A stretch of DNA of 64,000 nt from Candidatus Latescibacterota bacterium (GCA_965204375.1 OZ241986.1:288001-352000); one strand, 5' to 3'. Counted from the stretch's first letter, positions 1 to 64,000 are shown. Numbers and translations: made by a program. The notes: generated from the letters alone by a model not told the origin.

Positions 1-27
1 AACTACCTCGAAGATATTTTGGGATGA
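1..27 (+). CDS. 3' end of a gene entering from outside the window (NYLEDILG*)
   Basis: Open frame from base 1 to TGA at 25-27, followed directly by a hairpin and T-tract. Confidence 0.45.
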   Translation, partial: NYLEDILG

Positions 28-43
28 ACTGCTGGATAAGGTT

Positions 44-85
44 AAGCCCCCACAAGCGATATACCGTGGGGGCTTTTTGTTTTTT
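44..85 (+). terminator. Rho-independent terminator, possibly bidirectional
   Basis: AAGCCCCCAC/GTGGGGGCTT stem followed by TTTTTGTTTTTT, between convergent genes. Confidence 0.8.
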
Positions 86-93
86 AAGCAGTA

Positions 94-981
94 CTACCCC
101 GATAAGGCGCGTTTCATTGTTGCGCCCATTTCGGCGGGGCTTTCGCATACGTGAATGCCGGCTTTTTGAAGCGCGCCCATTTTGTCGGCGGCGGTGCCCT
201 GGCCGCCAGAGATAATTGCACCCGCATGTCCCATGCGCCGGCCCGGAGGTGCTGTTTGGCCCGCGATAAAACTGACCACGGGTTTGCCAAAGTGCGCTTT
301 GACATAAGCGGCGGCTTCTTCTTCGGCGGTGCCGCCAATTTCCCCGATCATAATGACGGCATCTGTGTCGGAGTCGTCCTTGAAGAGTGCGAGGCAGTCT
401 GTAAAGGTTGTGCCAATGATGGGGTCGCCGCCAATGCCCACACACGACGATTGACCAAAGCCACTATCGGTGAGTTGGGAGACCGCTTCATAGGTGAGTG
501 TGCCGCTGCGCGAAATGACACCAATACGACCTTCGCGGTGGATCGCGCCGGGCATAATGCCGATTTTACACTTGCCCGGAGAAATCAGGCCCGGACAATT
601 GGGGCCGATCAAACGCGTGTTTTTATCGGCCAGATAGTGTTTGGCTTTTAGCATGTCGAGCACGGGTATGTTCTCAGAAATGCAAACGACCAGAGGCAGG
701 CCTGCATCGGCTGCTTCCATGATGGTGTCGGCTGCAAAGGGCGCGGGAACAAAATTGGCTGATGCCGTGGCACCTGTTTGTTCTACGGCATCGGATACAG
801 TGTCAAAAACGGGTATGCCATCCACGCTCTCGCCGCCTTTGCCCGCGTTGACTACGCCGACGACACGAGTGCCGTAATCTACCATTTGTTCCAAGTGAAA
901 TCGCGCTTCGCCACCCATTGCTCTGCTACTGGAAAAGCTCTGGACGATTACGCGGGTATTGCTGTCAATGAGGATGCTCAT
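94..981 (-). CDS. sucD: Succinyl-CoA ligase alpha subunit
   Basis: MSILID start, [24 protein letters not shown], phospho-His motif RMGHAGAII. Confidence 0.97.
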
Positions 982-1006
982 AAAACTTGTTCCTTGTGGT
1001 TGAAAT

Positions 1007-1062
1007 ACGAATCAACGAATCAACGAAAACAGATGGGTGGTTGGGCGGGGTTCGTCTATTCG
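1007..1062. repeat. Composite intergenic repeat, copy A (short form)
   Basis: (ACGAATCA)n...GGGGTTCGTCTATTCG ends shared with copies at 48726 and 60108. Confidence 0.75.
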
Positions 1063-1742
1063 CGCTTCTTTGTTCGTTCTTCGATTGTGCCATCTGTTTT
1101 GCCGATGATGATGCGATCCGTCAGACCAATAAAAAGACCGCATTCGACCACGCCGCACAAGGCGTTGATTTTTGCTTCGAGCGCGGGCGGGTCGTCAATG
1201 CGACCAAAGTCGCAATCGATGATGTAATTGCCGTTGTCTGTGACAAAAGGGGTGTTGTCCTGCGCGTTGCGAAGTGCGGGGTGACAGCCCAGGTCTGCGA
1301 GCAGGCGTTTTATGGCTTGCCAGCCAAAGGGAATGACCTCAACGGGCAGGGGAAAAGCGCCCAGGTGCGCCACGGGTTTGGATTCGTCGGCGACGATGAT
1401 TTCCCTGTCGGATAGAGAGGCAACGATTTTTTCTCGCAAAAGCGCGCCGCCGCCACCTTTTATGAGGTTAAAGTCCGGGTCAAATTCATCTGCGCCGTCA
1501 ATGGTCAGATCAATGCGGGTAACTCTGCCGAAGTCGGTGAGTGGGATATTTTCCGATTCCGCCTGAATGCGCGATTGCTCTGAGGTGGGTATGCCACATA
1601 TATCGAGCCCTTCAGCGATGCGCTGGCCGAGTTTTTGAATTGCAAAAAAAGCCGTTGATCCTGTGCCCAGACCGACGACCATGCCATCTTCGACATATTC
1701 GGCAGCCCGTTCTCCTGATAGTTGCTTGGGGTTAATTGTCAT
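1056..1742 (-). CDS. rpiA: Ribose-5-phosphate isomerase A
   Basis: GLGTGST, DGADE, IKGGGGALLREK, TDNGNYIID; start placed at MTINPK. Confidence 0.97.
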   Translation of the reverse strand: MTINPKQLSGERAAEYVEDGMVVGLGTGSTAFFAIQKLGQRIAEGLDICGIPTSEQSRIQAESENIPLTDFGRVTRIDLTIDGADEFDPDFNLIKGGGGALLREKIVASLSDREIIVADESKPVAHLGAFPLPVEVIPFGWQAIKRLLADLGCHPALRNAQDNTPFVTDNGNYIIDCDFGRIDDPPALEAKINALCGVVECGLFIGLTDRIIIGKTDGTIEERTKKRE

Positions 1743-1917
1743 ATCTATTCCATCCTTACGCAATAAAAACAAGCGAAAAGATAAATGGAAGATAGTGATT
1801 TGGCAATGATTTTGACTCAGACAGGCACGGTATTTTTTTATTTATTTTTTTTAAAAATTGTCATACTCTATCAAATAGGCAGGACAAAGTTGAATATGAT
1901 TAAATTCGGAGAAAAAT

Positions 1918-2754
1918 ATGGCTTATCGCACATTGGAAGATTTTTTTGGTGATATTGTGGGTAAAGCGCGTCGGGGACAGGGGATTTCGGAATCGGAGCT
2001 GGCGCAACAGGTGGGGCTTAGTGTTCGACAAATCGGGCAAATAGAATCGTACGATCTGACGCCCGATGATCAGGCCATTTGCCGACTTGCAGACGCACTT
2101 CATCTCGATGGTGAAAAATTGGTGGAAGTGGCGCGTGGATGGGTGCCAGCGCAGGGCAATGCGGCGTTTGAAGACAAGAATATGCGGGTTGACCGATTGA
2201 TTCTCGATGCGGGCATGACGGTGAATTGTTATGTCCTAAAGTGTAAGGCGTCGGGCAAAGGAGCTGTGATTGATCCCGGTGGGCAGGCGCAGTTGATTTT
2301 GGATGCGATTGCCGATATACAGGTGACGCACATTTTGCTCACACACGGGCACGGCGATCACGTCGGGGCACTCGAAGCCGTTGCCGATGCGACACAGGCG
2401 CAGGTGTGTGGTTGCGAGCGCGATTTTTCGTTGATGGCCGGGCGCAGCCAGCGGGTGACGGAACGCGTGGATGAGGGGTGGCAAACAGCGATTGGCGAAC
2501 TCGGTATTGATACGGTGAGTTTGCCCGGGCACACGGGCGGTGGTATTGGGTATTATACTTCACCTGTGTTTTTTTCGGGCGACGCGCTATTTGCGGGTTC
2601 TCTGGGAGGGGCGAGGGGAGATGCCTACCGAGGGCAAATTCAGGCCGTGCGTGCGAAGGTGCTCTCTCTACCAGGAGAAACGACCATTTTCCCCGGTCAT
2701 GGTCCGATTACGTCTGTAGTGCAAGAGCTGGCGCACAATCCCTATTTTGTTTGA
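1918..2754 (+). CDS. XRE-type HTH fused to MBL-fold (glyoxalase II-like) hydrolase
   Basis: N-terminal ELAQQVGLS...IGQIES HTH; THGHGDH, PGHT, SGDALF, PGHG metal motifs. Confidence 0.85.
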   Translation: MAYRTLEDFFGDIVGKARRGQGISESELAQQVGLSVRQIGQIESYDLTPDDQAICRLADALHLDGEKLVEVARGWVPAQGNAAFEDKNMRVDRLILDAGMTVNCYVLKCKASGKGAVIDPGGQAQLILDAIADIQVTHILLTHGHGDHVGALEAVADATQAQVCGCERDFSLMAGRSQRVTERVDEGWQTAIGELGIDTVSLPGHTGGGIGYYTSPVFFSGDALFAGSLGGARGDAYRGQIQAVRAKVLSLPGETTIFPGHGPITSVVQELAHNPYFV

Positions 2755-2774
2755 AAAGAATCCGGGAACCTTTT

Positions 2775-2972
2775 TTATTCTTTTTCGGATGCCTGGGTTT
2801 CAACCCATTGTCCAATGGCCTGGCGAATGGATTCGACTGCGGCTTTTTTGCGCTCAAGGCGGTCAATATGCACACGTAGCTGATCAATTTGTGCGTCGAG
2901 ATCTCGAAGTTCACCATTTGCTGCTTCAAGTGCTTGTTGATACAGGGGTGCGCTATGGGTCGGTTCTGCCAT
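2775..2972 (-). CDS. Small coiled-coil hypothetical protein
   Basis: AAGGAG RBS before ATG 2972; heptad-rich 65 aa. Confidence 0.65.
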   Translation of the reverse strand: MAEPTHSAPLYQQALEAANGELRDLDAQIDQLRVHIDRLERKKAAVESIRQAIGQWVETQASEKE

Positions 2973-3324
2973 GAATTGTGCTCCTTGTAGTAAAAAAATG
3001 AAATACGCGATCTGGCTAAACATAACCTGTGTGGCCTTGCGTCGTCAAGTGCGAAAAAGTCCGCTCGCTGTTGGTTTGTGAAAACGATGTATTTTTTTGT
3101 CTTTACAACCCGTCACAATTTATTACAATTTTCAGGGGAACGAAGAGGTTCTGCCAGTTGTTTAATGCCGTAAATACTAATTTACAAGAGACATGCAACT
3201 TTCTTTTGATTCACGCATTTAAAAAAAGTAGTAAATTCCAATATTATAGTGGGCGTTGAGAGTATGTCAACGCTGTCTCACAGGGATATTTCTCACTGTT
3301 GATTTCGTTGCAAAGGAGCTAAAC

Positions 3325-6300
3325 ATGGCTCGGTGGTGTCTTTTCGTGCGAAGCGCAATATGCGTCCTCATTTTGGGTGTTTCAAGCTCTGCTTTCGGGC
3401 AGGAATATTTTGGCAAAAACAAGGTCAATTACAGCCAGTATGCCTGGCATTATATCGACAGTGAACACTTCACGGTTTATTTTGACAAGGGTTCACTGGG
3501 GCTGGCCGAGTTTGTTGCCAAAGAAGCCGAAAGATCTCTGGTACACATTGAGAAAACGCTGAAATACACGATGAAGGATCGCTATCCCATTGTTATTTAC
3601 AATTCTCACAATGGATTTTCAGTGTCGAATATTATCAGCGGGGAACAGTCTGAGTTTACGGGCGGATATACCGAGTTTGCACAGGGGCGCGTGGTGATTC
3701 CCTTTACGGGATCTTATGGAGATTTGCAGCACGTCATTCATCACGAACTCGTTCACGCTGTTACAATTGAGTTGTGGACCGGTGGCGGTTGGTTGGGGTC
3801 TCTGGTTTCGCAAACATCGACGTTACCTCCACTGTGGATTGCCGAGGGCATTGCCGAGTATGTATCTCGATATGGCTGGCACAAAGAGCACGATAATTTT
3901 ATGCGCGATGCAACCATTACCGGATATGTTCCGACTATCGAAATGATGTCCATGAGTTATTTTGCCTATCCCGGTGGCAATTCAGTTTTTTATATGATAG
4001 AACAGGAATACGGCAAGGACAAAGTGGCATCTTTTATTTCTTCTTTCCGCACGGCCAAAAATCCCGATAAAGCACTCAAAGCATCTCTGGGATTTGGGAT
4101 GAAGGAATTGGAGGAAAAATATCAATTGTGGCTCAAGCGGCAATACTGGAATGAGATCAATTTGCGCCATACGCCCAAAGAGATGGCAACAAATTTGACA
4201 GAGCACGAAGATAGGCGTTCGGCGTATAATTTAGCTGCTGCGTTATCTCCACAAGGCGACAAGGTCGCGTATTTGACCGACCGGAATGGCACATTTGATA
4301 TTTATTTGATGTCGGCGATTGATGGCAAAGACTTGGGGCGTTTGGTCGAGGGACAAAAATCGTCTGCTTTTGAGTCGATGTTTGTTTTGCGGCCCGGATT
4401 TACCTGGTCGCCGGATGGTCGGCATATTGCATTCGCCGCTAAATCGAATAATAAAAATACCCTGTATATCCTCGAAGTTAAAAATAAACAGATTCGCAAG
4501 CGCTTTAAGTTTGACCTCGATGGCTTGTTTGAACCCACCTGGGCGCCAGATGGGAAAAAAATAGCCGTCGCGGGTATTAAAGATGGCTGGTCCGATGTCT
4601 ATGTGGTCGATTTGAACGATGAGTCGCTTACTCGGCTTACAAATGATCCCTATGACGAACGGCATCTGGATTGGTCGCCCGACGGCACCTGGATCGCCAT
4701 GAGTTCTGATCGTCCCGATACCCATTTGAAGTTTAGCGGGGAGAAGGATTTTGCTTTTGGTCAGTACGATATTTTCTTACTGCGTACAGATGGCTCTGAG
4801 ATGCGCCGCATTGTCGCTTCTGAAGATGCCGAAGATTCGCATCCCGTGTGGGGTGCCGATAGCAAACACGTCGCCTTTGTTTCTGACCGCACGGGTGTGG
4901 GCAATATCTATATTGCAAATGTTGACAGTACGCAGGAGATATATCCCATTACCAATTTGCTGTCAGGGGCGCAATATCTCGATTGGTCAGCCGATGGCAA
5001 AAAGGTCGTGTTCAATGCGTTTCACAAGGGTGCCCTGGATATATTTGTGATGCGCGACCCACTCGCGCAGCGAAAAGAAATGGCGGATTTGCCGCGTACC
5101 CGGTTTGTCAAGCGCCTTGCTGGCGAAGATGAAAAGATGTTTGTCGAGTTGCAAAAAGAAAAATATGCGAGCCGTAAGATTGACAAAGTAGAAGCCGACA
5201 GCACCGCGGTCGATTCGACAGCAGAAAAAACAGAAAAGGAAGTAGCGCAGTGGATTTCCGATCAGGAAGCGCTTGCAGCGGCAGAGAGTGCACCTGCCGA
5301 TAGCACGGCTGAGATCGATACCACACATCCGGTTGCAGGCAGTCCAGAAATGGTCGATACTGGCAAACAAGGGGTGAAAAATTGGGGTGAAAAGGAATTT
5401 CTGGTTAAGAAATACAAGCTGAAATTCAAGCCCGAACTATTTGGTGCTCAGGCGGGGTTTGATACGTTCTACGGTGTGAGTAGCTCTATTGTATTGTCGA
5501 TGAGTGATGTGATGGGCGATCACCGCGCCACGTTGGTGACGAGTCTGAATTTTTCGCTCAAAGACAGCGATTTTCTGCTCGCTTATGCTTATTTGAAGAA
5601 TCGCACAAATTACGGTGCGCAACTTTTTCACACGCGGTTCTTTTTCTTTGACAGTACAGGTCGCCTGACTGCAGATCGATATTACGGGCTTGCGGGGGGG
5701 CTTGAGCGACCATTTAACCGGTTTGCCCGTTTGGAACTCAGTACGCGTTTTGTATCTATTGATCGCGAAGAGGTGTTTACCGATAGAAATACTAATCCGT
5801 ATTATCAGCCGGGCTTTCGCGGCGTTGGGCGGTTTACGAGCGAATTGATCAACCGCCGTCGGGCGGCTATCGGTGAGATGGCTCTGGTGGGCGATAGCGC
5901 GCTGTACAGTTTGTTTGGCGCGGTAGATGGGCATCGCTATCGGGTGAATTTTGAAGGCTCTGGCGTGGGCATGAAATTTGCTACATTTACGCTGGATTAT
6001 CGCAAATATATGCGGTTGTTAAATGAATATACTTTTGCAATCCGAATGTCGGGCGGAACGAGTTATGGCCCCAACAGCACCGTGTTTTTCTTGGGCGGTG
6101 TGAACAATCCGGTCAATCCGACATTTTCAACCATTGCCAGTGTTGATCAGAGTCGCGTCTTTTTCTCTTCTTACGTCTGGCCCCTTCGAGGCGCGAGATT
6201 GCTCGAAATGGCGGGTGATTCTTATGTACTGGCCAATGTCGCATTTCGGTTCCCGCTCATCCGGCAATTGGCCATGGGCTGGCCCTTACCGTTTTTCTTC

Positions 6301-6591
6301 CAGAATGTACAGGGCGAATTGTTCTTCGACATTGGAGGTGCTTTTGATCGCGCCAATTGGAGAGATGGGTGGGTCTCCCGAGATGGGGGATTTGAGCTCA
6401 ATACGCCGCAAAACTTTAATACGCCGGAAATCAGGAAAACAAAACCGCAGATAGCCGCCGGGTATGGGTTTGGGGTGCGGGTAAATTTGGGCTATTTCCT
6501 GTTCCGCTACGATCTGGCATGGCCCACGGATCTCGCAGAAACATATCATCCTCACCAGTATTTCTCAATTGATTTCACGGGCTTGTTCTAA
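3325..6591 (+). CDS. Omp85/BamA-TamA-like barrel fused to an MA (gluzincin) peptidase and a TolB/PD40 beta-propeller
   Basis: AAGGAG RBS, signal peptide, FGKNKV, HHELVH plus WIAEGIAEY, repeated WSPDG, PLRG and YGFGVR barrel motifs, terminal Phe. Confidence 0.85.
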   Translation: MARWCLFVRSAICVLILGVSSSAFGQEYFGKNKVNYSQYAWHYIDSEHFTVYFDKGSLGLAEFVAKEAERSLVHIEKTLKYTMKDRYPIVIYNSHNGFSVSNIISGEQSEFTGGYTEFAQGRVVIPFTGSYGDLQHVIHHELVHAVTIELWTGGGWLGSLVSQTSTLPPLWIAEGIAEYVSRYGWHKEHDNFMRDATITGYVPTIEMMSMSYFAYPGGNSVFYMIEQEYGKDKVASFISSFRTAKNPDKALKASLGFGMKELEEKYQLWLKRQYWNEINLRHTPKEMATNLTEHEDRRSAYNLAAALSPQGDKVAYLTDRNGTFDIYLMSAIDGKDLGRLVEGQKSSAFESMFVLRPGFTWSPDGRHIAFAAKSNNKNTLYILEVKNKQIRKRFKFDLDGLFEPTWAPDGKKIAVAGIKDGWSDVYVVDLNDESLTRLTNDPYDERHLDWSPDGTWIAMSSDRPDTHLKFSGEKDFAFGQYDIFLLRTDGSEMRRIVASEDAEDSHPVWGADSKHVAFVSDRTGVGNIYIANVDSTQEIYPITNLLSGAQYLDWSADGKKVVFNAFHKGALDIFVMRDPLAQRKEMADLPRTRFVKRLAGEDEKMFVELQKEKYASRKIDKVEADSTAVDSTAEKTEKEVAQWISDQEALAAAESAPADSTAEIDTTHPVAGSPEMVDTGKQGVKNWGEKEFLVKKYKLKFKPELFGAQAGFDTFYGVSSSIVLSMSDVMGDHRATLVTSLNFSLKDSDFLLAYAYLKNRTNYGAQLFHTRFFFFDSTGRLTADRYYGLAGGLERPFNRFARLELSTRFVSIDREEVFTDRNTNPYYQPGFRGVGRFTSELINRRRAAIGEMALVGDSALYSLFGAVDGHRYRVNFEGSGVGMKFATFTLDYRKYMRLLNEYTFAIRMSGGTSYGPNSTVFFLGGVNNPVNPTFSTIASVDQSRVFFSSYVWPLRGARLLEMAGDSYVLANVAFRFPLIRQLAMGWPLPFFFQNVQGELFFDIGGAFDRANWRDGWVSRDGGFELNTPQNFNTPEIRKTKPQIAAGYGFGVRVNLGYFLFRYDLAWPTDLAETYHPHQYFSIDFTGLF

Positions 6592-6620
6592 TCCGCAGAT
6601 GTACGCAGATGTACGCAGAT
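6592..6620. repeat. Three tandem copies of a 10-bp unit (CGCAGATGTA)
   Basis: TCCGCAGAT GTACGCAGAT GTACGCAGAT right after the stop codon. Confidence 0.7.
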
Positions 6621-6654
6621 AAAAGGCGAGATTAGGGTTGGATGAAAACCGATG

Positions 6655-6687
6655 AGGAGAGGCGTGCTGTACGTCTCTCCTTTTTTT
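6655..6687 (+). terminator. Rho-independent terminator
   Basis: AGGAGAGGCGT/ACGTCTCTCCT stem followed by a T-run. Confidence 0.8.
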
Positions 6688-6773
6688 GTCAGGTTGATAG
6701 ATGGTGATTTTTTTTGTATTATTTGAAGTGATCAAAACGCGAGGTGAGAAAGATTTTTTATGAGGGATTTGTT

Positions 6774-7088
6774 ATGGCAGCCAAAGAGTATTACATGGCG
6801 GGGTTGGGTAAGTTAGGGGCTGGAGATTTGGAAGGCGCGATTACCGAATTTGAGAAGGCTGTATCTGACGATGCCTCGTTTTACATGGCGCATCTGGGAT
6901 GGGCACAGGCACTGGACCGGCAGGGAAAGATTGACGAGGCAATTGAACAGGTCAACTGCGCTTTGCAAATTGTTCCCGATGAGGCTCTCGCACATACGAG
7001 TCTATCGCGATTATATCAGCAGAAAGGGATGATTGAAGAGGCCGAAGAGGAAATGGCTATTTCTCACAAACTCTCTCAAAATAGTTGA
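6774..7088 (+). CDS. Small TPR protein
   Basis: TPR helices (AHLGWAQAL, AHTSLSRLY); GAGGG RBS. Confidence 0.8.
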   Translation: MAAKEYYMAGLGKLGAGDLEGAITEFEKAVSDDASFYMAHLGWAQALDRQGKIDEAIEQVNCALQIVPDEALAHTSLSRLYQQKGMIEEAEEEMAISHKLSQNS

Positions 7089-7091
7089 AAA

Positions 7092-9119
7092 ATGACGCGT
7101 GTACTGAAAATGAGGACGTCCTGCTTGGGCGTCCTTTCTCTTTTTGTGTTGATGGCGTGTGTGACAGCAAATGCAAATTCGGTTGATTCGCTGCTGGCAC
7201 GCGCGCAAAGCGATACGTTGAAATCGCTTGATTATCGCATTGGTCTGCTCAGAAAAGCACTCCGTGTGGACGGTAATCGCGCAGATGTCTGTGCGGCATT
7301 GGGCGCGTTGTTTATACAAAAGAACACGCCTGCGAGCAGGTTACGTGCAGACCGCTATATCTATCGCGCGATTGTATTGGATCCCGAGAATATAGCGTAT
7401 CGTCTGTCTTACGCGACCCTGCAGCGCAAGAAGGGCTTTCGGTACAATGCCATGCGATATTTTGAAAAGGTGCTCAGCATAGATTCAACGCAGGTTGATG
7501 CAGCCTGTGAAGTGGGCGATTATTATTTACAGGATATGTTGAAATACGTAGATGCGCGACGTTTTGACGGAGGTGGGAGTATGCGGTCTTTTGCAATGGA
7601 GAGTGTGCAAACGGCCGCGGATTATTACCACTACGCACTTGCACATGATCCCTATTGCAGGCGTGCGTATTACGGATTGGGTATGCTGAGTATAGAGGGT
7701 GGATATAAAGAGGATTTGATTGTTATTGCGCAGGCACTTTTAAACCGGTGGCCACAGGATCGGGATGGACTTTTGCTTTTGGGATTGGGGTATTATGCGG
7801 CCGAAAAGTACGAGGCGGCGGGCAAAGCTTATGATCGCGCGTACGCACAGATGGATTCGGTTGGGCAAGCTGCGATGACTTCAATAGAATTGTTGGGCGG
7901 AGGGGATGAGGCACCTGCGTTTTTTTGGCAGAGGCGCGATCCTTTGTTTCTCACGCCTGTGAATGAAAGAAAGCTGGCACATCGCGGGCGGGTTGCTTAT
8001 GCAAATTTGAGATTTGGTCTGCCCGATGAGGGGATTGCGGGTTGGGAAACGGATATGGGCAAGGTCTGGATTCGCTACGGTCGCTATGTCAATCGCGTGA
8101 GAACGCTTATTCCGCATCGAGAGATCTGGACTTATGAGGATTTTTCAATGAACTTTTTTTCTTATGATTCTGTGCATTGGAAATTGGAATCGATGAAGGA
8201 TGAGCGATGGGCACTCGTTCCGGGCGGATGGGGTAGAAGTCAGATTCTGTCGCCTAATTTTTATTTGCCCGAGCGCTATGTCGATCCATATCGAGATCAT
8301 AAATACGGATTGCCCGTGCAGGTGGGATTTTTTAAGGCTGAAGAAGGACAGGTCAAAATGGCTCTTTCGTGGGGCATTCCCAAGCGTCAGTTGCAGTATC
8401 TCAAGCTCTATGAGACCTATCAGGTCGATCTATATGCCGGTATTTTTGTCCACAGAAGCAATGGAGAAGAGGTTACGAGTGTCAGGTGGCAGCCAGAGGC
8501 ATTTCGAGATGTTTGGACCGATTCGTTAAAGGAGCGGTATTTGTTGGGTCAACGCGACCTGATTTTGGCACCAGATCAACAAATGGATGTCGATTCACTC
8601 GCGCTGTCTTTAGAAATTAAAGATGTGGGAAAAAAAACAGTGGGCGTGTTCCGCGATACCGTTTTTGTACAGACATTTCCCGATGATGTGATTTCTATGA
8701 GTTCTGTGTTGTTGGCTTCACATGCAGGGGATGGCAAAGAGGGGATAGAGATCATACCCAATCCGTTGAGAACTTTTGACGCGGACGAGTTGTTGTATAT
8801 CTATTTTGAGATCTACAATCTGGTGCGCGATGAGTTTGGGCAGACCGATTTTTCTGTGACGTACAGAGTAGGACCACCAGATTTGCGGCGTTTTTCCGAT
8901 AAGCGAGATCGAAAGGCGATTGCGCAATTGGGTATAAGTGATGACAGGTGGCGTATTTCCGTTAGTACAGATTATCGAGGAGGGGAGGTGCAGGAGCCGA
9001 TTTATTTATCCATTGATTTAAGTGAGTTGGGACCTGGTGTGCATCTGCTATCTATAGTGGTCACTGACCTTCAGACGGGTTTACAGGCTTGGCGAGAAAT
9101 TCTGTTCCGTATTTTGTGA
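7092..9119 (+). CDS. TPR plus GWxTD domain protein
   Basis: Signal peptide, TPRs, GWETDMGKVWIRYG motif, YIYFEIYNL C-terminal Ig-like part. Confidence 0.85.
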   Translation: MTRVLKMRTSCLGVLSLFVLMACVTANANSVDSLLARAQSDTLKSLDYRIGLLRKALRVDGNRADVCAALGALFIQKNTPASRLRADRYIYRAIVLDPENIAYRLSYATLQRKKGFRYNAMRYFEKVLSIDSTQVDAACEVGDYYLQDMLKYVDARRFDGGGSMRSFAMESVQTAADYYHYALAHDPYCRRAYYGLGMLSIEGGYKEDLIVIAQALLNRWPQDRDGLLLLGLGYYAAEKYEAAGKAYDRAYAQMDSVGQAAMTSIELLGGGDEAPAFFWQRRDPLFLTPVNERKLAHRGRVAYANLRFGLPDEGIAGWETDMGKVWIRYGRYVNRVRTLIPHREIWTYEDFSMNFFSYDSVHWKLESMKDERWALVPGGWGRSQILSPNFYLPERYVDPYRDHKYGLPVQVGFFKAEEGQVKMALSWGIPKRQLQYLKLYETYQVDLYAGIFVHRSNGEEVTSVRWQPEAFRDVWTDSLKERYLLGQRDLILAPDQQMDVDSLALSLEIKDVGKKTVGVFRDTVFVQTFPDDVISMSSVLLASHAGDGKEGIEIIPNPLRTFDADELLYIYFEIYNLVRDEFGQTDFSVTYRVGPPDLRRFSDKRDRKAIAQLGISDDRWRISVSTDYRGGEVQEPIYLSIDLSELGPGVHLLSIVVTDLQTGLQAWREILFRIL

Positions 9120-9121
9120 TG

Positions 9122-10123
9122 TCAGGGGACCTGTTTTTTTGCTTTTTTGTGCCAGAGGAGGTTAATCAGTGGCGGGCCGCCAAATAAAAGAAAGCCGAGG
9201 ATTGCCACTGCGTGTACCGACGTGGCAAATGCCGATGCGATTTCTATTGGCACATGGTAGAAATGGTGGAGGGTTTGGGCGCAAAAGAAATGGTAAGAGC
9301 CTATACCGCCCGGCGTGGGAATGACAAATCCGATCGTGGCGATGGTCATCACTACCATAGCTTCAAACAAGCCAAGGTTGTAGTTATGTGATAGGTCAAA
9401 ACTGTAGAAGGGCAAGTACATGGCGAACAAATAAAGACTATTGAGAATTAGAGTCGATGCCAAAATCCCCGCGTAGCCTTCCACGGTGTGAATGGCTCTC
9501 ATGCCCTGTAAAAAAGAACGCAGAATGTGGGTTGCACCATCGGCCAGCCCAGGAGAGAGGCGCGCCAGCAGGCGGTGGAAAAAGGACAGGCCGCGTTCTC
9601 CTCGGGCGGAGAGTAGTCCCAAAAATACGAAAGCAAACAGGATGAGGGGCAATATCAGCAAGGCGACTTGTTCAAGTCCGGGAAATGCCGCGCCGATCTG
9701 CTCTCTGGCAAAAAATAAAACCACGCCGAAGATGATCAACAGGGTGAGTACATCGAGCAAGCGTTCCACAATTACTGTCGCCAGGATTGCACTGATGCCG
9801 GTAGGGTGATCCTTTTCGAGGGCGAGGGCACGAGCAACTTCGCCAGCGCGTGGGAATACAACATTGCCCGCATAGGCGACCATGACAGCCCAAAATGTCG
9901 AGCGAATGGAAATATTTGAGGCAACGGGTAATAGCAAAATGCGCCAACGCCATGCTCGGGGTAAGCCCGAAGCGATAATGATGATGGCCGATAAGAACAA
10001 CCACAAAGGATTGGCTGTTTGCAGGGCCTCCTCAAGGCGCGTTCCATTGACATCTCTAAACGCTGCCCAGAGAAAGCCTCCCATTAACACGAGACTGGCT
10101 GCGAGTTTGAGAAAGTTTTTCAT
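9122..10123 (-). CDS. Lysylphosphatidylglycerol synthase TM / flippase-like protein (UPF0104)
   Basis: RAWRW, NVVFPRAGEVAR, ERLLD, PTPGGIG; multi-pass membrane protein. Confidence 0.88.
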   Translation of the reverse strand: MKNFLKLAASLVLMGGFLWAAFRDVNGTRLEEALQTANPLWLFLSAIIIIASGLPRAWRWRILLLPVASNISIRSTFWAVMVAYAGNVVFPRAGEVARALALEKDHPTGISAILATVIVERLLDVLTLLIIFGVVLFFAREQIGAAFPGLEQVALLILPLILFAFVFLGLLSARGERGLSFFHRLLARLSPGLADGATHILRSFLQGMRAIHTVEGYAGILASTLILNSLYLFAMYLPFYSFDLSHNYNLGLFEAMVVMTIATIGFVIPTPGGIGSYHFFCAQTLHHFYHVPIEIASAFATSVHAVAILGFLLFGGPPLINLLWHKKAKKQVP

Positions 10124-11010
10124 GATAGGCCATATCCCAGGCTGCGAAGGGCGGTGTCTTTTTTTCGCCAGTTTTCATAGACTTTGACGTGCAGGTCGAG
10201 GTAAATTGGGTGTTCCAAAAAGGCCTCTATTTTTTTTCGTGCCCGATGTCCAATAGTTTTGAGGGTTTTGCCCCCCCGTCCTATGACAATGCCTTTTTGT
10301 GAATTGCGTTCGACAATGATATTGGCCTGAATATAGACTTTGGGGCGGTTTTCTTCAAATGCCTCAATGTCGATTGCCGTTGCATAAGGCAATTCCTGAC
10401 GCAGGTGGTGGAACACTTCCTCTCGAATGAGTTCCGCAACAAAAAATCTTTCAGGCTGTTCGGTGAGCATATCTTCCGGGTAGTATTGTGGGCCTTCTGG
10501 CAGTGCATGGCGCAAAGCGGTGTGAAGGGCTTGTATGCCCTGACCGGTAGTGGCCGCCACAGATAAAACGACCTGCGTGGCGAGTGAAGCGCGAATCTGT
10601 TGTTCGCAGCGTTGGGCTTGCGCGCGCGAGATGAGGTCGGTCTTGTTTACGGCGATGATTTTGGGAATATCCCATTGTCCGAAGATTTGTCGTACTTCGA
10701 CGTCATAAGAGGTGTCAAATTCTGAACCATCGACAATGCCCAAAAGCACATCGGCACTTTGATATGCACGCCCGATTTGCCGATTCATAAATTCGTGAAG
10801 GCGATAGCGCGCAGACAAGATACCGGGGGTATCGAGAAATATCATTTGAGCCTGTTTATCTGTGACAATCCCCAGGATATTATTACGGGTAGTTTGGGGT
10901 TTGGGCGAAATAATGGATAGACGCTCCCCCACGAGTGCATTAAAAAGTGTGGATTTGCCGACATTGGTGCGTCCTGCGATTATGACATATCCAGATTTGA
11001 AAGTCATCAC
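10120..11010 (-). CDS. era: GTPase Era
   Basis: GRTNVGKST, PQTTR, DTPG, NKTD; KH domain SQKGIVIGRGG. Confidence 0.97.
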   Translation of the reverse strand: MMTFKSGYVIIAGRTNVGKSTLFNALVGERLSIISPKPQTTRNNILGIVTDKQAQMIFLDTPGILSARYRLHEFMNRQIGRAYQSADVLLGIVDGSEFDTSYDVEVRQIFGQWDIPKIIAVNKTDLISRAQAQRCEQQIRASLATQVVLSVAATTGQGIQALHTALRHALPEGPQYYPEDMLTEQPERFFVAELIREEVFHHLRQELPYATAIDIEAFEENRPKVYIQANIIVERNSQKGIVIGRGGKTLKTIGHRARKKIEAFLEHPIYLDLHVKVYENWRKKDTALRSLGYGLS

Positions 11011-11017
11011 TGTCCAA

Positions 11018-12001
11018 TCAAAAAAATAAAGTGGCCGAAATGCGGTACGTGTTGTCGAGTTGGTCGTGTTCCATGAAGGCGAGATCTACACCGAACTGAC
11101 GGAGTTGCAGGCCAGTGCCCGCTGTAAAGTGCCCGTTCTTATATCCGAGGCGAAATGCGAGGCGGTGTTGCAGGCGGTATTCTATCCCCAGTTGTATGCT
11201 GCGTGTTTTTTCCCGTGTCGATTTTTTGTCATTCAGGTGCGTGCTAAAACCGACTGTCATATCGCCGCCGGGCACCCTGCGTTGGAGGGCAGATCCCATG
11301 ATAAGAGACGGCGAAATGCGATCTGTAATGCCGTCGGGAAATGCAATGCGCGTCTTTGTAAGATCGCGTATTGTCGCGCCAATGTGAAACGTCGAAGTGG
11401 GCAGATAGAGCAGGCCGATGTCCAAGCCAAAGCCGCTTCCGATGCCGACGCTGAGATCGCGTCGGATCATTTTTATACCTGTCCCAAGACGCAATTTATC
11501 TGTGATATGCCGCCCATAAGCGATTCGAAAGACATAATCAGCAGTGCCGATTTTGTCGATTATTACGGGTCGGTTGTCTGGGCCAATTGGACGGTCTGGA
11601 TCTTCCAGGCCCGTCAGGGCAATCCCATCAACGCCAGCGCGAACAATGCCCAGGCCAATGCCGCCTTTTCTTATGGGCAAGCGCAATGCAAAGATATCGT
11701 GATTTACACTACCGCCAAATTGCTCGGCATGTTGTACGTGAATTTCTCGTTTTGGTGGTGATGAGCTTTTGTGGAAGCCTGTCCCAAAGCGTGCCAGATA
11801 CACTTCTGGGGCAAGTCCTGCGGGATTCCAATAGATTGCTGTTGCATCAAAACTGAGCGCGACATAAGCACTGCCCATGCCCAGAGCGCGGGCGCCGGCA
11901 CCCAATAAGAGTGGATCACCTGCATAATGGGATGTCTGGGCATGGATTGGACTTGTAAGCGCGCACATGCAATACAACGCCAGGGTCGCAAAGCGTTTCA
12001 A
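11018..12001 (-). CDS. PorV/PorQ-family outer-membrane barrel
   Basis: GARALGMGSAYVA...AIYWNPAGLA signature; terminal Phe. Confidence 0.8.
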   Translation of the reverse strand: MKRFATLALYCMCALTSPIHAQTSHYAGDPLLLGAGARALGMGSAYVALSFDATAIYWNPAGLAPEVYLARFGTGFHKSSSPPKREIHVQHAEQFGGSVNHDIFALRLPIRKGGIGLGIVRAGVDGIALTGLEDPDRPIGPDNRPVIIDKIGTADYVFRIAYGRHITDKLRLGTGIKMIRRDLSVGIGSGFGLDIGLLYLPTSTFHIGATIRDLTKTRIAFPDGITDRISPSLIMGSALQRRVPGGDMTVGFSTHLNDKKSTREKTRSIQLGIEYRLQHRLAFRLGYKNGHFTAGTGLQLRQFGVDLAFMEHDQLDNTYRISATLFF

Positions 12002-12594
12002 TGATTGGCCTCTGCATGGGGGATGAAGATGGCGATATTGCCGGGACGCAATGCCGATCCCAGGGCTTTGATATCGACAGGAGATAAAGTGATGTGCGGT
12101 GTGGCACCTGTTGAAATTCCGTCCGCTCGCATGACGAGGTTTGGCGCAAAATAGAGGCGAGAACGATGGCGAGGCCCTTCTATCAGGCGTCCGGAGAAGT
12201 CGAGGGGGAAAAACCGCCCGCGAAGTCGCAGATTTGCATTGCCGGGTTCAACCGAGATGGGGTCAATTCTGTTCACAAAGCAGTAGTTCTGAGTGTGGCG
12301 TTCTTCTATGGGCGACAAGTCGAGAATGGAGCACGTTCTCAGCACATTGCCCTGTGATTTGAGGTGAATTTGCTTTGACGGAATGTCGATGATAAGGTAG
12401 AATTCGCCCGGTGCTGTTTTGACCTGGTCGAGTTCTCGGACAAGGGCTTCGCGGTAGTTTTGGAAAACGATTTTGTCCTGACCAAATACCTGAGTTTCCA
12501 CAAGAAGCAAACAAATTAGTAGATATAGACCCGGTCGCCAACTTGTAGTGAGCGATACACAAAGGCCAGGTCTTCGTCGTTGAGGCGAATACAT
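11998..12594 (-). CDS. YkuD-like protein lacking the catalytic His/Cys (start uncertain)
   Basis: Collinear with the neighbour (FYLIID, DPI, RL..G, ITLSPVDIKAL) but no HGT/HGC. Confidence 0.55.
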   Translation of the reverse strand: MYSPQRRRPGLCVSLTTSWRPGLYLLICLLLVETQVFGQDKIVFQNYREALVRELDQVKTAPGEFYLIIDIPSKQIHLKSQGNVLRTCSILDLSPIEERHTQNYCFVNRIDPISVEPGNANLRLRGRFFPLDFSGRLIEGPRHRSRLYFAPNLVMRADGISTGATPHITLSPVDIKALGSALRPGNIAIFIPHAEANH

Positions 12595-13100
12595 CCGTGC
12601 GTGATATGCCGTCCGAGCAATGTGGGATAAAGGGTGCCGTGAATTTCATATCCGTCGCCCAATTTAAGGGCGTAGGCACCGAGGGTTGTCCTGTCGAGAC
12701 GCCGAAACTCCCAGGGTAATACAGTGGGTTCTTCTCCATTTTCGACAAAGGCCCACAAGGGCTTGGCCCAGATGGGATCTGTCACTTTGTGCAAAATAGT
12801 TCTGACCCCCAATGGCGTGTGAAATTGCCAGCGTGCCGTAGCACCTGGATGGAGCAGTACTTTGCCGCTGCCTGTCGCACACGTCGCTTCTCGTATTATC
12901 TGGTTGTTGTTCCAAACTTGAAGGCGGTTGTGTACGGTATCAATAACGATGTAGGTTTCTGCTGAGTGTCGTTTCAACTTTTCCTGAAGTGATGTAATGT
13001 CAGCTTTGAGTTGTTCTATCTCTGTTTCTCGTGCAGGTAGATGCAGGCAGAAACTGAAGAACAGATAAAGAGCGAGCAATATGGGGTAAAAGCTGTGCAT
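12516..13100 (-). CDS. L,D-transpeptidase (YkuD family)
   Basis: YEIHGT...THGCIRL catalytic motif; signal peptide from ATG 13100. Confidence 0.9.
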   Translation of the reverse strand: MHSFYPILLALYLFFSFCLHLPARETEIEQLKADITSLQEKLKRHSAETYIVIDTVHNRLQVWNNNQIIREATCATGSGKVLLHPGATARWQFHTPLGVRTILHKVTDPIWAKPLWAFVENGEEPTVLPWEFRRLDRTTLGAYALKLGDGYEIHGTLYPTLLGRHITHGCIRLNDEDLAFVYRSLQVGDRVYIY

Positions 13101-13118
13101 GGATGGCTCAAAAATTGC

Positions 13119-13151
13119 AAAACCGAGGTGCTTTTTGTGCGCCTCGGTTTT
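13119..13151 (-). terminator. Hairpin/terminator after the lipoprotein gene
   Basis: AAAACCGAGGTGC/GCGCCTCGGTTTT stem with A/T tracts on both sides. Confidence 0.7.
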
Positions 13152-13179
13152 TGTCTTTTTAAAAGATATTTGGATATTA

Positions 13180-13806
13180 CTACAGGCGGAAATACCAGGG
13201 TTTGTTTCGTTCTTTCCAGTCTTCGATTTTCTGAAGCGCGACCGAAACAGCACCTTGAACATCTGCTAATTTGTTTTCCGCATCTTGTGCTTGAGCGAGA
13301 GCATCTCTGTATTGCCCATTGTCGAGGCTGCTGCGTGCGTCGCTTACGCTGGTCTCGGCCTGATTCAGGTCGGCGTTGAGCTGATCGAGATCATCGTCTG
13401 CGCCTTTTCCCCGAGGTGCTTCACCCAAACCGACTCTGGCTTCTGAAATGCCAGGCATGACGCGTTCGATAATCGCCTGGGTATCGGCCTCCAGTTGCCT
13501 GTTGGTGTCAGCTTCTGATTTTGCGCTATTAGCTAACTCCTGAGCTTCTACATAAAGAGGCTCAGCTTCATCAAATTTATTGAAGAAAAAGAACTTTTTT
13601 TCTTCAAACTTCTTGGCGGCACTGTCTATGGCAGCAGTTGCTATGCGATATGATTCGGGCGCATAAGCCTCGGCCTGAGCCGCCTGTGCTGCAGCATAAG
13701 CAGCCTCAGTATCGGCTTTCAATTTTACCAATTCTTCGGAAGGCCCACAACCCGTTATGGCAAGTGCCAAAGTCAAAACAGTGCAAAGGCTTAAAATGGA
13801 TCGCAT
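13180..13806 (-). CDS. Alanine-rich helical lipoprotein (DUF4398-like)
   Basis: AAGGAG RBS, lipobox ITGC, AEAYAPESY and PRGKGADDDL motifs. Confidence 0.75.
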   Translation of the reverse strand: MRSILSLCTVLTLALAITGCGPSEELVKLKADTEAAYAAAQAAQAEAYAPESYRIATAAIDSAAKKFEEKKFFFFNKFDEAEPLYVEAQELANSAKSEADTNRQLEADTQAIIERVMPGISEARVGLGEAPRGKGADDDLDQLNADLNQAETSVSDARSSLDNGQYRDALAQAQDAENKLADVQGAVSVALQKIEDWKERNKPWYFRL

Positions 13807-13862
13807 CCTTAGACTCCTTGGTTTGTCGTCAATGAGGGTTTTACGCATTGTTTTCTTTGCGG

Positions 13863-13891
13863 AAGATAAAACACAAATTTCAGCTTGTCAA
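13863..13891 (-). promoter_or_regulatory. Sigma70-like promoter
   Basis: TTGACA-17 bp-TATCTT on the minus strand. Confidence 0.6.
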
Positions 13892-13947
13892 TACCAATTT
13901 TGGGATACGAGAAATGGCGTTGGGCTGTCATTGAAGATGTATTCTAT

Positions 13948-14799
13948 TTATCGCCGTTCACTTTTTTTATAGAAAAGTTTGTTCAGTGGGCTTTTGGGAG
14001 CCGTAAGGTATTTAGCTTCATCGGGTGTTAGAGCTTTGTCAAATACGGCGATTTCGTCGATTTGTCCGGGATATTTGTAATGATTAAATCGCATCACGAG
14101 GTTTTCTATATCCCAGGTTAGATTCTGCTGAAGCGGGCCTTTGCGCCCTGCTTCCATGCCATCTATATACAGCACCCATTCAGCATCGGCCTTGCCGCTG
14201 TTAAAGTTGGACCAGGTAATGGCGATGTGATGCCAGTCGTTTGCACGCCAGTTGGCGGGAACCGAAATTACGTATCTATCAACCTCTTCATCGCCAATTT
14301 CCCGTTGTTTGTCGGGATAGCATCCAAACCGAAGTGTGCCGTCGGCTTTTTTGAAATCAACGAATACAACTGCATCATCCCACGGATATTTTTCGCCGTC
14401 TTTTTTTCCAATATGAAAAGGTTCGGGGTAGTTGGATTCGAAGCTGGCGATGTCGGTTTGGAGCCAGAATGCAATGCTGCCAGACCACGCGCTGTTTGCA
14501 CTGTAGGCGAGGTTATTTTTGCCGCTGTAATTGAGTGCGCCTGCATCTGGATTAAAAGCCAAATACCCATCGGGATTGCCGCCTTGCTTGATGTGGTTGG
14601 TGTTGGCTGTATCAAAGGTAGCCAATGGGTCGCCAAGGCTGTCGAGGGCATCCACGCCTTTTTCAAAGTTGGCAAAAAAAAGTACGTGTGCTCGCAAGCT
14701 CTCTTCAATGGCCTTTTCGGGACCACCACAGGCTGTTGTGATTGCTAAAAATATGAGGACTATAGTGCCGCGAGATAGCTGGGGAAGGTGGAGCGACAT
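13948..14799 (-). CDS. LamG-like jellyroll lipoprotein
   Basis: Lipobox TTAC; SIAFW, WHHIAITW, LYIDG, GQIDEIAVFDKALT. Confidence 0.85.
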   Translation of the reverse strand: MSLHLPQLSRGTIVLIFLAITTACGGPEKAIEESLRAHVLFFANFEKGVDALDSLGDPLATFDTANTNHIKQGGNPDGYLAFNPDAGALNYSGKNNLAYSANSAWSGSIAFWLQTDIASFESNYPEPFHIGKKDGEKYPWDDAVVFVDFKKADGTLRFGCYPDKQREIGDEEVDRYVISVPANWRANDWHHIAITWSNFNSGKADAEWVLYIDGMEAGRKGPLQQNLTWDIENLVMRFNHYKYPGQIDEIAVFDKALTPDEAKYLTAPKSPLNKLFYKKSERR

Positions 14800-14855
14800 G
14801 TGTAAAGTCTCCTAAAAAAGAAGTTCAGCGTATTGTGAAGTTAAATGCACAAGTT

Positions 14856-14884
14856 GATATACTCTCAAAACGCAGGTATGTCAA
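14856..14884 (-). promoter_or_regulatory. Sigma70-like promoter for the LamG gene
   Basis: TTGACA-17 bp-TATATC on the minus strand. Confidence 0.55.
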
Positions 14885-14972
14885 TACCAAAATATATGGC
14901 ATTACAAAGATAGCTTAAATACTCGAAAAATCAATAGTTGAGATACTCGAAAACTCTGTCTCGGAAATTGTC

Positions 14973-15001
14973 TTGACATCTCAAAAGTTATTTGTTAGCA
15001 T
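14973..15001 (+). promoter_or_regulatory. Sigma70-like promoter
   Basis: TTGACA-17 bp-TAGCAT, 50 bp before the ATG at 15051. Confidence 0.65.
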
Positions 15002-15050
15002 AAATTCAATTTTCCCAAAATGTTTGGTATTCTTAACAGGAGTCTCCTCG

Positions 15051-18000
15051 ATGCGTAAAATCGGCACAGGTATTCTCTGGATAATCACGATTTTGATGTT
15101 GTCTTCGGTGACCATTTTTAATCCGGGACAGGTGACGGATTTTTTTGTTACGCTTTTTAATATTAAACCGAGTATTCCCGAACTCAAACCCATTGAAATT
15201 TCAGAACGCGATCGAGAAATTCGGTCCATTGCCGAGACCATTACACAAGAAGATGTAAGCCAAATTATTACCGACCTGTCGGGGATGGGATCTCGGGTGC
15301 CTGGCTATGCGGGGCATAGGCAGGCTTTTGAATATGTCAAACAGCATTTTGAGCAATTTGGTCTCGAAGATATCGTGGTCGAAGAGCACATGGTAACCGT
15401 TCCCGTTGACAAAGGTGCTTCACTCACTTTGATGGATACCGGCGAAGAAATTGCGATCTACGGTTTTTGGCCCAATCATGTGCAAACGCCCTCTGTGCCC
15501 AGCGCTGGGATTTCGGGGGCGCTTATTTATGGGGGCAAGGGATCGTTTTCAGAACTCAATGGCAAAAAGGTCGAAGGCAGCGTTGTTCTGATGGACTTCG
15601 ACTGTGATCAGGGCTATTTAAGCCCTCGTATGCTGGGGGCGCAGGCCATTTTATTTTACGACAATGGGCGGGTTACCCAGGGACAGGCTATGGATAAGTT
15701 TTTGCCCGTGCCCGTTGATGTGCCCCGGTTCTGGGTCAAAAAAGACGATGCTTTGCGTTTGCTCGAATTGGCCCAAACGCAATCTCCCGAAGTGCGTTTA
15801 ACGTCAAAGATGGATTGGGAAGAGGTGCCGACCTGGAATATTTTTGCAACCGTTCCCGGGTCCGAAGACTATATCACTGAGCGCGAAGAGCGCAAGTGGA
15901 AAGATCAGCAGATTGTGCTGAGTGCTTTTTACGATGCCATTTCCGTTGTGCCCGCTCTCGCGCCGGGTGCTGAAAATGCGTCGGGGTTGGCTGCGCTTTT
16001 ACACACTGCCCGCGTTTTGAAACAGAATCCGCCCAAATATTCGGTGACCTTTTTGGCAACTGGCTCACATTTCCAGGGGCTGGCTGGCATCAATGATTTT
16101 GTGTATCGCCACTCGCGCGAGAGCGATCATTTCCGCGATAAGATTCCCGATAGTTTATCGACTGCTGGTGCTTATCTCGATGGCGAACTTATTCCGCGCG
16201 ATAGCGAAGACTTTGAAGAGCTCATTCCCGGCAGCTATAAAATTGATTTTCGGTTATTTATCGGTTTGGACCTGTCGAGTGAATCCGATCAGTTGGCGAG
16301 CTTTTCACACGGTACCTTTAACAACCCAAATTGGCAGACGGATAATTATCTGAATAATCTGCTGGCGCCTTATGCGGACAAATTCGATAAATATATGGCC
16401 AAAGTCTTTCCGGGCGAAGAAGTGCGCCATGTCGATGCGATTGCACCTCCAAAACGCACCTGGAAGAATTTTATGCCCATTCGCCTGGGATTCGACAGCG
16501 AGGCCGTCACATTTGTTGGCAAAGAAGGCATTACACTGGCGACGCCATCAACAGTGCGGCGGTTTGTCGATACGCCTATTGATCGCGTTGAATACGTCAA
16601 TATGGACAATTTGACGCGCCAGGTCCAAACGACAATAGCTGCCATGATGAAAGCGGGCGAAGATCCCGAGTTTTTCAGGGTGTCCAAACTCAAATTGCAA
16701 GATCGCGGACACAGTTTGAAAGGGCGCGTATTGTGGTTTGATCGCAATGTCGATTTCGCGTTGCCCCGCGTGCCCGTGCCCGGGGGAGTTGCGACGTATC
16801 GACAACCGGGGAATGTCCACAGTTGTGCGGGTGTGCGCACGCTGATTATTGACAAGACAGCAGAAGGTCCCATTTACGATGTTAAATTGGCAAGAAATAG
16901 AACTGATGTAGATCTAAGCTTGTATGGTGATCCAGACAAAGTTAAACAAACGGGAGAGTTTTTCTTCAATATTATGCGGAATCGGTTTACCAATCGCATT
17001 TTGGCTTATGATATTGACGAAGAGGGGAAGATTACATCGGCACCCGACATGGGATCTGAAGGCGACAAAAAATTTCCGCTGACGCAGCGATATGGCTGGT
17101 GGGAAAATGAAATGATGACCGTTCTGTTTAAGAGCCGCTCCATCAGTGTTTTTGAAATTATCGATTCGAGCTATTTGTCCGCACTCGATTTCATGACGGT
17201 ACTCAACGATAACGATACGCAGCCCATAGAATTTGGCTATACGTATTTGCCTGGGCAAAGCACCAAAGAGGGCGATGTGACGCGCGCTGCTGTGACGTTT
17301 GCGCGCGTGGATGAACACACAGGAGAAGCCGAGCGGTTGAAGGTTTTGATGAGCACGGGATTATTTGGTGTTAAGTATTTGCTGATCAATGCGCCCCAGA
17401 AGTTTTTGGACAATCCGATTGATAAACGCGAGGTAAATCCCGATCTTCTGGAAGAGGCGCGAGGTGAAGGGTATGAACCCGGCGTCATTTTCATGCCCTC
17501 GTATCAGGCCGCCAGAGATATGTGGGTGATTGACGATGTGCGGATGAAACAGTTGGCGCAATTTGGTATTGAAAACAATCGGCTTACCCTGTTGCACAAC
17601 AGCGCGCGCGAGGCCCTGATTGAAGCGCGTCAACACCTTGACAATTTGGATTACGAAGGGTTTATGGCCGCATCTCGGCGGGCATGGGGGCTGGAGGCGC
17701 GGGGGTATCCCGAAGTGATGGCGACGGCCAATGATACTGTTCGAGGTATTATTTTTTACTTTATTTTGTTGCTGCCGTTTTCATTTTTCTGCGAACGGCT
17801 GTTGATTGGCGCGTCGAGTATTACCGCGCGATTGAGCTGGTTTGCCGCGTTTTTTGTGTTTTTCTTTATTGTTTTGCGCTTTGTCCATCCAGCTTTTCAG
17901 TTGAGCAATTCCCCCTATATTATTTTTCTCGCATTTGTGATTATGGCCCTCGGCGGCGTGGCCATGGTCATTGTGGTGTCTAAGTTTGGTGATGAAGTTC

Positions 18001-19898
18001 GCAAAATGAAGCAGGCTTCTGCCGGGACTTATGAAGCCGATGTCGGACGCATTAGCGCGACGTCGGCCGCGATTGTATTGGGCATTTCAAATCTGAGAAA
18101 GCGCCCCATGCGCACGGGGTTGACAGCAATTACGTTGACCTTATTGACTTTTACGACATTGTCTTTTACTTCGGTGCAGACTTCATTGAAGTTTTACAAA
18201 TTGCCCCGCGATAACGAGCCGTCGTATCAGGGGGCACTCGTGCGCGATCGATCCTGGCGCGGGATGCAGGAGTCCGTACTCAATTATCTCAATAGTGCTT
18301 TTGAAGGCCGCGCCGATATTGTGCCGCGGTCGTGGTATTTGTCACAGGTGCGTGGCGAGCGCGCTTATGTGAATTTTTCGCGCGTGACAGAGGCCACCGC
18401 CGATATGGGGCCAAAGGAGATTTACGTCGATTTCGATGTGGGCATTACCACGGGGAAAGACAGTTTTGTCAATGCGCTGTTGGGACTTACGCCAGACGAA
18501 CCCAAAATTACCGGGGTTGATGGCTATTTGATGAGTGGGCGATGGTTTGAACCCGGAGAAGAGTTCGTTTGCCTGTTGCCAAATGATCTGGCCGAGCTTG
18601 TCGGTATTTTCCCTGAAGATGCCGGTACAGCTAAAATTGAAATGCAGGGGCAGATTTTTACGGTGATTGGCATTCTGGATTCTGAAATGTTTAACAAGTT
18701 CAAAGATCTGGACGATGAAAAACTGACTCCTGTTGATACGGTAAAAGAAAAAGACGATTTGGCAGATGCACAGGATCAGGATCCGAGGGTTGTCGCGGCT
18801 GCGCCGATTGAGACCTTTACCCACCTGGAATCGACCAATGTGCTCGTCGTGCCCTATGAGTATATTCGGGATATCGGAGGCGTGTTGGCTTCGGTGGCGA
18901 TTGCGAATTTCAAGGATGAGAGTGGGCAGCCTAAGTTGAATTTTGTACCCGACATCGAAGAGTTTATGGCACGCGTGTCTTTGACGATGTTTGTGGGCAA
19001 GGATGATGGTGTAACCGTCTATAGTTCGATTGGTTCAACATCGCTTTCTGGATTGGGCAATTTGTTTATTCCGATCTTGATTGCGGCACTTATTGTGCTC
19101 AATACTATGATGGGTGCTGTGTATGAGCGTTTCCGGGAGATCAGTATTTATTCTTCGGTGGGATTGGCCCCCAATCATATTGCCGCACTTTTCCTCGCGG
19201 AGGCCGGCGTATTTGCCACACTCGGTGCGGTTATGGGATATTTGATTGGACAGGTTCTGGTGCTCATACTGTACAACCAGGGGCTGTTGGGAGGCCTGGA
19301 GTTGAATTATTCATCGCTATCTGCAATTTCCGCCACGTTGATTGTGATGGCAACGGTATTTCTCTCGGCGCTTTATCCAGCTAAAAAAGCCGCTGATATG
19401 GCTGTGCCCGATGTGACCCGCAAATGGGAATTTCCCGATCCTGATGGCGACCGGTGGGTATTTGATTTTCCCTTTACAGTAGGCGGTGCCGAGGTATTGG
19501 GCATGTACTCTTATTTGACCCGGGTTTTTGAATCTTATGGCGAGGGATCGGTGGGTGATTTTGTTGCCGACCATGTGAAGTTCTGGTCTGAGGATCACGA
19601 GGGAGAACCGCAATACAATATTGATCTGACGGCATGGTTGGCGCCTTATGATCTGGGGATTAGCCAGGAAGTGCAGTTAAAAGCTATTCCAACGGGTGAG
19701 CACAATATCTATAAAATTGAAGTGGTGATCAATCGCTTGAGCGGTGATGTAGCGTCTTGGAAACGGATCAACCGCGGATTTTTGAATGTGTTGAGAAAAC
19801 GATTCCTGGTCTGGCGCACAATTCCGGGCGACATGAAGTTCAATTATGCAGAAGACGGACGCCGGGTTTTGTCTGGCGAAGTCGCGGCAATAGCGTAA
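15051..19898 (+). CDS. Giant membrane protein: PA/M28-like peptidase domain plus MacB/FtsX-like permease
   Basis: AGGAG RBS; SRVPGYAG, WNIFATVPG, SAFYDA..PGAENASG; NLRKRPMRTGLT and VYERFREISIYSSVGLAP FtsX motifs. Confidence 0.8.
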   Translation: MRKIGTGILWIITILMLSSVTIFNPGQVTDFFVTLFNIKPSIPELKPIEISERDREIRSIAETITQEDVSQIITDLSGMGSRVPGYAGHRQAFEYVKQHFEQFGLEDIVVEEHMVTVPVDKGASLTLMDTGEEIAIYGFWPNHVQTPSVPSAGISGALIYGGKGSFSELNGKKVEGSVVLMDFDCDQGYLSPRMLGAQAILFYDNGRVTQGQAMDKFLPVPVDVPRFWVKKDDALRLLELAQTQSPEVRLTSKMDWEEVPTWNIFATVPGSEDYITEREERKWKDQQIVLSAFYDAISVVPALAPGAENASGLAALLHTARVLKQNPPKYSVTFLATGSHFQGLAGINDFVYRHSRESDHFRDKIPDSLSTAGAYLDGELIPRDSEDFEELIPGSYKIDFRLFIGLDLSSESDQLASFSHGTFNNPNWQTDNYLNNLLAPYADKFDKYMAKVFPGEEVRHVDAIAPPKRTWKNFMPIRLGFDSEAVTFVGKEGITLATPSTVRRFVDTPIDRVEYVNMDNLTRQVQTTIAAMMKAGEDPEFFRVSKLKLQDRGHSLKGRVLWFDRNVDFALPRVPVPGGVATYRQPGNVHSCAGVRTLIIDKTAEGPIYDVKLARNRTDVDLSLYGDPDKVKQTGEFFFNIMRNRFTNRILAYDIDEEGKITSAPDMGSEGDKKFPLTQRYGWWENEMMTVLFKSRSISVFEIIDSSYLSALDFMTVLNDNDTQPIEFGYTYLPGQSTKEGDVTRAAVTFARVDEHTGEAERLKVLMSTGLFGVKYLLINAPQKFLDNPIDKREVNPDLLEEARGEGYEPGVIFMPSYQAARDMWVIDDVRMKQLAQFGIENNRLTLLHNSAREALIEARQHLDNLDYEGFMAASRRAWGLEARGYPEVMATANDTVRGIIFYFILLLPFSFFCERLLIGASSITARLSWFAAFFVFFFIVLRFVHPAFQLSNSPYIIFLAFVIMALGGVAMVIVVSKFGDEVRKMKQASAGTYEADVGRISATSAAIVLGISNLRKRPMRTGLTAITLTLLTFTTLSFTSVQTSLKFYKLPRDNEPSYQGALVRDRSWRGMQESVLNYLNSAFEGRADIVPRSWYLSQVRGERAYVNFSRVTEATADMGPKEIYVDFDVGITTGKDSFVNALLGLTPDEPKITGVDGYLMSGRWFEPGEEFVCLLPNDLAELVGIFPEDAGTAKIEMQGQIFTVIGILDSEMFNKFKDLDDEKLTPVDTVKEKDDLADAQDQDPRVVAAAPIETFTHLESTNVLVVPYEYIRDIGGVLASVAIANFKDESGQPKLNFVPDIEEFMARVSLTMFVGKDDGVTVYSSIGSTSLSGLGNLFIPILIAALIVLNTMMGAVYERFREISIYSSVGLAPNHIAALFLAEAGVFATLGAVMGYLIGQVLVLILYNQGLLGGLELNYSSLSAISATLIVMATVFLSALYPAKKAADMAVPDVTRKWEFPDPDGDRWVFDFPFTVGGAEVLGMYSYLTRVFESYGEGSVGDFVADHVKFWSEDHEGEPQYNIDLTAWLAPYDLGISQEVQLKAIPTGEHNIYKIEVVINRLSGDVASWKRINRGFLNVLRKRFLVWRTIPGDMKFNYAEDGRRVLSGEVAAIA

Positions 19899-19935
19899 CG
19901 CGCAGATTTTGTGAATTTCCTTCTGGGAGGCAATT

Positions 19936-21993
19936 TTGGCAACGGACGAACCAAGAGATACAGAAGAAACAAAAGAGGATCTGACAGAATACGAACAGAT
20001 TATGCCAGAGGACGCGCCTTTTGAGGATGGCTTTGGCTGGAAGACGATATGGGCGACGGCGTTCGTTGGGATTGTCATGTTGCCGGGGGCGATTTATCTG
20101 GGCCTGGTGACCGGACAGAGCATGGCTGGCGCGTCTGAGTGGGTGACGATTATTCTCTTTTTAGAGATTGCCAAGCGCTCTTTTGTTCGGCTCAAGACAC
20201 AGGAAATTTTGATTATCTATTGGGTCGCTGCAGGGCTTTTGGGCATTGGGGTAAAACTCGGTTCCGGTGCGCACCTTTACGGTGGACCTTTTGGAGGGTT
20301 GATCTGGGATCAGTATTTGATTCAGTCGCCCGCGGCCAAAGGTCTGGATAGTTATATCCCAAATTGGGTGACACCGCCTCTGGATTCGCCGGTTTATGCC
20401 GAGCGCACGTTTGTGCATCCCGACTGGATTTTGCCGGTGTTGATTCTGTTTCTGGCCATGATTATCAATCAAACTGCGCGGCTGTCTTTTGGGTATGTGA
20501 TGTTTCGCATTACCAGCGATATTGAGCAATTGCCTTTTCCGCTGGAGCCTGTCCACGCAAGAGGTGTTACGGCACTGGCTGAAACATCGGCCAAAGCCGA
20601 AGGGTGGCGATGGCGCGTGTTCAGCACGGGAACGTGTATTGGTCTGGTGTGGGGACTGCTCTATGTAGTTGTGCCCACGTTGTCGGGTATTTTTCTGACG
20701 GAGACCGTTCAGGTTTTGCCCATTCCATTTATCGATTTTACCGCCGAGGTGAAGACCATATTACCCGCTGCAGTGTTTGGCATAGGAACGGATTTGGGGC
20801 ATTTGTTGATCGGGTTTGTCCTGCCGTTTTACGTGGTGGTGGGGTCGTTTATCGGTGCTGTGCTTGCCAATCTGGTGATTAATCCAGTGCTTTATCTTCA
20901 CACAGATGTCTTGAGCCGATGGGCACCGGGTATGACGGCGATTCCCGCAAGTATTTCCAATCGTTTTGATTTCTGGTTGAGCTTTGGGATCGGCACTTCG
21001 TTCGTGATCGCGGCCACTGGTTTTTATATGGTGGGCAAAACCCTGTTAGAACAGCGCAAGATTCAAAAGGAAACAGGGCATCACTCGGTGAAAATTAGTA
21101 TGGAGGATTTGCCCGAAGGCCGAGGGGATATACCGATGAAGTGGCCCCTCGTGTTGTGGATAATGGGTTCTTTGGCAGCCATTGGGTTGTGCCAGTGGCT
21201 CGTGCCAGAGTTTCAATGGTACTGGCTGGTTTTCTTCGCGTTTATTTATACGCCTGTTTCATCTTATATCGGTGCCCGGATGATCGGTCTTACGGGCAGT
21301 CCTTATGGAGCGAGCATTCCCTATATTCGAGAAGCGGCCATTTTTCTGTCGGGGTATAAGGGTGTGGCGGTGTGGTTTGCGCCCATTCCTCTGCACGACC
21401 ACGGGCTGGCTGTGCGGCAGTTTAAGCAACTGGAATTGACCAAAACGAAGATCGGCAGCTATATCAAAATGGTGGTGATTACGACCTTTGTGATTTTCAT
21501 TTGCAGCTTTTTGTTCTATGAGTTTATCTGGCGGTTGGGTCCCATTCCATCTGCGACATATCCCTACGTGCAGTTGTTCTGGCCGTTTGAAGCTACGATG
21601 CAAACGATGTGGCTCAAATCGACTTTGCCACCTGGAGAAGTACAGGGTGCTGCTGGGCTGGAACTCCTGGCAGATATTATTAAGCCAGAATATATAGGTG
21701 TTGGTTTCGTTGCAGGGGGGCTTCTCTATCTGGCGCTGGTTGCGATCAAGGTTCCCGTATTGGCATTTTTCGGTTTTGTGAATGGCCTGGCGCAATGGCC
21801 GCATTTTGTCATTTTGAATTTTGCCGGGGCTATGCTGGGGCGGTACCATTTTGCCAAGCGGTTTGGCGAGTCCAAATGGAACGCTTACGCACCCATTTTA
21901 TTGGCGGGTTATTCCTGCGGCATGGGGCTTATTGGTATGACCTCAATTGCCGTGGCGTTGATATCCAAGGCCGTGTCTCAGGTGGTTTTCTGA
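19936..21993 (+). CDS. OPT-like multi-pass peptide transporter
   Basis: More than 12 TM segments; DIEQLPFP motif; GGAGG RBS before TTG. Confidence 0.7.
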   Translation: MATDEPRDTEETKEDLTEYEQIMPEDAPFEDGFGWKTIWATAFVGIVMLPGAIYLGLVTGQSMAGASEWVTIILFLEIAKRSFVRLKTQEILIIYWVAAGLLGIGVKLGSGAHLYGGPFGGLIWDQYLIQSPAAKGLDSYIPNWVTPPLDSPVYAERTFVHPDWILPVLILFLAMIINQTARLSFGYVMFRITSDIEQLPFPLEPVHARGVTALAETSAKAEGWRWRVFSTGTCIGLVWGLLYVVVPTLSGIFLTETVQVLPIPFIDFTAEVKTILPAAVFGIGTDLGHLLIGFVLPFYVVVGSFIGAVLANLVINPVLYLHTDVLSRWAPGMTAIPASISNRFDFWLSFGIGTSFVIAATGFYMVGKTLLEQRKIQKETGHHSVKISMEDLPEGRGDIPMKWPLVLWIMGSLAAIGLCQWLVPEFQWYWLVFFAFIYTPVSSYIGARMIGLTGSPYGASIPYIREAAIFLSGYKGVAVWFAPIPLHDHGLAVRQFKQLELTKTKIGSYIKMVVITTFVIFICSFLFYEFIWRLGPIPSATYPYVQLFWPFEATMQTMWLKSTLPPGEVQGAAGLELLADIIKPEYIGVGFVAGGLLYLALVAIKVPVLAFFGFVNGLAQWPHFVILNFAGAMLGRYHFAKRFGESKWNAYAPILLAGYSCGMGLIGMTSIAVALISKAVSQVVF

Positions 21994-22101
21994 GATAAAA
22001 TGATGGATGGAACTTTTATTCGGGCATGTGTCGTCTAATTTGTTGCGATATATGCCCGGATTTTTATAGGTATTTTTACAACCTTTTCAAAGGAGCAGAT
22101 T

Positions 22102-22605
22102 ATGCAGAGGTTTCGACTCTTCGGTTTTTTGGCAGTGGCGATGCTTATGGTTGCGTCCTGCGATGTGTGGGCACAGCCTCAACAGCCTCAAAGGGGTGGT
22201 CAAGGTCAAGGAGGGCGTGGGCAACGCGGCGGCGTTCAGGTGCAGCGTTTTTTGCCGGTTGAACAGGCGCTAACCTATCTGGCGTTTAACGAGAATGTCG
22301 CCCTGAGCGATGAGCAACTCGTCAAGGTGCGCGCGTCACTTAAGGGGATTTACGCAAAAAGGCAGGAGTTACAAAGAAGCCTGCGCGGAAGCAACGACCA
22401 GCAGGCGGCTATGCAGAAAGTGCGTGCACTGCGAATGGAAATGATGCAGGGCCTGACAGCCATTCTCAATGAGAACCAGACAAAGGTATTTCAAGAACAG
22501 ATGCAGCGGATGGGGCAACGCGGGCAACGCGGTCAGCGCGGCGGGCAAGGTGGTCGTGGCGGTGGTCGTGGCGGTGGTGGCGGTGGTGGCGGTGGTGGAG
22601 AGTAA
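22102..22605 (+). CDS. Secreted Spy/CpxP-like helical protein with Gly/Arg/Gln-rich tail
   Basis: AAGGAG RBS, signal peptide, LSDEQ and ILNENQ (LTxxQ-like) motifs, GQR/GGR repeats. Confidence 0.7.
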   Translation: MQRFRLFGFLAVAMLMVASCDVWAQPQQPQRGGQGQGGRGQRGGVQVQRFLPVEQALTYLAFNENVALSDEQLVKVRASLKGIYAKRQELQRSLRGSNDQQAAMQKVRALRMEMMQGLTAILNENQTKVFQEQMQRMGQRGQRGQRGGQGGRGGGRGGGGGGGGGGE

Positions 22606-22644
22606 ATCAGAAGCTCCTCTGCCTGTTTAGTGTTGGAGATGTCA

Positions 22645-22683
22645 AAACGCGGGTTTCTTTGAAGAAGCCCGCGTTTGTTTTTT
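22645..22683 (+). terminator. Rho-independent terminator
   Basis: AAACGCGGGTTTCTT/AAGAAGCCCGCGTTT stem followed by a T-tract. Confidence 0.8.
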
Positions 22684-22747
22684 GCGGTGTGCTTGTTTAT
22701 CACAAAAAAATGGGTTACATTATCGCACATTGCAATGGGAGGGTTCT

Positions 22748-24103
22748 GTGATACCTGAGTCTTTCAAACATCTCAAGCGGCCTTTTTCATTTGCTGTTGT
22801 GAGTGATACGCATTTTGTAACGCGAGATTTTATCGGGCAGGCGTTTGACGCGACAAGACCTCTCAGCACTGAGGGGTATGTGGAAAATGTGACCTATTCG
22901 CTCGCGCCAATGATGGATGCATTGCGCGGTCTCAAACCGGATTTTATAGTTTTGACCGGTGATGTGGCCGAACCTCCGCTGGATCCAGAACACCACCGCG
23001 AGAATCTCAAGGCTGCACTGGATTTTTTTGCCACATGCGATATCCCCCTGATTGTCGCTCGCGGAAATCACGATGGCACTTCGTCTTTTGATGAGGTTGT
23101 GGGGCCGCGTGTTGCACAGTTTTTAGGTGAGATGCCCAAAGCGCATTATTTTTCATTTGAGGTGGATGGTTGCCAGTTTATTGTGCTGGATACGCCGTTT
23201 TGGAATACTGAGCAATGTCAGTGGCTCGATGCCGTGTTGGCAGAAAATGCTTATGCACCGTCGTTTTTGCTGGGACATCATCCTATATGGCCGGTAGCAC
23301 GTGCTTTTTTTTACAACCGCGATTTTCAGACGGATATGGTCAATCTTTTGTCTCGGCACGCGATTGATGCCTATTTTTGCGGACATTCGCACAATCAAAG
23401 TATTGTGTTGCACCGCACGCCCCATTTGCCGGTGTTGCAGTGTATGGGTGCTCTGATTGGATTATCTGACGCGCCGCCTCTTCCGCTCAACCACGTTCAA
23501 GCCCTTTTGCCCACGCCCGATGATCTCATGGCGGTTTGGTCCGGATATATTGAAAATACGGCTCCGGGATGGTTTATGGGATATGTTACACAGGGTCAGG
23601 CGCGTGTGGAATGGCATCATATTAATCGCGGGGCCGAAGCTCTGGTGCGCTGGTTTCGGCCTGGTGACATTCAGACTTTTTGGGCGATGGCTCCCGCGCC
23701 TCCCGCTCAACTCATTGAAGCAAATTTGCAGCGTATTCGCCAGGGGATTCTCCGTTTTTGTGCCTGGGATAGTATGGGAGATGCGCGCGTATTTCTCAAT
23801 GGGAATGAGATTGGCCTTCTGCCGCGTGCAGATAATTTTACGGCCAGTCGTCTGTCTTTACCTCCCAACGCGCTCGCTTGTTTACAGATGGAGAATAAGG
23901 TGCGTATTGAACCTGCTGAGGGAAGTGAGATGACGCTTGGCAATCTGGTTCTCGAAGTGGTTTTGCCCGGTGGTCGTAATGTGCGGTCGCAAGTTTTTGA
24001 AGATATTTATACGTGGTCTAACCGGTGGGAAGGGTATGAATATGAGACGTTGCAAAAGATGAAACCGGGGCGACCGTTATCTACAGTGTTGTCTTTCAGG
24101 TGA
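22748..24103 (+). CDS. Calcineurin-like metallophosphoesterase with C-terminal beta domain
   Basis: SDTH, TGD, RGNHD, GHHP, GHSH motifs; GGAGG RBS. Confidence 0.88.
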
Positions 24104-24110
24104 GGACGTG

Positions 24111-26135
24111 ATGAACGATAGAAGAGATACCAACCGATTGGTCCACGAGACCAGCCCGTATTTATTGCAGCATGCACACAATCCCGTTGCGTGGTTTCCG
24201 TGGGGAGAAGAGGCATTTGAAAAGGCTACTGCCGAAGACAAGCCCATTTTTTTGAGCGTGGGATATGCGGCCTGTCACTGGTGCCATGTGATGGAGCACG
24301 AGTGTTTTGAAAATGAGGAAATCGCGCAGATTATGAACGCGCATTTTGTCAATGTGAAGGTTGATCGGGAAGAACGCCCCGATGTCGATGAAATTTATAT
24401 GAATGCCGTACAGGTTATGACCGGTTCCGGTGGATGGCCTATGAGTGTGTTTTTGACGCCGCAGGGTGTCCCGTTTTACGGAGGCACTTATTTCCCACCT
24501 GAGAGCAGACATAACATACCGGGTTTTCCCCAGGTTTTGGAATCCGTTGCCAGGCATTATCGAGAAAAAGGTGAAAATGTTGCAGATGTGGCGAATCGAT
24601 TGCACGAGCACTTGCGAGCGATGGCGCGTATTGATGCATTGGCAGATGACCTGAGTGAGACGGATTTTGACGGTGCATTTCAAAAGATCAGGTCGAATTT
24701 TGATTTTCAAAATGGCGGGTTTGGAACACAGCCCAAGTTCCCAAATTCGATGAATCTCGACGTGTTTTTGCGGGCCCATTTGCGTTCGGGGAACGAAGAG
24801 GCACTTGCGATGGTGACATTGACGCTTGAAAAAATGGCGCGCGGGGGCATTTACGATCAGCTCGGCGGGGGATTTCACCGCTATTCTGTGGATCGCCACT
24901 GGCTCGTGCCTCATTTTGAAAAGATGTTGTATGACAATGCGCTGCTCGCACAGCTTTATACGCAGACTTATCAGGTGACTGAGCAACCGCTTTTTGCGCG
25001 CATTGCCAGGTCAATTCTGGATTATACGCGACGAGAGATGACCGCGCCAGAAGGCGGTTTTTATTCTACGCAAGATGCCGATAGCGAGGGGGAAGAGGGC
25101 AAGTTTTTTGTGTGGACGCCGCAGGAGGTGGTGGATCTATTGGGCGAAGAAGAAGGGGCGGTATTTTGCCGGTATTTCGATGTGGCGGAGCGGGGCAATT
25201 TTGAGGGTAAAAATATTCTGAATGTCCCGCATGTTTATGAGGTTGATGAAGATGCAATGGCACGCAGATGTGCGATTTTGTTTGATGCGCGAGAAGAGCG
25301 CGTGAAACCCGGGCGCGATGAAAAAATTCAGGTGAGTTGGAATGGGTTGATGATTTCGGCTTTTGCGCGGGCGTATCGGGCGTTTGGCGATTCCGTTTAT
25401 CTGGATAGTGCATCAGATGCGGCCAAATTTATCTTGGAGAATATGTGTACGGATCGTGGATTGTTGTTGCATACTTATAAAGATGGTCGCGCGCGTTTCA
25501 ATGCCTATCAGGATGATTATGCCTGTTTGATCGTTGGGTTAGTCGATCTGTACGAAGCGAGTTTTGAGCCTTCTTATCTCGTTGCTGCCCGCGATTTTAT
25601 GGAGGTGATGATTGATCAGTTCTGGGATGATGAAGATGGCGGATTTTTTTATACGGGAAGAGATCACGAGGAGCTGATTGTGCGTTCAAAAAATCCCTTT
25701 GATAATGCCACGCCATCTGGTAATTCGATGGGGGCGCTGGCACTGCTGCGATTGGGTACGCTGCTGGAGCGCGAAGATTGGCGGGATATGGGTGCTCGCA
25801 TTTTGCATCTTTTTGGCAGGCATATTCGAGAGGTGCCTTCGGGTTTTGGCAATATGATTTGTGCCCTGGATCTCCATTTGCAAGGGGCTGTGGAGGTTGC
25901 TATTTTAGGTGATCGAGATAGAGAGGATACGGTTGCCCTGCTCGATGTGGTGAATAAGACATGGCGACCCAATGTCGTTTTATGTGGGGGAAGTGCTCCC
26001 GTATCTGACGCTATTCCGCTTTTGAAAAATCGCGGCATGATTGACGGACGCGCCACAGCTTATGTCTGTCGCAATTATGTGTGCTCAGAACCCGTTACAG
26101 ATGCCGAGGCACTGGAAAAATTACTGGATGAATAG
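24111..26135 (+). CDS. Thioredoxin-domain/six-hairpin protein (YyaL/SSP411, DUF255)
   Basis: [37 protein letters not shown]. Confidence 0.95.
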
Positions 26136-26156
26136 AGTTTGGGATGCTAATTTGAA

Positions 26157-26414
26157 ATGCCAACAATACTATTGATTTCAGGCTGGCGACTTTTCTTTTT
26201 TTCCAATGAAGGCAATGAGCCTGCTCATATTCATTGCAGAAAAGGAGAAAGAGAATGCAAGTATTGGCTCGACAGAGAAAATTTTGATCTCGAAGAAGCT
26301 TATGCTTTTAATTTATCACCCCGAGATCGCAGAGAAATTAAGAAAATTATTTTTGAACATTTTGAATATATTGAACAGGAATGGGATGCGTTTGAACGGA
26401 GGCGCCGACAATGA
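26157..26414 (+). CDS. DUF4160 protein (putative TA toxin)
   Basis: GWRLFFFSNE..EPAHIH...KYWL. Confidence 0.85.
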   Translation: MPTILLISGWRLFFFSNEGNEPAHIHCRKGERECKYWLDRENFDLEEAYAFNLSPRDRREIKKIIFEHFEYIEQEWDAFERRRRQ

Positions 26415-26677
26415 AAAAATATCACGATGTAAGAGACCTCTATTTTCAGGATGATGAAATGGTTGTAACCATTGATGGGGAAACGAAAAAGTTTGTGCTC
26501 AGTGAGATTTCACCTGTATTGCAGGAGGCATCTGTTGAAGAGAGAAATATGTATGAAATTTCTCCTTCGGGTTATGGTATTCACTGGCCGTTAGTTGACG
26601 AGGATTTGTCAATTGATGGATTGCTGGGCATTGTTCATACACCACAGACAATATCGACGGGACAGCAATACGTCTAA
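26411..26677 (+). CDS. DUF2442 protein (putative TA antitoxin)
   Basis: GYGIHWPLVDEDLSIDGLL; ATGA overlap with the upstream gene. Confidence 0.85.
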   Translation: MKKYHDVRDLYFQDDEMVVTIDGETKKFVLSEISPVLQEASVEERNMYEISPSGYGIHWPLVDEDLSIDGLLGIVHTPQTISTGQQYV

Positions 26678-26714
26678 CCGTTACTCCTATCACAATTCTA
26701 AGAAAGGATATGTC

Positions 26715-27260
26715 ATGGCAGATGTTTTGATTATAGGCGATGGACCTGCTGGATTGAGTGCCGCGTTGTTTTTGGCGAAGAATGGTCAGAATGTGACGGT
26801 GTTTGGACAAGATGGAACGCCGATGCACAAGGCGATGCTCTACAATTATCTGGGTATTCCCGAGATGACGGGGAGTGAGTTTCAGCGGGTAGGGCGGGTG
26901 CAGGTTCAGAATTTGGGCGGCACAATTGAGGATGTAGAAGTGACCGGTGCCGAAAAGACCGATGGCGGTTTTGCCGTTACAACGGGGGATGGAGATCGGC
27001 GAGAGGGGAAGTATCTCATTTTAGCCACCGGCACAAATACCAAATTGGCCGAGGGGCTGAGTCTGGCTAAGGAGAATAAGGGTATTGTTGCCGATGGCGA
27101 TGGCCGCACTTCGGTTGAGGGGCTTTTTGCAGTGGGTTGGAATACGCGCCTCATCCGCACACAGGCGATTATTTCCGCCGGACAGGGCGCCGCGACGGCT
27201 CTGGAAATTTTATCGCTCGAAGCCGGCGAAGATTTCCATGATTTTGATGTGGTTGAATAA
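26715..27260 (+). CDS. Short FAD-dependent pyridine nucleotide-disulfide oxidoreductase-like protein
   Basis: DVLIIGDGPAGLSAA, LILATG, TSVEGLFAVG, QAIISAGQG; no CxxC. Confidence 0.85.
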   Translation: MADVLIIGDGPAGLSAALFLAKNGQNVTVFGQDGTPMHKAMLYNYLGIPEMTGSEFQRVGRVQVQNLGGTIEDVEVTGAEKTDGGFAVTTGDGDRREGKYLILATGTNTKLAEGLSLAKENKGIVADGDGRTSVEGLFAVGWNTRLIRTQAIISAGQGAATALEILSLEAGEDFHDFDVVE

Positions 27261-27393
27261 GTTGGGATAAATTTCTCCGGGAGGTTCCTTGCATGCCCTA
27301 TACAGACGGACGGGCATCTGGAACCTCCTTCTTTATAAAGATAAAGACAAACCTTTGTATTCACCCATTTCTCCGTTTGTAGAGGAGATCGTC

Positions 27394-28986
27394 ATGCGTG
27401 TTTTTCTTTTTTTGCATTTCGTGTTGTTCCTATTTCTCAGTCCTGTATTTGCGGAAATAGATGTTGCTGTCGTATCTGAAAGCATCGTGCAGGTGCGTGT
27501 GTACAAGAATCATAAGATTTTGGCTGAGGGTAGCGGTTTTGTTGTCAATGAGGAGGGGTATGTGCTGACGAATGCCCATCTCCTAACAGATGCGGATGGA
27601 TTGACAGTCTTATCCCGAAAGACCGGTGCTGAAATCGTGTCACAGCAGATCTTTACCAATCGGGAATTGAATCTCGCTTTGTTGCGCGTGCAAGGTCTGG
27701 ATTTACCGCCTCTCAACTTGTCCGAACAAGGGGCCGATGTAGGCCGGGTCGTGGAAACCCTGAAGATAACTCCTCAGGATAGTATCCAGATTGCTCGTGG
27801 GACTATTGGCGCATACCAGGATGTGCCGGGAAAAAAAGTGAGTGATCCCGTGGCACATCTGCTACAGCACAATGCCATGGTGACTTCCAAAGCATTTGGT
27901 ATGCCTCTGTTTAATGAGTGCGGAGATGTTGTCGCTATTAATCTGCCAGACCCGAAGAGCGGATCCTGGCCGTTTCGGAAAAATGTGGAACCCAGAGGAA
28001 CAGTTTTTGCCTTGCGCAGCGGCGATATCATTACTGTGCTTAAAGACCGGAAGATTGCACATACAGTAGTTGAAGAAGAATGCTTGAGTGCTGTTGAACG
28101 CGCTCAACGAGATAGAAAAATCGCAGAAGATAGTATCAAAGCAGTAGCAGAAGCGGCAAGAGATAGTGTTAGTGCAGAAAGAGTTGCTCGGTTGGCGGCT
28201 GAAAAAGCTGTTAGGGAAAAGCAACAGGAGGCCGAAAAAGCAAAAGCTGCTCGGCTGGCTGCCGAACGGGCGAAGGCACAGGCGGATTCAGCAAGTAAGG
28301 CGGCGGCAGATAGTGTCAAAGTAGCACAAGACAGTATCAACACGGCACGGCTGGCATTAGAACGAGAAAAGGCAAGGACTGATTCGTTAAAGAAGGTGGC
28401 AGAGGAGCGTATTGCCGCTCAAAAAGCAGCAGATAGTCTCGCCGCAGTACATCAGCAGGATCGCGAAAAGACATCTCAAAGATTGCAATGGGCTATCGTA
28501 TCCGGGAGTGCGGTGGTCATTCTGGTACTCCTCGGCTGGTTCATGTTTGCACGCAGGAAGAGGGCGCAATTGCAAGCGACCGCTTCTCGTTTGAGTGAGG
28601 CAGAACAAGAGGCCGAAGTCGCGAGACAAGCCGCAGCACAAGCACCACAGCCCGCGCCTTTCAGATGTCTATTAGAAGGTCAAGACAACACGGGTCAACC
28701 CTTTGCGCTGAGTATATCAGCATTAGCCCTTGGTGCGCCTTCAGGTGCCACGCTTGGAAGAAGTCCTGCCAACGCAGAATTTATTATTGACCACGAATCC
28801 GTATCTCGCGAACACATCAAGCTTTTGTATGCCGACGGAAATCTCTATGTAGAGGACCTGGGTAGCACGAATGGTACCAAAATCAATGGACTTTTGCTCA
28901 ATCCGCGCGAACCCGTGGTGTTGCAGAACAATGATCAACTCGAGTTGGGGCCTGTTGTTTTTCAGGTGCGTTTGATGCAGGAGTGA
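27394..28986 (+). CDS. Inactive trypsin-like domain, coiled-coil stalk, TM and FHA
   Basis: GAGGAG RBS; GSGFVV, TNAH; Asp replaced by Asn (LNLA); SKAFGMP in place of GNSGGP; FHA LGR..VSREH..DLGSTNGT. Confidence 0.85.
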   Translation: MRVFLFLHFVLFLFLSPVFAEIDVAVVSESIVQVRVYKNHKILAEGSGFVVNEEGYVLTNAHLLTDADGLTVLSRKTGAEIVSQQIFTNRELNLALLRVQGLDLPPLNLSEQGADVGRVVETLKITPQDSIQIARGTIGAYQDVPGKKVSDPVAHLLQHNAMVTSKAFGMPLFNECGDVVAINLPDPKSGSWPFRKNVEPRGTVFALRSGDIITVLKDRKIAHTVVEEECLSAVERAQRDRKIAEDSIKAVAEAARDSVSAERVARLAAEKAVREKQQEAEKAKAARLAAERAKAQADSASKAAADSVKVAQDSINTARLALEREKARTDSLKKVAEERIAAQKAADSLAAVHQQDREKTSQRLQWAIVSGSAVVILVLLGWFMFARRKRAQLQATASRLSEAEQEAEVARQAAAQAPQPAPFRCLLEGQDNTGQPFALSISALALGAPSGATLGRSPANAEFIIDHESVSREHIKLLYADGNLYVEDLGSTNGTKINGLLLNPREPVVLQNNDQLELGPVVFQVRLMQE

Positions 28987-28989
28987 AAA

Positions 28990-30312
28990 TTGCAACCGAT
29001 ATGCAACTATTGGCGTGTTGTCGGTTTTATTCTCGCGTTTCTGTTTTTTTCGCGTGATGCTGTCGCTGCGCCAGATTTTGATGCGCTTGAGAAGAGTGTT
29101 GTGCGTATTGTAACGCAGACAAATCAGGGAATTGGGACGGGTACTGGATTTGTGATCAATGATCGGGGTTATATCGCGACGAACGTACACGTTATTGCCG
29201 GTGGCAATTTGATCAAAGCAATACCGACAAATTCCAATACCATGTACGATGTTGATGTGATTGCTATGTCCTATGAACTCGATCTGGCAATCGTACGCGC
29301 GCCGGGGATCAATCTTCCACCGATTACGCTTTCGCTCGCGCTGTCGAGAAAGGGGCAGAAGGTGTGGGCTATTGGTTATCCGGGGGGAGCCGATAGGAAC
29401 AGACCTGCCCATGATCCAACTGTACAGGATGGTGTTATTGGTAGAATTTTTTCAGGTGCATGGAAGACCCAAAAATTCAGGATTATTCAACACAACGCGC
29501 CTACGAATCCCGGTAACAGCGGCGGACCTTTACTGGACGACTGCGGAAGGGTGATTGGTGTTAATACGCAGGCGTCTCTCGTCGTGATTGCCAGCCCATC
29601 CGATGGGGTAACGCGGGTGCCGCACGCGGCGGGTATTTACTGGTCTTCTCATATTGAGGAATTGGCAAAGCTGTTACGTGAAAATGCAATTTCTTTTCAG
29701 TCAGAGGACGATGCGTGTTTGCCGGCTGATTCTACTGGGCGTTCTGCGGAAGTGGAAAGAGCGCGCCGGGAGGCAGAACGAGCCAAGAGCCAAGCAGACG
29801 ATGCGAGCCAGAAATTTCTTATTTGGGTGATATTATTGGGTGCTGTGGCTGTGGTCGCTCTGATACTTGCTTTGAAGAAACCCCGACAGCAGATCATTCA
29901 CGCTGCAGACCATATCAGCCGACGCTTCAAAACAAAAGCACCTGCCGAGGCTGTTCAAAAACGAGTATCCGAAAAACTGCCAGAACACGGTCTGATGCTG
30001 ACCGGGTTTGACGGTAATGGCAGTCCTGTCCGCATTGCGTTACCGCCAGCGAGATTCTCGGGGCAGCATTGGGGGGTTTCATTGGGCAGGCATCCCGAGT
30101 TGGTGGATGAAATTATCCAGGACCAAAATGTATCCAGACGACATGTGCGAATTGAGGCACAGGCAGGTCAATTTTATATCGAAGATTTGAACTCGCGCAA
30201 TGGAACGTTTTTGAATCACCATAAATTGTCTCCGTTTAAGCCAACGCTTTTAGACTATGGGGCTTTAGTGAGATTGGGTGGTTTGGAGTTCATGGTTTCA
30301 AAACTGGAATAG
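28990..30312 (+). CDS. Active trypsin-like serine protease, TM and FHA
   Basis: TNVH, LDLA, PGNSGGP triad; TM IWVILLGAVAVVALIL; FHA LGR..VSRRH..DLNSRNGT. Confidence 0.9.
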   Translation: MQPICNYWRVVGFILAFLFFSRDAVAAPDFDALEKSVVRIVTQTNQGIGTGTGFVINDRGYIATNVHVIAGGNLIKAIPTNSNTMYDVDVIAMSYELDLAIVRAPGINLPPITLSLALSRKGQKVWAIGYPGGADRNRPAHDPTVQDGVIGRIFSGAWKTQKFRIIQHNAPTNPGNSGGPLLDDCGRVIGVNTQASLVVIASPSDGVTRVPHAAGIYWSSHIEELAKLLRENAISFQSEDDACLPADSTGRSAEVERARREAERAKSQADDASQKFLIWVILLGAVAVVALILALKKPRQQIIHAADHISRRFKTKAPAEAVQKRVSEKLPEHGLMLTGFDGNGSPVRIALPPARFSGQHWGVSLGRHPELVDEIIQDQNVSRRHVRIEAQAGQFYIEDLNSRNGTFLNHHKLSPFKPTLLDYGALVRLGGLEFMVSKLE

Positions 30313-30325
30313 GAGCATCTTGTAG

Positions 30326-31186
30326 ATGAAAAAACGTAGCCGAGAAATTAATATTTTCAGTATGTCTGCGCTCGATCTATTCGCTTCGGCAATGGGCGCT
30401 TTCATTTTGATTACCATTGTGCTGTTTCCCTTTTTTCCGAACATGGGCGATTCATCGGAAAGCATAAAAAAAGAAAAAGCCGAACTGGTACAGGAAAAGG
30501 CTAAATTACAACAGGAAAAGGATAGGTTGGAACAAGAAAGAGCTAAACTCGAACAAGAAAAAGCCAAAGCCCCTAAAACGAAAAATAATCCACTTGAAGA
30601 ACGGGTTAAAGCACTGGAACAGGAGATTGATGACACATCTGTTTTATTGGGTATTAAGACCACAGCAAAGAAGTTTGTAATCGTAGTGGATATGTCTGGC
30701 AGTATTTATCAACCTGGTGGACAAGACTATCGCCAGTTCATCACATTGTCAGTACGGGATATGCTTTCTTCTTTTCAATCTGAAATAGAATTGGTTATGG
30801 TTGGTTTTCACGCCCCAAATCGCAGGACACGATTGCACTATTGGCCTGAAAACAGGCGTTATTTTCAAGTGATGAGGAGTACACGAGAGCAAGTCTTAGC
30901 CGCAATAGATAGGTGGATGAATCGCGTGGATGGTGGCACACCTACGCGCGAAGCCCTGCTGGCGGCCCTTGCCCTCAGTCCCGAAGAGATCATCCTGTTG
31001 AGCGATGGCGCACCCAACGAAGACTGGCGCAACGTTGTCAATGCCGTGACTCGTCGCAATATAAAGAGAACTCCCATACACGCCGTAGCAGTTGGCAACT
31101 ATGTAGCCCAACGAGATTTTGTCGAGTTTCTAATCGCGTTGACAAAGCGCAACGGCGGTGTTCTCGTGGGAGCTAAACCCGGTTGA
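30326..31186 (+). CDS. MotB/ExbD-like TM anchor, heptad stalk and vWA domain
   Basis: Basic N-terminus, TM SALDLFASAMGAFILI with Asp; MIDAS DMSGS...GGT...LSDG. Confidence 0.8.
   Translation: MKKRSREINIFSMSALDLFASAMGAFILITIVLFPFFPNMGDSSESIKKEKAELVQEKAKLQQEKDRLEQERAKLEQEKAKAPKTKNNPLEERVKALEQEIDDTSVLLGIKTTAKKFVIVVDMSGSIYQPGGQDYRQFITLSVRDMLSSFQSEIELVMVGFHAPNRRTRLHYWPENRRYFQVMRSTREQVLAAIDRWMNRVDGGTPTREALLAALALSPEEIILLSDGAPNEDWRNVVNAVTRRNIKRTPIHAVAVGNYVAQRDFVEFLIALTKRNGGVLVGAKPG
30473..30571 (+). repeat. About 4.5 tandem 21-bp units encoding EKAxLxQ heptads
   Basis: GAAAAAGCCGAACTGGTACAG / GAAAAGGCTAAATTACAACAG / GAAAAGGATAGGTTGGAACAA / GAAAGAGCTAAACTCGAACAA. Confidence 0.8.
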
Positions 31187-31198
31187 GAGGATTGCGAA

Positions 31199-31564
31199 AT
31201 GTCTAACTTTTCTACCTATCGAATTGGTCGCGGTTCGGATGTGGATATTCGCATTGACGATAGAACGGTCTCCCGCATTCACGCAGAGTTGGTTGTGACT
31301 GCGAAGGGGGCATACTATCTGACTGATTGCGGTAGTAGCGGTGGGAGTTATGTTGCGCGAAATGGCGAGTGGGAGGCTATTACGCAGGGTTTTATCTCTC
31401 CGATGGATGCAATTTTACTCGGTCGGTGTCAGACAACAGCGCAGCAACTTATGGCGATGGTTAATCAAGGTGGACGGGATATTGTAAGACGCAAGGATGA
31501 TTTGCCCGAGGGACCGGTGCGTCGCAATGTAGATACAGGTGAAATTATAGGAGACGAGGATTGA
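31199..31564 (+). CDS. Stand-alone FHA protein
   Basis: IGR...TVSRIHA...DCGSSGGS. Confidence 0.85.
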   Translation: MSNFSTYRIGRGSDVDIRIDDRTVSRIHAELVVTAKGAYYLTDCGSSGGSYVARNGEWEAITQGFISPMDAILLGRCQTTAQQLMAMVNQGGRDIVRRKDDLPEGPVRRNVDTGEIIGDED

Positions 31565-31565
31565 C

Positions 31566-32351
31566 ATGGCAATGGGTCAAGCAGCAGAGACGAATCAACG
31601 CCTCATCGCATCTGGTTTCAGTTTGGTAATAGGTGTTGTCCTTATTGGGCTACTGAGTATTGTCTTTGATAATCCCGATTCACAAGTGGGTGCTTTCTTG
31701 CTTGACCGCCACACGGAAAATTTCCTCTACCCGTTTACGATCCAGAATGTCATGTGGCTGATGTTTTGTCTGGGCTGTGGCGAGTTGTGGGGGCGATTTA
31801 ATCAGTCCAATTTAGAATTGGCACAAATCTCAAAGCGATATCTTCCAGAAGACGATTCAATTATGTTGCGGGCGCAGGACCTGGGTTCTCTCTATCAAAA
31901 GATGCGCCCAAAGGATGGGGAACGGACTTTCTTTTTGCAACGCTTAATCGCGCGCTGTATTTTGCAATTTCAGGGGAGCAGATCCGTCAATCAGACCAAT
32001 TCCCTACTAAATTCTTCTCTGGAATTATTTCAGCACGAGCTTGAACTCAAATATACCATGTTGCGGTATCTCGTCTGGCTGATTCCCACAATGGGGTTTA
32101 TTGGCACGGTTGTGGGGATCGCCTTTGCGCTGGATTACGCGGCGAGTATTGAAAATCCCCAGGATCCGACACTGCTGGCGGAGATCACTGGACGATTGGG
32201 CGTTGCGTTTTATACGACTTTACTCGCTCTGATTCAATCGGCACTGTTGGTCTTTGCACTGCATCTCGCGCAAGGTAGAGAAGAGATGGCCTTGAATCAA
32301 TCAGGCCAGTACTGTTTGGATAATTTAATTAACCGACTTTATGAAAAATAG
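31566..32351 (+). CDS. MotA/TolQ/ExbB proton-channel family protein
   Basis: IPTMGFIGTVVGI and GVAFYTTLLAL motifs; four TMs. Confidence 0.88.
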   Translation: MAMGQAAETNQRLIASGFSLVIGVVLIGLLSIVFDNPDSQVGAFLLDRHTENFLYPFTIQNVMWLMFCLGCGELWGRFNQSNLELAQISKRYLPEDDSIMLRAQDLGSLYQKMRPKDGERTFFLQRLIARCILQFQGSRSVNQTNSLLNSSLELFQHELELKYTMLRYLVWLIPTMGFIGTVVGIAFALDYAASIENPQDPTLLAEITGRLGVAFYTTLLALIQSALLVFALHLAQGREEMALNQSGQYCLDNLINRLYEK

Positions 32352-32363
32352 GAGGGTAGTGTT

Positions 32364-33014
32364 ATGCCTGTTTATCGCGGACCCGATGGCAAGATTATTG
32401 AAGAGAAAACGAATAAAGGGGAAGATGTGACCCAGCAGACTGATAGGGCACAAAGGCCGATGCCACCGGCACCACCGGGCGGCGGTCAAGGTGCTGGTGA
32501 TGGGCGTTTGGATGCACCTACTCAGAAGATGGATGCGAGTGGTTCTTCGTCTCCTGCAATCTCTGAAGAAAAGACCCGGGTTGTAGGAGGCCGTCGCAGG
32601 CAGGAAGATCAGCAGCGTCTGGAAGAACGCGTTGAGAAAGCCGATGGTATGGATGATCCGGTTGTGGGATGGTTGGTTATTGTCGAAGGACCTGGAAAAG
32701 GGCGGGCCATGCAATTGGGTTATGGTTCTAATTCGATTGGGCGTGGGGAAACTGATCGCATCAATCTCAATTTCGGTGATGATCAAATTTCGCGTGGCGG
32801 ACATGCCGTTGTGACCTACGATCCCCGTGGCAGGAAGTTTTACGTGCAGCACGGCGGAGGTACCAACCTGACCTACCTCAATGACCAACCCGTGCTCATT
32901 CCGATTGAACTACCCGTGCTGAGTCATATTAGCATCGGCAATACGGTTCTACGATTTGTGCCTTTGTGCGGCGATGCATTTGATTGGCAGGATATAGAAG
33001 AGAGTCAGGAATAG
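32364..33014 (+). CDS. FHA protein with disordered Thr-containing N-terminus
   Basis: PVVGWLVIVEGPGKG, IGR, ISRGGHA, FVPLCGDAFDW; GGAGG RBS. Confidence 0.88.
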   Translation: MPVYRGPDGKIIEEKTNKGEDVTQQTDRAQRPMPPAPPGGGQGAGDGRLDAPTQKMDASGSSSPAISEEKTRVVGGRRRQEDQQRLEERVEKADGMDDPVVGWLVIVEGPGKGRAMQLGYGSNSIGRGETDRINLNFGDDQISRGGHAVVTYDPRGRKFYVQHGGGTNLTYLNDQPVLIPIELPVLSHISIGNTVLRFVPLCGDAFDWQDIEESQE

Positions 33015-33188
33015 CGATTGTCATTGCGGTTCCTGGTACCCGTATAGAGTTACTACGGGATTTGGTTGAGTCGCCACGCATGCTTAAGGCAGGGCATAGA
33101 CATTACGACGTCAATAATCCAGTGGTTTTGGTTATCATTTTTTTTACGGACCAGCCAGTCATAAAAATACATTGTCAGGAGAAATGCT

Positions 33189-34715
33189 ATGAACGAAGCA
33201 CAACATCCCCTCAACGCTCTGCCCCAGGGCCACCGGCTCTATGAATACGAACTGGTACGCGTGCTGGGCTTTGGGGGATTTGGCATGACCTATCTCGGCT
33301 TTGACCACAACCTGGACAAAGCCGTTGCGATCAAGGAATATCTCCCATCCGATATTGCCACTCGTACAGGCGATAATAGCGTTGCTCCGCAAGCCAGCCA
33401 GTTTCGCGATGATTTTGAGTGGGGATTGGATCGTTTCTTGGATGAAGCGCGTGCCTTAGCCCGGTTCGATCATCGCCACATTATTAAGGTGCATCGTTTC
33501 TTTGAAGCACATGGTACGGCGTATATTGTGATGGAATATGCTGAAGGCGAGACTTTATCGGCGTTTTTGGAACGCAAAGGGACGTTGAAAGAATCTGAAC
33601 TCAAAGCCATTCTGTATCCGCTTCTCGATGGTCTGGAGGTGGTGCATCGGGCTGATTTTTTGCATCGGGATATCAAGCCTGGCAATATCATCATTCGGGA
33701 TGAGGATAATTCGCCAGTGTTGTTGGACTTTGGTTCAGCACGTCAGGCGATGGGAGCGAAGAGCCGTTCAGTTACGTCGATCATCACGCCGGGATATGCG
33801 CCAATAGAGCAGTATTCGAGTCGGGGAGATCAAGGTCCCTGGACGGACATTTATGCGTTGGGGGGAGCGTGCTACCGCGCATTGACGGATGAGGTTCCGG
33901 ATGATGCGACAGATCGTATGCGAGATGATCCCTTGATTCCAGTATCTGAGCGGTGCGCGGATCAAGCGAGTGCTGGATTTCTTTCGGCTATAGATTGGGC
34001 GTTGACAGTGGATGAAAGGGATCGTCCGCAAAGTATTGCAGAATGGCGTGCTGAGTTGAAGGAGGATTTAGCGGAAGCACCGGGGACAGAGAACATCCAG
34101 CCGCCAGTTACGGCATCTGCAACCGCACCCATAGAAGGTGGCTCTGACGACGCGCAGGCCCGATACACAGCAGTCCAGAGCAATTCCCAACCAGCACAGA
34201 TAAAGGTCCGCGCTGACGACGTGAGTCGCTTGAACAAGTGGTTTCTATGGTTTTGGATCGGCCTTTTAGCCGGCATTCCGCTCTCGGTAATCATACTCGG
34301 CTTCATAGCCATTATCGTTAGCCTCGTATGCGGTTGCTGTATCTTGCACAAACTGTGGTGCCTCATCCCTGCTCACGAAGCAAAAACAACACCGGGCAAA
34401 GCTATTGGGTTTCTTTTTATCCCATATTTTAACTTATACTGGAACTTCATCGCCATTTATGGTCTCGCCCAGGCCCTCAATAGTCAGATCAGGCAACGCG
34501 GAATAAAGAACAAAGGGGTTGGTGAAGGACTTAGTTTGATCTACTGTATCCTCGCCATAAGTGGCTTCCCCATACTTTTGCTGTCCGGTGCGTCTGAGTT
34601 CGGGATCGGGCTTACCATAATCATTATAATTACTGATTTTGTGTTCGGCATAATCATTCTCAAGCAAATGAAGAACACTGGTATCGCATTGATTGAAAAT
34701 CGTGCGGTAGAATAA
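33189..34715 (+). CDS. Ser/Thr kinase 1 with multi-TM C-terminal module (DUF4328-like)
   Basis: LGFGGFG, VAIKE, HRDIKPGN, DFG, TPGYAPIEQ; TTPGKAIGFLFIPYFNLYW. Confidence 0.92.
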   Translation: MNEAQHPLNALPQGHRLYEYELVRVLGFGGFGMTYLGFDHNLDKAVAIKEYLPSDIATRTGDNSVAPQASQFRDDFEWGLDRFLDEARALARFDHRHIIKVHRFFEAHGTAYIVMEYAEGETLSAFLERKGTLKESELKAILYPLLDGLEVVHRADFLHRDIKPGNIIIRDEDNSPVLLDFGSARQAMGAKSRSVTSIITPGYAPIEQYSSRGDQGPWTDIYALGGACYRALTDEVPDDATDRMRDDPLIPVSERCADQASAGFLSAIDWALTVDERDRPQSIAEWRAELKEDLAEAPGTENIQPPVTASATAPIEGGSDDAQARYTAVQSNSQPAQIKVRADDVSRLNKWFLWFWIGLLAGIPLSVIILGFIAIIVSLVCGCCILHKLWCLIPAHEAKTTPGKAIGFLFIPYFNLYWNFIAIYGLAQALNSQIRQRGIKNKGVGEGLSLIYCILAISGFPILLLSGASEFGIGLTIIIIITDFVFGIIILKQMKNTGIALIENRAVE

Positions 34716-34748
34716 GCTGATTCTTGCGATAATCGCGGGATGCTATGA
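34711..34748 (+). repeat. Kinase leader/junction repeat, copy 1 (others at 35140-35172 and 39598-39647)
   Basis: AATAAGCTGATTCTTG..ATAATCG...ATGCTATGA recurs three times. Confidence 0.75.
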
Positions 34749-34895
34749 TCGGAGAACAATGATGGCAAGACGATGCGGATGAGACGTTGTTTGAATCGCT
34801 ACATCCGAAAGTTATACTGAGTCTTGATGTAAAAATCCATGACACGACATCCCCCTAAAAAGCTGGCAACATAAATAGAATCAGGAGAGCGCGTT

Positions 34896-35145
34896 ATGAA
34901 GCCAGGTGAAATAATTTTTGAAGGTCGAAGGCGGCTACAACGTCAGGGCTTTAGGCTACGGGATTTTTGCCCAGAGGGAAGATTGGGCCGACTTGAGGGC
35001 AATGGTAAAGGACGCGGCACTTTGACACTTTGATGAGGACGATATACCCAAAGTAATTGTCGCTGAGCATTTTGGACTAACTCCAGATGAAGTTCATCGT
35101 ACTGACAAGCTCAACGTTACGGTGTCCGATTCTAAAAAGAGCTGA
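34896..35145 (+). pseudogene. Decayed HicB-like antitoxin, possibly joined to a HicA-like C-terminal remnant
   Basis: AGGAG RBS; MKPGEIIFE, frameshift, EGGYNVRALGYGIFAQREDWADLRAMVKDAAL*HFDEDDIPKVIVAEHFGLTPDEV. Confidence 0.65.
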
Positions 35146-35168
35146 TTTCTGAAATAATCGGAAATGCT

Positions 35169-36488
35169 ATGAACAACGCACAACAACCTCTTAACGCTCT
35201 GCCCCAAGGCCACCGGCTCCAGGAATACGAACTGGTACGCGTGCTGGGCTTTGGGGGATTTGGCATGACCTATCTCGGCTTTGACCACAACCTGAACAAA
35301 GCCGTTGCGATCAAGGAGTACCTACCATCCGATATTGCCACCCGTACAGGCGATAACAGCGTCGCTCCACAGGCCAGCCAGTTTCAAAGTGATTTTGAGT
35401 GGGGGCTGGATCGTTTTTTAGATGAGGCACGCGCCTTAGCCCGGTTCGATCATCGCCACATTATTAAAGTGTATCGTTTCTTTGAGGCACATGGTACGGC
35501 GTATATCGTGATGGAATATGCTGAGGGTGAGACCTTGTCGGCGTTTCTTGAACGCAAAGGGACATTGAAGGAAGCTGAACTCAAAGTTATTTTGTATCCG
35601 CTTCTCGATGGTCTGGAGGTAGTGCATGGGGCAGATTTTTTGCATCGGGATATAAAGCCGGGCAATATCATCATTCGAGATGAGGACAATTCGCCCGTGT
35701 TGTTGGACTTTGGTTCAGCACGTCAGGCAATCGGTGCAAGGAGCCGTTCAATTACGTCAATCATCACGCCGGGTTATGCGCCAATAGAGCAGTATTCGAG
35801 TCGGGGAGATCAAGGCCCTTGGACGGATATCTATGCGTTGGGAGGCGTATGTTATCGCGCATTGACTGGTCAAGTGCCGGATGATGCGACAGATCGTATG
35901 CGGAATGATCCTTTGATTTCGGTGTCTGAGTGCTGTGCGGGTCAAGCGAGCGATGATTTTCTATCGGCGATAGATTGGGCTTTGGCAGTGGATGAAGAGG
36001 ATCGCCCACAAAGTATTACAGAATGGCGTGCTAAGTTGGGGGATGATTTGACAAAACAGGAGCCTGTGCCAGTATCGCAACAAAGGCGTCACCAGGACGA
36101 AAAGACCGTTGATGAGTTACCAAATCATCCGTCTGTAGAGGATGTACAAAAAATGTTATTGTCAGCAGGGTTAGCTGATGCAGCCAGGCAATTAGGGGTA
36201 TCTGCTAGAGAACTGGATTTTATAAGAAAAAAATATGGCCTTCAGTTGCCCAAACTCGTAGCGCAAAAAAAGACAGAAGGAGGAAATATTATGGCGGGAC
36301 AAGGTTCGGGCGGCAATGTTCTTGCTGCTTTGTGTAGCTTTTTTATTCCGGGTTTGGGCCAGTTGCTTCAGGGGCGTTTGCTCATTGCCCTTTTTCAATT
36401 TTTTTTGGCGGCCATCCTGTGGTTTATCTGGATGGGCTGGTTGATCCACCTGTGGTCTGTTCTGAACGCCGCTCGGTGGAGACCATGA
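35169..36488 (+). CDS. Ser/Thr kinase 2 with Fis-like HTH and fused small membrane protein
   Basis: Full Hanks motifs; AARQLGVS..IRKKYGL; C-terminal NVLAALCSFFIPGLGQLLQGR. Confidence 0.9.
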   Translation: MNNAQQPLNALPQGHRLQEYELVRVLGFGGFGMTYLGFDHNLNKAVAIKEYLPSDIATRTGDNSVAPQASQFQSDFEWGLDRFLDEARALARFDHRHIIKVYRFFEAHGTAYIVMEYAEGETLSAFLERKGTLKEAELKVILYPLLDGLEVVHGADFLHRDIKPGNIIIRDEDNSPVLLDFGSARQAIGARSRSITSIITPGYAPIEQYSSRGDQGPWTDIYALGGVCYRALTGQVPDDATDRMRNDPLISVSECCAGQASDDFLSAIDWALAVDEEDRPQSITEWRAKLGDDLTKQEPVPVSQQRRHQDEKTVDELPNHPSVEDVQKMLLSAGLADAARQLGVSARELDFIRKKYGLQLPKLVAQKKTEGGNIMAGQGSGGNVLAALCSFFIPGLGQLLQGRLLIALFQFFLAAILWFIWMGWLIHLWSVLNAARWRP

Positions 36489-36545
36489 TTGCAGGCGTTA
36501 ATACCGACAATCGCGCTCAGATAGAGCACACACAAGAGGAAGTAT

Positions 36546-37736
36546 ATGGATTTGTTAGATGGACGATTTGCCGCGCAGCAAATTCCTGGTGGGCGGGAAT
36601 ATCAGGAGGACGATTACGGCCTGATTGAGCCGGGTGATCCCGATGCTGACGGGAGTGAGGTGTTGTTGATAGCGGATGGGATGGGTGGACATGTCAGCGG
36701 CGATACGGCGAGCAGGACGGTGGTTAAGACCTTTGTGGAGACCTATCACAGCACGGATGGGCCGGTGCCGGATCGTCTGCGTGCCTGTCTCAACGCGGCC
36801 AATGATGCCCTCGCCGAAGCAATAAAAGAAAACCCGGAACTGGAGGGTATGGGATCCACTGTGGTTGCAGCAGTTGTTTCACAACACGGACTCGACTGGA
36901 TCAGTGTAGGCGATTCTCCCTTGTGGTTGTTCCGCGATGGCAAGTTGCGTCGCCTCAATGCCGATCATTCTATGGCGCCTGTGCTTGCGAATCTGGTAGC
37001 AGTTGGGCGCATGACTGAGGAAGAAGCGGCGACGGATCCCAAACGTCATGCCCTGCGCTCGGCGGTTATGGGCGATGAAATTCACCTGATTGATGTCTCA
37101 TCGCAACCTGTTGCGATTCGGAAAAGTGATCGCGTGTTATTGGCGAGTGATGGTTTAATGACACTTGAGGATGAGGAGATTGCAGGTGTTTTACAGAACA
37201 TGAAGGATGCATCCCTATCAGAAGTCGCCGAGGCACTCATCCAGGTGGTGGAAGAGGTCGGGTATCCAAATCAAGATAATACGACCGTGTTGCTCTATAC
37301 TCCGGTGGCGGATTGTGGGATGGAAACTGTTCTGGATGAGACTACACAGAAGCAATTTGACCAGTCTGAGCGACCAAGAAGAAAGAAGGGTTTGTTTTGG
37401 ATATTGTTATGCGGGGCCTTGATCGCTCTTGGACTACTCGCTTATTGGTTCATGTCGCGCACGCCTGACAAAGAGGCAGTGGTTGAAACCACACCGGTAC
37501 AGCAAGCAGAGCCACCTAAACAGGATGTTTCTCCACCCGCTACGAGAACTTCTGATTTGCCAGAGGTGCAACCCGGGAGCAAATTTCCACAGACAGAACG
37601 ACCCGCAAAGGATGCGCCAGCACAACTCGACACAGGCAAAGTGAATGGGGAATCACTAAAGAAAAAAACTGAAGGTGTCTCAGCGAAGCCATCAACACCA
37701 CCCGATACTACATCCCAATCGAAAGGAATGAGGTGA
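36546..37736 (+). CDS. Membrane-anchored PP2C/PPM phosphatase
   Basis: REYQED, ADGMGGH, VGDSP, ASDGL, QDNTT; TM; Pro/Thr-rich tail. Confidence 0.93.
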   Translation: MDLLDGRFAAQQIPGGREYQEDDYGLIEPGDPDADGSEVLLIADGMGGHVSGDTASRTVVKTFVETYHSTDGPVPDRLRACLNAANDALAEAIKENPELEGMGSTVVAAVVSQHGLDWISVGDSPLWLFRDGKLRRLNADHSMAPVLANLVAVGRMTEEEAATDPKRHALRSAVMGDEIHLIDVSSQPVAIRKSDRVLLASDGLMTLEDEEIAGVLQNMKDASLSEVAEALIQVVEEVGYPNQDNTTVLLYTPVADCGMETVLDETTQKQFDQSERPRRKKGLFWILLCGALIALGLLAYWFMSRTPDKEAVVETTPVQQAEPPKQDVSPPATRTSDLPEVQPGSKFPQTERPAKDAPAQLDTGKVNGESLKKKTEGVSAKPSTPPDTTSQSKGMR

Positions 37737-39571
37737 ACGACGCACACCACCGATTGGCACTGCCACAAGGTACTCGCATACAGGACTTTGAATTTCACCG
37801 CGTCTTAGGGCAAGGCGGTTTTGGCATCACCTATCTCGGCTGGAATATGGCACTGGATATTCCTGTGGCGATTAAAGAGTATTTGCCCTCGGACCTTGCG
37901 ACCCGTGAATACGACCTATCGGTGGTGCCGCAGTCATCTCAAGCCGCGTCGGATTTTGAGTGGGGACTGGATCGCTTTATAGATGAAGCGAGAATATTGG
38001 CGCGTTTCCACCATCCAAATATTGTTCGTGTGCATCATTTCTTTCAAGCGCACAGCACGGCGTATATCGTGATGGAATATGCCGAAGGTGAGACCTTGTC
38101 GGCATTTCTCGAACGCAAGGGGACACTGACTGAAACCGAACTCAAAGCCATTCTGTATCCGATTCTCGATGGATTGGAGGTGGTGCATCGGGCTGATTTT
38201 TTGCATCGTGACATCAAGCCGGGGAATATCATCATCCGGGATGGGGACGATTCGCCAGTGTTGTTGGACTTTGGTTCAGCGCGTCAGGCGATCAGTGCAA
38301 GGAGCCGTTCCGTTACGTCGATCATTACGCCGGGTTATGCGCCTATAGAACAGTATTCAAGTCGGGGTGATCAGGGTCCTTGGACGGACATCTATGCGTT
38401 GGGTGGTGTGTGTTATCGTGCATTGACTGGTGAAGTGCCGTATGATGCTACGGATCGTATGCGGAATGATCCACTCATTCCAGTAGTTGAGCGATGTGCA
38501 GACCAAACGAGCGCTGGGTTTCTATCGGCGATAGATTGGGCATTGGCTGTGGATGAGGGTGATCGACCGCAAAGTGTGGGAGCCTGGCGTGTTGCGCTGA
38601 AAAAAGAGACACCGGGCAACATGGATGTAGATACATCAGCTACAACATCTGTAACCGCTCCTCCATCAAAAGTACAGGATCGAAAAAGAGATGATGCCCC
38701 ACCTGTGCATCATCCCACCAAGTCCAAAGGAAAGTTATTTGTTTCGTTTGCCTGCGTGGTTGCTCTGTGGGCTTGTGCTATCTATTATTATCACTATGAA
38801 TATCTCCCCGATCAGCGTCACTGGGAGGAACAGGGAGTAGGCAGGAAATTCAGAGACTGTGCGAAATGTCCGCAGATGGTGGTGGTGTCATCGGAATCAT
38901 TTACGATGGGGTCTCTTAGTGGAGAGGAAGGCAGTAAAAATGATGAGAGTCCCCAGCATGTTGTGCGTATAGATTACAGGTTTGCCGTGGGTATGTATGA
39001 AGTAACCTTTGCTGAGTGGGATGCGTGCGTGTCAGATGGTGGTTGCGGAAGGTATGTTCCTGATGATGAGGGTTGGGGGCGTGGGAATCGTCCGGTAATA
39101 AATGTGAGTTGGGAGGATGCACAGTCTTATGTGCGCTGGTTGTCTGCAAGGACGGGGTATAATTATGGCTTACTGAGTGAGTCAGAATGGGAGTATGTAG
39201 CGCGAGCGGGGACGACGACGGCTTATAGCTGGGGGGATAATATAGGTCGGAGCCGCGCTAATTGTGACGGTTGTGGCAGTCAGTGGGATGGTGAGAAGAC
39301 AGCCTCAACAGGCTCATTTAGTGCCAACACTTGGGGCGTTTACGATATGCACGGGAATGTGTGGGAGTGGGTGGAGGACTGTTGGAACGACAGTTATATA
39401 GACGCACCTTCTGATGGGGCTGCGTGGGAAAGTGGCGATTGTTCTGAGCGCGTGTTGCGTGGCGGTTGCTGGTTCGACAAACCGAGTCTCCTCCGCTCGG
39501 CGGACCGCAGCAGGCTTACCACCGGACGCCGGGGCAGCTTCATCGGTTTTCGAGTTGCCCGGCGTTTTTAA
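37733..39571 (+). CDS. Ser/Thr kinase 3 with TM and FGE-sulfatase (C-type lectin fold) domain
   Basis: Hanks motifs; PVINVSWEDA, SESEWEY, DMHGNVWEW, RVLRGG..IGFRVAR; GTGA overlap with PP2C. Confidence 0.93.
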   Translation: MNDAHHRLALPQGTRIQDFEFHRVLGQGGFGITYLGWNMALDIPVAIKEYLPSDLATREYDLSVVPQSSQAASDFEWGLDRFIDEARILARFHHPNIVRVHHFFQAHSTAYIVMEYAEGETLSAFLERKGTLTETELKAILYPILDGLEVVHRADFLHRDIKPGNIIIRDGDDSPVLLDFGSARQAISARSRSVTSIITPGYAPIEQYSSRGDQGPWTDIYALGGVCYRALTGEVPYDATDRMRNDPLIPVVERCADQTSAGFLSAIDWALAVDEGDRPQSVGAWRVALKKETPGNMDVDTSATTSVTAPPSKVQDRKRDDAPPVHHPTKSKGKLFVSFACVVALWACAIYYYHYEYLPDQRHWEEQGVGRKFRDCAKCPQMVVVSSESFTMGSLSGEEGSKNDESPQHVVRIDYRFAVGMYEVTFAEWDACVSDGGCGRYVPDDEGWGRGNRPVINVSWEDAQSYVRWLSARTGYNYGLLSESEWEYVARAGTTTAYSWGDNIGRSRANCDGCGSQWDGEKTASTGSFSANTWGVYDMHGNVWEWVEDCWNDSYIDAPSDGAAWESGDCSERVLRGGCWFDKPSLLRSADRSRLTTGRRGSFIGFRVARRF

Positions 39572-39643
39572 CTCTTCCAAATGGTGCCCAATTTTAAAAT
39601 AAGCTGATTCTTGAAATAATCGGAAATGCGGAATAATAATGCT

Positions 39644-40840
39644 ATGAACAGTGCCCAACAACCCCTTAATGCTCTACCACAAGGCCACCGGCTCCAGGAA
39701 TATGAACTGGTACGCGTACTCGGATTTGGCGGATTCGGCATGACCTATCTCGGCTTTGACCACAATTTGGACAAAGCCGTGGCCATCAAAGAATACCTGC
39801 CATCTGATATTGCCACCCGTACAGGTGATAACAGCATTGTCCCGCAAGCGAGCCAGTTTCAAGATGATTTTGAGTGGGGATTGGATCGTTTTTTAGATGA
39901 GGCACGCGCCTTAGCCCGGTTCGATCATCGCAACATTATTAAAGTGCATCGTTTCTTTGAGGCACATGGTACGGCGTATATCGTGATGGAATATGCTGAG
40001 GGTGAGACCTTGTCTGCGTATCTTGAACGCAAATGGACATTGAAAGAGGCTGAACTCAAAGTTATTTTGTCTCCAATTCTCGATGGCCTGGAGGTAGTGC
40101 ATGGGGCAGATTTCCTGCATCGAGATATAAAGCCGGGCAATATCATCATTCGAGATGAAGACAATTCGCCAGTGTTGTTGGACTTTGGTTCAGCACGTCA
40201 GGCAATCGGTGCAAGGAGCCGTTCGGTTACGTCGATCATCACGCCGGGTTATGCACCGATAGAACAGTATTCGAGTCGAGGAGATCAAGGACCCTGGACA
40301 GACATCTATGCGTTGGGTGGTGTGTGCTATCGTGCATTGACTGGTGAAGTTCCGGATGATGCGACAGATCGGATGCGTGATGATCCCTTGATTCCGGTGT
40401 CTGAACGATGTGCAGACCAAGCGAGTGTAGGGTTTCTATCGGCGATAGATTGGACATTGGCTGTGGATGAGGCAGACCGTCCGCAGAGTATTGCAGCGTG
40501 GCGTGCAAAGTTGGAAGGTGAGTCGACAGAGCACGAGTTTGTGCCAGTATCGCAGCAAGGGCGTTACCAGAGCGAAAAGACCATTGATGATTTGCCAAAT
40601 CACCCGCCCCTAGAGGATGTGCAAGAAATGCTGTTGTCAGTAGGGTTAATTGATGCAGCCAGGCAATTAGGGGTATCCGTTGGAAAACTAGATTTAATAA
40701 GAAAAAGATATGGCCTTCAGTTGCCCAAACTCAACTATAAAGACGAGAGAAGTCAGAAATCTAAGGCTGTGGAGGTTCTTATGCTGATATTATTAGCGAT
40801 AATAGCGATTATAATTGGATTCGCATTGAGGTTTAAGTAA
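39644..40840 (+). CDS. Ser/Thr kinase 4 with Fis-like HTH and C-terminal tail anchor
   Basis: Hanks motifs; same HTH as kinase 2; single terminal TM. Confidence 0.9.
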   Translation: MNSAQQPLNALPQGHRLQEYELVRVLGFGGFGMTYLGFDHNLDKAVAIKEYLPSDIATRTGDNSIVPQASQFQDDFEWGLDRFLDEARALARFDHRNIIKVHRFFEAHGTAYIVMEYAEGETLSAYLERKWTLKEAELKVILSPILDGLEVVHGADFLHRDIKPGNIIIRDEDNSPVLLDFGSARQAIGARSRSVTSIITPGYAPIEQYSSRGDQGPWTDIYALGGVCYRALTGEVPDDATDRMRDDPLIPVSERCADQASVGFLSAIDWTLAVDEADRPQSIAAWRAKLEGESTEHEFVPVSQQGRYQSEKTIDDLPNHPPLEDVQEMLLSVGLIDAARQLGVSVGKLDLIRKRYGLQLPKLNYKDERSQKSKAVEVLMLILLAIIAIIIGFALRFK

Positions 40841-41071
40841 GCGAACTACCCCGGTACTGACCGAGATCAGGTTTGGGGCAGCCACGACGGTTAGAGGCTG
40901 GTAGTTGGATATGATCGCCGCGGTATCATCGGGGTACCTGCCTGATGGGTGGCGTGGAAGAATGCACCTGAAACAGCAGTGTTTTTGCACCATTACGGTG
41001 GGCGGGGGGAGCCGTTTTGGGCAGGAATTGCAAAGTAGGGCAATGCGGTTTGGCTGTGCAGATAAAAAGAT

Positions 41072-41101
41072 GCCGCCACTTACAGAAGCGCGAGTGGCGG
41101 C
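41072..41101 (-). terminator. Probable terminator of the HipA-like pair
   Basis: GCCGCCACT/AGTGGCGGC stem; T-rich tail on the minus strand. Confidence 0.5.
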
Positions 41102-41134
41102 TTGTGAAATTCTGCTGATAAAACAGCGTGATTT

Positions 41135-41542
41135 TTATTTTTGAGAAATTGGGGTCAAAATGTATGGATTTGCGATTGTCATTTTGCCGAAACGCTTGAG
41201 GAGTTGGGCTTCGTTATGTTTATCGAGTTTCTCCTCGCGGATCACACGCTGGACAGCCGGTTGCCCCATGCCGGGAATACGAATAGCGAAGAATGGCCAC
41301 AACACTTCGGATTCGTAGCACTTGTCTATATGAGGAAAGTCAATGAGAAGCCGAACATCCTTCTGACGTCGGAAGTCATCAGTGTACTCGAAATGCCACT
41401 TTCCGTCATAGAGAGATAGATACCCTATGTCCAGGTTGCGGTATTGCAAACAAAAGTTGGCTTCCTCGTGTTTCGGAGTTTGAAGTTGCTCCCGGCCATC
41501 TTGTCGGGATAGCATTTTCTTCAAGGCTGAGATAGAAATCAT
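41135..41542 (-). CDS. HipA N-terminal (HipS-like) domain protein
   Basis: IGYLS...WHFEY...LWPFFAIRIP. Confidence 0.8.
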   Translation of the reverse strand: MISISALKKMLSRQDGREQLQTPKHEEANFCLQYRNLDIGYLSLYDGKWHFEYTDDFRRQKDVRLLIDFPHIDKCYESEVLWPFFAIRIPGMGQPAVQRVIREEKLDKHNEAQLLKRFGKMTIANPYILTPISQK

Positions 41543-41551
41543 AGTGAGTCC

Positions 41552-42583
41552 TTAGGTCAGGGCGTCAGATACCAAATCCAATCGCCATTTCAAGCAGTTC
41601 AGAATCATCTCACGGCGCAAAGGGCTTATGAGTAGGGAGAACTCGTTGTCGAGTGTTTCCTGGACCTGTTGTAAGAGGTTAGGGCGAGAAAAAGAAGCCA
41701 GCACTGAACGGAGGTCGGGATAGGCATGGTGGATTTTCTGAATCAAGGAAAAATGATTGAGGTTGTTTGCGCTATCCCATCCTGTCTTTGGTCGAGAGTT
41801 TTGGACATATCGCTCAAAAAAAGTTTGCAACCTTTTCGGGTCCTGTTTAACAGTTTGAAGGTTGGACTCTGGATAATTCCAGAAAAGTGCCCGTGCGCTG
41901 TCGTAAATCGGAGCAAAGTAAGGCTCGTGGACAGCGTGGGTGTGAACTACGACTCCCCAATTGTAATGGTGTCGATCATTATTACCCACAATGGCGTCAA
42001 AAGCGAGCATCCGAATGTACGCTACCAGAATGGACCTTGCTTGATTGGGAAACTGTGCTTGAATCGCCTCCTTGATGAACTGGAAAGTAAACAGATCCTG
42101 GGTTGCTCCAGCTTGTTCTACCTCCTCTACGAATGCCTTATCTTCCAGGTAACTGGCGAAGATTTCCCCCCCGTGAACGAGGCGTTGCCTGTGCTTGAGA
42201 AAATATCGGCTTAGAAAACGAATCTGACCATGTGCTGATACGAGAGAAGACTCAGCCATTTTCAGGCCGAGTAGCTGACCGATACGTGTAAGCAGGTGCT
42301 CCGTAATAGATTCGTTGGGATACCACTTATGTCCAACCTTAGCAATATATGCAGGCCACTTGCGAGGATTAGTTCGCTTCGCTATTCCGTAAGTATAGGC
42401 ACGTATGAAGTCCTTTGGTGCATCCCCGGCAATGGTTCGGCCCATGACTTTATAATAATACCCCTTGCGAAGAGGAGGCAATACGCCTTGGCGACTGATC
42501 TCAAATCCAGACCAATTGAGCACTTTCTCGCGGGATATCTGCTGCTCCAATAGACCGGAGCGATAGAGGGGACGAATTGGCAC
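41552..42583 (-). CDS. HipA-family (HipA_C/CtkA-like) kinase
   Basis: GDAPK, YIAKVG, FDAIVGNNDRHHYNWG, FAPIYDSA. Confidence 0.85.
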   Translation of the reverse strand: MPIRPLYRSGLLEQQISREKVLNWSGFEISRQGVLPPLRKGYYYKVMGRTIAGDAPKDFIRAYTYGIAKRTNPRKWPAYIAKVGHKWYPNESITEHLLTRIGQLLGLKMAESSLVSAHGQIRFLSRYFLKHRQRLVHGGEIFASYLEDKAFVEEVEQAGATQDLFTFQFIKEAIQAQFPNQARSILVAYIRMLAFDAIVGNNDRHHYNWGVVVHTHAVHEPYFAPIYDSARALFWNYPESNLQTVKQDPKRLQTFFERYVQNSRPKTGWDSANNLNHFSLIQKIHHAYPDLRSVLASFSRPNLLQQVQETLDNEFSLLISPLRREMILNCLKWRLDLVSDALT

Positions 42584-42756
42584 AGTGGTTAGAAGTTACG
42601 CTTCCATGTTTTTTGCGAAAAAAATAACTTCTCAACTTGTTATTTTTGTTTAAAATCAAACATCTTAGAATCTCAGGCCCAAGTCAAGCTATAAATTTCG
42701 ACGAATGGCTCGGATTGAGGATGTAAATATCAAAGAACGGCCACAATCGTCGCTTG

Positions 42757-43104
42757 CTAAAATAAAAATTCGGGATGTCTTTTTTTGAGACGTAATGTGT
42801 GCTCGGCGACATCGAGATCGTAGTGGGTTTGAAGATTAATCCAGAACTCAGACGTCATGCCAAAGTAGTGACCAAGGCGTAGCGCGATATCGATAGTTAT
42901 TCCATGCCTTCCATGCATGATAGCTTTCAGGTCAGTCTCCGAAACCTTAATCGCTTGGGCAAGGCGGTCCACACTGAGATTTATCGGAATAAGAAATTCA
43001 TCGCGCAGGATTTCACCGGGATGTACAGGCGATAGCCGGTGTCCGGAGACCACATCCGAGAAATCGATCTCTCGTTGATCTAATTTTTCACGTTTGATGG
43101 TCAT
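42757..43104 (-). CDS. higA: HigA-family antitoxin (orphan)
   Basis: VHPGEILRDEFL...ALRLGHYFG...FWINLQ; GAGGAGG RBS. Confidence 0.9.
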   Translation of the reverse strand: MTIKREKLDQREIDFSDVVSGHRLSPVHPGEILRDEFLIPINLSVDRLAQAIKVSETDLKAIMHGRHGITIDIALRLGHYFGMTSEFWINLQTHYDLDVAEHTLRLKKRHPEFLF

Positions 43105-43216
43105 GCTTTTACCTCCTCAATGGCAGTCAACGTCAATAATTTAGCTTGTCAATTTGTTTGATGATCGTATTTTTTCAAACATACGGGTATCGCCTTGCTT
43201 TCAAGGAGACACAGCT

Positions 43217-44794
43217 ATGCGTTTTTTTAATACCGCTGGCCCTGTTAAGCCAGAAAGGCACTACTGCATCCCGCCCCTAAAACGCTTGAACTTGAATGAG
43301 GTGCTCGCGCTCGTGCGGGAAGAAAAATACTTCGTCCTGCACGCGCCCCGGCAGACAGGCAAGACCTCTGCCCTGCTGGCACTGCGCGACCTGCTCAACG
43401 CCGAAGGCGACTATCGCTGTGTGTACGTCAACGTCGAAGGCGGGCAGGCCATGCGCGAAGACGTGGAACTGGTGACGCGCACCATTCTGGCGGGATTGGC
43501 GTCCCGGGCGCGCTTGACGCTCGGTGACGAATTTTTGGGCAAGATGTGGCCCGGTCTCCTTGCCGAGGTTGGACCGGGTGTTGCTCTACAGGAGGCATTG
43601 ATCCGCTGGGCACAGGCGGATCCCAAGCCCCTGGTGCTGCTCATTGACGAGATTGATTCCCTGATTGGCGACGCGCTCCTATCTGTGTTGCGTCAATTGC
43701 GAGCGGGCTACGATCTGCGCCCGGAGGGATTTCCGCAAAGTGTGGTGCTATGCGGTGTGCGCGATGTGCGCGACTATCGCATTCATTCCAGTTCGGCCAA
43801 TGCCATCATCGCCGGTGGCAGTGCTTTTAACATCAAAGCGCGGTCATTGCGCCTGGGGGACTTTTCGCGTGACGAGGTGATTGCCCTGCTCGGTCAGCAC
43901 ACCGAAGAGACGGGACAGGTGTTCATTCCCGACGCGCGAGAACTGATCTGGACACAGACTCAAGGACAACCCTGGCTGGTCAACGCACTGGCGTACGAAA
44001 CCTGTTTCTATGGCGAAGCCGCAGAGGATCGGGGTATCTCGATCACTGCCGACGCCATCCGCAATGCACAAGAGCAACTCATCCTGCGCCGAGAGACGCA
44101 CCTCGACCAGTTGACCGACAAGCTCCAGGAGAAGCGCGTGCAGCGCGTGATTGAACCGCTCTTGAGCGGTGGCGACGAGCGCGACTTCTCAACCCGCGAC
44201 CTTGAATACGTCCACGACCTGGGTTTGATCGCCCCAAATGACCCACTCCGCATTGCCAATCCAATCTACGCGGAAATCGTCCCGCGTGAATTAACCTACG
44301 CAGCCCAGGTGGGACTTGATGAGGATACGGCTTGGTACGTCAATGCCGATGGCAGCCTGAATGTGGTCAAACTGATGACCGAGTTCCAGACTTTCTTCCG
44401 CGAGCACTCAGAGCACTGGGTAGCGCGGTTTCAATATCAGGAGGCTGGTCCACAACTACTCTTGCAAGCATTTCTCCAGCGCATCGTGAACAGCGGTGGT
44501 CGCATTGAGCGGGAGTATGGCCTTGGACGTAGGCGCACCGACCTGCTGATCGTGTGGCCGCAGGGTGATCGGACGCGCAAAATTGTAATTGAGTGCAAAA
44601 TTCTCCACAAGAGCCTGGAAAAGACCATCGCCGATGGTCTGGCGCAGACCGCGGAGTACATGGATCGGTGCGATGCAGAGGCGGGTCATCTGGTGATTTT
44701 TGACCGTAGAGAAGGCAGGCGTTGGGCAGACAAAATTTTCCACTGCCGCCGGGCGTCTCAAAGTGATGTCGAGATTGATATCTGGGGCATGTAA
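43217..44794 (+). CDS. AAA/STAND-like ATPase fused to a PD-(D/E)XK nuclease-like domain
   Basis: MRFFNTAGP, APRQTGKT, LLIDEID; REY..GRRRTDL...IECK. Confidence 0.88.
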   Translation: MRFFNTAGPVKPERHYCIPPLKRLNLNEVLALVREEKYFVLHAPRQTGKTSALLALRDLLNAEGDYRCVYVNVEGGQAMREDVELVTRTILAGLASRARLTLGDEFLGKMWPGLLAEVGPGVALQEALIRWAQADPKPLVLLIDEIDSLIGDALLSVLRQLRAGYDLRPEGFPQSVVLCGVRDVRDYRIHSSSANAIIAGGSAFNIKARSLRLGDFSRDEVIALLGQHTEETGQVFIPDARELIWTQTQGQPWLVNALAYETCFYGEAAEDRGISITADAIRNAQEQLILRRETHLDQLTDKLQEKRVQRVIEPLLSGGDERDFSTRDLEYVHDLGLIAPNDPLRIANPIYAEIVPRELTYAAQVGLDEDTAWYVNADGSLNVVKLMTEFQTFFREHSEHWVARFQYQEAGPQLLLQAFLQRIVNSGGRIEREYGLGRRRTDLLIVWPQGDRTRKIVIECKILHKSLEKTIADGLAQTAEYMDRCDAEAGHLVIFDRREGRRWADKIFHCRRASQSDVEIDIWGM

Positions 44795-44833
44795 TGGCTT
44801 CGTAATCATTGATTTATGTAAGAGGAACTCCAA

Positions 44834-45946
44834 GTGAAAATTGATGCCGCAGAGATTCGATATGTCGAGTTGCCGCTGATTTCGCCGTGGCGCACGGCTT
44901 ATGGTGAGGATGCGACGATTCATTCGGTGATGGTTAAACTCTCGAGTGGAGGAACCGCTGCCTGGGGTGAGGCTACGCCGTTTTACGCGCCGACTTATTC
45001 GCCGGAATCGGCTCGATCTGTTTATGAAACGGCGCGGGAATTTTTCTTGCCGCATCTGGTGGGAGAGCAGATAGAGACGGCGGTGGAACTGATGGCGCGG
45101 ATTGCGGTGTTTAAAGGCAATCCCTTTGCCAAAGCGGCTGTGGAGACCGCGTGGTGGGCATTGGATAGCAAGTTGAAGGGCGTACCGCTCTGGCAGTCGC
45201 TGGGTGCGACCGATCCTGTAGTGGCCTGTGGTGCTGATTTTGGTGTGCAGGATACGATTGATGAACTTTTATCGCTGATCCAGGGAGCGGTAGATGTGGG
45301 GTATCCGCGTATCAAATTGAAGGTACGACCCGGATGGGATATTGAGATGCTCAAAGCCGTGCGCTCGGCTTTTCCCGATCCCGTGATTCATGTGGATTGC
45401 AACTCGGGGTATGATTTGAATACGGATTTTGATACGCTCAAGGCATTTGATCAGTTTAATTTAGCGATGATCGAGCAGCCATTGGATCATCTGGATCTGA
45501 TTGAGCACGCGGAGTTGCAAAGCCAAATTGAAACGCCTGTGTGTCTGGATGAGTCGGTTAAACGCCCGCGGGATTTTGAACTCGCTCTGAAAATTGGTGC
45601 TTGTCGCGTGATTAATGTAAAACCCGGTCGCGTGGGAGGCTTATTCAATGCCGTGAAAATTCACGACATGGCGCGCGATGCGGGTATAGATGCGTGGGTG
45701 GGCGGGATGTTAGAGAGCGGTGTTGGTGCCGGGATTTGTGCGGCGTTGGGTACATTGCCTGGATTTAACTATCCGGCAGATGTGTTTCCATCCCGCAAGT
45801 TCTATGTTGAAGATATTACAGGTCGGTGGATTGAGCAGGATGAGAATTGCAATGTGGTACTGGACGAGACGCCCGGCGTTGGGTTTGATCCAGTTTCCGA
45901 AAGGCTGGAGAAGGTGACGGTTATGAAGGCGGTTGTAGAGGCGTAA
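44834..45946 (+). CDS. menC: o-succinylbenzoate synthase / N-acylamino acid racemase (enolase superfamily)
   Basis: RIKLK, VDCN, MIEQP, CLDES, NVKPGRVGG, GGMLESG. Confidence 0.85.
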   Translation: MKIDAAEIRYVELPLISPWRTAYGEDATIHSVMVKLSSGGTAAWGEATPFYAPTYSPESARSVYETAREFFLPHLVGEQIETAVELMARIAVFKGNPFAKAAVETAWWALDSKLKGVPLWQSLGATDPVVACGADFGVQDTIDELLSLIQGAVDVGYPRIKLKVRPGWDIEMLKAVRSAFPDPVIHVDCNSGYDLNTDFDTLKAFDQFNLAMIEQPLDHLDLIEHAELQSQIETPVCLDESVKRPRDFELALKIGACRVINVKPGRVGGLFNAVKIHDMARDAGIDAWVGGMLESGVGAGICAALGTLPGFNYPADVFPSRKFYVEDITGRWIEQDENCNVVLDETPGVGFDPVSERLEKVTVMKAVVEA

Positions 45947-46178
45947 AAGCAATTTTTCCCTCTCTAACTTCAGCAATTGACTGACGCAAATGATCTGCAT
46001 TGGCAGGGTTTGAAAGCAGGTACAGTGTTTCCTGCCAGGAATTAAATTCTTCCAGAGATAGGAGGACGGCTTTCTGACTTCCCTCTCCACAAATAATCAT
46101 TGGTTCAGCATCGGCTGTAACGCGCTCAATAACGCGACTCAGGTTATTTTTTGCTTCATTTACAGTGATGGCATTCAT
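45921..46178 (-). CDS. yefM: Phd/YefM antitoxin (orphan; C-terminus runs into menC)
   Basis: AVLLSLEEFNSWQETLYLLSNPANA. Confidence 0.85.
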   Translation of the reverse strand: MNAITVNEAKNNLSRVIERVTADAEPMIICGEGSQKAVLLSLEEFNSWQETLYLLSNPANADHLRQSIAEVREGKIAFTPLQPPS

Positions 46179-46276
46179 CGATAACCGCCTCAGTCTGAAG
46201 AGTTTGTTTGCGTAAAATATAATGTAATTGCCACACTTGGTCAATCCGGTGAGATTAGTTTTTTGGTTTACTTCAT

Positions 46277-47164
46277 TTAATCAGGCACAAATTTGCTCTC
46301 CATCGGTTCTACAGTGACAGATACGGTGAGCGCGTGTTGACCACCGCCTATGACTACGCCTTTGAGGGGGGTGACATCGGCGAAGTCGCGGCCCCAGGCT
46401 ACGGTGATGTGCCGGTCAGGGGGGATGAGGTTGTTGGTTGGGTCAAAGTCGATCCAGCCTTGATTGGGCAGGTACACAGAGAACCATGCGTGGGAAGCAT
46501 CTGCGCCAATCAGGTGTTCTTTGCCGGGGGTGGGCAGGGTCTCGAGGTAGCCGCTGATATAGCGTGCGGCCAGACCCATTGCGCGGAGGCAACCGATAGC
46601 CAGATGGGCAAAGTCCTGACACACGCCTTTGCGGTGTTTGAACACATCGGATAACGGCGTGCTTATGGTGGTGAATCCAGGTACGTATTCAAAGTCGTTG
46701 TAGATGCGTTGGGTGAGGTCGCCAACCGCTTCTATAAAGGGACGGTCTTTAGAAAATGACGGTTCCGCATATTTTGTCAATTCGGGTTCGGTAGAGACTT
46801 TGGGAGAATCGAGTACAAATTGGCGCACTGAAAGAAGGGCGGGATCGGTTGTGGTTTTGAGGATGTGATACACGGTTTCCCAGGGCATATCGCTCGTCAA
46901 TTGGTTTTGCGATACGATATGCACATCGCTTTCGGCTGTGACTGAAAGGATATTATGGGGTTGTTCGATGGAAAAATAGGCGGCGCGATTGCCAAAAAAA
47001 TCTTTTCGCTCGCGAAAAGATGCTGGCTGTGGATTGATGGTGATGTGGCTATTCAAGCATGTCTGATTGAAAAAACTGCGCGGGCTCAATCGGGCTTGAT
47101 TGTGAGACAGGCTCACAGCCTCTGTATATTCGTAGTGGCTCTGATGTGTGATGCGGTAATTCAT
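46277..47164 (-). CDS. Transglutaminase-family protein
   Basis: GVCQDFAH, ARYISGY, ASHAW, DFDPTN, GRDFADV. Confidence 0.93.
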   Translation of the reverse strand: MNYRITHQSHYEYTEAVSLSHNQARLSPRSFFNQTCLNSHITINPQPASFRERKDFFGNRAAYFSIEQPHNILSVTAESDVHIVSQNQLTSDMPWETVYHILKTTTDPALLSVRQFVLDSPKVSTEPELTKYAEPSFSKDRPFIEAVGDLTQRIYNDFEYVPGFTTISTPLSDVFKHRKGVCQDFAHLAIGCLRAMGLAARYISGYLETLPTPGKEHLIGADASHAWFSVYLPNQGWIDFDPTNNLIPPDRHITVAWGRDFADVTPLKGVVIGGGQHALTVSVTVEPMESKFVPD

Positions 47165-48702
47165 GCGCCAAAGTTCCGGTGTGTGGGTGCCAGTTGTCTT
47201 GTATTGCGCGTGTGGTGATCGTCAATCACCCAGGTGTCCTTGCTGTGTACAAACGTATGCGTAGGGCCGACAAACTCGGACGATCTGCACGTGAGGCCTC
47301 CGGGCATTACCGCGTATGTATTCTGGTGGGAGACGGCAAAAGCGGTGAGGGTGGTGTAGCGAGATTCGAGGTGGCCGTTGATCAGGGTAGGCGCTGTTGC
47401 AAAGCTGATGTGTTCCTGGCCTGCGTAATGGGTGGGATTTGCCCTGATGCGATTGCGCCAGACTTCGCGCTCGGCGCGGCTGAGCAAGGCGCCGAAAACG
47501 CGGGGGATAACGGATTGCTGATCAATTGGACAGAGAACCAGACTGTCGAGATGATCGAGCACATAGTTCATTTCCCGCGCTTGTCCGCACCACCAGGTGG
47601 CTACCGAGGGCAGTATGAGATCTTCGCCCAGCAAGTGTCGTGCAATGCCGGGCAAAAAAGGCATCAAGCCCAGATTTTCGAGCATGCTACTGCCCAGGGG
47701 ATTGGCAATGGCTACATGCCCATTTCGCACGGCATTGAGCAGACCGGCAACGCCGAGTTGCGATTCTTCGTTGAGTTCCAATGGGTCGCAAAAATCGTCA
47801 TTGATGCGGCGCAAAATGATATCGACGGGATGCAGACCATCGATGGATTTGAGCCACACACGCCCATCGCGCACGGTGAGGTCATCGCCTTGCACAAGGG
47901 TATAACCCAGATAGGCCGAGAGATATGCATGTTCAAAATAGGTGGCGTTAAAAGGTCCCGGGGTCAGCACGACGATCCGGGGGATTTCTTTATCGTGAGG
48001 AGCAATTTCGGACAGGCCGGCCTGAAGGGTGCGAAAAAAATCGGTCAGACGTCGTACATTGCAGTCGTTAAACAAGGCGGGCATGATGCGCGACATCGCG
48101 GTTCTGTTTTCGAGCGCGTATCCCAGGCCCGAAGGTGCCTGTGTGTGGTCGTACAAAACCCACATCTGTCCATCGGGTCCTCGTGCGAGATTGGCGGCAT
48201 AGACGCGCAATTGATGTTTGGCAGGCAGAGAGACATCTTTACAGGGCCTCAAAAAACCGGCGTGATTATAGATGAGTTCAAAAGGCAACAGGCCCTCTCG
48301 GATGAGTGTTTGGGGACCGTAGATGTCTTTGAGCACGAGGTTGAGCAATTCGGCGCGTTGAGACACCCCTCGCGCAATATGGGTCCAGTCATTGGCCTGA
48401 AGCAGCAGAGGTATGGGGTCGAGTTCCCTGGGGGGGTGCAAGCCATCGGGGTCGCTGTGTACATTGTACGTAACGCCGTTTTCGCGGAGCAATAATCGCG
48501 CTTCCTGGTGGCGGCGCGCCAGTTCTTTGCTGCCCATGCGTTCTATTGCGCGAAAAAAGGGATGCCAATGGGCGCGCACCCCGTCTTTTTGGTCCCACAT
48601 TTCGTCGTAAGAACCGGGGTCAAGGGCGTACCCTTCGGGCATAATACCCGTTCCGTGATGATGTAACACGGAATCGGCAATTTCAGGTGGGGTTTTGGAC
48701 AA
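47161..48702 (-). CDS. Circularly permuted type 2 ATP-grasp protein (divergent, no alpha-E tail)
   Basis: YDEM, GVTYNV, QAPSGLGYALENR, YFEHAYL, MPGGL, SKDTWV. Confidence 0.88.
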   Translation of the reverse strand: MSKTPPEIADSVLHHHGTGIMPEGYALDPGSYDEMWDQKDGVRAHWHPFFRAIERMGSKELARRHQEARLLLRENGVTYNVHSDPDGLHPPRELDPIPLLLQANDWTHIARGVSQRAELLNLVLKDIYGPQTLIREGLLPFELIYNHAGFLRPCKDVSLPAKHQLRVYAANLARGPDGQMWVLYDHTQAPSGLGYALENRTAMSRIMPALFNDCNVRRLTDFFRTLQAGLSEIAPHDKEIPRIVVLTPGPFNATYFEHAYLSAYLGYTLVQGDDLTVRDGRVWLKSIDGLHPVDIILRRINDDFCDPLELNEESQLGVAGLLNAVRNGHVAIANPLGSSMLENLGLMPFLPGIARHLLGEDLILPSVATWWCGQAREMNYVLDHLDSLVLCPIDQQSVIPRVFGALLSRAEREVWRNRIRANPTHYAGQEHISFATAPTLINGHLESRYTTLTAFAVSHQNTYAVMPGGLTCRSSEFVGPTHTFVHSKDTWVIDDHHTRNTRQLAPTHRNFGA

Positions 48703-48725
48703 GACAGAATCCTACGGTAAAAACG

Positions 48726-48887
48726 CGAATCAGCGGAACGGGGTACAACTGCGTTAGCAGTTCATCAACGAATCAACGAATCAACGGAACGGGGTACAAC
48801 TGGCCGTCTCTCAGGCCAGTTCATCAGCGAAGGGAGTTCGCACTGACTTTGGGAGGTTGGGTGGGGTTCGTCTATTCGTCTATTCGT
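48726..48887. repeat. Composite intergenic repeat, copy B, with two GTAC-hairpin modules
   Basis: (ACGAATCA)n and (CGTCTATT)n ends; GGGGTACAACTG...CAGTTCA at 48736-48764 and 48787-48823. Confidence 0.8.
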
Positions 48888-49845
48888 TGGCGGTCGTGGA
48901 GGAAGGCGAAGTTGTAAAGAAGGTCTCGAAAATAGCGTTGTCAAGCTGGTTGAGCCGGGTTTGAAATGCGTCGAGGTATTCGTGCAGACCCCGCGTGATG
49001 ATTTCATCTATACTGGTGTAATCCAGTTCGGCGAGCAGGCGACCCAGTACTTGTTCGGACGTGTTTTGAAAAGAACCTTCGGGCGTACCCGATATGGTGT
49101 GCAACGATTGATTGGCTCTGGAAAGACAGTATCGAATAGCGCGGGGAAATTCGCGGTTTAAGAGCAAGAAATCGACCACATTATGGGGGTCGATAGGGCC
49201 ATATTGCTTGCGATACATTTCGAGGGCACTGGCAGATTTGAGCAATGCCGACCACTGGATATTGTCATAGGGCGTGCCCACAGCATCAACTTCGGGCAAT
49301 AAAAAAAAGTATTTGACATCGAGGATGCGCGAGGTCTTATCGGCGCATTCTAAGTCCCGGCCCAGTTGAGCAAATTGCCATGCTTCATTGTGAGACATGG
49401 TGTTGCGCTGAATGCCTGTGAACAGGTGACTGGCCATGATGATATCTGTAAAGTAGGTATGAGGCGCATCCTGTGCCTGGGGTTTGTCGATATTTTGCAC
49501 CTGCAAGTAGAATTTGTTAATCTGTTCCCACATCTCCGGTGAAATAATTTCTCGGATAGAACGCGCATTTTCACGGGCGTTTTGCAAGCAGGAGATAATG
49601 GAGTTGGGGTTTATGGGACTAAATGTCAGGAAGTCAATGACGCTGGCTTGATTGTCCGTTGCGTAGTTTTTATAGAACAGGTCCTGATCGCCTGTGGTGA
49701 GCACAAGCGGTTCCCACTGCCCTTTGGCTTCAACGGGTAAGTCGAGCATCAAGTGACAATTGACCTGGATAAAGCGGGCGACATTTTCGGCGCGTTCGAG
49801 ATAACGACTCATCCAGTAAATGGATTCTGCAGCGCGGCTTAACAT
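48880..49845 (-). CDS. Alpha-E domain protein (DUF403)
   Basis: MLSRAAESIYWMSRYLERAENVAR, ARENARSIRE, FPRAI. Confidence 0.93.
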   Translation of the reverse strand: MLSRAAESIYWMSRYLERAENVARFIQVNCHLMLDLPVEAKGQWEPLVLTTGDQDLFYKNYATDNQASVIDFLTFSPINPNSIISCLQNARENARSIREIISPEMWEQINKFYLQVQNIDKPQAQDAPHTYFTDIIMASHLFTGIQRNTMSHNEAWQFAQLGRDLECADKTSRILDVKYFFLLPEVDAVGTPYDNIQWSALLKSASALEMYRKQYGPIDPHNVVDFLLLNREFPRAIRYCLSRANQSLHTISGTPEGSFQNTSEQVLGRLLAELDYTSIDEIITRGLHEYLDAFQTRLNQLDNAIFETFFTTSPSSTTANE

Positions 49846-49859
49846 AAGATGGCTCGGCG

Positions 49860-51341
49860 TTAGTGCGTTTGTGAAAGGTACCTGGACGGGACAAATGGGT
49901 CGTCACTATCGTATAATACCCAGGTGTCTTTGCTTCCCCCACCTTGTGAAGAATTGACCACCAGAGATCCTTTTTTAAGGGCCACGCGCGTCAGCCCGCC
50001 GGGCAAGACATAAGTATCTTCGCCATTGTAGAGGATATAGGGCCGCAAATCGACGTGCCTACCTTCAAAGTGGTCTTCTACCAGAATAGGGCTTCGCGAG
50101 AGTGAAATGGTGGGCTGTGCAATATAATTGCGTGGGTTTTGGGTGATGCGGTTGGCAAAGTCTTCGCGTTCGGCTCGTGTGGAATTCACGCCAATGAGCA
50201 TGCCGTATCCGCCCGACTCATTGGCGGCTTTGACCACGAGGTTGTCCAGGTTTTCGAGTACATGCTGGCGTTGCTTGTCGTCCCAACAAACATAGGTGGG
50301 CACATTGGGCAGCAGGATGTCTTCGTTGAGATAATATTTGATGATCTGCGGCACATAAGCATATACGACCTTGTCGTCGGCAACACCTGTGCCGGGCGCA
50401 TTTGCGATGGCAACTTGACCGTTTTTATAGACTTCCATGAGGCCGGGGATGCCCAGCATGGAATCGGGTCGAAAAACTTCTGGATCGAGGAATTCGGCAT
50501 CAATGCGACGATAAATAACGTCAATGCGCTGGAATCCACGGGTTGTTCGCATCGATACAGAACCATCGGCAACGACGAGGTCCCGCCCTTCGACCAATTC
50601 GACGCCCATTTGTTGGGCGAGAAAGGCATGTTCGAAATAGGCCGAGTTGTAGATGCCGGGTGTGAGTAAAACGACCGTTGGCGATGTGACATGGGAAGGA
50701 GATAGAGAGCGCAATGTGTTGAGCAATTGAGCGGGATAGTCATCGACGTGTCGCACATGAGAAGCTTCAAATACTTCCGGAAATATGTGTTTGAGAACCT
50801 CGCGATTTTCAAGCACATAAGACACGCCCGAAGGACAGCGCATGTTGTCTTCGAGGATGTAAAACTGGCCGTCTCTATCGCGCACGAGGTCAATGCCAGA
50901 AATGTGACACCACACATCTTTGGGTGGCGAAAGGCCAATGCAGGGTTTTAGAAATTCTTGAGCTGTATCGATGACGTAGCGGGGAATGATACCGTCTTTG
51001 AGGATTTTTTGATCGGCGTAGATGTCGCAGAGAAACAGGTTGAGGGCCTGAATGCGCTGCACGAGGCCATTTTCGATGTAGGCCCAGTCGGTATGGGAAA
51101 CGATGCGCGGAATGATGTCGAAGGGAAAAATTTTTTCAACGCCAGCTTCGTGGCCATACACATTGAACGTGATGCCCATGTTCATCAAGGCCAGTTCGGC
51201 GGCTTGATGGCGTTTTTGGAGTTCGTCTTTGGAGAGTTCGCCGAGTTTTTCGAGGAGCACTTGCGCGCCGGGATGGGGCGTGTTCGGAGATTCGAAGAGT
51301 TCGTCGAAAAATCCGCCGAGTTCATAAGATGAAAAGTCCAT
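49860..51341 (-). CDS. Circularly permuted type 2 ATP-grasp protein (DUF404/407)
   Basis: EDNMRCPSGVSY, YFEH, GTGVADDK, SGGYG, VNSSQGGGSKDTWV. Confidence 0.95.
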   Translation of the reverse strand: MDFSSYELGGFFDELFESPNTPHPGAQVLLEKLGELSKDELQKRHQAAELALMNMGITFNVYGHEAGVEKIFPFDIIPRIVSHTDWAYIENGLVQRIQALNLFLCDIYADQKILKDGIIPRYVIDTAQEFLKPCIGLSPPKDVWCHISGIDLVRDRDGQFYILEDNMRCPSGVSYVLENREVLKHIFPEVFEASHVRHVDDYPAQLLNTLRSLSPSHVTSPTVVLLTPGIYNSAYFEHAFLAQQMGVELVEGRDLVVADGSVSMRTTRGFQRIDVIYRRIDAEFLDPEVFRPDSMLGIPGLMEVYKNGQVAIANAPGTGVADDKVVYAYVPQIIKYYLNEDILLPNVPTYVCWDDKQRQHVLENLDNLVVKAANESGGYGMLIGVNSTRAEREDFANRITQNPRNYIAQPTISLSRSPILVEDHFEGRHVDLRPYILYNGEDTYVLPGGLTRVALKKGSLVVNSSQGGGSKDTWVLYDSDDPFVPSRYLSQTH

Positions 51342-51390
51342 GTGTTCACCATCCAGCAAAAGAATGGCTTACGTGACGTGGCGACAAAAA

Positions 51391-51419
51391 ATAATAAAGC
51401 GGTGGAGAGCACCTGTCAA
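51391..51419 (-). promoter_or_regulatory. Sigma70-like promoter of the ATP-grasp operon
   Basis: TTGACA-17 bp-TATTAT. Confidence 0.65.
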
Positions 51420-51508
51420 TTGTTTTTTGGGTGAACGATGGGGCGGGATTTTAGGATGAGAGGATGAAAGACGGGGAGGTATCCGCAGGTGGACGCAGAA
51501 CCATCACA

Positions 51509-51537
51509 TTGACCACGTACTGCAATTGTAGTATATT
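51509..51537 (+). promoter_or_regulatory. Sigma70-like promoter of the Rieske gene
   Basis: TTGACC-17 bp-TATATT. Confidence 0.55.
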
Positions 51538-51613
51538 TTTTATTGGATCGTAAAATGCGGTTTTAGTCTATTATTTTTTTTACTTCAGGTCATTATTTTG
51601 AGGGGGTATGGTT

Positions 51614-53461
51614 ATGGCTATCGCTACTCAAAGTTTCCAGGATCGACTGATGGACGGAGATATGACCCTGGATGTTTCTCCGGAGGTAGATCCGGGCAAC
51701 CTGGTGTATCACAAATTGTGCTCTGCTGATGATTTTGAAGAAGGCGAAGGGAAGCCGTTTACGGTGGAGGGCACCCACATCGCCGTTTTCCGCTACGATG
51801 GGGGGTTCAATGCGGTAGATAACCGCTGTCCGCACATGGGATATCCGATGTCCGAGGGCAGCGTTCGGGATGGGGTCCTGATCTGTCATTGGCACCACTG
51901 GGAGTTCGACCTTAAGACGGGCGGCTGTTTCATAACCTCCGGAGCCGGAAACGATCTGAAGAGCTTTCCCGTGGAGGTGCGGGACGACGGGTGTCTGTAC
52001 GTGGGGCTTGCGCCGGGCGAAAAAGAGGCGGCCAGACGCCGGCAGATTGACCGGGGGAAGTATATTCTTGAGCAGGGTCTGAAAGATCGGAGTTCGCTCC
52101 TGATTGCCAAGGCGATTACCGCGCTAAAGGCCGCGGGTGCCACGCCGCAGGAGATGATCCAGCAGGGACTTTTTTACGGGGCATATAAATCGAATGAGGG
52201 TTGGTCATCGGGGGTGGCCATTTTGACGCTGGCTGCAAATATGTTGGAAGATGTAGATGAGAGAGACCACAATCTTTTCCTGGTTCATGGGCTGACACAG
52301 ATTTCCAGACGCACATCAGGAGGTTCGCGACGGCAGGGTTTCCCTTTGCCCAAAACCTCGGACGAACCGGACCTGGCGACCCTCAAACGCTGGTTCCGGC
52401 GGCTGGTGGATCAGCGCAGCAGCAGTGCAGCACAGCGTATTCTGATGACCCTGTACGATCGTGGATATTCACCCGAAGAGATTGCGGATGTCGTTTTTAC
52501 CACGGCGACGGATTTCTATTTTACCGGGGACGGTCACGCGCTCGATTTCGCGAATAAGATGTTCGAGGCCTTAGATTATGTGGATTGGGAAGGGGCGAAT
52601 GAGATTTTGCGACCGATTGTAGTAGATTTAGTGGGCAGAGAACGACACGAGGAGACCGCCAGATGGGAAGACAGCGTGCCGGTCCTGGAAGATATTTTCA
52701 CCCGTCTGGACGAGATATGGGAAGCGAACCAGGAGAACGAGGCACCGCTGGATATTTCTGCTTTTACGCAGACGCTGCTGGGGGAGGAATTCGAGCCGAT
52801 TGTCGCCGAGATCGAAGACAAATTGCGCGAGGGTGTGAAGCCCACGGATATCTGCCGGGCAATGACCTATGCCGGAGCCATCCGCACGGCGCGGTTCCAC
52901 CTCAAGAACGAGGGGGACTGGCACGATGTGGCGAATATTTACTCTTACGCCCATGCCCTCTATCGCGCTTTCCATCTGGCACCGAGTGCAGAGCTTTTGC
53001 GCGGTATTTTCCACGGTGCTGTGTTTATGACCTATTTGCGCTGGCTCAACATGCCAGCGGCCCGCCTGCCCAGGGAAGGACAGCGGCTGGACGAGACGTT
53101 CGCGTCCGAGGACAAGATGTTGGATCGGCTACAGGAGTTTGCGGACTTCCAGAAGGTCTTTGAGGCTGAGGTGCTGGTAAGCCAGTACCTGGAGGAAGGT
53201 TACGATATCGCGAAGCTCAGGCATACTTTGGCACATATTATGCTGCGCGAAGATGCGGAGTTGCACATGTTCCAGGTGCTGGAGGTGGCGTTCCGGCACT
53301 ACGACCTGTCGGACGATCCGAATGAGAAGCGTATGCACCTGCTGGCGGCGACCCGGTATATTACCGCCCAGAAAGTGATGAAGGGAATTCTGTGGTCCAC
53401 GGAGAACGCGGAGCGGCTGCAGCGCGGGGAACTGCTAAGCGAGCGGGATGATGATAATTAG
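51614..53461 (+). CDS. Rieske 2Fe-2S ferredoxin domain fused to a large helical domain
   Basis: NRCPHMG...ICHWHHWEFD; GHALDFANK in the C-terminal part. Confidence 0.85.
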   Translation: MAIATQSFQDRLMDGDMTLDVSPEVDPGNLVYHKLCSADDFEEGEGKPFTVEGTHIAVFRYDGGFNAVDNRCPHMGYPMSEGSVRDGVLICHWHHWEFDLKTGGCFITSGAGNDLKSFPVEVRDDGCLYVGLAPGEKEAARRRQIDRGKYILEQGLKDRSSLLIAKAITALKAAGATPQEMIQQGLFYGAYKSNEGWSSGVAILTLAANMLEDVDERDHNLFLVHGLTQISRRTSGGSRRQGFPLPKTSDEPDLATLKRWFRRLVDQRSSSAAQRILMTLYDRGYSPEEIADVVFTTATDFYFTGDGHALDFANKMFEALDYVDWEGANEILRPIVVDLVGRERHEETARWEDSVPVLEDIFTRLDEIWEANQENEAPLDISAFTQTLLGEEFEPIVAEIEDKLREGVKPTDICRAMTYAGAIRTARFHLKNEGDWHDVANIYSYAHALYRAFHLAPSAELLRGIFHGAVFMTYLRWLNMPAARLPREGQRLDETFASEDKMLDRLQEFADFQKVFEAEVLVSQYLEEGYDIAKLRHTLAHIMLREDAELHMFQVLEVAFRHYDLSDDPNEKRMHLLAATRYITAQKVMKGILWSTENAERLQRGELLSERDDDN

Positions 53462-53495
53462 GACAGGGCCCGGTGAAGGCAGAGGGCTGAACAGG

Positions 53496-53529
53496 CAGTA
53501 GCAGGCAACATCCTGCTACTGTTTTTTTG
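53496..53529 (+). terminator. Rho-independent terminator
   Basis: CAGTAGCAGG/CCTGCTACTG stem followed by TTTTTTT. Confidence 0.85.
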
Positions 53530-53537
53530 TGCATTTC

Positions 53538-54533
53538 CTATCTGATCGGCAGAAATTTTCCACCTTTTCTCGCTGATTCTTCGGCTGTAATGCAGGCATT
53601 GGCAACGGCGAGGGTATCGTCTGTTGAGATGAAATTTTCTGCGCCGCGCGAGAGTGCAGTGATCATATTTTCAACAAATGCCTGATTGGTTGAGGGTGGG
53701 AGTTTGGGTTCGTACGTGCCCGATTTGTTGGAGACAATGAGCACATGGTCGTCGGCATAGGCGCGCAAGTGTGCAGAGCCTTCGGTGCCCATAATAATGA
53801 ATCGCGTGTCGCCAAAAGATCGCGAATCTTTGGGGGTGAGCCAATCGGCAGTGGCGGTGGCAAGTGCGCCATTGTCGAGTTGAAACGAAGCCTGGACGTG
53901 ATCGAATGTGAGGCCCGTGTCGATGTGTTTTTTGAGTATGCCGAGCGCGTGAACCCCCGTGTATTCTGCGCCGGTAAGCCAGCGAATCTGATCCACGCCG
54001 TGGCCTGCCAAATCGTGAAATGTACCCACATATTTGTCTGCCTCAAAGTAAAGTGCGGGGGGATTTGCGCCGAGTTTGTGCGGATGTGTGGTGATGAGGC
54101 TCACGAGATCGCCCAAATCGCCATTTTGAATTGCCTGTCTCAATGCGATAAAGGCGCCATAACTGCGAGATGTAAAAAAGGTGGAAAGTTTGATATCGTT
54201 CTTTGCGACGGCAGTTTTGATGCGTTGTAATTCTTCCGTCGTTCGGCAGAGCGGTTTGTCGAGTAGTATGTGGACGCCGGCTGCCGCGCACGTTTCGATG
54301 ACAGGCGTTTTTTCGTGATGCTCGAGACCCTCAATTACCAGGTCGGGTTTTGCTTTTTCGAGCATCTGGTCGAGTGTGGCAAAGCGGGTGATATTGTGGT
54401 CTGCGGTATATTTTTCGCAAAGCGCGTCATCGGATTCTACAATGCCGACGATTTCGCTATTTGGCGCGTTGACTGCCGAGTGAAACATACCACTTATATG
54501 TCCGTAGTGCATGCCCATAATACCGATTTTCAT
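53538..54533 (-). CDS. Gfo/Idh/MocA oxidoreductase
   Basis: MKIGIMG, GVHILLDKP, DLAGHGVD. Confidence 0.9.
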   Translation of the reverse strand: MKIGIMGMHYGHISGMFHSAVNAPNSEIVGIVESDDALCEKYTADHNITRFATLDQMLEKAKPDLVIEGLEHHEKTPVIETCAAAGVHILLDKPLCRTTEELQRIKTAVAKNDIKLSTFFTSRSYGAFIALRQAIQNGDLGDLVSLITTHPHKLGANPPALYFEADKYVGTFHDLAGHGVDQIRWLTGAEYTGVHALGILKKHIDTGLTFDHVQASFQLDNGALATATADWLTPKDSRSFGDTRFIIMGTEGSAHLRAYADDHVLIVSNKSGTYEPKLPPSTNQAFVENMITALSRGAENFISTDDTLAVANACITAEESARKGGKFLPIR

Positions 54534-54546
54534 AATAGCGTCCTTC

Positions 54547-55323
54547 CTACGCTCGCCACCTGTGCGATTCGAGCACCGTATGTGTTAAAAAAAGAAAAAA
54601 AGCCGCAGCACTAATAAAAAATACCACGTCGTGGGTATCGACAACGCCGTGAATCATGTCTCGGGTGTGTTCGATGAGGGAGAGAAATTTCAAAATAACA
54701 AAAAATATGTCGCTGGCAAAACGCGCGGCCCAGTCGATAATCCACAATAGAATTAAAAAGAAAAAAGACAACATAGCCGCGATAATCTGATTTTCGGTCA
54801 AAGACGATGCCAAAATGCCCACGCTGATAAATGTGGCGCCAATCAGCACTACAGCCAGCGCACCGGAAAGAACGGGCCCCCAGTCTAATTGCGCGTGCAT
54901 AGACAACACGCCAATATAGCCGAAGGCCATCACTTCGATTAGCAAATACAATACATAACAAGCGAGAAATTTTCCTATCAAAATTTGTGCTGAAGTAATC
55001 GGCGAGGTCATCAACAACTCATACGTACCCCCGCGTTTTTCCTCGGCGTAGAGACGCATCGTGAGCATTGGGATCACAATCATCCAGATAAAAGTCTGAA
55101 ATTCAAAAAATGGTGTGACAACCTCTGTATTGACGTTGAGTAGAATTTTTTCTTCGCGTTCTGCCAATTTCAGATATACGGTCATATCGTGAAATTCGAG
55201 CAACTGGTTGCGAAAAACAAAGCCACTAAATAGCAAAAACACGCCGGCCATCACGTATGCAATTGGCGAGCCAAAATACGACCGCATCTCTTTGCCAAAA
55301 ATCGCCATTACATTGCCCATCAC
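54547..55323 (-). CDS. ABC-2 permease (GldF-like)
   Basis: KEMRSYFGSPIAY, EEKRGGTYELLMTSP, TENQIIA. Confidence 0.9.
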   Translation of the reverse strand: MMGNVMAIFGKEMRSYFGSPIAYVMAGVFLLFSGFVFRNQLLEFHDMTVYLKLAEREEKILLNVNTEVVTPFFEFQTFIWMIVIPMLTMRLYAEEKRGGTYELLMTSPITSAQILIGKFLACYVLYLLIEVMAFGYIGVLSMHAQLDWGPVLSGALAVVLIGATFISVGILASSLTENQIIAAMLSFFFLILLWIIDWAARFASDIFFVILKFLSLIEHTRDMIHGVVDTHDVVFFISAAAFFLFLTHTVLESHRWRA

Positions 55324-56246
55324 ACCTCCTCTTCGTGCATGGTCAGCGCGTGAAAAATTTCTTCCAGAGACATAGCTTCACGCTTCATTTCCACCAGTCC
55401 CATGCCCAATTCGACAATGCGAGCCGATACTGCGGCACTCAAATCCGCTTCAGCCGGCCAATGGACGTGCAGCCCATTATTTGCTCGCGTCACATCGCTA
55501 ACCCCTTCAATAGTGGCAATGGCTTTGGCTGCAATATCTATATCGCCCGATATCCGAACAAAAAACCGCGTTGTGTCGCGCATATTAGCCGTGAGATTTT
55601 CAGGGGTATCAACAGCGACAATTTTACCTTCGTGAATAATGACCACGCGATTGCAGGTCATTTCAACTTCGGGCAAAATATGCGTGCTTAAAATTACCGT
55701 GCGCTCCTGGGCAAGTTCGCGGATCAACTGTCGCACCTCGATGATCTGATTGGGATCGAGGCCCGAAGTTGGCTCGTCCATGATTATTACTTCGGGGTCG
55801 TGCAATATCGCCTGTGCAAGTCCTACCCGCTGTCGATACCCTTTGGACAAATGACCGATGAGTTGCTCGGTGCGACCCACAAGCCCGCATTGGACAACGA
55901 CTTCATCAATTCGCCGCCTAGATTCTTCTGGCGCAACCCCCTTGATTTTAGCGATAAACTCCAGATATGTACGCACGCGCATATCGCGATACAGGGGTGG
56001 TAATTCGGGCAAATATCCAATGCGTTTTTTGACTTCTAATGGATTGTCAAAAATATCGTAGCCGGCAATGCGCGCCGTGCCTTCTGTGGCGGGCAAAAAA
56101 CAGGTGAGTACGCGCATGGTCGTGGTTTTGCCCGCGCCGTTTGGTCCCAAAAAACCGACAATTTCACCCTTACCCACTTGAAACGAAATGTCGTCAACAG
56201 CCGTAAACGCGCCGTAGCGCTTTGTCAGGCGATCAACTTCTATCAC
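55320..56246 (-). CDS. ABC transporter ATPase (GldA-like)
   Basis: GPNGAGKTT, LSKGYRQR, DEPTSGLDP. Confidence 0.95.
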   Translation of the reverse strand: MIEVDRLTKRYGAFTAVDDISFQVGKGEIVGFLGPNGAGKTTTMRVLTCFLPATEGTARIAGYDIFDNPLEVKKRIGYLPELPPLYRDMRVRTYLEFIAKIKGVAPEESRRRIDEVVVQCGLVGRTEQLIGHLSKGYRQRVGLAQAILHDPEVIIMDEPTSGLDPNQIIEVRQLIRELAQERTVILSTHILPEVEMTCNRVVIIHEGKIVAVDTPENLTANMRDTTRFFVRISGDIDIAAKAIATIEGVSDVTRANNGLHVHWPAEADLSAAVSARIVELGMGLVEMKREAMSLEEIFHALTMHEEEV

Positions 56247-56257
56247 ACCTTACTCCT

Positions 56258-57139
56258 TTATCCCTTAATTTTCTTTGCTCGCAACCTGAAAAATTGCATC
56301 AACGGTTCGTGATACGCCCCTTGAGTCGAAATATTTACAGCGTCTAAGCCTATGCGCCGAAACAACGCTTCGCGGTCATCTCGCTCTTTTCTCGTTAGCT
56401 TTTGAAATGCATCGCGCACTGCTGCATCGCCAAAATCGACCATGATGCCTTCGCCCGTCTCGGCATCTTCTAACTCCACTATGCCAATTGCAGGTAGATC
56501 GTACTCCCGAGGATCTTCCAGTGCTATCGCTATCAGATCGTGACGCCGATTGGCAACGCGCAATGCTTTTTCATAGTCGGAAGCAAAAAAATCAGATACC
56601 AGAAACACCACACTGCGCCTGTAGGTCACGCGATTTAAATATTCCAATGCCACATCGATATTTGTACCGCGCCCTGAGGGTTGAAAGTACAACAACTCTC
56701 GAATGACGCGCAACACATGCTTTTTGCCTTTTTTGGGGGGAATAAATAACTCGACATCGTCGGTAAAAATGATCAGTCCCACGCGATCGTTATTCTGAAT
56801 TGCGGAAAAGGCGAGCAACGCGCAAATCTCAGCACCTATCTCGCCTTTCATTTGCGACACCGTTCCAAAGTCACCCGATGCACTCGCATCCACCATCAAT
56901 ATCACGGTGAGTTCGCGCTCTTCGTCGAACACTTTGACAAAAGGGTCATCCATACGCGCTGTTACGTTCCAGTCGATTGTGCGGACATCATCGCCGGGCT
57001 GATATTCTCGCACTTCTGCAAACGCCATACCCCTGCCCTTAAATACCGAATGGTACTCGCCAGCAAAAATTGTGTTCACCAGATTGCGTGTGCGCAACTC
57101 AATGCGCTTTACTTTTTTGAGGATTTCAGTTGGAATCAT
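56258..57139 (-). CDS. DUF58 protein
   Basis: REYQPGDDVRTIDWNVTAR, DASAS, SDF. Confidence 0.93.
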   Translation of the reverse strand: MIPTEILKKVKRIELRTRNLVNTIFAGEYHSVFKGRGMAFAEVREYQPGDDVRTIDWNVTARMDDPFVKVFDEERELTVILMVDASASGDFGTVSQMKGEIGAEICALLAFSAIQNNDRVGLIIFTDDVELFIPPKKGKKHVLRVIRELLYFQPSGRGTNIDVALEYLNRVTYRRSVVFLVSDFFASDYEKALRVANRRHDLIAIALEDPREYDLPAIGIVELEDAETGEGIMVDFGDAAVRDAFQKLTRKERDDREALFRRIGLDAVNISTQGAYHEPLMQFFRLRAKKIKG

Positions 57140-57145
57140 GGTAAA

Positions 57146-57227
57146 AAGTTAGAAGTAAGAAGTGTGAAGTGAGAAGGCCCCGTCCAGCCCCCAAAAGGCT
57201 GGTACTTCATTTCACACTTCACACTTT
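57146..57227. repeat. Inverted array of 7-bp units around a central hairpin
   Basis: AAGTTAG-AAGTAAG-AAGTGTG-AAGTGAG ... CCAGCC/GGCTGG ... TTCACACTTCACACTTT. Confidence 0.7.
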
Positions 57228-57229
57228 CT

Positions 57230-58225
57230 TCATGGTACTTCAATGTGATCGAATATTTGGCGCGCAATTTCTTCGGAGTCAATTTCTTCGGCTTCGGCCT
57301 CGTATGTCACCAGCACACGGTGGCGCAACACATCCAGGCCGATGGCTTTCACATCTTCGGGGGTGACATAGCCGCGATGGCGCAAAAACGCGTGTGCTTT
57401 GGCAGCGCGGGTCAGGGCGATAGACGCGCGCGGCGATCCACCAAATTCGATCAAGGCGCGCAAATCCCCCAGGCCATAAGCCTCCGGATCACGGGTTGCT
57501 AATACGAGATCGACGATATAATCTTTGATTTTATCATCCACGTAAATCTCGTCGGCTACGCTTCGCGCACGAATGAGATCGTCAGTTGTTATGACCGTCT
57601 CAATTTGAGGGGTTGCATCGCGGCTCATGCGATCGACAATAGTGCGTTCTTCCTGTTTATTGGGATATGTTACCCGCACTTTCAGCATAAAGCGATCGAC
57701 CTGTGCCTCGGGCAGTGGATAGGTCCCCTCTTGTTCGATGGGATTTTGCGTGGCCAGCACCAAAAATGGATCGGGCATAGCAAATGTTTCGTTCCCAATA
57801 GTCACTTGACGCTCTTGCATGGCTTCGAGCATGGCGCTTTGTACTTTTGACGGTGCGCGATTGACTTCATCGGCGAGTACGAGTTGGGCAAAAATAGGCC
57901 CCTTTTGAGCTACAAATTGGCCCGTCTCTCTGTGATAGACCATTGTGCCAATCAGGTCGGCGGGCAACAAATCGGGTGTAAACTGAATGCGTTTAAAAGA
58001 CGCCTGAATCGCCTGAGCCAATGAATTGACAGTTAGCGTCTTGGCAAGGCCGGGAACGCCCTCGAGCAGGACATGGCCGTTGCACAACAGGCCGATTAAC
58101 AATCGCTCAATCATGTCCTGTTGCCCAACAATGACCTTGCCCACCTCGGCCAATAACCGATCGACAAACGCGCTTTCGCGCCCAACCCGCTCATTGATTA
58201 CTTGAATATCTTGTCCAACTGTCAT
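57230..58225 (-). CDS. moxR: MoxR AAA+ ATPase
   Basis: EGVPGLAKT, RIQFTPDLLPAD, DEVNRA, ATQNPIEQEGTYPLPEAQVDRF. Confidence 0.95.
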   Translation of the reverse strand: MTVGQDIQVINERVGRESAFVDRLLAEVGKVIVGQQDMIERLLIGLLCNGHVLLEGVPGLAKTLTVNSLAQAIQASFKRIQFTPDLLPADLIGTMVYHRETGQFVAQKGPIFAQLVLADEVNRAPSKVQSAMLEAMQERQVTIGNETFAMPDPFLVLATQNPIEQEGTYPLPEAQVDRFMLKVRVTYPNKQEERTIVDRMSRDATPQIETVITTDDLIRARSVADEIYVDDKIKDYIVDLVLATRDPEAYGLGDLRALIEFGGSPRASIALTRAAKAHAFLRHRGYVTPEDVKAIGLDVLRHRVLVTYEAEAEEIDSEEIARQIFDHIEVP

Positions 58226-58229
58226 TGCA

Positions 58230-58712
58230 TCACTCTCGACTTATTGGTTTGGTACGCAACCACTGTTCGGGCGCTTTGCCCAAATTTGCAATCGAAAATT
58301 TGGCATCATCTACCAACTCAGAGTTTGGATATGTATCAACCACCTGCTGATAGGCCAGCCGCGCCTGTTTGTAATCGCCGAGTTGATCGTATATGTAGCC
58401 AATCATAAACTGTGCCTGTACACAATATCGGCTCTGCGGAAATCGCGCGATCAGGGTTTCGTATCGCGCAATAGCTTCTTTGTGTTTCTGCTGATTCATC
58501 AACACCCGAGCCAGAGCCTGTAGTGCCACCTCAGCGCGAGGATCGTCGGGAAACTGCGCCAGAAATTCCGCCAATTTGACTTCGGCCATTGGATACGACG
58601 CCATATCGTGCGCGGCCTGTTCGCCCTCTCGAAATAGCAGATCCGCAGACTGCTCTTGCCCCCCACAGGCGACAAATAGTGGCAAAAAGAATAGGAATCG
58701 AAATCTGTGCAT
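58230..58712 (-). CDS. TPR lipoprotein (BamD/YbgF-like)
   Basis: Lipobox FVAC; repeated FP.S/YPNS TPR turns. Confidence 0.8.
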   Translation of the reverse strand: MHRFRFLFFLPLFVACGGQEQSADLLFREGEQAAHDMASYPMAEVKLAEFLAQFPDDPRAEVALQALARVLMNQQKHKEAIARYETLIARFPQSRYCVQAQFMIGYIYDQLGDYKQARLAYQQVVDTYPNSELVDDAKFSIANLGKAPEQWLRTKPISRE

Positions 58713-58800
58713 CTTTTTCCATCTCCTTTGCTTATTCAAACTTTTTCAAAAACGCTTTTGTCCAATTCGAGTTCCCGTTTTTTCTTTCTACACTGTGCGA

Positions 58801-60096
58801 TCAGATTTGACGGTGTATATTAAAAAAACGCCCTGTTTTCGTCAAGATTTCCGTGTGCTTAAAAAGCAAATACGGGATGCCCACCAGCGCCAACCCACCG
58901 TATTCTACCCATTGAACCCACACGGCTTCTTCCCATACACCACGGGCCTGATATTGGATCAAAATATGGTAGGATAAGACCACCAGAAGTGAGAAAGTGA
59001 TCCAGGGCGGATGCCGAAAAAAAACGAGAAATGGAATTAACCACACGACATACCACGGATGAAGCGTAGGTGTCAGCAGAACAAAGGCCGCCGCAGTCAG
59101 ATATGCGCAGCGCAACAGGGGAATTCTCTTCCAGATCAGAAACAGAACCACACTTAAAAAGAGCAAGCCAATAATGCCACGCGCTATCTGCCCATTGCCG
59201 CAAAGCAGAATGAGTACATCGAACATCGCGCTGTTAAACGACCAGTGTTGTGCATAAGTGCTCAGGCTACCGAAGACAGATGCGCCGGCCCAGGCATAGG
59301 GCAAATATCCCAGTAGTACGACACCGGGCACCATGAGCAGTGCCGACCAATTGGTTGGCAGCCATCCTTTCCAGCGCACGAAATACGGCAAAAAAACAAG
59401 AGGGAGGAATTTCACCAAAACAGCCCCGCCCAGCGCACTTAGCGCAATGCGATCTCGTCCTGTTAAGAATAAGTACAGTGCGGCTAACAAAGCGACGATG
59501 CCCAGCGATTCGATATGTCCATTTCCTGCGATTTCCACCACGATTAGCGGATGCCAGAAGTAAATTAAAACCCATTGTGGCCGCTGCTCAAAATGCCTGA
59601 GCAAACAGACTATAAGCCATCCCGCAATCAGGTCGGCACACACGAGTAGCACCTTGATGCCCAGTATGCCACCCGAAATCCCATATCCTACCCAGAATGC
59701 CATTTGGGCAATGGGCGGATAAACGGTGGGCAATTCGGGGTGGTTAATTTTGGGGAAAATGAGCGCGTCTCGTACATGCACCAGTTCTTGTGCTGCAGGT
59801 GCAAACCGGTAGGGGTTGACGCCCGCCCACTGTACGCGTCCATCCCACACATAGCGATAAATGTCATCGGATAGCGCGGGAATAGAAAACAAAAGGCTAA
59901 GCCGAAAAACAACGGAAACGATCACAATAGCGGTCAATGGCACATATTTACAATGCCAGATGGCAATGAGATAGGCCACAGATGCAATGCCAAAAAGTAT
60001 AAAAAAAACCGGCACATGCTTGCCCAATGCCGGCATTGCAGCAAAACTGCTCGTCATGACCAACCCCATCAAAAGGGGCACGATCCACCGCTGCAT
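58801..60096 (-). CDS. GT-C membrane glycosyltransferase (GT87-like)
   Basis: SDDIYRYVWDG, TVYPP, WHPL..EIAGNGHIE, LHPWY. Confidence 0.85.
   Translation of the reverse strand: MQRWIVPLLMGLVMTSSFAAMPALGKHVPVFFILFGIASVAYLIAIWHCKYVPLTAIVIVSVVFRLSLLFSIPALSDDIYRYVWDGRVQWAGVNPYRFAPAAQELVHVRDALIFPKINHPELPTVYPPIAQMAFWVGYGISGGILGIKVLLVCADLIAGWLIVCLLRHFEQRPQWVLIYFWHPLIVVEIAGNGHIESLGIVALLAALYLFLTGRDRIALSALGGAVLVKFLPLVFLPYFVRWKGWLPTNWSALLMVPGVVLLGYLPYAWAGASVFGSLSTYAQHWSFNSAMFDVLILLCGNGQIARGIIGLLFLSVVLFLIWKRIPLLRCAYLTAAAFVLLTPTLHPWYVVWLIPFLVFFRHPPWITFSLLVVLSYHILIQYQARGVWEEAVWVQWVEYGGLALVGIPYLLFKHTEILTKTGRFFNIHRQI
58817..58845 (-). promoter_or_regulatory. Internal sigma70-like promoter for the TPR-moxR operon
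   Basis: TTGACG-17 bp-TAATAT inside the 3' end of the GT gene. Confidence 0.5.
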
Positions 60097-60107
60097 AAGT
60101 ATCTCTT

Positions 60108-60251
60108 GACGAATAGACGAATAGACGGAGCGGGGTACAACTGGCCGGTGAACGAGCCTGAAAAGCGGCTCGTTGTACACCATCCTCAGGCCAGTTCATA
60201 GACGAACCCCGCTACCCCAAGTCAGTGCAAATCCCGATTCGTTGATTCGTT
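60108..60251. repeat. Composite intergenic repeat, copy C (inverted) with an extended hairpin module
   Basis: (ACGAATAG)n...GGGGTACAACTGGCC...GGCCAGTTCA...(GATTCGTT)n. Confidence 0.8.
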
Positions 60252-61158
60252 ACCGCTGGTCTTGCTCAATATGTCGCCGATGCGTGTTAATTTGCAAAAC
60301 GATTTTGCCCTGCTTAAATACGCGAACTGTTCCTGTTGACTCAGAAATAGCCAGGGCGATGGCTCGGGTAGTTTTGGTAATCGCCGCCGCCGCCACATGC
60401 CGTGCGCCCAACCCCTTGGGCAAAGTGAGACCGCGCACACTCGCTGAAATATAGCGCCCTCCAGATATAATAACCCCATCTTCCCGAATAATAAATGCGC
60501 CATCCATCAGCGATACTTCTTTGACCCCTTCGTGAACATCGGGATTGCAGATATTTTTTTCTTTATCGGAATATCCGCGAAAAGGATCAAATGTCATGGA
60601 TCGCGAATGGTGCAAAACCCGTTTGGAATCGCCAATGACAAATAAGGTGCCGACCGATTCGCCTTCGCGACCTTCCTTGCCAATATTGATGGCAAGATCG
60701 AGCGTGGTTTTGACAACTTTGAGCGGTAAATTGCCCGCTATGGCTGCAATTTTTGCCGGGTCGTATATATCAAACCCAATACTGGTATCCATCACCGTTA
60801 TCGCATCTACGCCCCGAGAGGCCAGCATGCTACTCAGGCATACCAATCGCGCATCTCGGCGAATATATCCACTCTCCAGGCCCCTGATAATGCATTGTCG
60901 CAATTGTTCGAAGGGAGTGCCATCACTTCTGCGATAATCATAAGTTAAACGCTGTACACCCTTTTCTTCCACACCACTCAAAAAGTGTTTTTTTCCCGTA
61001 ACAATCAGGACCTGACAGGTGGCGTTCAGCCTGTGAACATCATCTTGGCTCACGCCGGAATTAGCCACGAGCAGGATCATATCAGCGCAGGTTTCCCGTG
61101 CCAAACTTTTGGCAGTACTCAGCAAGGGCTGCGTGTGATTTTCGTTTGATTTAGCCAT
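60250..61158 (-). CDS. Diadenylate cyclase (DisA_N domain, DacZ-like N-terminus)
   Basis: EGREG..VGTLF, MDGAFII, GARHVAA, ISESTG. Confidence 0.88.
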   Translation of the reverse strand: MAKSNENHTQPLLSTAKSLARETCADMILLVANSGVSQDDVHRLNATCQVLIVTGKKHFLSGVEEKGVQRLTYDYRRSDGTPFEQLRQCIIRGLESGYIRRDARLVCLSSMLASRGVDAITVMDTSIGFDIYDPAKIAAIAGNLPLKVVKTTLDLAINIGKEGREGESVGTLFVIGDSKRVLHHSRSMTFDPFRGYSDKEKNICNPDVHEGVKEVSLMDGAFIIREDGVIISGGRYISASVRGLTLPKGLGARHVAAAAITKTTRAIALAISESTGTVRVFKQGKIVLQINTHRRHIEQDQR

Positions 61159-61211
61159 ATTATGAGAAGGTCATGCTGGCCCTGTAAATACGCCCCAAAA
61201 CTACCGTTTAA

Positions 61212-61831
61212 CTACCGCCGGGAGGAGAAGCGCCGCCGCCGACCATAAGTCACATTTTCTTCTTGAGATACGTTGTGCGACGCTATGACCCCTCCCCGTT
61301 CTAAATCTAAAAATTCCCCGGGAATATGTTTGGTCAATATGGTTGGGCCACAATCGTAGAAATGCACGCCAGCCTGATGGGCGCGTGTCGCTGCAATGCG
61401 TATGACTGCCCCTCGGCGTCCGGGTCTGGCACTTAACCGCGCGGCGACATCGGCGTCAAATGACAAATGTACATAATCGCGATCATCTGGTACCAGACCC
61501 TCAGATAATAATCGCTCAACATCGGCGGAATCCACGCCCTTGTACAAAAATTCGGGTGGTTCTGATGGATCGAGGCCCAGATCGATGGAAAACTGTGCCC
61601 ATAACGCGCGCGAATGCGATTTTCCACAATCTCGAAACGTTGCTTTTCTCCATCATAAACCACTTTTTCAATATCTTCAAGAGTAAATGTCGAATTTCGG
61701 TCTTGAAATGCACGTAAAACCTCGTCGAGGTCGGCAAAACCATAGCGATCGACTTGCAGTCCAAACTCATCGGGCCTGTGTCGCAACATCAATGACAACA
61801 ATTTGGAAATGTGTACAATTCTTGGTGCCAT
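61212..61831 (-). pseudogene. kptA: RNA 2'-phosphotransferase Tpt1/KptA, split by a 1-nt frameshift
   Basis: SKLLSLMLRH, KQRF, IRARYGHS in one frame; PPEFLY, RDYVHLS in another; shift at 61589-61592. Confidence 0.85.
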
Positions 61832-61855
61832 GCGCTTTCTCCGTAATAATAATCT

Positions 61856-63223
61856 CTATGAAAACACCACATCTTGCGCGGCATCCACATCCTGAACGCC
61901 AATCAACGATAGGCCATCGGGAATGCGCGCCCCACTCAAATTTGCTTTGGCGGCAATACACCGCGTGAAGCCCAGTTTGCGCGCTTCGGTCATTCTGCGT
62001 TCAATTTGACCAACCGCACGCACTTCTCCGCCCAATCCAACTTCGCCAATTACAACCGTATCGCGGGACATCTGTCTGCTGCGAAAGCTCGACGCCATAG
62101 CCATAGCTACACCCAGATCGACAGCGGGTTCGTCAATGCGCAGGCCTCCTGCGACGTTTAAAAAAATATCCTCAGTACCCAATTGCAGGCCCGATCGTTT
62201 TTCGAGCACGGCAATTAAAATCGCCATCCGCCGCGCATCAAATCCCGTGGCCACGCGCTGCGGGTACCCGAAATTGCTGCGACTGACCAGTGCTTGTACT
62301 TCGACCAAAATGGGACGTGTACCTTCAATTGTGCAAACAATGGCTGTGCCTTCTCGGTCGGCCTCGCGCTCGGGCAAGAATACCTGTGAGGGATTATCCA
62401 CTGCGACCATCCCCCGATCACACATTTCAAAAATGCCAATTTCATTTGTCGAGCCAAACCGGTTCTTGGCAGCCCGCAAAATGCGAAATGCACCGTGTTG
62501 TTCGCCCTCCAGGTAAAGTACGGTATCGACGATGTGTTCGAGCACGCGCGGTCCTGCAACCGTGCCTTCTTTGGTGACATGCCCGATTAAAAAAATCGAT
62601 GTGCCCGTGCGTTTGCCCAGTGCCACCAGTTTTGCAGAAGATTCTCTGACTTGTGCCACACTTCCCGGCGCGCTTTGTAGATCTGGGCTAAAAATGGTCT
62701 GCACCGAATCGACCACAACCGCAATGGGCTGCATTTCTTCGATGTAGCCGCAAATTAGATCGAGATTGGATTCAGAAATCAAGTACAATTCATCGGATAA
62801 CGCGCCGATTCTTTGGGCACGCATCCGCGTTTGGCGAGGGGACTCTTCTGCGGATACGTACAGCGTCTTCATACCCGAAAACGCGAGTTGTGCAACGCCT
62901 TGCAAGAGCAATGTGGATTTGCCAATGCCGGGATCGCCACCGACAAGCGCAGCCATGCCGGGCACTATGCCGCCACCCAATGTGCGGTCAAATTCGCCGA
63001 TAGCTGTCTCAATGCGGTCTTCTCTGCCGCCCACCACTTCCGTAATCGGCTGCGGCGGATTTGCTTTGATCCATTCTTCCGCACGCCTGTTTTGTTTTAC
63101 ATCGGGCGATGCCTGTTCTTCGACACAGGTGTTCCATTCACCACAGGATACACACCGACCAAACCACCGTCTCGAATCAGCACCGCATTGCTGACATACA
63201 TACCGCACGCGCACTTTGCCCAT
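61856..63223 (-). CDS. radA: DNA repair protein RadA/Sms
   Basis: CQQCG..CVSCGEW Zn finger, GDPGIGKST, KNRFG, GEVGLGGEVR. Confidence 0.98.
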   Translation of the reverse strand: MGKVRVRYVCQQCGADSRRWFGRCVSCGEWNTCVEEQASPDVKQNRRAEEWIKANPPQPITEVVGGREDRIETAIGEFDRTLGGGIVPGMAALVGGDPGIGKSTLLLQGVAQLAFSGMKTLYVSAEESPRQTRMRAQRIGALSDELYLISESNLDLICGYIEEMQPIAVVVDSVQTIFSPDLQSAPGSVAQVRESSAKLVALGKRTGTSIFLIGHVTKEGTVAGPRVLEHIVDTVLYLEGEQHGAFRILRAAKNRFGSTNEIGIFEMCDRGMVAVDNPSQVFLPEREADREGTAIVCTIEGTRPILVEVQALVSRSNFGYPQRVATGFDARRMAILIAVLEKRSGLQLGTEDIFLNVAGGLRIDEPAVDLGVAMAMASSFRSRQMSRDTVVIGEVGLGGEVRAVGQIERRMTEARKLGFTRCIAAKANLSGARIPDGLSLIGVQDVDAAQDVVFS

Positions 63224-63235
63224 GGGCTATTTTCC

Positions 63236-64000
63236 TCAGGGAAATTCGCGATAGATTTCGGGGTTTTCAAAGCGAAGAAATTCCGCCTGAAAGGTCAAAA
63301 AAACGCTGCCAATCGGCCCGCTACGCTGTTTGCCCAATATGATCTCAGCCACGTTTTCTTGCGTATTGCCCTCTTCATCTACGATGCCATATACCTCGGG
63401 GCGAAAGAGAAACATCACCACATCCGCGTCCTGTTCCAGCGAGCCACTCTCGCGCAAATCGGCCAATTGTGGCCGTTTATCCGTGCGACTTTCCACAGCT
63501 CGCGACAATTGCGCACAGGCAACGAGCGGAATATCGAGTTCTTTGGCGAGGGCTTTCAGGGACCGCGAGATATAGGCGATTTCCTGTTCGCGGCTGCCAA
63601 AACTTTCAGATGTGGTCATCAGTTGTAGATAATCGACAATGATTATCTCAATATTGTATTCGGATTTGGCGCGGCGCGCTTTGGCACGCAGTTCCATGAC
63701 GGAAATAGCAGGCGTGTCATCGATGTATATGGGGGCTTCAATGAGCTTTCCCGTCCACTCGGATAAGCGCTGCCATTCCTCTTCTGATAGCCTGCCCGTT
63801 CGCAAACGGTGCGAACTCACGCGCGCTTCTGCACACAAGAGTCGCTGTGCGAGTTGCTCTGTTGACATTTCCAGAGAAAAATACAATACGGGTGTACTGC
63901 CCTTCACGGCGGCATTGCGCGCCATGCACAATGTGAGTGCTGTTTTGCCCATCGATGGACGCGATGCGAGGATGATCAGGTCCGAAGACTGCAAGCCCGC
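63236..64000 (-). CDS. dnaB: Replicative DNA helicase, C-terminal part (5' end outside the window)
   Basis: ASRPSMGKT, SLEM, VDYLQL, QLSRAVE, DLRESGSLEQDAD. Confidence 0.97.
   Translation of the reverse strand, partial: AGLQSSDLIILASRPSMGKTALTLCMARNAAVKGSTPVLYFSLEMSTEQLAQRLLCAEARVSSHRLRTGRLSEEEWQRLSEWTGKLIEAPIYIDDTPAISVMELRAKARRAKSEYNIEIIIVDYLQLMTTSESFGSREQEIAYISRSLKALAKELDIPLVACAQLSRAVESRTDKRPQLADLRESGSLEQDADVVMFLFRPEVYGIVDEEGNTQENVAEIILGKQRSGPIGSVFLTFQAEFLRFENPEIYREFP

Follow-up and report, generated by a model that had tools for sequence, protein, structure and literature searches.

A Predicted TolQ/ExbB-Type Motor Encoded with Variable Kinases, FHA Proteins and a Protease Pair in Candidatus Latescibacterota

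In a 64,000-nucleotide stretch of a Candidatus Latescibacterota bacterium genome (OZ241986.1, 288001-352000; hereafter the window), 11 plus-strand open reading frames (ORFs) across 27394-40840 encode a predicted ion motor together with FHA proteins, membrane-tethered trypsin-like domains, kinases and a PP2C phosphatase. Our main reading, to which we give a probability of roughly 45%, is that their products form a phospho-switched envelope surveillance machine acting on foreign periplasmic ligands. Flagella, Ton/Tol transport, gliding/T9SS and Zorya defence are powered by the 5:2 ion motors known so far. The branch described here adds a phosphorylation switch, tethered proteases and strongly diversified receptors to the TPH-vWA class of motors, which was predicted only in 2025.

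Organization of the Locus

A reading made from the sequence alone had described 11 co-oriented genes, the first six of them 1-13 bp apart, with a dead and a live trypsin in tandem, and the ORFs, Pfam matches and triad residues agree with that description (Table 1). The intergenic gaps in g1-g6 are 3, 13, 12, 1 and 12 bp, and those after g6 are 174, 453, 57, -4 and 54 bp. Pfam assigned Trypsin_2 and FHA to each of g1 and g2, a weak VWA match to g3 (25.7 bits, cut-off 23.8), FHA to g4 and g6, and MotA_ExbB to g5 (40.3 bits, cut-off 22.9), while the kinase/phosphatase part gave four Pkinase matches and one PP2C match, with an additional FGE-sulfatase match in kinase 3. The operon is not a chance arrangement, since its synteny is conserved in other genomes. 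Promoter and terminator scans returned chance level only; the core is covered by RNA-library contigs, a coverage that does not show transcription. No recognisable killing effector was found, the PADLOC matches being generic kinase/protease ones and weak ZorA/B ones. The operon has a HipA-like pair matching the PADLOC candidate PDC-M03 as a neighbour. An AAA gene (43154-44794) sits past an opposite-strand gene pair, outside the 11-gene set.

Table 1. Features of the locus (window positions).
Feature	Position	Strand	Length (aa)	Description	Basis
g1	27394..28986	+	530	Signal peptide, dead trypsin/HtrA-like domain, long helical stalk, TM, FHA	
g2	28990..30312	+	440	Signal peptide, active trypsin-like protease (predicted), short stalk, TM, FHA	
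g3	30326..31186	+	286	ExbD/MotB-like trans-pore helix, coiled coil, vWA	
g4	31199..31564	+	121	Small FHA adaptor	Pfam; conserved C-terminal RRNxxTGEI
g5	31566..32351	+	261	MotA/TolQ/ExbB-family channel subunit	Pfam, model, motifs
g6	32364..33014	+	216	Disordered N-terminal linker, C-terminal FHA	
Kinase 1	33189..34715	+	508	Hanks kinase, 3-4 TM tail (DUF4328-like in relatives)	
Kinase 2	35169..36488	+	439	Hanks kinase, short hydrophobic C-terminal tail	
PP2C	36546..37736	+	396	PP2C phosphatase, TM, variable low-complexity periplasmic tail	
Kinase 3	37733..39571	+	612	Hanks kinase, TM, non-catalytic FGE-sulfatase (C-type lectin) domain	
Kinase 3 tip	39444..39561	+		Shares homology with the VRs of DGRs in relatives	
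Kinase 4	39626..40840	+	404	Hanks kinase, one C-terminal TM, no extracytoplasmic domain	

A Predicted 5:2 Motor with a vWA-Tipped Arm

The model of g5 (pLDDT 96) matched TolQ (9kpz; Z 13.8, rmsd 3.7, 207 aligned) and ExbB (6ye4; Z 13.2, rmsd 3.6, 205 aligned), and ZorA scored below both (Z 10.5). Foldseek gave nothing for g5 at E<=0.001, its top rows nonetheless being TolQ/ExbB. The protein carries a Thr ring (T175/T181, T217/T218), of which T181, T217 and T218 are kept in at least 90% of 99 aligned rows. The trans-pore helix of g3 bears Asp17, an Asp present in 136/137 helices compared, and its vWA domain has a full MIDAS (D122-x-S124-x-S126, T205, D227) and a model with a pLDDT of 91.5 (best structural neighbour: Z 19.1, rmsd 2.3, 157 aligned). 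There is no syntenic exbD, tolR or motB beside g5, and the three ExbD matches of the genome adjoin two other ExbB genes, elsewhere than the operon. The absence of TonB noted in the sequence-only reading holds for the operon but not for the genome, which encodes TonB and ExbD next to other ExbB-family genes. Most likely, g3 is the motor's own ExbD/MotB-type subunit and probably its axle, and g5 and g3 are predicted to form a 5:2 proton-driven membrane motor. Complex prediction for three MotA copies with g4 gave a score of 0.28 (mark 0.32, controls not folded), which speaks neither for nor against such a complex.

Such a pair, TolQ-like with TPH-vWA, was predicted as a putative 5:2 motor in 2025 by Williams-Jones et al. 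(PMC12204202). As in the available text of that paper, the TolQ-like gene here is an orphan without adjacent exbD/tolR, and the motor has an Asp-bearing TM-tethered vWA and a Thr ring. The vWA genes there are, in contrast, predominantly heterologous pairs, and the window has one TPH gene; given the word 'predominantly', the single-gene state marks a variant. A single TPH (vWA) gene was found in 40/46 GTDB loci, with vWA pairs in other near-clade loci. In the main text of PMC12204202, figure images aside, 'kinase' and 'protease' have no matches and the sole FHA match is FhaC. The earlier label of a candidate undescribed system does not hold for the motor pair. In the full-text literature (most subscription papers and bioRxiv supplements lie outside it), we found no experimental work on any cluster member and, beyond the motor prediction of PMC12204202, no description of a motor combined with kinases, FHA proteins and proteases.

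Zorya combines a ZorA with a long cytoplasmic tail, a ZorB with a peptidoglycan-binding domain, and ZorC/D/E effectors. The locus resembles ZorAB in its MotA-family fold, 5:2 logic and possible defence role, and the ZorA neighbour, weak ZorA/ZorB profile matches (E 3e-4 to 5e-3) and adjacent PDC-M03 pair could point to a Zorya-like abortive defence, in which kinase activation would uncouple the channel and collapse the membrane potential. However, g5 ends shortly after its last helix, so it is without a ZorA-type tail, the vWA replaces the peptidoglycan-binding domain, and control would be by kinases. Neither that domain nor ZorC/D/E was matched among the 13 proteins scanned, TolQ/ExbB score above ZorA, and the coupling Asp and the Thr ring are intact. 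We consider an abortive mechanism of this kind improbable.

In the TerY-P triad and archaeal ArnA/ArnB, a vWA protein is found with a phosphatase, a kinase and/or FHA, and this vWA is soluble and cytoplasmic. Here, by comparison, it is a predicted periplasmic, membrane-inserted motor subunit. An ArnAB structure title occurs among the structural neighbours of the g3 vWA, and general profile and homologue searches, which included no dedicated TerY profile, gave no TerY-named match to g3.

Protease Pair and Proposed FHA Circuit

At the catalytic positions of g1, His is kept (H62), Asp is replaced by N93 and Ser by F168, and the nucleophile motif is absent in 60/60 relatives of the g1 type; the g1 profile matches MarP/DegP/DegS structures at E~1e-16. 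The triad of g2 is intact (H67/D98/S177), with GNSGGP in 29/29 rows. Judged by these residues, g2 is a live protease and g1 is catalytically dead. The dead type alone was found in 32 of 74 trypsin-bearing loci, both types in 28, and the live type alone in 14, a split that is partly circular because g1 and g2 were the seeds of the profiles behind the labels. Relatives may do without the live protease or PP2C, which amends the earlier interpretation.

The proposed FHA-based pThr circuit is supported in two respects. All four Pfam FHA matches of the whole genome lie inside the operon, which argues for a self-contained circuit, and the linker of g6 carries the motif [DE]-x1-2-T-x-x-hydrophobic at T53 and T71. 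This Thr motif is enriched among 37 non-redundant linkers (69 occurrences versus 11.3 +/- 3.6 in shuffled ones, with 0/500 shuffles reaching that number), and the Ser version, used as a control, showed no enrichment. Protein g6 is therefore likely to be both a kinase substrate and a scaffold. In g4, R109, T113 and G114 are conserved in at least 90% of 66 rows, and the Asn of the FHA NGT motif is missing; the names of its homologues are uninformative.

A comparable set is the threonine phosphorylation pathway of the T6SS, made up of PpkA, PppA, Fha1 and TagR; the available text proposes a sensor pathway of FGE-dependent PpkA dimerisation followed by Fha1 phosphorylation (PMC13713981). Common to both are an inner-membrane Hanks kinase, an opposing inner-membrane phosphatase, an FHA substrate and a periplasmic FGE-fold activator. 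Unlike in that pathway, the FGE domain here varies and forms part of the kinase itself, and the apparent output is an ion motor with proteases. In line with the sequence-only reading, which saw no T6SS genes, TssC and Hcp are absent and no T6SS core gene was found in this 96% complete single-contig genome. TssC occurs in 2/5 distant hosts of the cluster.

Kinases with Swapped Tails

The Gly-loop, VAIK, HRD, DFG and APE motifs are intact in each of the four kinases, as are the metal-binding Asp motifs in PP2C. Kinase 4 duplicates kinase 2 in tandem, the two sharing 86.6% nucleotide identity over 1150 bp, upstream DNA included. Only kinase 3 has a periplasmic domain that can be recognised as ligand-binding; kinases 1, 2 and 4 terminate in membrane segments that Pfam did not match and have no recognisable sensing domain, and the ESM Atlas placed the kinase 1 tail in unnamed clusters only.

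The kinase domains are near-identical, whereas tails have been exchanged, with FGE/C-type lectin, ankyrin, PDZ and other types. Among 78 tails, 24 were FGE, 24 ankyrin, two DUF4328 and 24 of no family, with TerB-DnaJ, SNase, TonB_C and Excalibur found once each. Even relatives with MotA proteins 90-98% identical share few or none of the window's kinase tails, and genomes carry 1-9 kinase copies. CxxxxC is the FGE pattern, and it was found in 0/39 kinase-FGE tips. A TM is present in 35/40 kinase-FGE proteins, which places the tip outside the cytoplasm.

The FGE tips of five related loci (L036, L049, L065, L068 and L139) show A-specific mismatches between template and variable repeats (TR/VR), indicative of diversity-generating retroelements (DGRs). 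Four of these loci have Avd and RT genes, with Avd above the NCBIfam cut-off in L049, L068 and L139 and found by tblastn in L065; the A-specific mismatches amount to 19/20 and 16/19 in L049, 12/13 in L065, 17/17 to 19/19 in L068, and 14/14 in L139. DGRs are rare, their RT occurring in 5/140 genomes of the phylum and in the cluster for three of them. The association of DGRs with the receptor tips of this cluster is new here and strengthens the idea of surveillance. In the window, the kinase 3 tip differs from the L068 TR at 20/35 adenines versus 8/83 other bases (Fisher p 1.3e-7), a bias comparable to that of an unlinked FGE paralogue. It is possibly a frozen VR without a template repeat in this genome, in which no TR, Avd or DGR RT was found; two RVT_1 matches (585-635 aa frames) were rejected as DGR RTs, with a weak or no match. 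Variability of these putative receptor kinases is thus shown to involve duplication and tail exchange, as well as DGRs in some relatives.

Kinase-CLec DGR targets adjoining vWA and trypsin-like genes have been proposed as antigen sensors, and the DGR-CLec/VMAP ternary systems rely on MoxR or STAND NTPases and lie mostly in the cytosol, according to the available parts of PMC10907252, PMC7517822 and PMC7159879. Here, in contrast, a predicted ion motor takes the partner's place, and the tips lie mostly in the periplasm. By Pfam, the 11 operon genes include no ATPase, MoxR among them, and no VMAP; 'MotA' has no matches in PMC10907252 and PMC7159879, nor 'FHA' in PMC10907252 and PMC7517822.

Distribution

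The neighbourhood search across genomes supports the idea of a core that is conserved and a kinase tail that varies, the core genes co-occurring in several phyla. Among 46 well-flanked GTDB loci, vWA was present in 43, FHA in 44, kinase in 42, PP2C in 40 and trypsin in 37, and among 13 metagenome loci in 13, 12, 11, 4 and 11, respectively; these counts include related genomes, which are not independent, and therefore overstate. Phyla are mixed within the MotA clades, as read from a quick tree with no clade test, and the cluster looks mobile. A far clade consists of TPR, PEGA-FGE, MotA and a vWA pair, and may be closer to the set of PMC12204202 than the window's branch is. Its gene of ~450 aa was rejected as a diverged dead trypsin (hhalign probability <1%).

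Some loci suggest two separable co-travelling modules, an orphan motor on the one hand and, on the other, a kinase/FHA/protease signalling set with other targets. Thus, L068 retains kinases, DGR, FHA genes, proteases and PP2C after the loss of its vWA gene and of the greater part of MotA (4/5 of its kinase-FGE proteins are without TM), only 1/23 far-clade loci have a kinase, and six relatives have this kinase family with no MotA match. No kinase or FHA was found within about 10 kb of the near-clade motors L066/L067, L203 and L205. Against separation, the genes are interleaved in many orders at 1-13 bp spacing, g4 lies immediately upstream of MotA in 105/142 loci, and the kinase family is present in 10/10 MotA-positive versus 1/10 MotA-negative congeners. 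Two separable modules of this sort seem to us very improbable.

The system was found in 10/20 congeners searched, and many of those lacking it are >95% complete. This patchiness is at odds with a housekeeping role in envelope quality control, namely a DegS/HtrA-like stress relay whose motor would unfold damaged periplasmic proteins for the protease, and swapped, DGR-mutated tips would be unexpected for a fixed self signal. The HtrA/MarP-like nature of both trypsin domains and the strong conservation of the core speak for such a role, as does the related T6SS pathway, which senses membrane damage (PMC13713981, available text). On balance, we find it rather unlikely.

Relatives come from sponge- and coral-labelled runs among the 4 of 23 covered, ankyrin tails are common, the MIDAS vWA resembles adhesins, and FGE proteins accompany both MotA clades (beside MotA in 20/23 far-clade and 10/13 metagenome near-clade loci). 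These features would suit a host-interaction, adhesion or export motor with kinases tuned to host cues, moving a track or cargo in the periplasm in the way that GldLM/PorLM move the PorK ring; PorK is a non-catalytic FGE fold tied to a 5:2 motor (PMC12421860, available text), and the periplasmic arm is a further likeness. However, in the same text PorM touches PorN and not the FGE domain, the window's motor belongs to another family by sequence, no PorN/Sov equivalent was seen, and its FGE domain is part of a kinase anchored in the inner membrane. Neither an outer-membrane component nor a translocon gene is present in the operon, and sediment-labelled contigs carry the system as well, as does, in variant form, a Rhizobium leguminosarum plasmid. 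We regard this alternative as unlikely.

Proposed Mechanism and Significance

In the preferred reading, that of envelope surveillance, a TolQ/ExbB-type pentamer of g5 would receive two g3 helices as an Asp-bearing axle, as fold and residues suggest, and proton flow would rotate a coiled-coil arm tipped by a MIDAS vWA grip in the periplasm. Ligand binding to the swappable ectodomains may dimerise and activate the kinases, which would then phosphorylate the Thr motifs of g6. The FHA domain of g4 and those terminating g1 and g2 in the cytoplasm would read pThr, gathering the protease pair at the motor and turning it on. Most speculatively, the vWA would grip a recognised protein, for example one from a phage, a competitor or a host, motor force would pull, the dead protease would hold the target and the live one would cut it; PP2C would reset the switch. 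The earlier interpretation, in which variable kinases act through FHA scaffolds on a protease and a motor, is partly supported.

Receptors under such strong diversification suggest that the system recognises something that changes. A more specific version, a DGR-hypermutated receptor-kinase immune repertoire for the periplasm signalling through pThr/FHA to a rotary motor, vWA seizure and the protease/pseudo-protease pair, is a tentative and somewhat doubtful possibility. Signalling proteins outside defence are also among the targets of DGRs (PMC7517822, available text). Were this version true, the locus would represent a 5:2 motor controlled by Ser/Thr kinases, and a trans-envelope defence that diversifies adaptively without belonging to the NTPase-based systems.

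If the surveillance reading is true, the locus would link DGR hypermutation to a mechanical envelope response. It may then help to explain how marine bacteria living with animals perceive phages, rivals or hosts.

Operon layout and genomic surroundings

All eleven genes reported by the sequence-only reading were found; the first six, which it had described as tightly spaced, are separated by 3, 13, 12, 1 and 12 bp, and its domain assignments agreed with the computed calls. The 6.34 Mb genome carries one copy of the cluster core, and all four of its Pfam FHA matches lie inside the operon, while its three ExbD matches adjoin two other ExbB genes. As stated earlier, T6SS genes appeared to be absent: the genome had no TssC or Hcp match. 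A role in host interaction or export is, in our view, unlikely, if the foremost of the alternatives. Kinases 1 and 2 are separated by 453 bp, in which only short, interrupted frames occur; this stretch had no match in the rest of the genome except for the upstream motif that the kinases share.

The genes immediately downstream of the cluster include a split HipA-like pair that matched PDC-M03A/B, candidate defence profiles of PADLOC; next come an HTH gene, which we take to be HigA-like from its appearance, and an AAA-family gene (see the table).

Coordinates of features in the window and in loci of relatives (L-numbers)
Sequence	Coordinates	Strand	Feature
Window	14973-21993		1641 aa protein (Peptidase_M28 + FtsX), then 685 aa polytopic membrane protein (no Pfam hit at 1e-7)
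Window	30481-30524		g3 coiled coil, 42 bases missing in some relatives
Window	34716-35168		Kinase 1-kinase 2 gap
Window	41135-42583	-	HipA_C (343 aa) + Couple_hipA (135 aa)
Window	42757-43104		HTH gene
Window	43154-44794		AAA-family gene
L022	15671-18760		Live trypsin fused to kinase + ankyrins
L106	11432-14641		FHA fused to kinase-FGE, possibly a frameshift artefact
L120	7018-9582		vWA-FHA fusion
L185	5820-7205	-	Far-clade gene of ~450 aa
L187	10427-11791	+	Far-clade gene of ~450 aa
L205	7793-9574	-	g3 homologue (594 aa) without the helix Asp
L223	9779-11179		Distant MotA homologue

The predicted motor pair

The predicted model of g5, the MotA/TolQ/ExbB-family protein, was confident (pLDDT 96), and its structure matched TolQ (Z 13.8) and ExbB (Z 13.2) better than ZorA (Z 10.5) and MotA (Z 9.3), matches that are only moderate, as the protein is helical. 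A Zorya-like ion leak we consider improbable. The Thr ring of g5 was conserved over 99 alignment rows. The TM-vWA protein g3 opens with an ExbD/MotB-like trans-pore helix (TPH), whose Asp, Asp17 in g3, was present in 136 of 137 homologues, and continues through a coiled coil to a vWA fold (Z 19.1) with a full MIDAS; 91 of the 120 homologues had DxSxS or DxTxS there. In the relatives compared, the vWA head has diverged faster than the helix. The same pairing, TolQ-like with TPH-vWA proteins, has been predicted in PMC12204202, the main text of which mentions neither kinase nor protease.

The g3 stalk varied from 30 to 144 aa across 120 homologues, and in relatives from sequencing runs X4 and X9 the coiled coil is shorter by 14 residues, or two heptads. 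The only helix without the Asp, which reads Ala-Leu-Met-Ala there, belongs to the second Chelatococcus locus (L205, genome G041).

Phosphorylation genes and protease pair

Catalytic motifs were intact in PP2C and all four kinases, and the FHA domains retained the pThr-pocket residues Arg, Ser and His, the small FHA protein g4 being without the NGT Asn. In 105 of the 142 loci, the g4 gene is immediately upstream of MotA; its product has a conserved RRNxxTGEI motif at the C-terminus, the role of which may be purely structural. The linker of g6 showed little conservation outside [DE]-x1-2-T-x-x-hydrophobic motifs, which in g6 itself include T53 and T71. There were 69 such motifs across 37 non-redundant linkers, where 500 shuffles gave 11.3 ± 3.6; with Ser in place of Thr, the same test gave no enrichment. 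FHA domains prefer a hydrophobic residue at pT+3. As T-x-hydrophobic was also above expectation in these linkers (71 vs 40), the exact spacing of the motif is not unique.

The division of the trypsins into dead and live held: the nucleophile motif was missing in 60/60 g1-type proteins, and 43/43 of the g2 type were live, labels that are partly circular because the profiles were seeded with g1 and g2. The two protease domains are homologous (hhalign 99.9%). Among 74 trypsin-bearing loci, 32 had the dead form only, 28 both and 14 the live form only, and thus binding may outweigh cutting in the role of the pair. Quality control as the function of the whole system seems somewhat less likely than host interaction or export.

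Kinase tails and diversity-generating retroelements

The kinase domains are 79-89% identical at the DNA level, with kinase 4 a tandem duplicate of kinase 2. The 78 kinase tails scanned (four from the window and 74 of 80 from other loci, six near-duplicates being left out) comprised 24 with FGE-sulfatase/C-type lectin (FGE) domains, 24 with ankyrins, 6 of other families and 24 unnamed. Genomes carry 1-9 kinase copies, and few if any of the window's tails recur in relatives with 90-98% MotA identity. In run X3, a single identical core contig had a depth of 48 and two tail contigs had depths of 13.5 and 16.6, a weak hint of tail heterogeneity, depth not being copy number.

Among 79 FGE gene ends examined, a template repeat (TR) with adenine-specific mismatches to the variable region (VR) of a diversity-generating retroelement (DGR) was found in five loci: L036 (17/21), L049 (16/19 and 19/20), L065 (12/13), L139 (14/14, the target being truncated by the contig end) and L068, where a single TR fits at least six tips (17/17 to 19/19 in six). 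L049, L068 and L139 have matches to the accessory protein Avd above the NCBIfam cut-off, and tblastn detected Avd in L065; full reverse transcriptase (RT) genes lie alongside in these four loci, and L036 and L058 contain remnants. RTs of this type occurred in 5 of 140 genomes of the phylum, three of them inside the cluster. In L215 and L216 (genomes G015 and G804), a DGR RT, fragment or whole, adjoins stand-alone FGE genes, and no cluster genes were seen.

The targeted kinases of L049, L065 and L036 have TM segments, and the motor gene is intact there. From L068 (genome G017), the vWA gene has been deleted together with most of MotA, and four of its five kinase-FGE proteins have no TM; possibly, its receptors were converted to cytoplasmic sensors. 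No DGR was found in the window's genome. Compared with the L068 TR, the kinase 3 tip is changed at 20/35 adenines and 8/83 other bases, but an unlinked FGE paralogue has a similar bias, so that a frozen VR at the tip is plausible at most.

Synteny and spread

The quick MotA tree (89 rows) put 66 rows in a near clade and the remaining 23 in a far one, a split with an SH-aLRT of 100. At E<=1e-25 in an alignment search, MotA matched in 36/140 genomes of the own phylum, 32/300 of the class of a gammaproteobacterial host (one, G082, flagged unpublished), 17/301 of the class of Chelatococcus and 5/151 of the phylum of a Bryobacterales host. The closest MotA relatives belong to Candidatus Latescibacterota (up to 98% identity), and occurrence is patchy (10/20 congeners). 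Gammaproteobacterial and Latescibacterota MotA sequences cluster together at 75-78% identity, and those of Rhodothermota group with Acidobacteriota; these cross-phylum groupings suggest spread of the cluster by horizontal transfer. A variant is present on the Rhizobium leguminosarum plasmid pRlBT01d (NZ_CP125637.1), at about 163.4 kb.

Synteny was tallied in loci flanked by 5 kb or more on each side: 46 of 54 near-clade GTDB loci fetched, 13 of 80 from metagenomes, 6 of 36 evenly sampled from the near clade and 23 of 36 from the far clade. The neighbourhood search proposed earlier supported a co-occurring core: the near-clade GTDB loci, a set dominated by kin, had vWA in 43, FHA in 44, kinase in 42, PP2C in 40, dead trypsin in 36, live trypsin in 25 and FGE in 18. 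The metagenome loci had vWA in 13, FHA in 12, kinase and trypsin in 11 each, FGE in 10 and PP2C in 4; the evenly sampled loci had vWA in 6, FHA and kinase in 4 each, and PP2C and trypsin in 3 each. Far-clade loci, ordered TPR, PEGA-FGE, MotA, vWA pair, had vWA and FGE in 20 each, kinase in 1 and trypsin in none. That the cluster consists of separable modules is the least probable alternative.

The g6-type FHA gene is reversed and sited between the vWA pair and g4 in metagenome loci L076, L079, L080, L084 and L085, and likewise in L090, L091, L093, L094 and L135. Gene fusions occurred in L022 and L120, and possibly in L106 (see the table). The far clade often has a gene of ~450 aa near MotA (also in L184, L188, L193 and L196), with an often degenerate C-terminal FHA and an N-terminal part resembling, by eye, an Hsp70/actin-type ATPase; its identity as a trypsin was ruled out. 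On an Anabaena cylindrica plasmid, a distant MotA homologue directly follows a type III-B CRISPR operon, with a viperin gene nearby.

Proposed mechanism

Starting from the observed composition, residues, synteny, tail swapping and DGR signatures in relatives, we propose that g5 and g3 would assemble in a 5:2 ratio. The receptor kinases would be switched on by dimerisation, by analogy with TagR-PpkA-Fha1, and would phosphorylate g6, and the FHA domains would bring the proteases together at the motor. More speculatively, the vWA arm might seize foreign periplasmic proteins and hand them over for cleavage.

The system had been called a candidate undescribed one. A published prediction already covers its motor core, and kinase-CLec proteins diversified by DGRs are known as well; a combination of these two with control by FHA and PP2C proteins and with a protease/pseudo-protease pair was not found in the literature searched. 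The cluster is a variant of the 5:2 motor kind, and its predicted function, to which we assign a probability of about 0.45, would be surveillance or defence.
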